Both the position numbers and the translations under genes were made by a program. A stretch of 64,000 nucleotides of DNA, from the NCBI GenBank assembly GCA_964016885.1, contig OZ024745.1, positions 89,466,001-89,530,000 of the forward strand. The letters are read 5' to 3'. This DNA comes from Eledone cirrhosa (Eukaryota). Below are positions 1 through 64,000 of this stretch, one piece after another. Under the pieces are notes generated by a model. That model had not been told where the DNA came from. It saw nothing but the letters and a program-made list of their open reading frames with translations, and ran no database searches. The first letter of the stretch is position 1. Every line of letters starts with the position of its first letter.

Positions 1-1357
1 CCGTCAACGTCTAGGACCACCAGTCGACCCTCCGAGTCCAGATGCACCGTCTGTGTTAGGAGGTCCAGGTGTTTCCGCAGCAATACGGCAACCCCACCCA
101 TCTTCCGGCTGACAGAGAGATGCGTAGATCTCAAAGTCGTCTGGGGTGGGGTGGGGAAACAATTTAACAGGACTCGATTGTAGGGTTTGACGCAGGGTTA
201 CCTACGTCGTTAGGACATTTTCCTTTTAACTGTTTATATGTGTCCATGGAGATCTTAATCATTTTAAGATTAGAATTCTCCAAAGAGTGTGTAAAAGTAT
301 TCCCTTCGGTCTCCACTGAAGGGTTTTTATATATGGTGTCTGTTATAGTTGTATTGTTAGTATTTAGGTAGGTGTAACATTTTTGTAGTGTTGTGTTGCT
401 TTTTGTCTGTGGTTCGTGTGTGTGTTTACGTTTTGTAGTAGGTGTTTTTTTGTTTTCAGGAGGAGGTGTTTTTGTTTGGGCTGTTTGCGTCACTTGTGTT
501 GGTGTTTGTGTGTTTGTTGCATTTTTGTTGGTGTTATGTCTTATCTTTTTTCTTTCACTGGTCGGAAAGGCTCTCCCTCATCGTCACTGGGTGACGATGA
601 TGAGGCCTCATCCGTGTTGTTGGGGTGGGGTACATTTTGGGGAGCTGTTATTTGTGTGGGTGTTTCTGGAGTTGTTTTAGGTGGGGAGGGGTTGGGTGGT
701 ATTGTGTTTGTCGTTTGTTTTGTTGTCACTATTTTTTTATGTTGTTGTTGTGGTGGTGGTGATTGTTGTGCTGGTGTTGCAGGTGTTGGCAGTAGTGCCT
801 TTTTTTGGCTAGTTAGCCGAGGACAGGAAGCTCTCAGGTGACCCCTGCTTAAGCAGTTGTAACATGAGGGCCATCTACCCTCGACCGAAATGTTTATGTA
901 TATAAGCTCATCCAGCAGCACACGTGCCGGGATCCTAGCTATTCGTTCTGGTGTCATTTGGACTAGAATTTCCCCAGGCTAGTTCCGCTGAACAGGTCGC
1001 CGGAGGACTTACCTACCGATATTATTGAGTCTTTTTCGAGGTTTAAAAATCCACATAGTACCCACCAAATATCAATATTTGGTGTGATACTTTTGATTTT
1101 GATTTTCTGTGTTCTTTTCCCCATGTAAGTGGGGAAAAAGGGTGAACAGCGGTGACACAATTGGCGACACAGAATATTTCTGTGCCATCAATTGGTTTTT
1201 TCATCACAATGGATAAACTCCCGTAGAGTCTACCCTTCTGAATGAAAACAATGTCTGTTAAGGCATCTTTTAAAACCAACTCAATTTCGCCTTGTGAAAG
1301 TTGAGTCGGTTTTCGGGTTTTGTTTGAGACTGTCCTAAAAACCACAGTTTTCAAAGC
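1..1357 (-). mobile_element. Tx1/L1-clade non-LTR retrotransposon remnant: frameshifted ORF1 plus a fragment of the ORF2 APE endonuclease running off the window edge
   Basis: ORF pieces 1043-1354, 963-1160, 541-957 and 164-493. CCHC knuckle CYNCLSRGHLRASC followed by a P/T/Q-rich linker. Bases 1-145 read DDFEIYAS...RLVVLDVD, resembling the APE at 47073. Confidence 0.75.
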
Positions 1358-1361
1358 GGTT

Positions 1362-1443
<82 letters not shown>
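1362..1443. repeat. (TAGA)n microsatellite
   Basis: Direct tetranucleotide repeat. Confidence 0.95.
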
Positions 1444-2914
1444 TTTTTACATGGAGGTGGTAGTACAAGAACATGCATGTACTAACTTACGTAAACACAT
1501 TTACACAAATGTTCACACAATGAATTACAAAGAGATTATTATATTCGTTCTTTAAAGAGAAGCGTCTTCAGCAATCTAGCTTCTGCGTACAATTTGATAT
1601 TGATAGAAGAATGACATGGAGAGAAATAATAATCAATAAAAAATGAGATATAAAAGGATCATCAAGACAACATTGATACGTATGATGGCGAAAGAAAGAG
1701 AATTTTGAGAAAAAGTCAGACAAAAAAAAATGATGAATAGAGGCAAGAACAAATGCGGGAATGAAAATCGGAGAAAAAAGAATCGGAGAAAAAAATTGTT
1801 ACAAATAAAAATGCAAAGAATACGAAGAAAGAATTCAAAGAAAAACTACAACAACGATATTAATAAAACATTAAAAAAAGGATAAAAGGGAATAGAAAAT
1901 GTGAAGGCTGCCGTTGTCGATAATGAGGATGTCGATGAAATGAAGAAAAGATGAGGAAAGAAGAAGATTAAAGAAAAAATAAATACGATAGTGAATATAT
2001 CATAAAAACAGAAAGATAGAATGAGAAATGTAGTAACTGAACGGGCATTGCGGATGTAGGTGGCATATGAAATAATAGATCATGGGAATAAGGATGAGAG
2101 GAAAAGATGAGGATTTCGAAAGGGGATGATTAAATAAAGTGAAGAAAAAAATGCAACAGAAGCTGAAAAATTAATTGTAGAAAAATAAATGAATAGATGT
2201 GTGAATGGCAGAATAACTGAACGAAAATTATAGCCTTGAAAAATATAACGAAGTGCACTAAAGGGAGAAACATCTAAGGAAATGAAGATAAAAGAATCCA
2301 GTGAAAGTGTTTAAATTCTTAATATTTATTTTTCGTATTGGCACAGCACCACGCATTTTGGAAGAGAGTTGTATTCAATTTAATTTTCCTCTGTTTTAAA
2401 TCGGCGTGTTCTTAATCAACACATCCACCTTTCTGTAAAAAGATGAAGCGATGTTTTCTTCGGTGGGATTTAACCGCAGAACAAGCGCAGAACATTAGCC
2501 GTGAAAAAAGAAACATATCACACGCAGCCCATAAATGAACAGTTTGGGCAGTAAATTCAAATGAGAGACGTTTTCTAAAATATTGCTCTTATTAAGGGCA
2601 ACAACACTGATTTGGTCAAATTTCTGAGTGGGATTGAAGTAGAAGAATCGGTCTTCCGTAAATCTGGCATTAGGAATAGTATACAGGAATCATGAAGAAA
2701 GAAATACTTTCAAGGTGTCAGAAAATAATTTTACTCCTACTTTCGCTGGTAAATATTTCATTGACTCTCGAAGAAGGAAAATTAGAATCTACTAGAAACA
2801 AATATGCAGTGAAAAACTACTGGGAATATGAGATGTAGAGGAAAATATGTTTTTCTATTCATTGATTTTTTTGACATTATATTTTTTCTACACAAATCCA
2901 TTATACTTTTTGTA

Positions 2915-2948
<34 letters not shown>

Positions 2949-2982
2949 TAAGAATATTTTCGAAACAGCGAGCGGGTTTGAA

Positions 2983-3199
2983 ATTATAAATGTAAGCTAT
3001 CGCCGTGTTTTGACTAAAGAAATTAAAGAAAATTATTTAGCTTGATAGTGGAGTTAAGAATCCTCGGAGAAATGGAAAAAGATGAGTATTTACAGGTGGT
3101 CTGGATAACCAAAGATGTGGGTTCTTAACCCCACTATCAAGCTAAATAATTTTCTTTAATTTATTTAGTCAAAATACGGTGATAGCTTACATTTATAAT
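2983..3199. repeat. Imperfect inverted repeat (about 80-bp arms) in a (TA)n-flanked element; related copy at about 7140-7250
   Basis: 2983-3063 is the reverse complement of 3119-3199 with scattered mismatches. Confidence 0.85.
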
Positions 3200-3429
3200 A
3201 TATATATATATATATATATGTAGGAGTTGTATTTAATTTGTTGGAATTCCGACAAACATAAATGTTTATACTCAAGAAGTTACTGGAGTAAATATTCCAA
3301 GAAAATAATAAATGGAAACTATATTTATAAAACCATATTTATTTTATTATATATATTTCAAGGTTGGCCAAGCAAATCTTGGTGCGCTTTTATCAGACAA
3401 AATACAAAATTTGTTTTATAAATATTAAC

Positions 3430-5767
3430 ATACCCATGGAACTCACACCTTAACGGTCCGAAGATTAACTATCCAGCGAATCTTCGGACCATTAAGGTGT
3501 GTGTGGGAGAGAGAAAATCCTCAACGCTCACATGATGATGTGGACCGACATACTAACGCCAAGCAGACGCACTGCCAACAACTTCCAGGTGTCTAACAAT
3601 GGCATACCACCCTTGTATGGGCTCCGCAAAAAGACCGCAAGGCAGTCGACGACCCGACAACAGGACCACCAACAAAACCCGTATGCGGAGCAAATAGAGA
3701 TAGCAACTACAGGATCTCCTACTTCCTCTCGATGGTTATACGCCCCATAATCAAGATGTCCCCAGATGTATGTGACAGTACAGAGGACCTCCTCAGCAGA
3801 ATCAGTGAGTGCAACAAAAACAGGAACCTATCCAACTGCATAATAGGCAGCATGTATGTGGTATCACTGTACCCATCCATTAACATTGATTTTGCTGTGG
3901 AAAAATGTGTGGAGATGATCATTGAGAGTGAGGTGGAGTTCTGCGACGTCGACACAGACGAACTGATCCTCCTACTTAGACTTACCTACGACACTGACTA
4001 CCTAGACAGCCATGACCTTAGACGTTTCTGCCCCAGCAGACCCATAAGAGGTAGATCCCCCACCATAACCTCAATGGCTAAAAAGACTCCCATAGGAAGG
4101 TGGATTGGGTGGACCAAAGCTATACAGATCCCCCAAAACAATGATCAGGTAAGAAAAATGGTCGCACATGCAATAGGGGCTAGATCAAAATTAACCTAAA
4201 GGGCCATATATTCAAGTTCAACGAGAAGATTTACACCCAAAATGAGGGAGCAGCCATTGGCGTCAGCATAGCTGGTGATGTTGCCAACCTTTTTATGGTA
4301 TGGTGGGAAAGGAGACTTAAAGATCTCCTTAATGAGAGCTCCATAGACCTCATCATGTACTCTCGTTACGTAGATGATATCAATATTGTTATAAGAACAT
4401 CCCCACTAGAGAGCACTAACAAGTTTGATTTAGAACGTAGCACAATGGAAAGCATCCAGCAGATAGCTAATTCCATTCACCAGAGTATAACTATAACTAT
4501 TGACTACCCTTCCAAAGAGACAGAGTCAGAGTATACGAAGGAGCCATGGAAAAGTCTAAGACCCTCATAGAACTGGACATGAAAGGAATTTGCCCATTAT
4601 ACATGAGCAAATCATGGAATAGCTTAGATAGGGCTAGACATAAGATAGAGAAAGCCACCTCATGGTACGACAACCAGAGATACCAGAGTGTTATGTTTGT
4701 GGACGCTACCCCTGGAAGGAAATTAGCTAACCAGGGTAGAAAGGCCCTGAGAAAGACCGACTTAAAGATTAAGGTGGTAGAAAAGCCAGGAATCACCAAA
4801 AAATCCCATATCAGCAAAACCTACCCTTTTAAGAAAACCCACTGTACTAATAGGAAATTTATCATATGTAAGGTAAACCCCCGCATAAACTGTAAAACCA
4901 GTAACGTAGTCTATAGCATAAGATGTACAGAGGGTACTTGCAGAAACATGACAACAACATACATAGGCAAGACAGCTCGTAGCATAGGGGAAAGGATAGA
5001 CCAACACTGGGGGGGGGGGGGTAAAAGGGCGAAAAAACGGTTCAGTAATATACGAACATGCCAGACAACAACACGACGGTAACATAGACAACATAGAAAT
5101 TAGAATAATATCTAAACATAGAAATGACCCAGCAGATAGGAAAATCAGAGAGGCCAGTGAAATAGAACATAGAAGGCCAAGGCTAAACAGGAAGAATGAA
5201 TGGAATAACAACAACACCCAAACAAACAACACTGACCTAAGAGAAGCATAAATAAATAAATAGATAAATAAATAAATAAATAAATACATACACAAGCACA
5301 ATAACAACAAACACATATAAACACACACTAGTAAAGATAGAATACATTAACCAATACACAGTCACCCAATCACGAACACACATCAAACAAAACACTATAC
5401 ACACACGCTAACGCATGCGCAAAGAAGACAAAATAAAATAAACAAATAAATAAATAAATATATAAATAGACTAAATAAAGATGGCGTTGAAAATACAATG
5501 CAACGGGAGGAAACAATAGCACCGCTGACGATGTTGCAGATGTGCAACAAAAGAACTTTGATAAACTATATATGTGTTTGTGTCTATATTGTATCTGTAT
5601 TATTTTTGAAGTTGGTCAGTCAATGGCAACATTGAGGACCGAATAAATTAGATTACCGATATAAAAGACACAGAAGAGAAAAGCGAAAACCAACCAAGCA
5701 GTGAGTGTGTTCTGTTATTAATTCTGGCAATATTACACAAATATGACCCTCCCCAAGTATAACAATA
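3430..5767 (+). mobile_element. Penelope-like element, family A (RT + C-terminal GIY-YIG), degenerate and internally deleted, with 3' pseudo-LTR
   Basis: RT motifs GSMYVVSLYPSI and YSRYVDDI. GIY-YIG VVYSIRC...YIGKTARSIGERIDQH. Frameshifts and stops. Deletion near 4513. Ends at (TA)n. Confidence 0.9.
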
Positions 5768-5911
5768 TATATATATATATATACATATAAGTTACTGTTC
5801 GTTCGTCGAACTGAGAGGTCGGTGCTTGGTTCCCAGTATGTACTTTGGGTATGTACTTAACAGAGTGTAATATTAATAATTGGTAGGTGGAAAATTTTCA
5901 TTAGGTTTATC

Positions 5912-6004
5912 CAGATGTGACGCGCGTTTCGCGAATGTTCAGCTCAAGTTTCGATCTCTATCGATCGGGTCCGACTCTGGAATAAAAAGCTCATCAGACT
6001 TCTG
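5912..6004 (-). ncRNA. Type I hammerhead ribozyme with long helix II insertion
   Basis: Minus strand: CAGAAGU CUGAUGA GC-[about 56 nt]-GC GAAA CGCGCG UC ACAUCUG. Helix I pairs 6 of 7; helix III is palindromic. Confidence 0.8.
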
Positions 6005-6012
6005 TTAGCTTC

Positions 6013-6046
<34 letters not shown>

Positions 6047-6122
6047 CGAAGGAAATATGGTAAGGAACCAGGTGGACCATAACGCACCAAAGTACTCAAT
6101 ACTTAGGGTAGTAGAGTGGGTA

Positions 6123-6250
6123 ATAGGAACCAGTAAGACCCCGACGGCTGAGCTCAAGCCGTTTCGACGGCTAATTCTGCTTTATTAGCCGAATATTGCA
6201 GAATTAGCCGTCGAAACGGCTTGAGCTCAGCCGTCGGGGTCTTACTGGTT

Positions 6251-6255
<5 letters not shown>
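6123..6255. repeat. Perfect inverted repeat, 58-bp arms, 17-nt loop
   Basis: 6123-6180 is the reverse complement of 6198-6255; the element is flanked by (TA)n. Confidence 0.9.
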
Positions 6256-6308
<53 letters not shown>

Positions 6309-6375
6309 TGTGTGTGTGTGTGTGTATCTGTGGGTGGGTGTATGTATGAATATATATATCTTCGTACATATAAAT

Positions 6376-6980
6376 ACATGGTGGCTGCCAACTCGTTTTC
6401 GAGTACGGCCACTACTTTATATCCATGTAGGAGAACCCATAGGGATGCGCTGAACAAGTGTGACTTTTTAGTCCAGCTAGTGACTTGAAAACTCTGGTAC
6501 AAACACTACACTTGTGACAATTATTGACACATAGTGCTGGGCCCATGGTACCATGTGACGACAAGTGCAGAGAGAACTCCAGATATAAAGCAATGCCTGT
6601 GCCGTGAAGCTTTTATAGTGAGCAAAGGCACTGCACAAAGCCAGTCCCACTCTCTTAACCAAGATGATATTCACCAAAAAGAAGAACAAGTCAACATCAT
6701 TGGATACCATCAGAGTTGCAGGTGTTATATCAGAGTTTTCCTTGTCCTAGAATTCTGCCTTGACAAAGGCTAAGGGGTCATCTCTCCCGGTGATTTTGGC
6801 TGGCCATTGACTCTTAAGAGCTCCTTTGCCCTTTGACAGGTTTTGCTTTTAGTCCTGCAGGATGTCCAAAGTCACCCTCCTCACCAAGAAACCCTGGTGG
6901 GGTTGCCAGTTTAGTCGCCAACGACTCGACCATGAGACAGGTTGTACTGTGATACATGTTACCAGTAGCACCAACTGACA
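6376..6980 (-). mobile_element. Short non-autonomous RTE-like LINE derivative, copy 1
   Basis: Near-identical to 7343-7845. Carries a C-terminal zinc-finger-like remnant (CSVCTRVFKSLAGLKSH), lacks RT, and ends in a (GTAT)n-like tail. Confidence 0.6.
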
Positions 6981-7342
6981 TAAACATATATACATACATA
7001 TATGTATATACATACATACATACACATACATATACATACACACATACATACAGACATATATACATAAATACATACACATATATATACATACATACATATA
7101 TATATATACATACATACATCTATATATATATATATATATTAGGGTTCTAAACCCCGTTATCAAGCTAAAATTCCTTTAGTTAAAAATACGGTGAAAGCTA
7201 TATATTTTCTAATTTCAAACTCGCTCACTGTTTCAAAACATATTTACTTGCCATATACATATATATATATACATATATACATACATACATACATACATAC
7301 ATACATACATACATACATACATACATACATACATACATACAT

Positions 7343-7845
7343 ACATGGTGGCTGCCAACTCGTTTTCGAGTACGGCCACTACTTTATATCCATGTAGGAG
7401 AACCCCTACTGATGCGCTGAACGAGTGTGACTTTTTAGTCCAGCCAGCGACTTGAAAACTCTGGTACAAACACTACACTTGTGACAATTATTGACACATA
7501 GTGCTGGGCCCATGGTACCATGTGACAGCAAGTGCAGAGAGATCTCCAGATATAAAGCAATGCCTGTGCCATGAAGATTGTGTAGTGAGCAAAGGCACTG
7601 CACAAAGCCAGTCCCACTCTCTTAACCAAGATGATATTTACCAAAAAGAAGAACAAGTCAACATCATTGGATACCATCAGGGTTGCAGGTGTTATATCAG
7701 AGTTTTCCTTGTCCTAGAATTCTGCCTTGACAAAGGCTAAGGGGTCATCTCTCCCAGTGATTTCGGATGGCCATTGACTCTTAAGAGCTCCTTTGCCCTT
7801 TGACAGGTTTTGTTTTTAGTCCTGCAGGGTGTCCAAAGTCACCCT
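7343..7845 (-). mobile_element. Short non-autonomous RTE-like LINE derivative, copy 2 (5'-truncated)
   Basis: Direct repeat of 6376-6878 with substitutions; (TACA)n on both sides. Confidence 0.6.
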
Positions 7846-9022
7846 ACATACATACATACAAATATATACTATGTTTTTATCAATTACTACTATATTTTAA
7901 ATTCTTTTTTTAATATTTATGGGATTTTTTAAATCAAATTTATTTTATTTATTCAGAAATGCTTTTCAAAATGAGAATTTTAAAATGAAGAACGAAACAG
8001 ATTTATATAAGAAAGTGTAGAAAATGAAAGGATTAGAAATTTAGAGGCATAAGAAACAGATAAAAAATAAACATTAGATATAGTGTGGGAAGTAAGGATA
8101 GTAGAATATGTCAATATGTTAACGAAATTATAGAAAAGTTGGACTTCTTCCGATGTGCACGATATTGATTATATAATTCCCTATTCAGAAGATAATCTAT
8201 TGATTTATGATATGAAATATATTTAGTTATTATGAAGTTAAAATCCTGATTTAAAAGGAAACAATAATGGTGTATTCATGTAATGGTGATTCTTCGCGGT
8301 ACTTCCTGTCATATTTTCGTCCAATGATATGGATTTTAGAACATTTAAATGACAGCCATTACTTTACATAGCATACAATAACGGAAATTATTTATTTTTT
8401 TAAACAAAGAAGTGCATATTATAAAGCTGACGAAAAATAAATAGATTGTGGAAGTAATGTTTCTATTGCTGAGAAACGTTGGTTTTTTAACTTGAGTCGT
8501 ACATTCATTTATATTATAAATTTATTTCGTGCAACACTTGTAAATTATTTAACAATTATTCGTCTGTGCGGTATAAGATAACGAGTCAATGAGAAGAATC
8601 GTTATTAGGGTTAATTAAAATTCCCACAAATGTGTTAAGAAAGATAACCTGGGAATTCCTAATGCCAAAACCGTATGTATATTGATGCAAGTGTAGTGGA
8701 GTTAGTCTAAACTTCGGTTTTGTTAAACACTTCAGGATGCTTGATAGCTAACAGGTAATTATATATTTTGTATCCTGAATTAGCTCTTAAGAAAAGATCT
8801 AATAATATTATTTTTAATTTCCTTTTCAATAAATTATCTTTTACACAAAACATTTTTATAGTCTTAAAGTTCTTCCTTAGTTGTTTAGTTCTGGTTTGTC
8901 GGTTTCACTGAGCAAGTAAGGGAGAAATATGTCGGGATTTGTCGCCCTAGCTAACAAAGATCATACTGTCTCTGCTCTGCACACCACCACGCAATTTCAG
9001 AATTATCTCTCTTGTATATTTC

Positions 9023-9447
9023 ACTAGACCTGAAAAATGCGAAAGCGCAAAAGAGCCACAGAATGTTATAATAAACCTTCAAAAGTGTGGGATTAGAGTT
9101 GTTGCTCAAACATATTGTAATCATTATCTATCGTACACTCTGTGGCATCCTTTTATCTAAAAAGAGACTCATAAGGAACTCAAGACGACACGATAATGAT
9201 TTAATCTAATTTTCAATACCTCATATTAGATGTTTAGTAATGATTAATACGAAATGCACTTAAACAGAATTCTATATTATAAATTCACTTAAATAATTAT
9301 CGTGTCGTCTTGAGTTCGTTATGAGTCTCTTTTTTATAAAAGGATGCCACAGAGTGTACGATAGATAATGATTACAATATTTTTGAGCAACAACTCTAGT
9401 CCCACACTTTTGAAGCTCTTTGAGCTTGCGAATTATTCAGGTCTAGT
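9023..9447. repeat. Fold-back inverted repeat (about 150-175-bp arms, about 100-bp spacer), MITE-like
   Basis: 9023-9197 versus 9296-9447 reverse complement, with substitutions and one indel. Confidence 0.85.
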
Positions 9448-10016
9448 TTAATATTTTTTTAAGGCAACGCTTGTAATAACTCTAGTTAAACAGCATATAT
9501 ATTAATAATAAATTACCGTTGTAATGTAATTAGATTAGATAATTGTTATTTTATAAATGATCTTATAAATATTATTGTAAGATGTATAAAAATATTTTCA
9601 GACTTTTAATATAAACAACTACAAAAACAATCAATATTAAATAAATATTTTACATAATAATTGTTATAGTTGAATTAATAAAAATTAAATATTACATACA
9701 GATAGTCTAACATAATAATAAAAAGAATAATCTAACATAATAATAATAAAATAATCTAACATAAAACGAACAAAAATATGGACAAATATACAAGTAAATA
9801 TGATACAACCAATATTATAAGCATGTTATAACGAACTGAAAAAAAAATAGTTAATATAAATTTTAAAAATCATATATAAATTAACAATATAACTTACCAA
9901 AACGAGAAAAATAGTTTGACGATAAAACGACGAAATACAGGAGGAAGATTCGAAAGCGAAATGATAAATAAACGTGCAAACAATGTGGCGGATGCTTTTG
10001 AGAAACAATTACTCTC

Positions 10017-10103
10017 ATTGGTTGATTAGCCAATAAGACGATGAAATTAGCCAATAAGACGATACATTACAAAAGATGTTTGGCAGGGATCAGCACGGTG
10101 AGC
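10017..10103 (+). promoter_or_regulatory. Cluster of three CCAAT boxes followed by an ATG and a splice-donor-like GTGAG
   Basis: ATTGG at 10017; AGCCAAT twice (CCAAT at 10030 and 10051); ATG at 10076; ACG/GTGAGC at 10098. Confidence 0.25.
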
Positions 10104-11182
10104 GAAACCCCTTGAATTTTTTATTCACAAGCTACGCATATATGTCAGACATGCAGACTTAAACCATTCTGTTGTTAGTCACTGCGTGTCTAACAGATGC
10201 GAAGTTTTTATTTAACGCTGACACCAATTGCTTTTATTAATGTGATAATTTCAATTGATTGAACCGTGTTTTGGGATTATGCCATTAAGTATGGTAGTCT
10301 GCACATAAATACTCAACACTTAAACATTAAAAAATATATAGATAAATAGAGATAAATACATTGATGAATAAATAAATAAATAAATAAACAAATAAATAAA
10401 TAAATAAAATCATGTTCTCCTTGAAATTACAGCATAGAATATTTAATTCATAAACTCCTCGATATATTTTTCATAACGTAATGTAAATTAGTGGTCGTAT
10501 AGTTATAAACACAATATTGTGCATTAAGTAGAAATAACTACAGTAGCTAAGAAGTTAACATTTCTGTATGTCACACCAACTTTATATTAAGTATTTCAGT
10601 CTTAGTGCTTGTTTAATTGTTATATTTGTTAATTCAAATATCACTATATTGTTTATTGCCATAAATATGTGCTTCTTAATTAGTCTAAAAACTTATGTTG
10701 CAAGTGATGCATAAAAACCCAGGACGATGGTATTAAATATATAAAACATTTTGTATTTTATTACATTTTTATTTAGAATTATGTCTCGTACGAAACTGAT
10801 TTGTCGAATTAATGGTATACACTATTTCTCACAAGTTATTCAATATTTTATAAATGTTATTATAGGACGTGTAAAACGCATCAATAACAACACAAAAGTA
10901 TACGATATTTCGTCTGAAAAGTATATGAATAGTGTGATATATTCCGTTATAGATAAATCATCGCGACTTCATGTTTTATATATATAGAATACCTAAATAG
11001 CCGTCAGTTATTCTCGGAGAGAAGCAAAACGTATATAATGATACTTCTGGTTTCTCATGTCGGGATAACAATGTAGTAAAAACACAATTCAAGGCTTATA
11101 AAAAAGGGTAGATGGAGGATTATTTCTCGTGAATGGTAATAAATTGCTGTAAGCAAATATACATATGTCTGAAGATATAATT

Positions 11183-11620
11183 CTTTCTACTTTTGACACA
11201 AGGCCAGCAATGTGAAGAGTAGGGGACAGTTGATTAACCCTTTAGCATTCAATTACTGTATATTTACTTTTTTATTTTCACAAAAAGGTTTTATCTCACA
11301 AAATTATCTCACATAATATTGAATCTAAAATATTTTGATCTTATTTATTTTGAGAATAATACCTTAACGTCTGTATAAGCGGCTGGGTATGACTGTTTGA
11401 ACAGAAAGAGGTGAAAGAATTATGGCCGGATACTGCCGGTTTAAATAATAAAGGGTTTAATCGACTCTAGTGTGTTACTGGTACTTTATCTTAAGGACAC
11501 CACGATGCTGAGAGGCCAAGCTAATCACGGCGGAATTTGAAATAAGAACGTAAACGGCCATAACTCTATGCCGAAAAATATGATGTGTGACAGTCTACAG
11601 ATACTGCCAATCCAGCACGC
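11183..11620 (-). mobile_element. tRNA-derived SINE interrupted by a MITE
   Basis: Same family as the other SINE copies; the SINE sequence resumes after 11460. Confidence 0.75.
11234..11460. mobile_element. piggyBac-like MITE
   Basis: TTAA-CCCTTTA ... TAAAGGG(T)-TTAA: TTAA target duplication and CCC/GGG termini. Confidence 0.75.
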
Positions 11621-11652
11621 TTTGTCTGAAGAAAGATTTATAAGAAATATTG

Positions 11653-11828
11653 GTTTCTGATTTAGGCACAAGATCAAAATGTTTGGGAAAGGGGAAAGTC
11701 GATTAAATTGACCTCAGTGCATTACACGTACTTTATTTTATTTAACCCGTAGGGAATTCGAACCCGCCATAACTCTATACCACCAAGCATGTTGTCCAAC
11801 GTTCTCTGATACAGCCAATCAACCACTC
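11653..11828 (-). mobile_element. tRNA-derived SINE, internally deleted
   Basis: Family sequence; imperfect direct repeats tttgtct(g/a)aagaaa(g/t)atttata on either side. Confidence 0.7.
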
Positions 11829-12014
11829 TTTGTCTAAAGAAATATTTATATTAAAAGTTAAACGAACAGAGAATTTGAAAGATTATTTTGAATGTGCAGA
11901 AATTCAAATTAATAAATAAAACAGGGTGGTATGGTCTACCTGTTATATTGAATGTTAAGAGTGAGAGAGAGAGAGCGGGGGAAGGAGAGAGAGACATTGT
12001 AAAATACAGAAAGT

Positions 12015-12077
12015 GTATGTTCATTCCTGTATATATAAAGTTGACTCGTTAAAGAGTTCGATTACTATATATATATA

Positions 12078-12143
<66 letters not shown>

Positions 12144-12184
12144 ATCGAACTCTTTAACGAGTCAACTTTATATATACAGGGATG

Positions 12185-12192
<8 letters not shown>
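12015..12192. repeat. Inverted repeat (about 50-bp arms) centred on a (TA)n tract
   Basis: tatgttcattcctg...ttcgattac versus gtaatcgaa...gatgaacata. Confidence 0.9.
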
Positions 12193-12225
<33 letters not shown>

Positions 12226-12230
<5 letters not shown>

Positions 12231-13178
12231 TATTGAGGTTTCCGTTGAAAATTGAAAAAGTCATAGGAGTGAAGAGTGCTCTATGTAAGTACCAGAGCTA
12301 AATTTAATGTATAATAAACAATACAATATAATTACCTCATTACCAGAGGTTTCCCGAATAAGACGAATACAAAAAACGTCCTCATTCGTTCATCGTACAA
12401 GGCAATTTAAAACATAGTGAAATATTTGAAAAATCTCCTCAAGAAAGGCAGAAGTTTAACGGGCAAAAAAATTATAAATAAAAGTAATGCAAGAGATATA
12501 TAAAAAAAAATAATAGGGAAATATAGTTAGGGTATGTGTATAAATGTGTGTATGTTCACTAACAAATGTACATATGTGTGTATGTACAAATGCATGTGTA
12601 TAGTGAAAATGTGTGCGTAAGTACAAATGTGAGGGCAAGCATATCAGTGTATGTGTGACCACAAATATGTATATAATATAAGTTGAAAAATAAATTGTAA
12701 GATAATATAGTTAACATACATCCAGATTCAGGTATTAAATATATACACATACAAGTTGAAAGCACGCGTATAAATACACACACACACGCGATCACATATA
12801 TGCGCATGATATACAGGGAAGGGGGTGTATTAGTCAAAGGAGTGTCAATCTGAGGCTCTATACATGTATAAAAATAAAACAATATATGAGAATGACAAAA
12901 ATCTTTTAAATCAAAGAGAAAGTAAGATGGAGGGGTTATCAATTATAAATTAACACTAGAAAAAAGGAAAACTAACATAGGTTCGCACGTACACACACAT
13001 ATATATATAAATATATATATATAAATACGTACAGACAAAAGCACATACATGCGTACATACATACAGAGGCGCGCATACATACACACGAGGCACACATATA
13101 TATATATCGGCACATGTATATCTAATCACACGTACGTACGCGACTATCATATATATATACATATACACACATACATGC

Positions 13179-13263
<85 letters not shown>

Positions 13264-13845
13264 CATACATATATACATACACTCATACACACACACACGT
13301 ATATATAAGTATGTAAAAAACATAGATATAAAAACACAAATATATACACACACACGCACACATACGGAGGCGTTCGTATACAGATACAGAACGCATACAC
13401 ACACATGCACACTCACACGCATAGATACAAATTATAAACCAGCCGTATGAATAAATGAGTACAAATATGAAAGCGGCTGCGAAACAACAGAATATATCTG
13501 GAGTTGAAAACGCAAGTGACAGTGATATCAGGTAGTGAAAGAAAATGGGGAAGTAAAATGTGGAATTGTGAAGATATTAGGTAAGTGAATCAAAAAGTAG
13601 GGGGCGGGTTATTGGTGGATGTGAAGTAAAAATAAAAATAAAAATAAAAATAAAAATAAAAATAAAAATAAAAATAAAAATACAAATAAAAATAAAGTTA
13701 AAAATAAAAGTAAATTAGAAAGAGAAGCCTGTAAAGAGGATAATTTAAGGAAAGTGAAGAACAAGAGTTTATGGAGGATAAGTATCTGAAAGTGAGTTAA
13801 GTTTATATGAGCTGGAAAGCAAGTGTGATTATATCAAATTTCGTA
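12226..13845 (-). mobile_element. PLE family B (Hydra-clade-like) 3' end and UTR, with a degenerate HHR at 12331-12406
   Basis: Homologous to 62130-63610; HHR core mutated to ACGAUGA while GAAA-CCUCUGG-UA and helix I are retained. Confidence 0.8.
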
Positions 13846-14512
13846 AGTACTCTAACCCTTTTTCAATCTAAACTATCTAATGATATTTCAATATTCAAAT
13901 CTTCTAAAAATAAGTTCATTTTCTCTGACAAAACTAAAAACTTATACGAAGTTAATAATAATTTACATGACCAACTCTTAACAGATAACATCACCTCTAA
14001 ATACCAAATAGTTAATATAAACAGGTATAATAATATAAATAAAGAAGCTAAAGAATTAGCTAGTTTTTTTTTAAATAGACAATAGAACAGAAAAAACTTG
14101 CTAACCGTAATGCCTATATCACCCTCAAAGATCACAAACCTGATTTTATTAATCGTCCTAGTTGTAGATTAATCAACCCTGCTAAGACTGAAATCGGTCT
14201 TGCTAGCAAAAAATTTTTAAATAATATAAACACACATATTAGAAGTAAGTCTGAATTACTCCAATGGATAAATAGCTCTTTCGTAGTACATTGGTTTAAT
14301 AATATTAAACATAAAAATAGTTCTAGATTCACCCAATTTGACATTGTAGACTTCTACCCGTCTATTACACATCCTCTTTTAACGAAAGCATTAAATTTCG
14401 CTAGAAAGTTTATCAATATTTCTGATATTGAAGAGAATGTCATTTCGCATGCCAGAAACACTCTACTTTTTACTAATAATGACACTTGGGTAAAAATATC
14501 TAACCCAGAGAA
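13846..14512 (+). pseudogene. PLE family B RT fragment, inverted relative to the adjacent 3' end
   Basis: NAYITLKDHKPDFINRPSCRLINPAKTEIG and FDIVDFYPSI. The end (HARNTLLF...WVKISNPEN) matches the ORF at 61028-61843. Confidence 0.85.
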
Positions 14513-14687
14513 TTATTAACATGTCTGCAAATATCTTATCAACCCATAAATATATCTCTTCTCGGCTGCTGTCAACAACACTCCTAACATTAGCACTCAT
14601 GAGTTTCAACAGATGAACTTAATTCTAAGTACATTATTTACTACTACCACAGTCCTTGAAATATCACCTTCCTCCTGTAGTTATAAT

Positions 14688-14876
14688 TGTTTCTACGTTA
14701 GGCACAAGGCCAGCAATTACCCAGCGCATTACTGGTACTTTATTTTATCGACCCCGTAAGGATGAAAGGCAAAGTTAACCTTGGCGGGATTTGAACTCAG
14801 AATGGCAAGGGCCGTAACTCTATACGTCAAAGCATGGCGTCCGACCCTCTGTCGATACTGCCAATTCACCGCCAAA
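14688..14876 (-). mobile_element. tRNA-derived SINE with 13-bp target-site duplication
   Basis: Core ttttatcgaccccgtaaggatgaaaggcaaag; ctgtagttataat on both sides. Confidence 0.85.
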
Positions 14877-15468
14877 CTGTAGTTATAATGAACACCCCCA
14901 ATGTATCCGTAATAGTATTCATCATGTTCTCTATATATACCTTGCTTTCTTAACCTCTGTATTACCTTATTGCCTATATTGTTGTTATTGTTGTCTTATT
15001 TATGCAAGATTTGTTATTGATGCTGTGAAAGCTAACCAAACCCCATGATTCGAACTAACAATCCCTACATGAAATATAGACCACTTAAATAATGAATCCA
15101 CCTTACACCACATACGAATTACCATCCTCACTCCAATGAAAATATTTTATCCGTCAGATAATAAATAAATCTTACGGTCAGCAAACCTACAGTAAAGTAA
15201 ACGGTCCATTGTTTCAAGCCCCAGGTTATCTCTACACTATATATAAAGTACCCCATGACAGCTTTCACTTGTCAATTTCATACATCTGTTTCGTATCAGT
15301 TCGTTTTACATGCTAAAGTCATCAGTATACTCTATTTCTTACTTAGATTGATGTTGTGATTGTTTTAACTATTTACTATCTAGCTAATTTATTTGAGTAT
15401 TGTTATTATTGTTCTGATTTAATGCCACTACTATATATAGAAGCCATGCCTGTGTATATCCTTCATTC

Positions 15469-15587
15469 TCACATGCTCTGACGAATAGACTGGTTATAAC
15501 AAAGTATTGATGATCGATTTACGCAAAAACAGGCGGGTAGCCATCTCTAGACCTACCAGTTCAGAGAAACAATTGTCAGCAATGTGA
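15469..15587 (+). ncRNA. Type I hammerhead ribozyme with about 80-nt helix II domain, in a PLE-type 3' UTR
   Basis: UCACAUGCU CUGACGA ... ACUGGU/ACCAGU ... GAAA CAAUUG UC AGCAAUGUGA. 9-bp helix I with one bulge; palindromic helix III. Confidence 0.8.
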
Positions 15588-15635
15588 ATCAAGCCCTTAT
15601 TGTATAGCAAATCATGTCACTCTTCTTTCTTGATT

Positions 15636-15667
<32 letters not shown>

Positions 15668-15705
15668 CAATAACAAGTATTAAATTACATTAAATTATTT
15701 AATTC

Positions 15706-15779
15706 ATTTAAAAACGTTTCTATTAATACAAGATGTTCCAGCATTCATTCCTCTTTGTACTGATTTCTTCAGAATCATT
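15706..15779 (-). ncRNA. Degenerate hammerhead-like motif
   Basis: CUGAAGA ... AGUACAA/UUGUAUU ... GAAACGUU; helix I not convincing. Confidence 0.4.
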
Positions 15780-16619
15780 AAACAATATAAATAACTATTG
15801 ACCTTCGATATCTGACTTCTTCAATTCAAAAATGTAATTTAATTTGCTGTAATTCAATCCCTGTTATTGTATTCCTTTTTATATATACTCTTCGATAGTC
15901 TAATACAACTGGGAATTAACTGATTTGAATAAAATCTGAACGGTCTTTTACCTATCTGCTATGGACTATAAAATCACGTTTGAGCTTTAAATTACTCTTT
16001 GCTTTTTATGAATGTGTTATCAGCCTGTCTAAAGTATATAAACAAAGTAAAAATCTCATTTGGGGGGATATATATATATATATATATATACATATGCGTG
16101 CGTGTGTATGTGTATATGTATGTATGTGTATGTGTGAAATGACTGATAATTGGCCTAGCATAAGCGTAAACAAATCTACACCAATATAACGCTATCCAAG
16201 AAATCAGGTAAATATAATCCGCAAATATAAGCCTCATTCATCGGATTTATACCTCACTAGACGTACCATAAAACCAACCAGATCCTTCGAAACTATTCCC
16301 AAATACTCCCAGCATATCAACTTAATCTATCCTAGTTCCTATTATGGAGTGACAGTCGTCATCAAGCCACAACTATCGTATTACGTGGTTTCTGTATGAT
16401 GTTCAGTTGAAAATAGAAATAAGATTCAAAGTGTGTATTAATGTTCTTTATAGTCGTAGATTTGATTGAACCTTTATGGTCGGTAAGAATAACATTAGGA
16501 AATATAGTGATATACTACTCTTTCTTTCTTTCTTTCTTTCTTTTTTCTATTTCTATCTCTCTTCCAATTCCCTCTCTATTTCTATCTGTCTTCCAATTCT
16601 CCCTCTTTCTCTCCCCCTC

Positions 16620-16703
<84 letters not shown>

Positions 16704-17259
16704 GCTCTCTCTTTCCCTCTCTTTCTCTCTCGTTGTCTCTCTTATCGAGTCAAACCCAAGGTACATCTTTAAGATGTCAAATATCTATTCCTTTCGGTGA
16801 ATGTTTTGCGTTTATCATTATCAGTTATTAGACTGATATAATATGAAAGAAACTTTGCTTCCATATTGTCTGACGAACTAGTCGTTGTGAGTAAACATAT
16901 CCTTGAGTCATTCACATGTACAGAGACTATTTGAGATCGGCGCTGAAAATCTTTCGCTTCAATTCAATAATACGTTTTTATTTATCTACTTCCCTAAACA
17001 GTAATTTCTTTTCCTAAGATTGTAAACTATCTATATTTACAAAATACGAAACCAAAAATGAAAATAAATTGTATATTGCAATGTTGATCAATTTCCTGTT
17101 CCGGTTGTCTTCATGCGCATGTTTTTAATTTTTGAATGTAAATTGCCATGCTAAAATATTATAATGGATGTCACATCACTGTGCATCTATATATACATAT
17201 GTTTCTGGATGTCTCTTGTGTTGGAAAGGAGGTCATGTATGTAAACAATCATTGAAAAT

Positions 17260-17307
17260 TTGCTCCGAAGACGCCAAAATTCGGTTTGGACGAAACAATT
17301 GTAAGCT
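17260..17307 (+). ncRNA. Minimal type I hammerhead with one core mutation
   Basis: GCU CCGAAGA CG CCAAA-loop-UUUGG AC GAAA CAAUUG UA AGC; the U4 position is C. Confidence 0.65.
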
Positions 17308-17537
17308 AATAAATGGTTTGAACAGAACTTTGATTCATGTGATTTCTATATAACTGCTCTGTAGAACAACTGATGTTATTACATTGAACTATTTATCTTA
17401 CTGGTAATAAGGTAGTAATAAATGACTGTCTTTCACTGTTTTGGGTTTAAAATATATATAACTATAAAAAGTTTTAGTATATACATAACCATAAATAGTA
17501 TCCTTAATACTATATATAAATATATATATATATATGT

Positions 17538-17657
17538 ACTAAAACAATAGCATAAGGTCTTCGAAATGCCTTAAATTATGCATACAGTGTATTGCAAATT
17601 ACACTATATATACATTCATATATATATCGCTATTTCAGAGCGCCAATTCTAATTTTA
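17538..17657 (+). mobile_element. 3' fragment of the 319-nt HHR repeat family
   Basis: Matches 41070-41190; flanked by (TA)n. Confidence 0.85.
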
Positions 17658-17665
17658 TATATATA

Positions 17666-18029
17666 GGATGGAGAGAGAGGTGCTGCACCCCAGCCGTTTC
17701 TATGAAAGATGGGTGAAAGTGGCGAGAATGGCCCGTGTGAATGGGCCTTCACTCTACATCAGACTATAGGTGAGGAAGATGAAAGACCAAGGGAGCACCC
17801 CTTCTCTGTGCTCCTGAGGAGAAGGGTTGCACACTTTTTTCGGGGGTGTGTGCGACCCCCCAAAGCGCCTCCTCTCTATTGAGGATTTTGTTAAAAATTT
17901 TATTTTTTGTTATATCTTATTTTATTTTTATATTTTGTTATTGCCTCCTCCTTATTGAGGACGCCTTTTTGTGTAAACTCCGCCCTTTGTACTTGTCCCA
18001 CTTTTGATGCCCTAGTGGCAAATAAAAGA

Positions 18030-18031
<2 letters not shown>
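17666..18031 (+). mobile_element. Tx1/L1-like 3' end (5'-truncated)
   Basis: Encodes ERWVKVARMARVNG, like the C-terminus at 32000-32060(-); ends gtggcaaataaaagaaa like the other Tx1 copies. Confidence 0.7.
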
Positions 18032-18074
<43 letters not shown>

Positions 18075-18078
<4 letters not shown>

Positions 18079-19490
18079 TATACTTGGGGATGGTCATATT
18101 TGTGTAATATTGCCAGAATTAATAACAGAACACACTCACTGTTTGGTTGGTTTTCGCTTTTCGCTTCTGTATATTTTATATCGGTAATCTAATTTATTCG
18201 GTCCTCAATGTTGCCATTGACTGACCAAAGGTAAAAAATAATACAGATACACTATAGACACAAACACATATATATAGTTTATCAAAGTTCTTTCGTTTCA
18301 CATCTGCAACATCGTCAGCGGTGCTATTGTTTCCTCCCGTTACATTGTATGTCTACGCCATTTTTATTTAGTCTGTCTATATATTTATTTATTTATTTGT
18401 TTGTTTGTTTATTTTATTTTATCTTCTTTGCGCATGCGTTTGCGTGTGTGTATAGTGTTTTGTTTGATGTGTGTTCGTGATTGGGTGACTAGTGTGTGTT
18501 TATATGTGTTTGTTGTTATTGTGCTTGTGTATGTATTTATTTATTTATCTATTTATTTATTTATTTATTTATACTTCTCATAGGTCAGTGTTGTTTGTTT
18601 GGGTGTTGTTGTTATTCCATTCATTCTTTCTGTTTAGTCTTGGCCTTCTAAGTTCTATTTCACTGGCCTCTCTGATTTGCCTATCTGCTGGGTCATTTCT
18701 ATGTTTAGATATTATTCTAATTTCTATGTTGTCTATGTTACCGTCGTGTTGTTGTCTGGCATGTTCGTATAGTACTGAACCGTTTTTCGTCCTTTTAGTT
18801 CACCCTAGTGTTGGTCTATCCTTTCACTTATGCTACGAGCTGTCTCGCCTATGTATGTTGTTGTCATGTTTCTGCAAGTACCCTCTGTAATCTTATGCTA
18901 TAGACTACGTTTCTAGTTTTACAGTTTATGCGGGGGTTTACCTTACATATGATACATTTCCTATTAGTACAGTGGGTTTTCTTAAAAGGGTAGGTTTTGC
19001 TGATATGGGATTTTATGGTGGTTCCTGGCTTATCTACCACCTTAATCTTTAAGTGGGTCTTTCTCGGGGCCTTTCTACACTGGTTAGCTAATTTCCATCC
19101 AGGGGTAGCGTCCACAAACATGACACTCTGGTATCTCTGGTTGTCGTACCATGAGGTGGCTTTCTCTATCTTATGTCTAGCCCTATCTAAGCTATTCCAT
19201 GATTTGCTCCTGTATAATGGGCAAATTCCTTTCATGTCCAGTTCTATGAGGGTCTTATACTTCTACATGGCTCCTTCGTATACTCTGACTCTGTCTCTTT
19301 GGTTGTAGCCAGAGAACTGCATTCGGTTGATGAAGTGTTGGATGTGTCTTTCCATTTCTGTTGGGTCGCACATGCGGGACACATTCTTCATCACTCGTAC
19401 CAAATCTGCGATCAGAATATTAAACTTAGCACTACTGGACATTGCTGAGTTTTTGAGTATCAGGTATTTGGAGGCCATGGGTTTAGCATG
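18075..19490 (-). mobile_element. PLE family A, 5'-truncated copy (thumb, linker, GIY-YIG, pseudo-LTR)
   Basis: Reverse complement of 4513-5765, plus the segment missing from that copy (ORF 19263-19478). Confidence 0.9.
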
Positions 19491-20897
19491 AACTAATTCA
19501 TCGCCGTTATATATATATGTGTGTGTATGTATATATATATATATATGTATATATATATAACCAAAGATTAATATGGTTCATTGACTACTCAATGAATATA
19601 GTTTTACAATAGATTAAAAGCACTCTACAAAAAAAGTTTTCCTGAGTTATTAATATTATTCAGAATATTAATAAATGAAGACATTCACATAATCAAAATA
19701 TGTTTTATTATATATATATTTAGAAGGTACTGTGTTGTTTCTTCCGTACGTCCTCGTCAGATAAAATTACGTCCTTACCGAAAATTTTTTTTTTTTGTCG
19801 TTTTTATCTAGTAAATTAAGTATCCTTATTTAGAAAGGTCATTGTTTAACTAGAAATTTCTTGATTTGTGGTTTCAAATATCTTCTGGTTTCAAAGTACT
19901 TAAATGTTTTAAATGTTTACATATGATGAACGAGTTATCTTCCTTTGTTTACACTCTTCGCAAATAATTTTATTCTGTCTGAATAGCTTGCTAAATTATA
20001 TTTAACATGAATTATGCAGTTTAATAATACATGAAAATCCTTAAAGGGAATTATTGAAGTAAATATGAAATAATAAAACATTTGAGAGTAAATATAACTG
20101 CAACTTAATCCTGTAATTAAATGACAATCAATGATTTTATAAAGAAAATAGAATAACTCAGATAATAAATGATCTTAATATAAAATATATATATATACTG
20201 ATGGTGATATATGCATGTGTTTTAATAAATATCCTAATACACTTAATAATTATTTAAATATGCTTTAAAGATAAAAAATGTTTTTAAAAGTTGTAACAAA
20301 ATATTTAGTGAATGTATTACTTATTTAAACTATGTATCTGACGGCTATAGAAAATGATTTTATTTGTTTAATTTTGATATAATATATAAGTATAATTAGC
20401 TTAAACATAAACAAATACGAAAGATATTAAAAATGTCATGTTATTTAATTGGTTGCCTCTATTTGACTTAATATTTGAAAACAACGGTATTTCTACCTAC
20501 TCCCCTCAATTCTTTCTTTTTTGTCGTTATTTATTCTTTCTTCTTCTCTCTTTATTTCTTTTTTTCCTTTTTATATATTTCTTCCCTAATACATCTATTT
20601 ACTCATTTAAATATTTATGTATGTATGTATTTATTTATTTAATTGTTTTCTTGCATCTTCTCATATTAACCCCTTCCTTATATCCCTATCTCGTTCCACG
20701 TCCTCTTCTTCTTTAAATTTAAGTTTATCATGTTATTATTTATGGTATAGAAATGTTGAGAATTATTGTAATAAATCACTGCCAATACTGGAATTGAACT
20801 ATCAAGACCGTTGAGGTATGTCATACATCAATTCCTGTATTTTATCGGACAAGGACGTAATGAAAAAACAACACAGTACCTTCGAAATATATATAAT

Positions 20898-21082
20898 TGT
20901 TTCTACTATGGGCACAAGGCCAGCAATTACCGAGTACATTACTGGTACTTTATTTTATCGACCCCGTAAGGATGAAAGGCAAAGTTAACCTCGGCAGGAT
21001 TTGAACTGAGAATGGCAAGAGCCGTAACTCTATGCGTCAAAGCAAGGCGTCCGACTCTCTACCGATACTGCCAATTCACCGC
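20898..21082 (-). mobile_element. tRNA-derived SINE with about 19-bp target-site duplication
   Basis: Family core; ccttcgaaatatatataat on both sides. Confidence 0.9.
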
Positions 21083-21114
21083 CCTTCGAAATATATATAA
21101 TAAAACATATTTTG

Positions 21115-21243
<129 letters not shown>

Positions 21244-21244
21244 A

Positions 21245-23325
21245 GATCAAAAGATGGTTAAAAGAGTTCCATGTATTTTATTATGCGCATTTCAAAAACA
21301 AATATCATCATGCAATAACATTTGTGTTTTCATCAGATAAAATAGGAAGACATGATATGAAGGTTAAAACACACTTGTAAATAGTGCAGTTTTAAATCAA
21401 TATATGAAAAGTAGTTTTAGATTGATGTGTGATATTGGGAAAAAAAATTTGTTGAGGGGGGTGGGGGTGGAAAGGATGAAAAAGAGGAGGATATGAGAGT
21501 AAAAAGTGGTGGGGGAGGAGTATAATGAGGAAGGATGAGATAGGAGGAGAGATGGGTGATAGAGAGATAGAGATAGCATTTATAACTGAGAAAAATGTAT
21601 TGTTTTACATAGAGAGGTTGAAAAACCGTTGGAAGATAATATATAAATTAAAAGAATTTGAAAATTAACGAAGAGAAAAATAATGTTAAGTTAAGGTTTG
21701 TATATTGAAGGGTTTAATAATATGTGCGATGAAAAGTTAATTGGTAATATGTATTAAGGATAATATTTAAAGGTTTAATAATATGTGCGATGGAAAGAAA
21801 ATGTTGATATGTATTATTTAAAAAAAGGCAATAGTAATGTAAGTAAGGATATATTGTGAAAGAAGTAGAAGATAGGATGAATAAGTTAGATGAGCATGAA
21901 AGGGAGAAAAAAATAAGGATGAATAATCTAACGTCAAAAAAAATGTTTATGTTTACGAAGGATTTTTTCAAGGTGATATAAAGTAAGAATATATTGTACT
22001 GTGTAATAATTGTTTCTATGTTAGGCATAATGAGAAAAGGTACAGATTAGGGGTTACAAATTAAAAGAAAAAGAAAAGAAAAGGAAAAGGAAGAAAGGGA
22101 AGTGATAAATAGGAGTCATATAGAATCAGTAACTAGTATTATATAATGTATAACAAATAACTTTGACATAAGGTAGAAAGATGGGTATATTTTTAAAGAA
22201 GTATATATATATATATATATATGTGCCTTTGAGAAAAGGATTTTAAATTGATAAAGTATTAGATATTAGCTATATACTTTATGGAATGTTCTGTGGAATT
22301 TATGCAAGCAGAGAGAAAACAAGTCAGTGCGTCTATTTATTATAGAATCTGAATTAGATATAATGGTAAATTTTTCATTTAAACAGAGATTGCAAGTCTT
22401 GGATAGAGAACTGTTCAATCCATGGAGAAGCAGAAGAAACCTTTTTCCAAGAGATGTTATATTTAATATTTTTGTCTTTCAAGGACCATATGAGTTCTGA
22501 GAGTGCCGTGTTGGTTCTTTTAAGTTGGTATTTAAAAGTCGAATGATGATTATAAAGACGAGCTTTAAAGGACGTGGAAGTGGAGCCAAAATAGGTGAAG
22601 GAATTGGTGTCAGTTATAACTTTACATTCGTAGATTAAGTTTTTTTCAAGACAATGGTTGTTGAGAGGACATTTATTTTTAACAGGGCAATTGCAATTGC
22701 GATTAGAGAGATTAGCAGAGTTATTAACGAGTGACCTAGTGTTATCTATAGAAGGAATTGGATTGGAGAAGTTATTTACGATAGGAATAATAGTTTCTTG
22801 ATTTAGAATGGGATTAAGAACATTTAGCGAAGTTGTGTTTGACGTTGTATTTGGGTTTGTAGAAATTAGCCTAGAGTTTACAATGACGTCGGGAGTACTA
22901 TTACTATTATTATGATATTCAGTGTTGGAAGGAAGAGATTCTTAGTATTTTATTGTTGTGTTTAGAGATAATGTTGGAAATGTTGGAGGAGGTCGAATAG
23001 GAAAATTTTATAGTGTGTTTGTTAAATATTTTACTATAGATATGTGAGGGAGGGAAACATTTATTTAAGGCACTAAAGAATAATTTAGGAATATTATTAT
23101 TAATAGAGATGGAGAAAGGAGCATTATACCAGATTATGTTTTTGTATCTAGGTCTTTTATTAAAGTTATTGGAATGATCAAGATTAATTATTCTACTGTA
23201 AGATCTTCTATAATTTGTTTCTTTACTATATTTGATTTTATCAGGAAAGCCGGCTTTAGAAAGCGCGTTATTATAGTATTACTCCAGTCCTACAAACTGT
23301 AGAGTGCTTCTTATCCGATATCTGC
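21245..23325 (-). mobile_element. Degenerate Hydra-clade-like PLE 3' half, not in the ORF track
   Basis: Hand translation of 22290-22710(-): CNCPVKNKCPLNNHCLEKNLIYECKV...YFGSTSTSFKARLYNHHSTF...LSELIWSLKDKNIKYNISW...CNLCLNEK. YYNNALSKAGF lies near 23260. Confidence 0.85.
21274..21344 (-). ncRNA. Intact minimal type I hammerhead in the PLE 3' UTR
   Basis: UAUUUUAU CUGAUGA [36-nt hairpin] GAAA UGCGCA UA AUAAAAUA. Perfect 8-bp helix I; palindromic helix III. Confidence 0.88.
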
Positions 23326-23363
23326 ATTGCTTTATTGTACTACAATAAAACTCACCCCTACAC

Positions 23364-23441
<78 letters not shown>

Positions 23442-23531
23442 CAGTAGAAGTTGTTTTGGTAAAAACAGGAGTAAGCGGGAGACAGCTCTCTACATTCGTT
23501 CCTTGTAGTTTCAATGGGGATTCAGTATAAG

Positions 23532-23673
23532 AATAACATTAAGAAAGATGCTGATGTTACATAAATTGCGTATTCATAATGATTATTTCAATGGTTCTCT
23601 TATGCAATCCATAATGAATAAACGATTATGAATAAACGATTTATGTAACATCAGCATACTTCTTAATGTTATT
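23532..23673. repeat. Imperfect inverted repeat (about 48-bp arms)
   Basis: aataacattaagaa...ttcataat versus attatgaa...ttcttaatgttatt. Confidence 0.8.
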
Positions 23674-23778
23674 GTATTTTTAGTTCTATTTTTCCCATCC
23701 TTTCATATTTTCCCCGTTACCCCCCCCCCCCCCCTCCTCACCCTCTCTCGGAGGTCATCCCCCCCCACCCCCACTCGC

Positions 23779-23808
23779 CTGATGAAGACTTATGTCCGAA
23801 ACGTCGTA
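23779..23808 (+). ncRNA. Minimal hammerhead-like core
   Basis: CUGAUGA A GAC-UUAU-GUC C GAAA CGUCG UA; helix I not evident. Confidence 0.5.
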
Positions 23809-23908
23809 AACACCACGCCACTCTCTCCCCTAGCGTGAAGTTAATAATACTGTCCCATTCACTCCTGCGTTTGTTCGTTTGTTTGTCATATTGAACTATA
23901 TATATATG

Positions 23909-23952
<44 letters not shown>

Positions 23953-24516
23953 GGAAATTTAGTCAAATCGAATCTCCGGCGGTTTGCAAGCAAATTCGTC
24001 CTACTTATATGGAATGATGAGTTAGCAAAGCACTTGATAAGTTAGGTTTTTAGAGTAATAACATACGTTTAAAAAGCTTGACAAATTGAACATTGTGGTA
24101 AGCAAAATCTAACACACAATAATATACCAAAGTAACGATAGAACTAACAGGTTGAGAAAAATACACCTGGACAAATCAAACGATTTTACGTTTAAAGTGT
24201 TTCTTTGAATCCGAAATCAAATATCAGACTTACGTGACTGCAAGCTCGTGGTATTCATGATCGAACGGAGGATTCAGTTTTTCAACAGGCTTTTCGTTCT
24301 ACCCAGAACAGGGGTGATAGGCTAAATGTTGCTGCTAGAAACAGCGTTCGTATCTAAAGCTGTCACGTGTTAATTCCTGCAAGGGAAATAACCCCCGGTT
24401 TTTGGCGGGTCATACGAAATGTTAGACAAAGGAAATCTTTTAATTTTCGCTAATCATCATGATAAGCTCTCGACTAGATGTTATAAAACAAACACAAATA
24501 ATTAACCAATCGACAG

Positions 24517-24672
<156 letters not shown>

Positions 24673-24782
24673 CTGTGTAGTTGGTGTTGGTGGCTGGATA
24701 AGGTGTATTTATGAATAAGGGGAAAGAACGAACGTGGGAAAATTTTCCTTCATCAGTTGTCTGCTGGGGATCAGTATATATA

Positions 24783-26190
24783 TATAAACGGAAAAAATGA
24801 AACGAAATTTCATTTCCCACTCTTAGTACGGCTGTTACTTAAATATAAGTATGTATACGTACATACATATATGTATACAGACGTACAGTAGTATGTATAT
24901 ATATATACATACATGCACACATATATATATATACGCATGGATTCACCAAACATTTCTTATAATGCTCGGTGTGTTTGTAAACAGACATCCCGTATTAAGC
25001 CGTAGTGTCTAGCAACCACCGTTGCTCGTTTGTTCAACACTGGCAAAGGAACGCTGTACTAGTTTCAAGCTTGTTAGCTATCGTGAGTAACGTATACCTT
25101 CCTGCCAGATAGTTGAACGTCCGAAGGTATATACTTTCCTCATGCATATTAACGGCTGAGTAGCCCGATTTGCATATCGAGTGGGTTAATCGGCCGGGTG
25201 CACCGAAAACGATAAACGGAAAAAATGAAACGATATTTCATTTCCCACACTTAGTACGGCTGTTACTTAAATATAAGTATGTATACGTACATACATATAT
25301 GTATACAGACGTACAATAGTATGTATATAAACATACTTATATTTAAGTAACAGCCGTACTAAGAGTGGGAAATTAAATTTCGTTTCATTTTTCCGTTTAT
25401 CGTTTTCGGTGCACCCGGCCGATTAACCCACTCGATATGCAAATCGGGCTACTCAACCGTTAATATGCATGAGGAAAGTATATACCTTCGGACGTTCAAC
25501 TATCTGGCAGGAAGGTATACGTTGCTGACGATAGCTAACAAGCTTGAAACTAGTACAGCGTTCTTTGTCAGTGTTGAACAAACGAGCAACGGTAGCTGCT
25601 AGACACTACGGCTTAATGCGGGATGTTTGTTTACAAACACACCGAGCATTATAATAAATGTTTGGTGAATCCATACGTACATATATATATATGTGTGCAT
25701 GTATGTATATATACATACTACTGTACGTCTGTATACATATATGTATGTACGTAAACATACGTATATTTAAGTAACAGCCGTACTAAGAGTGGGAAATGAA
25801 ATTTCGTTTCATTTTTTCCGTTTATCGTTTTGGTGCACCAGGCCTATTAACCCACTTGATATGCAAATTGGGCTACTCATCCGTTAATATGCATAAGGAA
25901 AGTATATACTTTCGGACGTTCAACTATCTAGCAGGAAGGTATACGTTGCTGGCGATAGGTAACAAGCTTGAAACTAGTACAGCGTTCCTTTGTCAGTGTT
26001 GAACAAACGAGCAACGGTGGTTGCTAGACACTACGGCTTAATACGGGATGTTTGTTTAGAAACACACCGAGCATTATAATAAATGTTTGGTGAATCCATA
26101 CGTACATATATATATATGTGTGCATGTATGTATATATATATATACATACTACTGTACGTCTGTATACATATATGTATGTACGTATACATA
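24783..26190. mobile_element. ORF-less 424-nt tandem repeat with one hammerhead per unit (retrozyme-like); about 1.3 units on minus, then 2 units on plus
   Basis: Orientation flips at about 25330; predicted cleavage sites at 25555 and 25979; (TA)n at both ends. Confidence 0.85.
25519..25561 (+). ncRNA. Intact minimal type I hammerhead
   Basis: ACGUUG CUGACGA U AGCU-AACA-AGCU U GAAA CUAG UA CAGCGU; mutated sister copies at 25943-25985(+) and about 25051-25093(-). Confidence 0.88.
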
Positions 26191-26191
26191 G

Positions 26192-26267
<76 letters not shown>

Positions 26268-27264
26268 TGGTATACTCTTAGCCTTATCTAATCATAACCT
26301 AGAAAGCGACCGGTAAATTCCACTATGTCAAACCATGTGAATCTAGGTTCATTTTTGAGAACACAAATGAGAGTTCAAAGTATGTAACAATGGTGTTCAG
26401 TTCCAAATATTTATATTTACTGCCGAAGTTAGGCGTAGATATAGATACAGAATTCAATTCGTAATGTAGTGGGATAAGCGAATATTTCGAAAAGCGAAAG
26501 TATATTTATTTCTTCCATTATATCATAGAAAGGCAGACCTGGTGAAGAGGGCAACACTTCCACCGTAACTAATGGGCAATAAAACAGAAAAGATATTTAT
26601 ATTATTGTTTTAGTTAATGCTTTTTCACCAGCGCCTACTGTTACCTTTTACTTCTCTTCCAATTATTATACATGGGTATCAATAACATTATTGTTTATTG
26701 AACTCTAGTAATATATATTTCCAAATGAATACTATTATTTGATTTATATCCCACAATTGAATACTATCTGTATTCACAAAGAAAACCCATGTATATATAT
26801 ATATATTAGATATATGTTATAAATCTTCTATGTATCCGCCTAGTAAGAGAGGCTATGTTAATGATGACATCATATGTCAAAACACGCACAAGCAGATGGA
26901 CTGATCTTTTCGTTGTTTACATGTATTGTAGTTTCTGTGAAGAATTTTTGCTTTATTACTGCTTTGAAGCAAACAGGAATAGTAATAACCCGAAAGAATT
27001 GAAAACAGAGGAATACCAGGCACAACTGGAAGCAGATTCTTTACGCGCAAGAATGTCTTACGAGCACCTTTAATCCCAAACAATCAATTCGTGAGGTAGA
27101 GTGAAACCAAAATTCCACAGCGTAACTGCATATAAAGGAAGGAAATCGTGCACCCTTAAAAAGAGAAAACTAATGTTTATTCATTAATTTTCATTTCTTT
27201 CATGCACCTATTATTAGAGAGATGTTTCGCTTCATAGGTTCTATTATTGTAACAAATAATAATA

Positions 27265-27305
<41 letters not shown>

Positions 27306-27306
27306 C

Positions 27307-27337
<31 letters not shown>

Positions 27338-28382
27338 GGGAAGAAGACGCACGTGGTGGTAGAAGGTCATGAAATCGCTCCCGTAAGTTTTTGATTTTTA
27401 ACATATTTAAATCAATTGTGAAATAACAATTCTTAGTACAAATGATGCATAAACCACCGAATCAAGTCTCATAAAATTTCGGATCCATATTATATTGTTA
27501 TATCGCTCAAATATTCAATTTTGAATTATATATTTTGTATTCAAAAAAGAAAATGGTTATAAATGGAAGAAAACACCCTCTGTCTACACTATATAGAACA
27601 GCCAAATAACAGCAATTTCACCAACACCAGAAACCTGATACACCACCTACCCCATCACACTAAATATAACAGCCAGAAAACGGCAATTTCACCACCACCA
27701 CCACGAATCCCAGCATCATAATAATAATTACTATTATTATTGTCTCAAGTTTTAACAAAATGTTTAATTCCAATTTTAAGGGAATATGTCAACACAATAT
27801 ATATTAAACATACGCGGCAAAAACGCAAACATACTACAGATCAAACAAAACTAGTCTATTTAACACATATATTAAACATACGCGACACAAACTCATAGAT
27901 ACAACATATCACAAAACTCAGTAACACCACGCCACCGCCGCCACCTCTCCACCCATCATTGCTACCACTATCCCATCACCACCGCCACCACTCCTTCATT
28001 GCTACCACCACTAGTCTCCTGTTAACTTAAGCAAGGGGAAGGTGGCGGTATCACTAGACAAGGGAGAGGCTAGCAAAAGATATAAATAGATTGACTTAGT
28101 GACCTGGCCACCGGCCAAACGTCAACAACTATGGCACTGCTGGCTCCCCCTTCCTCACCAACAATATAAAAAGCCCCAGCACCACCACCGACATAGCCAA
28201 CAACAATAACAGGCAACTACAGCAAAAAGTATATTATATTATTGTAATGCACTGGGTAACTGCTGCCCTTGTGCCTGGAGTGGAGACAATTATTAATAAT
28301 TTCAATCTTAAGCCACGCAATGCTCACATTAAGGAACCCCTCATGATAATAACAATTTAAAAAAAAAACAACAAAAAGAAAA

Positions 28383-31300
28383 CCCCGTGACCAAGAAATA
28401 CCGGGATGGCGGCCGGCGGGGAATAGCCGTGTCTCTAGGGAAGAACGACCCCTCTAGTCTTGGTTGACACTCGTTCTAGAAGTGGTAACACGAAATGATT
28501 ACCCCTTGGCGGATAACGATAAAACGCGACAAAATAAAGTAAATGTCTAATAATAAAATCTCATACCGGATCGGCCGTCACCCGGGTAAAAAAGGGCCGC
28601 GTCCCTCAGAGAGGAACCAGACTGGGGTCGAAAGATCAGCTAATGGTTCAAACCTTCCCATCACTTCGGAGCTGGAGACCTCCCATAACCGGAATACTCC
28701 TACTGTTGGCCACCACCAAGAAATCCAAAGAAAACGAGAGAAAAATGGTCAAGGGAAGATAATAAAGAAGTCCTTGAGGCTTTCTACACTGCCCTGTACT
28801 ACCCATCAAATACATCGAATACAGAACATACATATATCAACAGGAAAAAGAAACATCCCGAAAACAGAGGCTATATTGACAGTAACAAACTAGCCAATAT
28901 ACGAAGAAATATTGTAAGAAAAAAAGTTACTAACTGATATAGAAATTGATCAGATCAAGCTATTGGCACAAAGTCAGCGAAGGGAAAATGAAACATGTGT
29001 CAGTAAAAACGAGGTAAACTGTAACACTTCGAACCCCAGGGTTGGGGCGGAATCACTGGCAACAGAACAAATTAAAGAAAGGATCGAAAAAGTGGAGGGA
29101 GTGCATGCTCAGGATGAAACTCCAAATGAAAATAATGAGATCGTAAATGATAAAGAAATGAATGAGAATGAACTTGCCAACTTGAAGGATGAAATTATGA
29201 TCGAATGGATGAAAATGAAAGAATCTGACATGGGGCAACGAGACACCCTCCCTAAGATCCAGAACTCCAAACAGAACCAAAAGATAATACACAAGACTAA
29301 CATAATTCTCAAAAACATTATCATCACAAACAAACTAAACATTACTGATTTAAATCATCTCTATTATGCATCGGCTAAAGTCACCACTCACTTATGTGGA
29401 GTAAAGATGAAAAAACAAAGGAATTCCCACAAGAAATCTACTTGGCAAGAGAACATCAATCGCCAAATAAACCTTCTCCGATCTGACATAGAAATGTTAA
29501 CAAACTATAAAGTAGGTGAACATGTTAAACAAACTAAACTTAGAAAATTGAAAAAAAAGTACAGTATAAAATCAACATGTGACATAGACATGCTGATAGA
29601 AAAAATCAAGCAAAAGGTGTCGGCCAAAGCTGCTCGTATAAGGCGCTTTGAAAAACGATCTAGATTCTATAAGGACAATAATATGTTCAAAAACAACCAA
29701 AGAAACTTCTACAGAAAAATTGGTAAGTCAACAATAACTGCTAAATCAATACCACCCAAGGAGGAAGTGCAAGAATTCTGGGAAAAATCTGGGCCGAAGA
29801 AAAAGTTCATAACATACATGCCCCATGGATAGACAAACAAAGGAAAGATACAGGTCACCTTGAGGAACAAATATGGGAAAATATAACAGTTGAACAGTTG
29901 CGCTTGGCTCTAAGAAGAACCAGCAAATGGAAATCCCCAGGAAAAGACAAAATACAAAACTTTTGGATAAATGCCTTCACAGAGTCTCATGAGCTGTTAG
30001 CCCAACTTTACAATGAAATAGTTAAGGAGCCAGAAAAGATACCATCATGGCTAGTTAACGGCATTACATTCCTGCTTCCGAAGAATGATGAGACAAACAA
30101 TCCCAAAAATTACAGACCGATAACTTGCTTGACCACAATGTATAAAATTTTAACATCAGTCCTAACTGAATACACATATGACCACCTGATAACAAATGAC
30201 CTATTTCCCATTGAGCAGAAAGGGTGTAAACGAGGCACATATGGCTGTAAGGATCAGCTTTTAGTTAACAAAATGATACTGGAAGATTGTCATAATAGAC
30301 ACAAAAATCTATCGATTGCTTGGATAGATTATAAAAAAGCATTCGATAGTTTGCCACAGTTGGATTGAAAAATGTTTAGAGATTTTCAAAATATCCCCCG
30401 TTGTCAGGAGGTTTTTGTCATTCAGTATGAAGACATGGAAAACGACACTCCTTTTGAATAGTGAAACAAAATCACTGGAAGCTGGAGAAGTTAATATTAA
30501 TTGTGGAATTTTTCAGGGTGACTCTTTATCACCGCTTTTATTCTGCATCGCACTTATACCATTAAGTAAAATGCTCAATGAAACAAAACCTGGATATAAA
30601 GTCTATGACAAAACCATTAATCACCTGTTCTACATGGATGACCTGAAACTATTTGCAAAAAATGATGAACAATTGCAAGGGCTATTATCGACTGTGGAGC
30701 AGTTCAGTGATGACATTAAAATGGAGTTTAGACTAGATAAATGCGCCAAAGCAAGGTTCACCAGAGGAAAGCTGCTGAAGAGTTCAGACATTAATCTTGA
30801 TCGGGGGAACGTGATAAGAGAACTTGATCAAGAAAAAACTTACAAATATCTAGGTGTTTGTGAAGGAGACGAAATCAAACACTCGACAATGAGGGAAAGG
30901 ATAAGGAAGGAATGTTACCGCAGAGTAAGAGCAATCTTAAGAACGGAATTGAATGCAAGGAATAGGATCGATGCCATAAACACGCTTGCCATACCAGTAG
31001 TAACCTACAGTTACAATGTCATCAACTGGTCAAGCACAGAGATCCGTAGGCTCGATACAAAAATTCGAAAATTCTTAACCATGCACAGAATGCATCACCC
31101 TAAGGCAGATATAGATAGAATATATCTCCCTAGGAAAGAAGGAGGACGTGGGTTAATCCAGTTAGACATTGCGTTGAAAACTGCAACAATTGGATTATCT
31201 AAATATCTAAGGGAATCACATGATTGGATGATCAAACTCGTTTTGAAACACGAAAGCATCAAAAGATCATATTCCATTACAAAAGATGCACAAAGATACA

Positions 31301-31640
31301 GTAATGGACTACAAATTTCAGAAGTCCCATTTACTGCTGAAATGGAAAACACAGAAAAAGCAAAGCAGGTAAAAGTAACTGCAAAGAAAGAACTGCTACA
31401 GAAACTGGCTAAGAAATGGCAAGAAAAGCCTCTGTATGGAAAATACCCAGAGCGAGCTAACAATCCTGATGTTGACAAAACTTTAACCCATCAGTGGTTG
31501 GCATCCTCTGGACTGAAATCGAAGACTGAAGGACTGATTATATCAGCACAAGATCAGTGTCTGCCACAAAAAATTACCAAGCCAACATAATAAAAAATGG
31601 ATGCAGCCCATTATGCCGTGTATGCAAAGTTGTGACTTGG
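28383..31640 (+). mobile_element. R4/Dong-clade non-LTR retrotransposon, 5' end present, frameshifted, truncated before the RLE domain
   Basis: ORFs 28543-28893, 28963-29832, 29898-30368 and 30415-31590. Motifs NYRPITCL, EQKGC, WIDYKKAFDS, GIFQGDSLSPLLF, HLFYMDDLK, GGRGL and AQDQ. Confidence 0.88.
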
Positions 31641-31705
31641 TGATAACTCGTATGAACATAAAGCAAGATAAATGCAACTATAATAATAATAATAATAATA
31701 ATAAT

Positions 31706-34270
31706 GGTTTCTTTATTGGCCACAGGGGCTGAAACGAAGAAAAACATTAGAGACGGCACAGAACAGTACAGGACGATATAAAGTGGGTTTTGGTCGTGTA
31801 AACAGGTTGTAACAAAATCGGGCTAGAAATCAAAAGAAATTCAAACAACAAAAATTCTCCAAGAAGGGAGAAACCTCCGAGGGTCGCTCTTGGTGAAAAC
31901 CACACAAAAGACCGTGGTCACCCTGACCACCAGGGCAAGCACCCTCTCTCCCTTTTTCCCCTCCTCAGTCTACAGGCGTATACTCAGAGCGGGCCCGTTC
32001 CTTCGGACAAGACTCGCCCCTTTCACCCACATTTCAACAAACTTACTAGAAGACAGCACTTACCTCTCCACCCTGATTTTCCTCTTCAAGTGAAACTTGA
32101 AAAAGTTAATCAGGGATTGGCCGGAGAGGAAAGTGTTCGTCTTCAACCCTTTCAACCTTGTCCACCACACAATCTATTTTGCCATGGCCACAACGCAGAT
32201 GAAAACTACCTGCCCTTCCTCCTCTTTAAAGGCGGATGGTGGGGCTATCTGCCCAATGGACTCAGTCGATAACCGGATCCGTCCTACACGCGACAGTAGC
32301 TGTTTGACATAGCTCTACAAGTCAGCAATCCTCGAGCACTGAACAAGTGCGTGCAGGACCGTTTCGTCACCCTGTGCGCATCTCGGACAGGCTCGGCTGA
32401 CAGCACCTCCATGCCTGTAGAGCTTATCCCGAGCCGGCAACGCTCCCCGGTAACACTGCCAGGCCAGGGATTTCTGGAAGTTGTCCATAGGCCCCGGTCT
32501 AAATGTTCTCTTGAAGAGAGCGAACATTTATACTTCCTATTCTAAGTACGGCCATGTTGGATGAGAAAGGGGGATAGTGAGAAAGGATCACTTACCTTGA
32601 TCGTGTGGTGAAGGGACAGTAGAACCCTCCCTTTGGCTGGTCATGGGTTTTTCCAAGCGGTTGTCGGTGTATATCCTCTTGGTAACCGATCCTCTGAAGT
32701 CTCCAGCCTCGTTGGGAATTTTTCTTTTAAAAATTTGTACTGTTCTATTTTGATTTCAATGATGTTTATTTCTTTCGGGAGAGTTCTTGGTGTTGGTGGG
32801 GTGTAGTAATTTTTTTCTGTGATGTCTGTGCGCTGCTTTATATGTGGTAAGAGTTCTTTATTTGCTATGTTTATGGCTGTGTACTTTTTAGGGGGAGGGG
32901 TGATTTTGTTGCTGTTTTCTTGTTGTTGCTGTTGGGTGTGTGTGTTTTGTTGTGTTTGCGATATTGGTGTTTTTGGTAATGCTGGTGGTGGTGTGGTTGT
33001 TGTTGGTGGTGATGCTTGTGGTTGTGATGGTGATGGTGTTGCTGCAAGTCTCCTTGCAGCCTTTACCACTCTTTGTTTGCCTTCGCTTTTTGGAGGATGA
33101 AGCTAAGGGGTTTTTCTCTTTTGTTTTTTTGTGGTATACCGTTTGCCACTTCCCTCCCGCCTCATACTCCATGTCGAATTCCGTGGCGTCTGGGAGGGGT
33201 ATGAGCTCCACTGCTGTTGGTGGTGGTAGTGGAGCCCGTTCCGGCGATTTTGCCGCCGGTATAGCCACTGCGACTGTTGGTGTTGCCGCCACTGCTGCCG
33301 CTGTTTTAGTTGTCCGTGGCCTTTGTATGGGTGCCACGAACGTTGCCGTCCTACTCACCATGGAAGGGTGTGCGACCTCTGTTGCCTGCCCTGCTCTTGG
33401 TAGCAGCGGACCAGGTTTCGGATGGAGGGGGGGGGGGGACTCTTCTTGTCTTTCTTCTGCGGGCAGAAGACCCTGAAGTGACCCTTCTGCCCACAGAGAT
33501 AGCACTTTGGGCGTCTTCCTTCCACGCTTATAGGGAGTTGGAGTCCTTCTTCGAGGTCTATGATATCTGGAATGGCTTCGACGCACTCCTGGTCAGTCTG
33601 TACTAGCATTTGCATGCATATTCCTGCGAAAGAAATGGCCCCTTTTTCAGTGACACCATTATTGCTGCCGCTACTGCTGCTACTGGTCTTGTTGTTGGTG
33701 TTGTTTCTGTTGTTACTGCTACAAACGGGTTTATTGATGTTGTTGCTGTTATCACTCTTGCAGATTGTTGTGTTTTTGTTGCCACCGTTGTTGTTGTTTT
33801 CGGTGCAATTTGTATTGGTGTTGTTGGTGTTGTTGTTTATTTTCTTGATAGTGGTGTTAATATCGTTGTTGCATTTGTTGTCATTTTTTTTCCGTTGGCT
33901 TTATTTTGGTTGACTCTGTTATTGCTGTAGTTGGTGTAGTAATTTTTTAGAAATCAGTGTTGTTGCCTTTGTTCACGTTGTTTGTGGTGGTGTTTGTTGT
34001 ATGAACTTTTACGCCGTTGTCACACGACAGCAGACATATTGCTGGTGGGCGTGGTTAACCCGTGTTTCTTTTGGGTTTTTTTCAAAAGTAAAATGTTCAA
34101 ATATTGTTCAAATATTTTGGCCAAAAGGCGCAAATATTAGACTTTCCCCTTCACAGGGCAAAGTTCAAGGACTTATGTCCCTTACACAACAAGAACAATT
34201 TAACAACAAATAATTATAACAGGTAAATAAAGCGACTAACTGGGAGCGAACAAAAAGACGTCCAATCAGA
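31706..34270 (-). mobile_element. Tx1/L1-clade LINE with ORF1 remnants and an ORF2 that has lost APE and RT
   Basis: Knuckle CYLCGQKGHFRVFC. ORF2 start MAVLRIGSINVR at 32555 joins directly to the C-terminal zf-RVT-type region (CPRCAQGDETVLHALVQC). AATAAA and (TAA)n at the 3' end. Confidence 0.85.
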
Positions 34271-34279
34271 CCAATAATA

Positions 34280-34462
34280 ATTGTTTCTACTTTTGGCACA
34301 AGGCCAGCAATCACCCAGTGCATTACTGGTACTTTATTTTATCGACTCCCGTAATGATGAAAGGCAAAGTTAACCTCGGCGAGATTTGAAATCAGAACAT
34401 AAAGGGCCGTAACTCTATGCGTCAAAGCATGGTGTGCGACCCTCTACCGATACTGCCAATCC
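34280..34462 (-). mobile_element. tRNA-derived SINE
   Basis: Family sequence. Confidence 0.85.
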
Positions 34463-34465
34463 AAT

Positions 34466-34628
34466 ATTGTTATTCCATTCATTCTTTCTGTTTAGCCTTG
34501 GCCTTATAAGTCCTATTTCACTGGCCTCTCTGATTTGCCTATCTGCTGGGTCATTTCTATTTTTAGATATTATTCTAATTTCTATGTTGTCTATGTTACC
34601 GTCGTGTTGTTGTCTGGCATGTTCGTAT
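34466..34628 (-). mobile_element. PLE family A GIY-YIG C-terminal fragment
   Basis: Matches 5050-5210 (EHARQQHDGNIDNIEIRII...). Confidence 0.85.
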
Positions 34629-34629
34629 G

Positions 34630-34694
<65 letters not shown>

Positions 34695-35334
34695 TTAGTG
34701 GGGGGGGGGGGGGAAATTGCACGAGAAATATATTTAGAGGATGTATTTCTTCTTTTTCTTCTTTGTTTCGTCAACGTGACATTATTGAAAGAATTAGAGG
34801 AACATTCTTTTTTAAAAAAAGGAGTTTTATAATGTATATAAAATATATAAAATATAACCGGTTTCGATGTACCATCTTATCAAATGTTGAATATTACAAT
34901 TAAAAAGAATTAAAAATTAAATGTTGAGGCATTTTTGTCCATCTTTCTTGTTGAGAAGAAGCCTGGATCTAAAATGGAATCATATATATAGAGAGAGAGG
35001 GGTAGTCATAGTAGTAGTAGTAGTGGTGATAGTTGTATTTTTTCACACAGAACAAAACTATTTTTAGGGAGACGGAAATTTTCTGTAAGTACAATGAAGA
35101 AATATATTATTAGGTTTACGTTTTATATATATATAATTTATATATATATATATACATATCGAGAGAGAGAGAGCTACTTGCATACCAGCTCTATTCGGGG
35201 AATACTTCATTTATCTTCATGTTTTTAATGGATTTTTGTTTCTTGTAGACGTTGAAATATAAATGTACAAGATAATTATTAACTGCATCAATCATGCAGT
35301 CATTTGACCTTAAAAGTTTCTTATTTGTCTAGTC

Positions 35335-35662
35335 CAGGGGTGTGCAACATATTCCATTGGCGGGCCACTTTTGAACATTGCAACAAATGTTAGGACCATT
35401 AATATTTATTAAGCCCTATTCCAAAGATTCACCACAACTTATTTCCATAACATGGAATTGGGAAGCTCTTTAGTATAGGTCAACTTAGTATAACACAGTG
35501 AAGCTCTTTAGTATAGGTAAACTAACAGAAAATTGTATTACGGTTACAAAATAAATTCTAAACAAGCCTACAAGGTAAAAATTAAAAACGGTCATCGAGA
35601 ACCACTCTGACTGGTCTGGCGGGATGGATTGTGGCCCGCGGGCCACCTGTTGCACGCCCCTG
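35335..35662. mobile_element. hAT (Charlie-like) MITE
   Basis: TIRs CAGGGGTGTGCAACA / TGTTGCACGCCCCTG; imperfect 8-bp TSD gtctagtc / atttagtc. Confidence 0.8.
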
Positions 35663-36838
35663 ATTTAGTCCAATATTATAGTATTGCCTTAGCGATAGTC
35701 ATCTTTTACCAGCACTGAAAGACGCGTTCGTGTCACACTTTCTTTAAATATCGGACCCATCCCACATAAACTACGTCGTTAGACCTGTACACCCTGAAAA
35801 ATCTAACCATAAACTTTAACTCTTAAAACGTAACATTGATTTATATATAGTAAAGTAGTTGCTAACATACTTGATGTATTGATCCAAGATATATTAATTA
35901 TTTATAATTAAACCCATAGTGAGAAACAATAATTAAAATTAGTTAATTAAAATTTCAATGATTATTTGTATTCACAATACAACACCGATTATATGAATGG
36001 ATGGCATTTTGTCTTAATTTATTTTCATTTATAGACGTATGTGTGATGTGATTTGTAAATAGATGTGCTATACGTATTTGTACCATATAAGTAAACTGTG
36101 TATATATGTTGTTTAGCCTATGTCAAATCTGATTGAGTAGATTAATGATTAAGATTAATGATTCCAGTTGTGACATGTCTTTTTCTAGACAGCGTATATG
36201 TTAAGCTAGATTATCCAGTATGTACTTCGCTTTTGTTTTAAAGAGATCTTGATTCTTTTCATGAGTACGTATGAATGTGTACTTCACTATATATATGCTT
36301 AAATATGTGATATATTTGTTCATAGACTGCGTATGCCAATGTCTGGGTGAATTTAAATATTGCTGTGTTTGTGTCGCTTGTCTGTTTTCTACGACTAGTG
36401 CGTGAATTTGTGAATGTTTCAAGGGTTTATCAATGTAGTAAATAGACATTTGTGTGTGAGAGTGTATATGAATGTATAGAGAAAAGAATGTACGAGCGTA
36501 TACGTAAGAGTGCAAATGCGTGTATATGTGCACTCCGTTCAGGAGAAAATTAAGCATGTATCGCAAGGGATAAAGCACTTGCTTCCAACTCACTTGAAAT
36601 ATTTCAATATAATGTTAAACAGAAACCTTGTTAGTCTGCTGAAAAGGTGTTAAACTTCCTCATTAAATATGGAATGTGTAATTAACAATTAATTTTGTTT
36701 CTCTCATTGAAATATTCTTGCAAAAATTAATTTTGAAAAGATTGGTGATGTAATACACATCTCTTTCCTTTTAATTTAATTTAATTCTATACATCTTTTC
36801 ATTCTCTCTTTCTCCCCGTTCTCTTTCTCTCTGACTCA

Positions 36839-36961
<123 letters not shown>

Positions 36962-37699
36962 TAGATATGGCTCTCTCTACCTATCTATCTTTCTTTGTCT
37001 CTCTCTTTATCCGTCTTTCACCCTCTATTCTACTTTCAATGATGCTACAAACATTCTACGTTCTCTGAAGCATTTATAAGAGATAATTGTGGTTAATTAT
37101 ACCTTGAGATTAAAAAATAAATAGAGAATAATAGATATAAGCATTCTCATAGAATTAAATCAGTTTCGATATGCAAGTACGAGAGAAATTTTTCTCTTTA
37201 CATTAATGTCGAAAAGTTAAAACTAGCTTTCGGCTTCGTCACATACTTACATATCTAAGAGAGAATTTGCAGAATTTACTTTATCTAGGTTTATTGAACA
37301 TGATATATACATTTTAATAGTTTCCTTTATGAATCGTTTTGAAATCAATATATTGATAATTTTATTATCAGTTTCTTTTCACTTTATTCTAATATGAATA
37401 TATCGTTATATTTTATGAGGCGACTGAACATTCCCTGCGTCAATAACCGAGTTAATTACATAACGAACAATATACTCTTTCTGATGATGTCGTACTGACT
37501 GGTGTGTAGAAGGAGTCGGCCTGCACTAAGGCGGACCGAACTCATCAAACTTGTGATGAACGAACTCGTCAGTGATTGCTACACAACCGCATTTATGTGG
37601 CTCACCCACACGGAGGCCGAGGCGTTGTGCCAATCAAATGCGAGTGCACCCATCATTGAAAAGGTTACCAGTTGATAAGGAAGAAACCGAATTGAGCCA

Positions 37700-38200
37700 A
37701 ACACCACTGTTTGGTTGCGAGGTTGCACACGGCTGGCATTGGCTGTGGTAATGGCAAGTACCCCGATGGATTAACTCTCTTCCCTTTCAAGGGAGGCAAG
37801 CTCCTAATTTGGGACGCGACATGCTGCAACACGTTCTCTGCCTCCAGCCATGTTGTTTCTGCCACAAACCCCGGTTCGGCTTCCTGCATTGCAGAGGAGA
37901 GGAAGACAGTTAAATACTAGGACCTAACCCACTGCTTCCTCTTTGTACTGGTCTCCATTGAATCCTCTCGTGTCTTTGATCCTCGCGCCGTTGATTTCCT
38001 CCGTAAAATCGGAAAGGCAGCAGCTCTCTTGAGGAAGGAGCGCCGTTAGGTGGTGTGGCTGTTGCAGCAAGTGTCTCTGTCCATTCTCTGCTATACTGCC
38101 TTTGCTATCATGCCCGCGGGGCGCAGCTGAAATACCGCTCAGATTGAGGTGTAGCGTCTGTCCCTCACCCTTTCCTTTTATTTCGTTGTATAACTCCTAT
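37700..38200 (+). pseudogene. RLE-domain 3' fragment of a CRE-like non-LTR element
   Basis: PDGLTLFPFKGGKLLIWDATCCNT...AEERKTVKY, a PD-(D/E)xK RLE signature with in-frame stops. The clade call is from recall. Confidence 0.65.
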
Positions 38201-40047
38201 TTATTTTCCTTCTTTTCATTTCCTTTTTTGTTCCCTTTAATAGTGTGTGTTTAATAGTGTGTGTAAACAACTTTGTAAAATAGAATGGAGACTAGTTGTC
38301 GTTCTGGATATATATTTCTCCAATGTTACTCATGAAAAAACACTATACTTATAGATCAACGTATTTTTTCCTGTTACCGGCAAAATTATATTGCTATTTG
38401 TTTAGTTCTAAATTGGTATCTTTATTGGCTTCGGCTGCTCTTGGAAATTAACTAGTGACTCTTCGTATTACTGTATATTGTATTACACTCGTCTTGTAGG
38501 AAACGTTAAGTGGAATATCTACCCATCTTATGTAAAAGAAATGTGTTTCCATTTCATTGAAATTGAAGACACGGATCGTTACAGAGTCCATATGATTGGT
38601 AGGGAAACAATAATTTTTTAATGATGGACATTGTAAAATATAGTTTCCTTAATTCATATTTCTACTTAATTTTCCTGAAACACTTCTTCTTACAGTCAAA
38701 TGGCTCTATGATTTAAACCTCACATTTTATTAAATGTTTTATTTACTTGTGGTTTATAAATTTTAAATTTAAATATAATTTCAAAGCGAATGGATCGGAA
38801 TGTTTTGGGGGTTTATTTTCTTTGTTTTTGCTTTTCTCTGACGAAGAGAGTTTTAAATCCCAAAATATTAGGACGAAAAAAACCCCACAAGAATACGAAG
38901 AAAATGTTTAAACCCTAAATAAACCCGGGGGGAAAATAAAGATCACCAGGTAAATAACTTTTTCGTTGCCTTCTTCTTACCGTCCATTTTGCATTGTTTC
39001 AATATTCTTACATATGTTACTTTCATATTATTTACTTGGTTTCATTTGGCTGAGTTCCATTGAAAACGTCTGAGACATTCCAACACCTTTTAATTTGAAC
39101 ACAGTCACTACACAGTCAACTTCTATTGCTATCTTCCTCCTCTTGTGACCATCTTCCATCCTTATAACGGGTTCTTTTAACATAATGGTATACATCAAAT
39201 TGATAAATTCAAATATTAGCAATTTGTTTTCGATAGAAATTTAACAAAGTAATGCAAACTTAATGGGCTACTAGACTTTATAAGCAGAACCAGGTTCACC
39301 ATTGGGATTCTCTTGTTTCAAAATATATCATCTTGTTGTAGACAAAGATATTTTACAGTGTGCAGCTGAAATTCCAGAGGGCTTAGAGAAATATAAACCC
39401 CTGAAAGATGTTCAACTCTCTATAATAATAATATGATAAAGGCACTAATTATTAAAGGGTTATTTTAATAAATGACTGTAAATAACCAAATAAAAATGCC
39501 TGAAATAGACCAACATTGTGAACGACCAATTTGATATCCATTTATTAAAATATTCTGTAGATCAAGAACATTAGGCTTAATTATTTCTCTAGGACTAACA
39601 GTGTTACTACAGAACAATTGAAATATCAATTAGAAAATATAAAACAAAATGAATTCAACAATCCTCTTAGAATTTTGTCGTTGTTCATCTATTGTCATAA
39701 CAATGTATTCTGCAGCTATATTTGCATTTTATAACAAATTATTTAGTAAATATCATTTTAAAACTCATCGCCATAGGTGATTAATGTGAAATAGTTAAAC
39801 CAATATTTTAATGTGTAGTATTTGCAATATTTTATATTTTTTTTTATTTTTCTAATTACATTTAACAACATTATTTAGTACACTGTTTATGTCTTGTTAC
39901 GCACATTAAATACAGTTTTTTTCAACTTCTTTATGAGATTTCGACAACAATTCGATAAAATAATTGTTTTGTTTTGCTCTTTGATTTAATGTGAATATAG
40001 ATTTCGACTGTTGTTATGTGTATTAAGCAAATATTAATCTATACATT

Positions 40048-40147
<100 letters not shown>

Positions 40148-40633
40148 AATGATGAAACCTAACTCTGAGCATCCATATTATTTGGAAGTCCTAAATAAGG
40201 AAGAAACCATGGTAGAGATATAATTACGGTATGTGCGCATTTCTTCTAAGTTTAATTTGACTACTAATTATGTGTGGTTGATGGTATATTTAGTCGGATC
40301 CTACATGCTGTCGAAATGTTGGATAAATAATGGAACGGGGCCGACGCGAAGAGGCTACGATCGATTATTTGTCGGAGATTTCCCCATAAGAGAATTTATT
40401 CTTATAACTTGCTAGGATGGATTTTGTATATGGTTAATTATGCTGATTAGAAGAAGAAATAGTATATATTTTAATATCTGATGATTCATAAGACATGATT
40501 TATGATATATATATATATATATATATATATGAATGTATATATAGTGTATTTTGCAATACACTGTATGCTTAATTAAAATCATTTCGAAGACCTTACGCTA
40601 TTGTTTTAGAGTAGTGACAGTCTCACTTACTTC

Positions 40634-40730
40634 AATTTTCAGCAAACAGGGGAGATAAAGCTGACAGAGCTCTGTTTCGCACTTGTTGGTGCTTATCAAA
40701 GCTAACTACTCCGCCTGTTTGCTGAAAATT
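40634..40730 (-). ncRNA. Type I hammerhead, U3-A8 core, long helix I
   Basis: AGCU UUGAUAA GCAC-CAACAA-GUGC GAAA CAGAGCUCUG UC AGCU, extended by AAUUUUCAGCAAACAG/CUGUUUGCUGAAAAUU. Confidence 0.85.
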
Positions 40731-40975
40731 ATGAATGGTTGATTCTCATAGAATTCCAATAGCGTAAGGTCTTCGAAATGCTTTTAATTAAGCATACAGT
40801 GTATTGAAAAATACACTATATATACATTCATATATATATCGCTATTTCAGAGCACCAATTCTAATTTTCAATTTCTGCTTGACCGGCAACCGCTCTGTAT
40901 AATCAGTTCCTGATTATTACTGGAATTCTATAAGAATGAAACATTCATAATTTTCAGCAAAAAAGCGGAGTAGTT

Positions 40976-41020
40976 AGCTTTGATAAGCACCAAAAAGTGC
41001 GAAACAGGGCTCTGTCAGCT
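40976..41020 (+). ncRNA. Type I hammerhead, U3-A8 core (second copy)
   Basis: AGCU UUGAUAA GCAC-CAAAAA-GUGC GAAA CAGGGCUCUG UC AGCU. Confidence 0.85.
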
Positions 41021-41204
41021 TTATCTCCCCTGTTTACTGAAAATTGAAGTAAGTGAGAGTGTCACTACTCTAAAACAATAGCGTAAGGTCTTCGAAATGC
41101 TTTTAATTAAGCATACAGTGTATTGCAAAATACACTATATATATACATTCATATATATATTGCTATTTCAGAGCACCAATTCTAATTTTATATATATATA
41201 CATA

Positions 41205-42110
41205 TATTTCGTTTCTGAATTTGTTTAGCATGATTCCTTATCTGAAAACCTGTGTTGGAACCGATATTGTTATACTTTGGGAGGGTCATGTTGCCATAAG
41301 ATACACACGCACCAGTGATTTTACTTCAATTTATTATAAATTTCCGGTTGTATACACCTCTCTGTATAGACAGGAAATGCATAATCTGTAAGCTAAGCCC
41401 CCATATTAACTGTAAAACTAGAAACATAGTATATATAGCATAAGATGTACTGAGGGACAATGTAAAAATAATAATATGATGTACATAGGTGAGACAGCTC
41501 GTAGCATAGGAGAACGATTAAATGAACACTGGCGAGAACTCCAAGATAGAAAAGACTCATCAATACTCCACCAACATGATAAATTAGAACATAAGGGTAA
41601 ATTAGAGAACAGAGATAAAAATAGAATCTACACACACAAAAGACGCAATGTTTAGACAAATCACAGAGGCAATAAACATAAATGAACACCAATCAAAATC
41701 AAATAGAAAACATGATTGGAATAGCAACATCATAACTTATAAGTAAGGACAAAATAAAAAACACATACACATAGAACAAACAACCAACTAGTAACATGTG
41801 AATAAACAAATAAATGAACAAATAAAAACACACACAGACACCCGGATGTCAGACATGCGCAAACTAAGCACACAACACACACAAAAACAAGATGGCGTAG
41901 GACAGAACAAAGGAGAGGCACACAATAAAAATAAAGAAAATAATCCCAGACACTGAAGAGGTCACAGAATGTGTGACGAAAGAACTTTGACAATATATGA
42001 ACAACCATCCGGTCAGAAAACCAACCAACCAACCGGAAATTTATAATAAATTGAAGTAAAAACAACTGGTGTGTGTGATACTTATTGGCAACATGACCCT
42101 CCCAAAGTAT

Positions 42111-42116
<6 letters not shown>
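41205..42116 (+). mobile_element. Diverged PLE related to family A: inverted pseudo-LTR piece (41205-41370), then GIY-YIG remnant and pseudo-LTR
   Basis: YIGETARSIGER at about 41480. The 3' end matches family A termini. Hammerhead-like core at 41953-41989. Confidence 0.8.
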
Positions 42117-42155
<39 letters not shown>

Positions 42156-42543
42156 AGAAAAAGGATTAGGTAGGGTGTGAGGGAGGTAACTCTTGTAAAT
42201 GTTTGATAGGTATTTGTAAATGTTTGATTGTTCGTTCCAGTTTTAGTTTAGTCCGAAATTTACTGCATTAAGTAGAGGTTGGAATTTGTTAATGAAATAC
42301 GTTTCCTTATTGGTACGCTGGATGAAAGTAGCGTTGTCTATAAATTTGTAAATGTAAATGGGGAAAATTTTAAAGTTTGGATATTGGTTTATTTTTTAAA
42401 ATAACAGATTAAAGTTTAAGCAAAGAATCGCTGCGTTCACCATTAAAGGGATCTTCTGAAACTAAAATAAATAAATCTGTGAACGCAGAAGTAAATATTT
42501 CGAAAAACGTTACAACCGAAGGAACACTGGAAGACGATACTTT

Positions 42544-42826
42544 GGTTCGTGGAACGGTCCCTGGCAAAGAACGGCGGAAAAAAAAACGAAGATAATACGT
42601 CATTATTTGTAGCCGTGAAAACAATTACACACAAACACAAAACCACGTTTAAGGTATAAATGAAGTTGTCGACTAATATTGTATTGGGTGGTTCGTGGAG
42701 ACGTTCTATGGCAATAAACCGTAAAAACGAAGATAATACGTCATTATGTGGAGCGTGAGAACATTTACACGCAAAGACAAAACCACGTTTATGGTATAAC
42801 TGAAGTCGTAGACTAAAATTGTATTT
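42544..42826. repeat. Diverged tandem duplication, about 140-bp unit
   Basis: ggttcgtgga...aaacgaagataatacgtcattat...aaaaccacgttta...ttgtatt occurs twice. Confidence 0.8.
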
Positions 42827-43042
42827 AGGAAACCGAATGATCCTCGGCTTCAGAGTTAAGAATAATGTAAATAAATTACAGAGGATGCCATTAAGGGTGA
42901 AAGCAGCTATTCTTTGCTTAAAATTTAATCTGTTATTTTAATAAATATTTGGTCTATAGTTCTTATATATTTTATAGATATTTATCCTTATAGAGCCCTC
43001 TTTGGATTTTAGTCTTCAAATTTATTATTATTTCTGTATATA

Positions 43043-44590
<1,548 letters not shown>

Positions 44591-44591
44591 T

Positions 44592-44662
<71 letters not shown>

Positions 44663-44667
44663 GTACA

Positions 44668-45616
44668 TTATGAAGAGAGAAGAAACATTTAGATATAATT
44701 AGTAATAAAATGTATCATACCTAAACTGCTTCTAGATTCCTCGACTACGTAGTTTCGTGGCATAAACAAAAACAATACATCATAAAGATATAGAGCTTTT
44801 GCGAGGTCTGCCGACTTATCAAGAGGATACCTCGTTTTACTAGCTTCAAGAATGCGTCTATATGCTGTGAGAAAGAATCCCAAAAGGCGGAGGGGGAGAT
44901 AGTCACGTGATACAACGGTCAAGAAACAGAGCTAAGCCTCTTATAACCCCGAAAGAAATACCACAGAGGTGAAGGGGGTATTTATATCGAAGCCGTAGAA
45001 GAGGTGGTGAAGGGGGCGAGAAGTATGAGTAATGGGAGCTTTCCAGCAGTCACCACACTTCAAAGATTACTCGACCAGAGGGAGTTATGAACAATATATT
45101 GCCTCCTTCACCACCTCTTCTACGGCTTCGATATAAATACCCCCTCCGCCTCTGTGGTATTTTTTTCGGTGTTATAAGGGGATTAGCTATGTTTCTTGAC
45201 CGTTGTATCACGTGACTATCTCCCCCTCCGCCTTTTGGGATTCTTTCTCACATCATATAGACGCCTTCTTGAAGCTAGTAAAACGAGGTATCCTCTTGAT
45301 AAGTCGGCAGACCTCGCAAAAGCTCTATATCTTTATGATGTATTGTTTTTGTTTATGCCACGAAACTACGTAGTCGAGGAATCTAGAAGCAGTTTAGGTA
45401 TGATACATTTTATTACTAATTATATCTAAATGTTTCTTCTCTCTTCATAATGTACTTTTAGCTCTGATACTGGTTCAGTCTAATCCAACCGGATTGGTCT
45501 GTCCAAGTTATTCATAGAGCAACATCGGTTAAGGTTGGCACCATTAACTCAAGGATGGATGTGGATATATTCATGTATATGTGTGTGTCCGCAGGTATCT
45601 GTGTGTTTCTAAATAT

Positions 45617-45617
<1 letters not shown>
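44668..45617. mobile_element. ORF-less HHR element (about 581-nt family), head-to-head inverted pair
   Basis: 44668-45012 is the reverse complement of 45103-45450; same family as 58780-59930. Confidence 0.85.
45291..45380 (+). ncRNA. Type I hammerhead, U3-A8 core, enlarged loop II (mirror copy at 44738-44827 on minus)
   Basis: UCCUC UUGAUAA GU(C)GGCA-[about 46 nt]-UGCCAC GAAA CUACGUAG UC GAGGA. Confidence 0.85.
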
Positions 45618-45652
<35 letters not shown>

Positions 45653-45895
45653 CGTGTGTGTGTGTATATATATGTATATCTGTGTGCTGTGTGTGTGTGT
45701 GCATGTGTGTATGTGTGTATGAAAATATAAAACAAAATGAATTCAACAAACCTCTTAAAGTTTTGTCGTTGTTCATTTATTGTCATAACAATGTATATAT
45801 ATTCACATACACACAGACAGACACAAATATATATTCACATACTGACAGACAGACATATGTATTTTTATACAACTACTACTATTACTACTATTACT

Positions 45896-48055
45896 CAGGG
45901 CTTGACATGTGGTGGCTTCTGGGATGTGTTATTGTGGAGGGGGCGGATACCGTTCCGATAGAAGTTACAAGAACTGCCAGAGAGGACTGGTCCGGGGTTG
46001 ACCTGGAGATACGCCCGAGAATGTGAAGACAATCCCAGATCACATTCGCCTTCAGAATGGAACGCTCATTCATATTATGACCGAGGATACAAGGCCGCAT
46101 TGTTTTGTTTGTGGGGTAAAAACCCATTTGCGAGCCTTCTGCCCTCAACTGGTGAAAGATGCGTGGGGTCGAAGGGCTCCACTGCTGCCGACGATGGGGC
46201 GAGGACCACAACCAACATCAGCACCGGCAATACCAGCAGCAACAACACCAATAGAAAGACCACCACCAACATTGACCACCCAGGGGGGAAACGAGGGAAG
46301 ATGTCAAATCCCCCCCCCCCAAAAAAAAATACACACATCAATAAAAAACATAAACACACGCACAGACACACTTACAGTCTCTCAGACCCATCATCTACCA
46401 GTAGTGAAGATGAGGGAAAACCAAAATCCCCCAAAATACAAAAAAGGAAACGCAAAAAGAAAAGAAAAACTCAACAAAGCACAAATCATCCACAATAAAA
46501 ATTTCAGACACCACCCACGCAAACATCTCCCCAATAACACCAACATCAACACCACCATCACCATCGCCAGATTTCCGCAAACGCAAACAACCTAAACAGA
46601 CGCAAGAACAAATACACCCACAAACATCTGAAACCGCAGACACCGCACTCATAACGAACACAGACGCAACCGAAACAACACCATCAAAACCATCACCACT
46701 ACAGCCACGCAAACAAATAAAATCATACCACCAAAACATACAAAACTTCATGCTCGTCAGAAGGGCCAACAAGGAACTGATGGCCCTCATAGCACGAAGT
46801 GAAGATATACAAAAAGAGGGGAGAATTTTTAAATCGAGCACATTTTGCGTGCCGGAAGATTTGTTTCTGGTGCGAATGTCGCTCGATTTATATAAAAAGA
46901 TACAAGAGAGCTTTCCTCGAGACGTGGGAACCTCGAACGTAAAACCACCCCAAGGCTTTTAAAGGGGTTCCCAAAAGAAACCACACCAACTATGGAGGTC
47001 GAACCACCCGACCTTCACAAGAGCCCGGAAGGTAAGTAAAACTTTCCCCTCTCTCTCTTTTAACCTGCCAACATGGCCGTATTAAGAGTAGAATGTTTAA
47101 ATGTTCGAGGCCTGGGATCGTCCTGGAAGCAGGGTCACCTGCTCAACAACCTCAGGTCTCTAGAAATCGATGTAATTGCCGTCAGCGAGACCAGGATTTC
47201 CGACACGCGCGCACTAGCCCCCATTTTCGACGACTATCAGATCTTTGCATCTGTTAGTCGGCCGGGAATGGGAGGCGGGGTGGCAGTGCTTTTTGGGAAA
47301 GGCCTGGATCTCGATGTAAGGTCGATCTTCCGGAACCGGGACGGGAATTTGGTGGTGCTGGACGTGAACAATAACGATGGTGGTGTCTTTAGACTGGTGG
47401 CCGTCTACGCCACTACTGGGGCAGGACGGCCGGACTTCTTTAGACGCCTGGAATCATTTCTGGGTACGTCTCGCCCTTTACTGTTAGCGGGGGACTGGAA
47501 CGGCATCTTAGACGCACGCTAGGACTGTGTGGGTGTATCCGATAGGAGCGGGGGGGGGTGCATAAGCCTCAAGTACCTGATCAGCCAGTTCCAACTGTCT
47601 GACAGATGCCGACTAGATTTCCCTAATGCGCCAGTGTGGACCTGGACTAACCGCATAGGGTCATCTAGATCGTATATAGACAGGATATTCATTATCAAAA
47701 TAGACAGAAATAGTGTAAGCTGTCCACGTTTTAAAACGGTCGCCTATTCAGATCACAAGTTAGTGTGGGTAGAGATTGACTCTGGTCATGCGACTGTAGG
47801 TGGGTAAATTTTAGGAGGAGAGGGGTGCCCTTCCAGGGTTCTCTCGAAGCGTAGGTTCGTTCAGGATTGGTGGGGTACCTGAGCGAACCCTGGGTGATCA
47901 TCCCCCCTATTGGGGAATTTTTCTTGTATTTTTCTTGTTACTTTGTTATTGTTATTCATATTGTTTACTCGAATTTTCTGTAAAACCCCACTGTCCCAGT
48001 CTTTTGTATTGTCTCCTATATGTCGGCCCTTGTGGCCAATAAATGAAATAATTTT
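45896..48055 (+). mobile_element. Tx1/L1-clade LINE: ORF1 remnant, APE endonuclease, RT deleted, 3' UTR
   Basis: Knuckle-like CFVCGVKTHLRAFC. ORF2 47073-47807 with APE motifs LNVRGL, AVSETR, GDWN, SYIDRIF and SDHKLV (in-frame stop at 47520). Ends gtggccaataaa. Confidence 0.88.
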
Positions 48056-48180
48056 TAATCTACGTGAATGTATAAAATGTATTGACTCATATCAATGATG
48101 TTAGGTGGAAATACAGCAATAAATCGTAAATATAGTGTGAATATGTATACGTATAAACACATACGCACACACATACACAA

Positions 48181-48243
<63 letters not shown>

Positions 48244-48451
48244 TATAAATATATATATATAGATATAGATATAGATATATGTGTGTTATGTGTGTGTGTG
48301 TGTGTGCGCGCGCGCGTGTGTGAGTATGTCTACATGTGAATGTGAGGGTTTTTGCGGTTGCGTGTGTGTGTAGATATAGTGATTCTTACAAGTCTGTCAC
48401 GATTATTGATGTAATGTCTATATAAATGCTGCCCCACTCATGGGAAAAGCA

Positions 48452-48525
<74 letters not shown>

Positions 48526-48528
<3 letters not shown>

Positions 48529-50547
48529 TCACTTTCGAACTTAACTCTAAAAGAGCAAACTTCTTAGATGTAACACTTAACACAGGATTAATAGAGCCCT
48601 TCCATAAAAATAATGAGAATCTAGCCTACATTCGTTACAACTCAAACCACCACCAATCCATAATTAACTCCATAACACATAGTATATCCTTCAGAATATG
48701 CTACCTATCTTCTAACCTAGAGATTTGTAACGAACACGCAAACTATTATAACATAGCTTTACATAAGGCAGGATAAAAGGAGGAGCTCAAATAGATACCA
48801 GATAGCGACAGCAGCAACAAACCTAACCACAGCTACACTACCCACACCTATAGAAATAACAAACATAGGACAAAACATAGAATTAGACAACGAGCACCAG
48901 AAATAACTGAACCGAACACTAATATAAGGGTCCCTGGGTACTATAGAAGATCCAGGGATAGGAAATAATTATGGTTCAATCCAATATTCAACTCCTCTAT
49001 AAAAAACAAACTACCTTCTACATTCTTTAAGCTAATCGACAAACACTTCCCTAAACTACACAAATATCTTAGAATCTTTAATAGAAGAACTATCAAACTA
49101 TCTTACTCTACTGCAGTCAACATAGTAGCACACATACATAAAATCAACCACAAAATTATCTCTAAAGAAAATAACCTACCAACATACGCCATAGCACCAA
49201 ATACAAAACGCAAACACATAAAAACATCGCAACCACAAAAACATCAGAGCGCATCACAACAAAACATTAATAGGCCTAAATCTTAACCCACCAATAACAA
49301 AATCCAAAACCGCAACGGAGAACTAGCACACAGAAAAGACTCCAACTGTAACTGCCACCTACTGGATAAGTGCCTACTACAAAATAGATGCCTTGATTCA
49401 AGTATGGTGTACCTGTGCACTATAAATTCATGCAACTTTACTTGGCACTACATAGGTTCCACGGCTAGGGAGGTCAAAAAAAGATGGTACGTGCACAGAC
49501 ACTCCATAAAGAATCGTAGACTGGAGAACTCTACAACGCTGGCCAATAAAATCTGGTAGCTTAAAAACACAAACCAGGAATATAGGATTAGCTGGTCAAG
49601 ATTATCGGGAGCAAGGGCATATTACAATGGAATGTCCTATTGCAGACTTTGCAATATTGAGCTATTCCATATGTTAAGGTACGATAAGATGCTGTTTAAC
49701 AACAAAATAGAAACATCAATTTTCTGTAGGCACAAAATAGCTACCATGTTCACAAATTTCAAACCACCGTGATTCGACCCAGCAATCCCTAAATTAGAAC
49801 TGAACCACCCGAATTTTAACGTACGGAATACATAGCATCACACCGCTATTAGCTGTCAAACAGCCAACTGGTCACTAGATCATAAATCTCTTAACATCTC
49901 TTTCACCCTCTCTCTCTGAAACCACATTAAGACAAGACAATCAGCAAAACATTTACCACACAAACACTTGTCAATAACCCCTTTCAGCATCCACCCTTAG
50001 CCCTTGGGTCTCATACTAGTATCTCCCACTTAATTTCTAATTTATTGCTTTTTCTTTTATCTGTCATTTGTTACTACCTCAGATTCTCTACACGTATCTA
50101 TGTATGTTTCGAATATGGCTTTTCATGTTAGCACTACGTCCACCCCACCATCCTTATACAGGCACTTGCTCACCACCACCTCTATCATATTCTGTACTTA
50201 TATCCTCTCACTTATCTTTACTTCTTTATATTTTTATTATTTTTCCATTTTCTTGCTTTTTTATTGTATCTTTTTTCTTACTTTTTTTACTTTTTACATG
50301 TGTAACTTCTTTACCTATTTATCATATAGTTTATTATTGCTGTTATTGTTTTGAGTCTACGCTATTTCTCTATATATATATCATGCCATGTATAAATTAT
50401 TTGTATTCGGAGGATTTGAACAGAGGTAAATAATGTATTGGAGATCGAGTGACGCAACTTAGAGCGATTAGCGGCCTCTACTAGACTCACCTGATCAATG
50501 AAATAAAGCCCCTTGTTGTACAGCCGACCATGTTACTCTTCAATCTT

Positions 50548-50551
<4 letters not shown>
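48526..50551 (+). mobile_element. Degenerate Hydra-clade-like PLE (RT end, thumb, GIY-YIG, 3' UTR)
   Basis: NFLDVTL, YYNIALHKAG, IIWFNP, KHFP, CNCHLLDKCLLQNRCL, HYIGST and CRLCNIE; (TA)n at both ends. Confidence 0.85.
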
Positions 50552-50641
<90 letters not shown>

Positions 50642-50706
50642 TATAAGGAAAAGAGATGAAATCTAAAATGAAACTGGAGTGTTTTTTTTAAAATATCTTT
50701 ATTTGG

Positions 50707-50750
50707 TTCCGTTACCGGTTTCGCAGTTCTTGTGCTTTTCAAAAGTAGAA
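50707..50750 (-). ncRNA. Minimal hammerhead-like motif with U3-A8 core
   Basis: UUGAAAA GCA-CAAGAAC-UGC GAAA CCGG UA; helix I only partly paired. Confidence 0.55.
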
Positions 50751-51121
50751 TTGAGAAGGAGGGTTTTGTGGGTTTTCCCACAGATGTGAACCGTTAAGTG
50801 TCTCCTTCCCGGATATGTCAATATTTATAAAACAAACATTGTATTTTATCTGATGGGAGCGTACCAAAGTGTTGGTACCCTTGACATATATATAATAGAA
50901 TAAATATTGTTTTATAAATAGAGTTTCCATTTATTTAATATCATTGAATATTATACTCAAGAAAACCTGTCGACTGTTTCAAATCGCTTATAAACATATA
51001 TTTGTTGAATTACCAACAAATTAAATATCCCTTTTGCTTATATATATATACACACAAAGATAAACATATTTAAAGATACAGCGATGTGTAAGACATATAC
51101 ATACATAATTCGTAAGAGTAC

Positions 51122-51640
51122 AGGTGGAATGTTCGATTCAAACTTCAGTAAAATGCAAGCATAACAGACCGGATATAGTTATATGGGACAGAGAAACGAC
51201 GTCATGCACAGTAGTGGAAATTAGTTGCCCAGCAGATGTTAATATAATGTTAAAGGGCAGTGGATTAGCAGTATCGGTGGAGGTTCGGACACCCTTCTTT
51301 CCAGAATAGAGTTACGTCCCTTCAAGGTCTGAGTTCAAATCCCGCCGAGGTTAACTTTGCCTTTCATCCTTACGGGGTCGATAAAATAAAGTGCTAGTAA
51401 TACACTGGGACAATTGCTGGCCTTTTGCCAATGTAGAAACAATATAATGCTAAAGTTTAGCGAAAGGGCGAAGATTTATGCTGAACTAATAAGAAATCTG
51501 CAGATACTCCACCCTTAATATATCTTTAGATTTGTATCTGTGGATTGGGGTACTTGGATATGTTACTATTTGCCTTAGTACAAGTCTTGAAAGCTGGGAT
51601 TCACGGAACCAGAATCATCACGAGTAAATAGAAAGTTGCA
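51122..51640 (+). pseudogene. R4/Dong-type RLE fragment interrupted by a SINE
   Basis: KHNRPDIVIWD...VVEISCPADVN; homology resumes after 51455. Confidence 0.8.
51256..51440 (+). mobile_element. tRNA-derived SINE with 15-bp target-site duplication
   Basis: B-box gagttcaaatc; aatataatg(t/c)taaag at 51241 and 51441. Confidence 0.9.
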
Positions 51641-51766
51641 AGTACAATCCTTTAATAGAATGTAAAAGTATGTAAAAACTTTCAGAAATTTAACTTTGAG
51701 TAACAGCAGATATGCAAGTAGAGATGGAAGAAGATATGTATATACATTAAAACAAAACATCCGTAC

Positions 51767-51869
<103 letters not shown>

Positions 51870-51984
51870 ACTAATTGATGTCTAAATTCCAATGAGACTT
51901 GTTTCTATGTTAGAAACCGGCTCTTTCTATTGGTGAGAATTTATGAAATAATAAAACCAGAACTACTCACTGTATAGGCATCTT

Positions 51985-52850
51985 GAAGAGAGTTTAGCAA
52001 GGAGATGTATTATCAGCACTTCTTTTCTGTATAGTTATAGATGCACTTATCTACCAAACTGAAGAAGAGTGATCCTCTGGCTATCGAACAGGGGGTAAGA
52101 TCCTATCAAATCTTAACTATGCAGACGATCTGGCTATCATGAGTTACTCTAGAATTGATCTGCAAGACTTTCTGAATGTACTGGCCAAACATTCACTGGA
52201 GGCTGGCTTACACATCAACATCTCCAAAACAAAGTGTATGACAACTGATAAAAACAATGCCAATCTACAACCAGCAAATTGCTCAAGTTATAGAGTTCGT
52301 ATATCTCGGTCACAAACTATCATCAAACAACAATGGAATGGTTGCTGCGCAATATCACATCGCTCTAGGTTGGGCAAGAAAAGGAAATACTAACATCAAA
52401 ACGAGTTTCCTATCATTTGAAGGCTAAGATCCTCGATACTTACATCCTACCAGTTGTGTTATATGGTCTTGACTGTGTCAATTAGACGACAAGGTCACTT
52501 CAGAAGTTTTCTACATTCCAGAACCACATCATGAGACTTATTATTGGCAAGCGGCTCAGGGACCGTATCTGTATCAGTGTGCTGCTCAACATTACCAAAC
52601 TTAGACGAATTACATCAATTGTCAAGTCAAGAGTACTCAAACTATATGGTCATATAAAAAGATCGACTCGTGGTGTGAGTAGGTTATGTCTGGAAGGAAG
52701 GTTGGCTGGTAGGAGAGAAGCAGAGGCCGGCAGCCAAAACGATGGCTTGACAATGTCAATTTATGGACTCGACATGATCTTTGCTTTTTAAACTCTGATG
52801 CAGTCTGCAACTGGCGGAATTTAGCATCAAAGTAAGTAAAACCAGAGGCA
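51985..52850 (+). pseudogene. RTE-like LINE RT 3' fragment with (CATA)n tail
   Basis: LNYADDL, GLHINISKTKCM, EFVYLG and ILPVVLYG; frameshifted. Confidence 0.75.
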
Positions 52851-52933
52851 CATACATACATGCATACATATATACATACATACATACATACATACATACA
52901 TACATACATACATACATACATACATACATACAT

Positions 52934-53655
52934 CAGGAACAAGAACTCCCTACCAAATATCTGCTGCACAAAAGAGGAGGGCCAGCAGCTGACAATAAAT
53001 GTAGGCTATGTAAAACAAAGATCGAGGATGTAAGCCACATTGTTGCCAGCTGCGAAAGAATGTCATCTCGCTACTACCTCCCCATGAGACACGATGGGAT
53101 AGCTAGAACTATCTGGAACGCACTTCGGAAAACAAAATTAACAACAAACGAGGAAGAATATATTGAGACAGATGGCACTAAGGAATACTGGTGGAACCTG
53201 AAAATAAAAACTGCCACCAAATTAAAGCACAACCGGCCTGATATTGTAGTTTGGGACCACACATTGAAAACGTGTTCTGTTGTGGAGATCAGCTGCCCAC
53301 TTGATGTAAACGTTGTCAGAAAAATACAGGAGAAGGAGGACATCTACGGACCATTGATGAGGAGCTTACAAATCCAGTATCCAAGATACACCTTTAGCTT
53401 CATACCCATCATTATTGGTGCTACGGGTTATATACCAACCCGCTTGGACCAAAGTATGACCGAACTTGGATTTGCGGACAAAAAGCGCAGCTCCCTAATT
53501 CATAGTCTACAAATGGCTGCGATAGCTGGCACCTTCAAAATATGCAAAACATTCTTGCGATTCAAGGGATGACAATTTCTTTTCTTTTACAACCTTGCCA
53601 CCAGGAAGGTGGCCGGTCAAAAAAATATACTCGAAATTAAGAGAAAGAGAAAACA
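52934..53655 (+). mobile_element. 5'-truncated R4/Dong-type element (RLE domain and 3' UTR)
   Basis: ORF 53060-53572 with RHD, HNRPDIVVWD, VEISCP, KEDIY and PIIIGATG. Confidence 0.85.
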
Positions 53656-53932
53656 TGCATACGACTAGGATTCTTTATTTGTCTGTGCTATGTATTTTGT
53701 CAAATTTCTTGCTTCTTTGATCGATATTCTGTAATGTTAATTAATTTTGCCAATCTACGTTCTCTTCTTTTCCTCTACCCGTCACTCCTGCTTACTTTAT
53801 TTGGCATCAAATGCAATCTTTGATCAGTTCTGATATTCTATAGTTTTGTTTACTGCAACAAAGAATCACGCGGTGCGTCGCACCCCATTTCATTGCTGTT
53901 ATCGTTGATATTGATGGTAAAATTAAGATGAA

Positions 53933-53994
<62 letters not shown>

Positions 53995-53995
<1 letters not shown>

Positions 53996-54135
53996 TTCTA
54001 CTATAGGCACAAGGCCAGTAATTTGGGGGGAGGGGAAAATCGATTAAATTGACCCCAGTACGTTACTGGTGCTTTATTTTATCGACCCCGTAAGATGAAA
54101 GGCAAAGTTAACCTCGGTGGGATTTGAACTCAGTC
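53995..54135 (-). mobile_element. tRNA-derived SINE, 5'-truncated, with (TAA)n tail
   Basis: Family core sequence. Confidence 0.85.
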
Positions 54136-54169
54136 CGTAAATAACCAGTCAATATTTCTTATTCTAAGA

Positions 54170-54410
54170 GAAGGGCGCATAAATACTCGTGGCCTAGGTG
54201 TCGTCCTGAAAGCAAGGTCGCTTGCTCAATGACCTCAGGTAACTACGTATGAATGGGACTTTCACACCTTAGTCGACCTGAATCTCGATGTACGGACGAA
54301 CTTCCTGGGTCGAACAGTAAGTTGGTGGTCCAGGGCGTGAGCAATTGCAAAGTTGGTGCCTTGAAACTGGTGTCTTGAACATATCGGGACGGCCAGATAT
54401 CTTTATTCTA
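54170..54410 (+). pseudogene. Decayed Tx1 APE fragment
   Basis: Nucleotide similarity to 47095-47450. Confidence 0.55.
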
Positions 54411-55311
54411 AGAGCTTTTCAGTACGAACCTAAGTGCCTACACAGTAGATATATTTCTATTGTCTCTCCTTTTTCACATATAACACGCTTTCATCGCCAA
54501 ATAGTTCGCCTTGTAATGATGAGGCTAGTTTTATCCCACACGATACTGTAGCCAAGGATCGATACAAAAATATTGTGAGAGAAACTGAATGGATGTAAAC
54601 TGATTAAACTGTACCAGAAAGTCAAAGGGCCCAACATTTGAATAACGCTGATCCTCTCTGAATATTACATTAACCATATTATGGACTACTCAGTCATTTA
54701 CACTTTTGTTAATTGATTTACAAACAGGAACAGTCATCGTCGTAATTGACGATAGACCCATCGTTATACAGGTATTTGTTTTGATTATGTTAGTTAATCA
54801 GTGAATTACTTCAGAGATATTTTAGAATTCTCGGCAAAGCTATTCTGCTAGAGAACGAGTCACAGGTGGTGGATAGCGATACGGCCACTAGATATGATGG
54901 TTAGCTGCAATATAAGCGGGCATCTTGCCGGACGAATAAGTAACAAGCGGTAAACTACTAGGGGAGATGGAGCAATGGGTGATACCTGTAGTTTCCAAGA
55001 AGAATCTCACAACCTAGAGACGTAGCTACGACGAAGCGAGTGAAGCCCGTCTCCAAAATGTCTTCATAGGTTTAATAAAATACCAGATTTGGGACTGGTG
55101 CGTATAAGACCAGTGAAACTGCAATATGACGAGGAAAAAAATAACTATAACGAATAGTCCTTGCGCGGGTTAAGAAGGGATGCGTTCAGGCCATAGGTAG
55201 AGGGACCTGTTCGAAAAATATATTATAAACTCACGGTACTAAATTATCTAGTGTCTTAAGATATGAAAAGCAAGGCATTTATGTTTTATTTGTTTTCATT
55301 ATTAGAACTAG

Positions 55312-55772
55312 GGCGAGGGTGGTGGATTGGCAGTATTGGTAGAGCGTCGGACAACATGATTTACAGCATAGAGTTAGAGTCTTTTACAGTCTGAGTTCAA
55401 ATCTCACCGTGGTTAACTTTGCTTTTCATCATTACGGGGTCGATAAAATAAAGTACCGTTAATGTACTGGGGTCGATTCAATCGACTTTCCCCTCCTCTT
55501 TAAATTGCTGACCTTGTGTCTAAAGTAGAAACAATTATTAGAACGTGTATCATGAGTGGTGGATTGGCAGTATTGGTAGAGCGTCGCACAACATGCTTAG
55601 TGGTATGGAGTTGCGGCCCTTTACGTTCTGAGTTCAAATCCCGCTGAAGTTAGTTTTGCCTTTCATCTTTACCGGGTCGATAAAATTAAGCACCAGTAAT
55701 ACACGGGAGTCGATTTAATCGACTTTGACCTCCCCAAAAGTTGTTGGCCTTGTGTCTAAAGTAGAAACAATT
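55312..55772 (+). mobile_element. Two tandem full-length tRNA-derived SINEs
   Basis: A-box-like tggcagtattggtagagc and B-box gagttcaaatc. The central ctttcatc...ggggtcgataaa...tacc resembles the Meta/MESC SINE core as I recall it. Confidence 0.88.
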
Positions 55773-57094
55773 ATTAGAACTAGTATCTGACAGTCACTTC
55801 GTTCACAAAAACATATTTGTGGTCCGTACACAGAATGTTTCATAAGAATGAAAACATATATTGATGGAAGCTATGTAGAGATGGAGGTCGTGATAATAAG
55901 AGCAATGATGCAGTATCATGTGACATTCTAACACTAGAAATTGATTTTTGTTTAAAAGTTACTGTCGTGTTCATCAATAACATCAGCCATAAACGTTTTT
56001 CAGTTATTGTTTTGACACTGGTTTGATGTCGTTATTATTGTCTGTCATGATGGTGGCCGTCGTTGTTATTGATGTCGACTATGGCATTGTCTTCTCTGTT
56101 GTAATTACAGTTAATACTTAATTTGATTCATTTTCTCTCATATCCTGTGTTGTTTTTATTCATTCCTTTGGATATGAAGACAGACATTTGCCGGAGGAGA
56201 GAAATACTTATGTGTATGTCATAGTGTATGTGGAACAATGTATAAGTGTATGCGTACACATGTAAGTGTGTGCGTGAGTGTATGTGTCTATGTGTCAGTA
56301 TGTATGTGCGTATGAGTGTGTATGTCTGTATGTGTATGAGTGTGTGTGTGTGTATGAGTGTGCGTGTGTATCTTTGTGTATGAGTGTGCGTATGTATACG
56401 TATAAGTGTGTATGAGTATGTGTGTGTGTTTATCTATGAGTGTGTATGTGTGTGTATGTGTGTGCATGAGTGTGTATATGTGTGTGTGTATGAGTGTGTA
56501 TGTTTGTGTATGAGTGTGTATGTGTGTGTATGAATGTGCGTGTGTGTGTATGAATGTGCATGTGTATGTATGTGTGTCTGTTTGAATGTTCGTGTGTGGG
56601 CATGTGTGTATGTGTATAAGTATTTTTGATAATAATAATTTAGAAAAGAAAGTCGTTTGATGAATTTCGGCATTATTAAGAAGAAGCAACTAAGCTGTCC
56701 ATTGAAATATTAGCAGAAGCGAAGAAATAATTAAAGTAAGGAAGAAAAGCGAAGTTATGAAAACAAATTCTTGAGACCGAGTAGATTGAAGTAGGGCAAT
56801 AAAAGAATAAACAAAAAGGAAAATGGAAGACAATGAAAGAGTGACATTTCAGAATGTGTTACAGGGATGTAGTAATATCCGCTTTATCGAAACATTAGTA
56901 AAATGGAGTGGAAATTTCAGCGTAATTATATTAATAATCTGACTTTTGTCGAAATAGGGGGGGGGGTATTAGGTGTTCTCGTTCTCTTATATTTTGCTTT
57001 TTCCTTAACATTGAAAATGTGTTATATATATGAATTATAACAGATGCGTATGTATATATGTATATATGTATATATATATATGTATATATATATA

Positions 57095-57726
57095 TACTAT
57101 AAAGTATGTCCATAGAATCATTTGATAATATATATACACCATTTCCTCTCCCAATTAGCATAATTAACCACACAAAAAATCAATTAGACCAGGCTATCAG
57201 ATTAAAAGGCACCTATGAAGAAACAGTAGATAAATAAACAACAGCAATCTCCTCGCGGCCAACCGCCATAAAATATTTATCCAACATTTCAACAGCACGT
57301 GGAAATCGATTAAATATACCGTCAACCATACACAATTAGGTATAAAATTAAAGTTAGAAGAAATGCTCCTACACATACCAGGATACACATACCTCGAGTT
57401 TCGTACGCCTTTTGATATATCCTATTAAGGATAAAATCTCGAGCTTCGAACTCAGCAGGAGACAAACTCGTTAGAACAGAATATTTTAAAAAGTGGTCCC
57501 CGCCAGTCACAAATTCAAAATGGCTAAGAATTGTGACGTGGCAGTGGTCAAGTCAGGAAGAATGTGATTGATTGCTTACGGCGAGTGGGTTGGTTGCTAG
57601 AAAGCGCAGCCCAATATTGCCCAAATTGCATCTCAAACTTTTGGGAGATTATTAAATATAAAGATTTACATATACAATGGTGTATATATATTATCAAATG
57701 ATTCTATGGACATACTTTATAGTATA
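57095..57726. mobile_element. (TA)n-inserted repeat with about 50-bp inverted segments; related copy at about 40170-40480
   Basis: 57095-57143 is the reverse complement of 57676-57726; the interior is homologous to 40230-40350. Confidence 0.7.
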
Positions 57727-57872
57727 TTGCTATGATTATTAATTCTTCATTGAGCCACATCTTGAATGGTTGCCAAAACACATATATATCTGTGACTTTG
57801 TCTAGTTTGTGTATATGTAAATCTTTGTATATATATATATATATATATAATGTATAAAATCAATACAATATT

Positions 57873-57950
57873 ATTACCTCATTACCAGAGGTTTCCCGAA
57901 TAAGGCGAATACGAAATAAACGACTTCATTCATTCGTCAGACGAGGCAAT
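57873..57950 (-). ncRNA. Type I hammerhead in the PLE family B 3' UTR (mutated mirror copy at 63429-63506 on plus)
   Basis: AUUGCCUCGU CUGACGA A UGAAUGA...UUAUUCG G GAAA CCUCUGG UA AUGAGGUAAU; 10-bp helix I. Confidence 0.85.
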
Positions 57951-58744
57951 ATAAAACATGGGCAAATACTTAGAAAAACACATCAAGAAAATCAAAAAAA
58001 TATATAGATAAATGAAATAGAAATTGAAATATATAAAAATCTATCAAGAAAAATAGTTAGGTGTGTGTATGTGTATGTATATACGCTCATAGATGTGCAT
58101 ATATGTATATGTGCACGTGTAAATGTATGGTTAGAAAGTGTGCGTAATTATAAAAATTTAGGGTAAATGTATCTATATGTCTGTATTATGCAGACGGAAA
58201 TGGTTACTTCGTAAAAATAAGAAAATAAAGTCGCGCGCATAAAAACGCCTGGACACTCGTACATTTAGATGCGGAAAGAAAGGAGATGAAGAGAGTATAA
58301 TAAATAAAAGAAAAGTATCTATTACGATATATTTATAAAAATATAGTAACGATAAATTAGAAAGACAAGATAGAAAGAAAAAATTAAAGAAAACAAAAAA
58401 AGCGGGGGTACATACATACACAGACACGCGTGTCTCACAAAAGAAATGTAAAAATAATTATGCTTATATACACACGCGCGCTTACACTTCCATACGTTCG
58501 ATACGTACATACACACACACACACACACACACATACTTATACTCGCGCATGCCCATGTATGAAACTGGGTAAGTAACAAAAGAGGGAAGGGGGGGGGGAG
58601 AAGAAAAAATAAAAAATAAAAAAGAACAAACAAAAAAATATAAAACCGAAATGTCAAAAACGCGGATATAAAGACACTTACACATACGCATAATATACAC
58701 ACACGCACACACACAAACACCAGTACACACACGCATACATACAC

Positions 58745-58779
<35 letters not shown>

Positions 58780-58783
<4 letters not shown>

Positions 58784-59926
58784 GAAGAGAGAAGAAACAT
58801 TTAGATATAATTAGTAATAAAATGCATCATACCTAAACTGTTCCTAAATTCCTCGACTACGTAGTTTCGTGGCATAAACAAAAACAATATATCAAAGATA
58901 TAGAGTCCTTGCGAGGTCTGCCGACTTATCAAGAGGATACCTCATTTTACTAGTCTCAAGAACGCGTCTACACGACGTGAGAAAGAATCCCAAAAGGCGG
59001 AGGGGGAGACAGTCACGCGATATAACGGTCGATATAACGGCAGACCTCGCAAGGACTCTATATCTTTGATATATTGTTTTTGTTTATGCCACGAAACTAC
59101 GTAGTCGAGGAATTTAGGAACAGTTTAGGTATGATGCATTTTATTACTAATTATATCTAAATGTTTCTTCTCTCTTCATAATGTATTTTTAACTCTGATA
59201 CTGGTTCAGTCTGGTTCAAACTGAATTGGTCTGTCCCAGTCATTCATCGGTGAAGTTGGCACCCTTCACTCACAGTTGGGTGCGGATGCATTCATGTATA
59301 TATGTGTGTGTCCGCATGTATCTGTGTGTTTCTAAATATATTAATAACTCCCTCTGGTCGAGCAATCTTTGAAGTGTGGGGACAACTGGAAAGCTTCCAT
59401 TACTCATACTTCTCGCCTTCTTCACTACCTCTTCTACGGCCTCGATATGAATACCCCCTCCGCCTCCGTGGTATTTTCTTCGTGGTTATAAGAGGCTTAG
59501 CTCTGTTTCTCGACCGTTATATCGCGTGACTGTCTCCCCCTCCGCCTTTTGGGATTCTTTCTCACGTCGTGTAGACGCGTTCTTGAGACTAGTAAAATGA
59601 GGTATCCTCTTGATAAGTCGGCAGACCTCGCAAGGACTCTATATCTTTGATATATTGTTTTTGTTTATGCCACGAAACTACGTAGTCGAGGAATTTAGGA
59701 ACAGTTTAGGTATGATGCATTTTATTACTAATTATATCTAAATGTTTCTTCTCTCTTCATAATGTATTTTTAACTCTGATACTGGTTCAGTCTGGTTCAA
59801 ACTGAATTGGTCTGTCCCAGTCATTCATTGAGCAACATCGGTGAAGTTGGCACCCTTAACTCACAGTTGGGTGCGGATGCATTCATGTATATATGTGTGT
59901 GTCCGCATGTATCTGTGTGTTTCTAA

Positions 59927-59930
<4 letters not shown>
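58780..59930. mobile_element. ORF-less HHR element nested in the PLE arm: inverted partial unit, partial unit, full unit of about 585 nt
   Basis: GAAA at 59093 and 59674 (period 581); full HHRs at 58850-58937(-) and 59605-59692(+); absent from the mirror arm. Confidence 0.88.
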
Positions 59931-59959
<29 letters not shown>

Positions 59960-60349
59960 CATGCACGCACGCGCACATACGTAGTCACTCATGTACATAT
60001 ATAAAAAAAATATACACACATTAAGGCGTTCAGCCATATTGAAATGTGGATAAATAAATACAAATATAAAATTGTAAGATAGGCGGCGCAAAAATAAAAT
60101 AAAAATAAAAATGAAAAATATATCTGGATTGGAAAACACAAAAGACAAGTATAATCAGTTAGTAGAGGAAAAAGGGAAGTAAAAGAAGGGGAAGTAAAAA
60201 ATAGAAAATAGGAAGTGGATCGGAGAATAAAGGGGGGGGGGAAGTAAAAATAAATAAAAAAATAAATAAAAGTGAAAATAAATGAAATTATCGACAAGGA
60301 TAAGAATGAAAGTAAGTCAGAAAGGGTAATTAAAAAGAGAATAATCAGA

Positions 60350-61705
60350 GTTTATGGAGGATAAGTGTCTGAAAGTGTGTTAAGTTTATATGAGCTGGAA
60401 AGCAGGTGTGATTTCATGTGTGGGCAACTGGTAACAATTTCCGTCTTTGTGTTCAGGCAGGTCTTTGGTGATTTGAGATTTTGCAATATCCAAAATTTTC
60501 ATTTATGCAGAGCGTGCATTTTCTTGTTCCTCTAGCATATTGTTTAGATTGGTTCAAAATTGACCAATCTAGTTTATATTGGATGCCTTGGTCTTTCAAA
60601 TCCCAGATTCTGCTAGCCAGAGCTGTTGTAAATCTTTTTTCTGGATGTCGGAAGGATGCGACATGTGAGTAATAACGCGTTTTGAATTTGTCTTGCGTCA
60701 TACCCACATATCGTTCACTGGTGACTGGATGGTTGTTGCTGATAGTTGTCACATTAGCCGCATATACAATGGCTTTGGTGTTGCATTTACCTTGTAATGG
60801 GCATTCACTTTTGATTCTACAGGAGCAAGTTTGATTTTCTCTAGGTGATGTTTTGTTGAGGATATAGGTCTTAATAGGGGGACCGCAGGAATAGCTAATT
60901 TTAACACATTTTCTGTTAAAGATCTTATAGTATCTATGTGTTCTAGGGAAATGTTTATCTAGGAGTTCTAGGAATTTTTTGCCTACATTAGTTTTAACTG
61001 CTAGAGAGTAGGGGGGTGTGAACCAGATTATTTTTCTTTTCCTATTTTTATGTTTAATAGAGTTAGTGTAGTTAGGTATGTATTTAATCGGTTCGCTAAA
61101 GCCGCTATTTTGGAGGGCTTTATTATAGTAGGGGGATGCCTTATTGAAAATAGCTTCTGATGAAGAGAGGGTGGAGATCCTACGGCTAATATTAGGGATA
61201 AGGTTTTTAAAAAAACTATAGGTGGATGGCAAGATCCTTTATTTATATATTTTAAGTTTTCATTAGGTTTATGGTATGGTTTATAAGAAGCAGTAGGCAA
61301 ATCTAAGTTTATATCTAGGAAATCTACGTTGGAAAGGTTAGTATCAATAGTAATTTTAAGATTAAAACTAGCAAAGGTTTTTATTAAGTCTTTCCTTAAT
61401 CTATCTAAGTTATGGCCTATGGTGGTATGGGAAAGTATTAGACCATCATCGCGATAAAGCCCAAAAATATGGTTAGGAAATTTTTCTTTAAGTGTATGTA
61501 AGAGGAATAGGCCGACCAGATCACAAACCTCGGCACTGTCATAAGAGCCCATTGAGACATCGAATGGGTTCTCTGGGTTAGATATTTTTACCCAAGTGTC
61601 ATTATCATTAAAAAGTAGAGTATTCCTAGCATGCAAGATTACGTCCTCTTCAATATCGGAGATATTAGTGAACCCTCTAGCGAAATTTAAAGCTTTCACT
61701 AAATC
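60350..61705 (-). pseudogene. PLE RT-thumb-GIY-YIG ORF, 5'-truncated, frameshifted near 61215 and 60500
   Basis: ORFs 61028-61843 and 60453-61232. Confidence 0.9.
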
Positions 61706-62174
61706 TAGAATCAAAAGTGAATGCCCATTACAAGGTAAATGCAACACCAAAGCCATTGTATATGCGGCTAATGTGACAACTATCAGCAACAACCATCCAG
61801 TCACCAGTGAACGATATGTGGGTATGACGCAAGACAAATTCAAAACGCGTTATTACTCACATGTCGCATCCTTCCGACATCCAGAAAAAAGATTTACAAC
61901 AGCTCTGGCTAGCAGAATCTGGGATTTGAAAGACCAAGGCATCCAATATAAACTAGATTGGTCAATTTTGAACCAATCTAAACAATATGCTAGAGGAACA
62001 AGAAAATGCACGCTCTGCATAAATGAAAAATTTTGGATATTGCAAAATCTCAAATCACCAAAGACCTGCCTGAACACAAAGACGGAAATTTTTACCAGTT
62101 GCCCACACATGAAATCACACCTGCTTTCCAGCTCATATAAACTTAACACACTTTCAGACACTTATCCTCCATAA
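61706..62174 (+). pseudogene. Open GIY-YIG domain of the plus arm
   Basis: C-terminal part of ORF 61596-62174; its N-terminus is antisense RT sequence. Confidence 0.85.
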
Positions 62175-62575
62175 ACTCTGATTATTCTCTTTTTAATTAC
62201 CCTTTCTGACTTACTTTCATTCTCATCCTTGTCGATAATTTCATTTATTTTCACTTTTATTTATTTTTTTATTTATTTTTACTTCACCCCCCCCCCCCCC
62301 CCCTTTATTCTCCGATCCACTTCCTATTTTCTATTTTTTACTTCCCCTTCTTTTACTTCCCTTTTTCCTCTACTAATTGATTATACTTGTCTTTTGTGTT
62401 TTCCAATCCAGATATATTTTTCATTTTTATTTTTATTTTATTTTTGCGCAGCCTATCTTACAATTTTATATTTGTATTTATTTATCCACATTTCAATATG
62501 GCTGAACGCCTTAATGTGTGTATATTTTTTTTATATATGTACATGAGTGACTACGTATGTGCGCGTGCGTGCATG

Positions 62576-62628
<53 letters not shown>

Positions 62629-63605
62629 ACGTGTATGTATGCGTGTGTGTACTGGTGTTTGTGTGTGTGCGTGTGTGTATATTATGCGTATGTGTAAGTG
62701 TCTTTATATCCGCGTTTTTGACATTTCGGTTTTATATTTTTTTGTTTCTTCTTTTTTATTTTTTATTTTTTCTTCTCCCCCCCCTTCCCTCTTTTGTTAC
62801 TTACCCAGTTTCATACATGGGCATGCTAACAGGTTTATATGCGCGAGTATAAGTATGTGTGTGTGTGTATGTACGTATCGAACGTATGGAAGTGTAAGCG
62901 CGCGTGTGTATATAAGCATAATTATTTTTACATTTCTTTTGTGAGACACGCGTGTCTGTGTATGTATGTACCCCCGCTTTTTTTGTTTTCTTTAATTTTT
63001 TCTTTCTATCTTGTCTTTCTAATTTATCGTTACTATATTTTTATAAATATATCGTAATAGATACTTTTCTTTTATTTATTATACTCTCTTCATCTCCTTT
63101 CTTTCCGCATCTAAATGTACGAGTGTCCAGGCGTTTTTATGCGCGCGACTTTATTTTCTTATTTTTACGAAGTAACCATTTCCGTCTGCATAATACAGAC
63201 ATATAGATACATTTGCCCTAAATTTTTATAATTACGCACACTTTCTAACCATACATTTACACGTGCACATATACATATATGCACATCTATGAGCGTATAT
63301 ACATACACATACACACACCTAACTATTTTTCTTGATAGATTTTTATATATTTCAATTTCTATTTCATTTATCTATATATTTTTTTGATTTTCTTGATGTG
63401 TTTTTCTAAGTATTTGCCCATGTTTTATATTGCCTCGTCTGGCGAACGAATGAAGTCGTTTATTTCGTATTCGCCTCATTCGGGAAACCTCTGGTAATAA
63501 GGTAATAATATTGTATTGATTTTATACATTAAATTTTGCTTTGATACTGACATAGAGCACTCTTCATTTCTATGACCTTTTCTGTTTCTAACTGAAATTT
63601 CAATA

Positions 63606-63649
<44 letters not shown>

Positions 63650-63652
<3 letters not shown>

Positions 63653-64000
63653 CGGGTAAAATTCACGAGATCCATGGACGAGTTCTCTCCAGCGGTCTCT
63701 GTCCCCCATTATCGCTGCCATGTCCTGCATCTCCAAGAGACCAGTGTCTGTCCTTAGGGCATCAACATACTTTAATCTTGGTCTTCCTCTTCCAGTGTGT
63801 CCATGTAGGGTCTCCCACAGGAGCACTGAGTGCAATGTCAACTCTGGATGTGGGTGAGCACGTCCAGCTAACCTCAGTCTCCTCTGTGTCACTTTTGAGC
63901 TGACTTTTGGGAGGCTCCCATACAGCTCTGAGTTTTTTATCCTCAGTGTATACTGATCAATGTTCAGAGCCATCCTCAGCATTCTCGTGCAGCACCCATC
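63650..64000 (-). pseudogene. RTE/RTEX-like LINE 3' end
   Basis: MLRMALNI...LYGSLPKVS..RRLRLAG...GRGRPRLKYVD...DRDRWR, ending at (TA)n. Confidence 0.75.

What the first reader, a model, noticed from the sequence alone, without database searches (positions are those of the whole stretch)
58780..59930. About 581-nt ORF-less ribozyme element, mobile, nested inside a Penelope arm
Seen: the unit end (gtgtttctaaatata) joins directly to the unit start (ataactccctc) at about 59340 with no coding sequence between. A second locus at 44668-45617 has scattered substitutions, but the HHR core and helices are invariant and differences within the motif fall only in loop II. The element sits in the (TA)n of one arm of the PLE palindrome only, so it inserted later. 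Inference: a non-autonomous retrozyme-like family that makes unit-length, possibly circular, RNA and is mobilised by PLE proteins. It is longer than the animal retrozymes I recall (roughly 150-400 nt).
Basis: partly seen in the sequence, partly recalled or inferred. Interest (0 to 1): 0.78.

Follow-up and report, generated by a model that had tools for sequence, protein, structure and literature searches.

The report
Retrozyme pasted with Penelope-type ends
This is a 591-base, protein-free jumping repeat with a hammerhead (self-cutting RNA) motif, a kind already known in animals, and both of its insertions here have the back-to-back, uneven-ended layout typical of Penelope retrotransposons, so it is likely copied into the genome by a borrowed Penelope enzyme, possibly from an RNA circle.

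Summary
The family unit is 591 nt; the 581-nt spacing here comes from a 10-nt deletion in one copy. It has no ORF and carries a type I hammerhead with the published U3-A8 core and a palindromic stem III.

Both loci are two back-to-back arms in (TA)n. One arm ends at site A and the other at site B, 165-170 nt further on, and each site matches between loci within 5 nt. This is the Penelope 'inverted copy plus tail' footprint, also shown by the host element, but published tails are 30-40 nt.

Two public runs give closed 591/590-nt circular contigs through the junction, so the unit is not mainly the pseudo-LTR of an ORF. All four arms read through the cleavage site, so the template was a circle or an uncut multimer; the DNA cannot separate these. 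No RNA evidence was obtained. The length is within the published 51-972 bp range. The scan noted an apparently identical 591-nt family on other DNA of this genome.

Verdict: new member of a known kind, with a testable mechanism.

The parts
58779..59032 (-). L1 inverted arm: 5'-truncated unit with a complete hammerhead (58851-58936); 3' end at site A, abutting (TA)n
   Evidence: 0 differences in 251 nt to the full unit
59038..59343 (+). L1 long arm, second turn: 3' half of a unit starting inside stem II (hammerhead incomplete; cleavage site after 59106), tail with a 10-nt deletion, then the junction
59340..59344 (+). Head-to-tail junction (unit end joined to unit start, no ORF)
   Evidence: crossed by single contigs in runs X1 and X6
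59344..59932 (+). L1 full unit (591-nt monomer less the last junction bases); 3' end at site B, abutting (TA)n
59605..59692 (+). Type I hammerhead motif: 5-bp stem I, U3-A8 core, 6-bp stem II with a two-stem loop II extension, palindromic 10-nt stem III, predicted cleavage after 59687
59688..59758 (+). Predicted long hairpin just 3' of the cleavage site; it competes for the 3' strand of stem I
   Evidence: z -4.5 in L1, -3.7 in L2
59761..59768 (+). Site A: where the inverted arms end (L1 at about 59761-59763; L2 5 nt further)
59763..59932 (+). Tail of 165-170 nt, present on one arm only; predicted to be structured
   Evidence: (z -5.9 in L1, -3.0 in L2)
59927..59936 (+). Site B: where the long arms end (L1 by 59932; L2 about 4 nt further in unit coordinates)
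   Evidence: 5 contigs of run X3 leave the unit into (TA)n at the matching place 59341
58749..58780 (.). (TA)n target, left part
59927..59953 (.). (TA)n target, right part
44662..45100 (-). L2 inverted arm: site A back through the hammerhead (44739-44826) to the unit start, plus about 10 nt matching the unit end
45101..45620 (+). L2 long arm: 5'-truncated unit with hammerhead (45292-45379) and tail, ending at site B in (TA)n
57845..63608 (.). Host: palindromic 5'-truncated PLE with Hydra-clade motifs (RT 61028-61849 on -, GIY-YIG on both arms), its own hammerhead, and a ~74-nt tail on the right arm only

Best explanation
The element is a 591-nt protein-free repeat with a hammerhead motif, inserted twice in this window as back-to-back arms with fixed unequal ends in (TA)n, and it is likely a non-LTR retrozyme copied in trans by a Penelope-type reverse transcriptase, probably from a ligated RNA circle. 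Shown: no ORF; the head-to-tail junction; an intact, conserved hammerhead motif; two inverted arms per locus; ends at sites A and B, 165-170 nt apart; all four arms pass the cleavage site; a (TA)n target. Inferred: (1) Tandem copies elsewhere are transcribed into multimers; the promoter is unknown. (2) Hammerheads pair through the palindromic stem III, cut as dimers, and a host ligase closes 591-nt circles in which the ribozyme is predicted to be folded shut. (3) A dimeric PLE RT/GIY-YIG protein of a (TA)n-targeting clade cuts both strands of a (TA)n tract. (4) Each DNA 3' end primes reverse transcription internally, one at site A and one at site B, and one enzyme can run more than one turn (889 nt, 1.5 units, at L1). 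(5) The two cDNAs are joined at their far ends by slippage or microhomology, giving the palindrome. My odds: about 0.88 for 'non-autonomous and PLE-mobilised', about 0.5 for the whole path including the circle.
For: No coding remnant. No similarity to any PLE end in the window beyond simple repeats. The junction is the family's main path: runs X1 and X6 (different studies) each give one closed contig of 621 and 620 nt, i.e. a 591- or 590-nt unit plus the 30-nt k-mer overlap, crossing the junction (2 of 4 runs laid). L2's inverted arm also reaches about 10 nt into the unit end. Fixed ends: both loci end within 5 nt of the same two sites, and 5 contigs of X3 leave into (TA)n at site B. The same geometry is seen in the host PLE (74-nt tail) and a 321-nt element (about 30-nt tail). 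Craig 2021 describes the inverted 5'-truncated copy plus one-ended tail as PLE traits. Frangieh 2024 shows that a PLE protein cuts and extends both strands of AT-rich DNA and starts at two internal RNA sites that bound the tail. Selection on the RNA: 0 of 43 core and stem sites differ (p=0.009); 7 of 7 changes at paired sites in the helices checked keep pairing, all one-sided; the circle folds at z -6.9 against 60 shuffles. One template at L1: two variants nearly absent from run X3 (59717 G, where A has 329,687 of 329,818 summed depth; 59532 G) are shared by all L1 copies of those sites. Animal retrozymes accumulate mainly as circles (Cervera 2020).
Against: There is no RNA evidence of any kind. 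A closed contig arises equally from tandem DNA, and Logan assembly drops rare branches, so a low-copy autonomous partner is not excluded; 80 loose ends were not shown. Run X2 gave no contig across the junction. The two turns at L1 differ by a 10-nt deletion and one substitution. The L2 arms differ at 10 sites, all in the 191-nt head and none in the 159-nt ribozyme-to-site-A part (p=0.002), which fits two different templates better than one circle. In the only PLE assayed in vitro, unprocessed RNA was the dominant substrate and ribozyme mutants inserted normally. The active fold is predicted 4-5 kcal/mol above the ensemble locally and at about 0 probability in context. 8 of 9 Xenopus retrozymes did not cleave in vitro. 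The tail is 4-5 times longer than published tails. No intact partner PLE was identified. The 'private' L1 variants may be a subfamily of the window's own individual.
Confidence: 0.5

Rival explanations
1. Same element and same PLE enzyme, but the template is an uncut linear multimeric transcript of a tandem array; the hammerhead is slow or works at another step, and circles, if made, are a side product.
For: Reading through the cleavage site fits this equally well. The two L1 turns differ by two events. The L2 arm differences cluster in the variable head. PAc uses unprocessed RNA. The active fold is predicted to be disfavoured.
Against: Variants rare in X3 are shared by both arms and both turns at L1, although a source array that was itself homogeneous would give this too. 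Animal retrozyme RNAs are mostly circular.
Confidence: 0.38
2. The unit is the pseudo-LTR or 3' end of an autonomous PLE, and these loci are partial tandems of truncated copies.
For: It has all non-coding PLE marks: hammerhead, tail, inverted arm and (TA)n target. U3-A8 is known from S. mansoni Cercyon pLTRs. No genome was available to exclude a partner.
Against: In a PLE the sequence after the tail leads into the ORF; here it leads back to the same hammerhead in about 260 nt. There is no ORF remnant. Closed circles in 2 of 4 runs, and L2's inverted arm also touches the junction.
Confidence: 0.05
3. It spreads at the DNA level (satellite amplification, or MITE-/Helitron-like movement), and the palindromes are replication or repair products in (TA)n.
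For: Inverted terminal similarity and a microsatellite target; a circular contig is also what a satellite gives.
Against: The ends are unequal and fixed at two internal sites; the inner breakpoints are variable 5' truncations; the neighbouring RT-encoding PLE has the same layout; selection acts on an RNA fold.
Confidence: 0.03

Closest known systems
Animal non-LTR retrozymes (Cervera & de la Pena 2020, PMC7229834; Li, Clavereau & Pollet 2026, bioRxiv 10.64898/2026.07.22.740005)
   Same: ORF-less head-to-tail unit, one type I hammerhead per unit, GC 42%, strongly self-paired predicted circle, co-occurs with PLEs; proposed there to be PLE-derived and PLE-mobilised.
   Different: The unit (591 nt) is longer than the ~170-400 nt invertebrate examples but inside Li's 51-972 bp. 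U3-A8 core and a 44-nt structured loop II. The insertions show two inverted arms with a PLE tail, which I did not find described for retrozymes. Cleavage and circular RNA are untested here.
EN+ Penelope-like elements: insertion structure (Craig et al. 2021, PMC8557442) and PAc mechanism (Frangieh et al. 2024, PMC11167929)
   Same: Inverted 5'-truncated copy, partial tandem, one-ended tail bounded by two fixed ends, AT-rich/(TA)n target, hammerhead upstream of the tail.
   Different: No RT/EN ORF; the tail is 165-170 nt instead of 30-40 nt; the sequence after the tail returns to the unit start.
Non-autonomous Chlamys PLEs such as MRC1 (Craig et al. 2021)
   Same: Non-autonomous PLE dependants with pLTRs and multicopy head-to-tail insertions.
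   Different: [quoted passage not shown]
U3-A8 hammerheads (Perreault et al. 2011, PMC3088659; S. mansoni Cercyon PLEs, Cervera & de la Pena 2014, PMC4209133)
   Same: Same compensated core pair; short palindromic helix III suited to dimer cleavage.
   Different: Here it sits in a protein-free 591-nt unit with an extended loop II.

Membership tests
Animal non-LTR retrozyme | Type I hammerhead motif in the unit | tested here: met
   all stems pair at both loci; the core is the published U3-A8 variant. Rfam gave no hit.
Animal non-LTR retrozyme | No protein-coding capacity | tested here: met
   Longest frame 91 aa; 0 of 120 PLE proteins hit, control 120 of 120.
Animal non-LTR retrozyme | Head-to-tail (tandem) organisation | tested here: met
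   Junction at 59340-59344; closed 591/590-nt contigs in 2 of 4 runs.
Animal non-LTR retrozyme | Low GC (<45%), highly self-paired monomer | tested here: met
   GC 42.2%; circular MFE z -6.9 against 60 shuffles (a prediction).
Animal non-LTR retrozyme | Self-cleavage of the RNA | not testable with these tools
   The monomeric active fold is predicted to be disfavoured; a dimer helix of -9.5 kcal/mol is possible.
Animal non-LTR retrozyme | Accumulates as unit-length linear and circular RNA | not testable with these tools
   No RNA data were obtained.
'Active' retrozyme locus (Li 2026 definition) | Two consecutive units with complete hammerheads | tested here: not met
   The L1 + strand has one complete and one 5'-truncated hammerhead; L2 has one per strand. 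These loci are offspring, not predicted sources of monomers.
Autonomous PLE / its pLTR | Adjoining RT plus GIY-YIG ORF | tested here: not met
   Both loci; the rest of the genome was not available.
PLE-type insertion | Inverted 5'-truncated copy next to the 5' end | tested here: met
   2 of 2 loci.
PLE-type insertion | One-ended tail bounded by two fixed ends | tested here: met
   2 of 2 loci, ends within 5 nt; length 165-170 nt against 30-40 nt in print.
PLE-type insertion | AT-rich/(TA)n target | tested here: met
   4 of 4 outer ends abut (TA)n; a target-site duplication cannot be read in (TA)n.
tRNA-derived SINE / Pol III element | A and B boxes, tRNA-like head | tested here: inconclusive
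   A-box-like 13-mer at 59783 but no properly spaced B box; ARAGORN hit only at a relaxed cut-off.
Hydra-clade PLE (host element only) | CxCX5C linker, CxxC and CxH motifs, hammerhead, (TA)n target | tested here: met
   no phylogeny was built.

The most novel reading that the evidence does not exclude
A PLE reverse transcriptase dimer uses its internal-initiation ability to start at two sites 165-170 nt apart on one 591-nt ribozyme circle and copies it onto both ends of a (TA)n break. That would be the unshown step of the animal retrozyme life cycle, and would mean the PLE tail is a folded RNA domain of flexible length rather than a 30-40 nt spacer. A bolder add-on (about 0.07): the near-identical circle found in runs labelled as many different organisms moves between species as a viroid-like RNA; carry-over of a very abundant repeat explains those runs more simply.
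Probability: 0.4. Interest if true: 0.7.

Novelty: new member of a known kind. Interest (0 to 1): 0.46.

Why it matters
Which enzyme moves animal retrozymes, and whether the template is the circle, has been proposed (Cervera 2020; Li 2026) but, in the papers I found, not shown. This family gives base-level predictions for a direct test: two start sites, a 165-170 nt tail, a (TA)n target, and a candidate enzyme clade next door. The element class, its length and its U3-A8 core are already known, so the value lies in the footprint and not in the object.

Tried and rejected
No whole genome is held, so no genome-wide copy count or partner search was possible.

Rfam: 0 hits at gathering score; only simple-repeat and miRNA noise by E-value. 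Pfam: 0 families for 3 host frames; host identity rests homologues and motifs.

Metagenome contigs: 0 matches to the hammerhead pattern. Sequencing runs: no RNA holder listed. A planned second laying (raw reads and a small run of organism C) gave no result, so site-A loose ends, organism F's genome and a possible RNA run remain unexamined.

Horizontal transfer or an infectious circle as the reason for many organism labels (20 of 24 rows hold the stretch, 16 studies): judged unlikely. X1, X2 and X6 each hold one flankless, near-invariant contig at depth 8-105, against 1,642 laid contigs at about 1e5 summed depth in X3, which fits carry-over; this was not tested directly.

A stem pairing site A with site B: predicted in RNA starting at the cleavage site (P 0.55-0.73 in L1; 0.8-0.9 for 5 of 8 pairs in L2), but P=0 in the circle and absent in the host PLE; kept as a weak lead only. 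A shared 6-mer near site B in three elements is not kept in the host-family copy at 12188-12627; rejected.

A second ribozyme or an opposite-strand hammerhead in the unit: none. One search used a mis-registered structure and is discarded; it was redone. Four stem II pairs were mis-indexed and are not used. Literature searches returned nothing; and the paper gave nothing used.

Full report
SETTING. The window is repeat-rich animal DNA: 105 tandem-repeat rows, many of them (TA)n, and several decayed retroelement ORFs. Earlier scan notes call the genome cephalopod; I did not test that. No whole genome is held.

WHAT IS THERE. Locus L1 (58779-59932) is not a single unit. It has an inverted arm (58779-59032, minus strand) and a long plus-strand arm of about 889 nt: the 3' half of a unit (59038-59343), the junction, and a full unit (59344-59932). 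Locus L2 (44662-45620) is built the same way, with an inverted arm 44662-45100 and a forward arm 45101-45620. Both 3' ends face outward into (TA)n. The inverted arms stop at site A, about 75 nt past the predicted cleavage site (L2 5 nt further than L1). The forward arms stop at site B, 165-170 nt later (L2 about 4 nt further). Two unrelated insertions sharing both ends within 5 nt on a 591-nt unit would be a roughly 1-in-3,000 event if ends were uniform; this is my arithmetic and ignores AT bias. Five contigs of run X3 also leave the unit for (TA)n at site B.

UNIT LENGTH AND JUNCTION. The two cleavage sites on the L1 plus strand are 581 nt apart, but the 5' copy lacks 10 nt present in the full unit, in L2 and in runs X1, X2 and X6, so the monomer is 591 nt. 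Of 4 runs laid, X1 and X6 each gave one closed contig (621 and 620 nt = 591 or 590 plus 30) that crosses the junction with no listed difference there. X2 gave one contig broken at the junction. X3 gave 1,642 laid contigs with summed depth of order 1e5, which is not a copy number. A closed contig shows that end-to-start is the family's main path; it arises from tandem DNA as well as from a circle, and rare branches are dropped. L2's inverted arm independently runs about 10 AT-rich bases into the unit end. There is no coding remnant: the longest frame is 91 aa, and 0 of 120 PLE proteins hit either locus while all 120 hit the host.

RIBOZYME. My scan of both strands found four complete copies of a type I hammerhead at the two loci, plus the truncated one at 59092-59110. 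It has a 5-bp stem I, a U3-A8 core, a 6-bp stem II carrying a two-stem extension, and a 10-nt palindromic stem III (monomer hairpin +3.2 kcal/mol, intermolecular helix -9.5). U3-A8 is a known natural, active covariation (Perreault 2011) and occurs in S. mansoni Cercyon pLTRs; a palindromic helix III implies dimer cleavage (Cervera 2014). Between L1 and L2 (9.8% apart), 0 of 43 core and stem sites differ against 55 of 469 elsewhere (p=0.009). All 7 changes at paired sites of the helices checked keep pairing, but all are one-sided G-U exchanges from only two subfamilies. Against easy cleavage: stem I has about 0 predicted probability in context, because its 5' strand is held by an upstream 4-bp hairpin (P about 0.87) and its 3' strand by a long downstream hairpin. 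Rfam does not detect the motif.

HOST AND NESTING. The host is a palindromic truncated PLE (57845-63608) with the Hydra-clade CxCX5C, CxxC and CxH motifs, homologues of about 500-800 aa, its own canonical-core hammerhead, and the same layout with a ~74-nt tail on one arm. L1 lies in the (TA)n of the left arm only. Later insertion is the parsimonious reading, but divergences do not prove it (p=0.48). The unit shares no sequence with the host or other PLE ends in the window, so the nesting reflects a shared (TA)n target, not descent. All PLE copies I translated here are broken, so the mobilising family is unidentified.

MECHANISM. The inverted truncated copy, one-ended tail and microsatellite target are PLE traits (Craig 2021). 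The tail is the stretch between two internal RT start sites, and the PLE protein cuts and extends both strands (Frangieh 2024). Applied here (inference): each end of a cut (TA)n primes copying, one at A and one at B. All 4 arms pass the cleavage site (5 crossings, none stopping there), so a cleaved linear monomer was not the template. A circle or an uncut multimer remains. For one circle: L1's arms are identical over 251 nt, and two variants nearly absent in X3 are in every L1 copy of those sites; animal retrozyme RNA is mostly circular. For a multimer or two templates: the two L1 turns differ by a deletion and a substitution; L2's 10 arm differences all fall in the head (p=0.002); PAc prefers unprocessed RNA. 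I put the circle slightly ahead (0.5 against 0.38). The 'two enzymes on one circle' wording was in earlier scan notes before I tested it.

OTHER ORGANISMS. The unit's words are held by 20 of 24 listed runs from 16 studies under many organism labels. The three laid runs other than X3 show one flankless, near-invariant contig each at depth 8-105, and they differ only at a few sites, one of which is polymorphic in X3 (59701). Carry-over of a very abundant repeat is the simple reading; transfer between species is not excluded and was not tested.

COMPARISON AND NOVELTY. It works like, and meets every testable criterion of, an animal non-LTR retrozyme; cleavage and circular RNA are untested. Neither locus meets Li's 'active' two-ribozyme criterion. 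It is not an autonomous PLE at either locus. The length is not novel (51-972 bp). I found no paper describing two-armed PLE footprints, or a 165-170 nt tail, for animal retrozymes (searches; 'inverted' occurs 0 times in the main text of Cervera 2020). The library lacks most subscription journals. I read no supplements; Cervera's Figure S9, Craig's files and Li's tables could bear on this. The scan noted 591- and 595-nt U3-A8 arrays on other pieces of this genome; a sequence look-up returned nothing, so identity with this family rests on unit length and core.

PAPERS SEEN. Li 2026: parts 1-3 of 5 (abstract to discussion). Frangieh 2024: parts 1-2 of 4 (main text). Cervera 2020: passages plus sections 14 and 17. 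Craig 2021: passages plus section 11. Perreault 2011 and Cervera 2014: passages. PMC8490949: passages, not used. Hammerhead numbering and Pol III box consensus are recalled.

VERDICT. Real, and a new member of a known kind. Interest 0.46: the object is known, but its insertion footprint makes the open PLE/circle question directly testable.

Noticed in passing
window 40521-41189 (and a 3' fragment at 17539-17665): A second ORF-less two-armed element in (TA)n, period about 321 nt, with another U3-A8 hammerhead (40659-40703 on -, 40976-41020 on +), a palindromic stem III and a ~30-nt tail; unrelated in sequence to the 591-nt unit.
   Followed up: partly
window 24784-26200: A third inverted/tandem element, period about 425-430 nt, with a canonical-core hammerhead-like motif near 25521-25560 seen by eye, and decayed copies; it ends in (TA)n.
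   Followed up: no
window 12188-12627: An older copy (77% identity) of the host PLE's 3' end that stops at the same site B, showing fixed ends in that family too.
   Followed up: partly
window 13825-14516, 22269-23308, 48525-49787: Further broken PLE ORFs related to the host's proteins; the one at 48525 starts right after (TA)n(AG)n.
   Followed up: no
window 55316-55787, with copies at 11456-11751, 14681-14873, 20892-21086, 34277-34463, 51254-51447, 53988-54141: A dispersed repeat that looks like a tRNA-derived SINE (A- and B-box-like motifs by eye), in tandem at 55316.
   Followed up: no
window 45101-45450 versus 44668-45017: All 10 differences between L2's arms lie in the inner head region and none in the outer 185 nt; neutral ageing does not explain this.
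   Followed up: partly
window 59010-59043: At L1's inversion point an 11-nt stretch is copied twice before the switch into stem II of the other arm, a slippage/microhomology scar.
   Followed up: no
window 43162-44612, 4512-5789, 18033-19302: Another GIY-YIG element family whose copies end in (TA)n; L2 is inserted in the (TA)n at the end of one of them.
   Followed up: no
window 28918-31590 and 45962-47522: Decayed non-LTR retrotransposon-like ORFs (RT-like and APE-endonuclease-like by eye).
   Followed up: no
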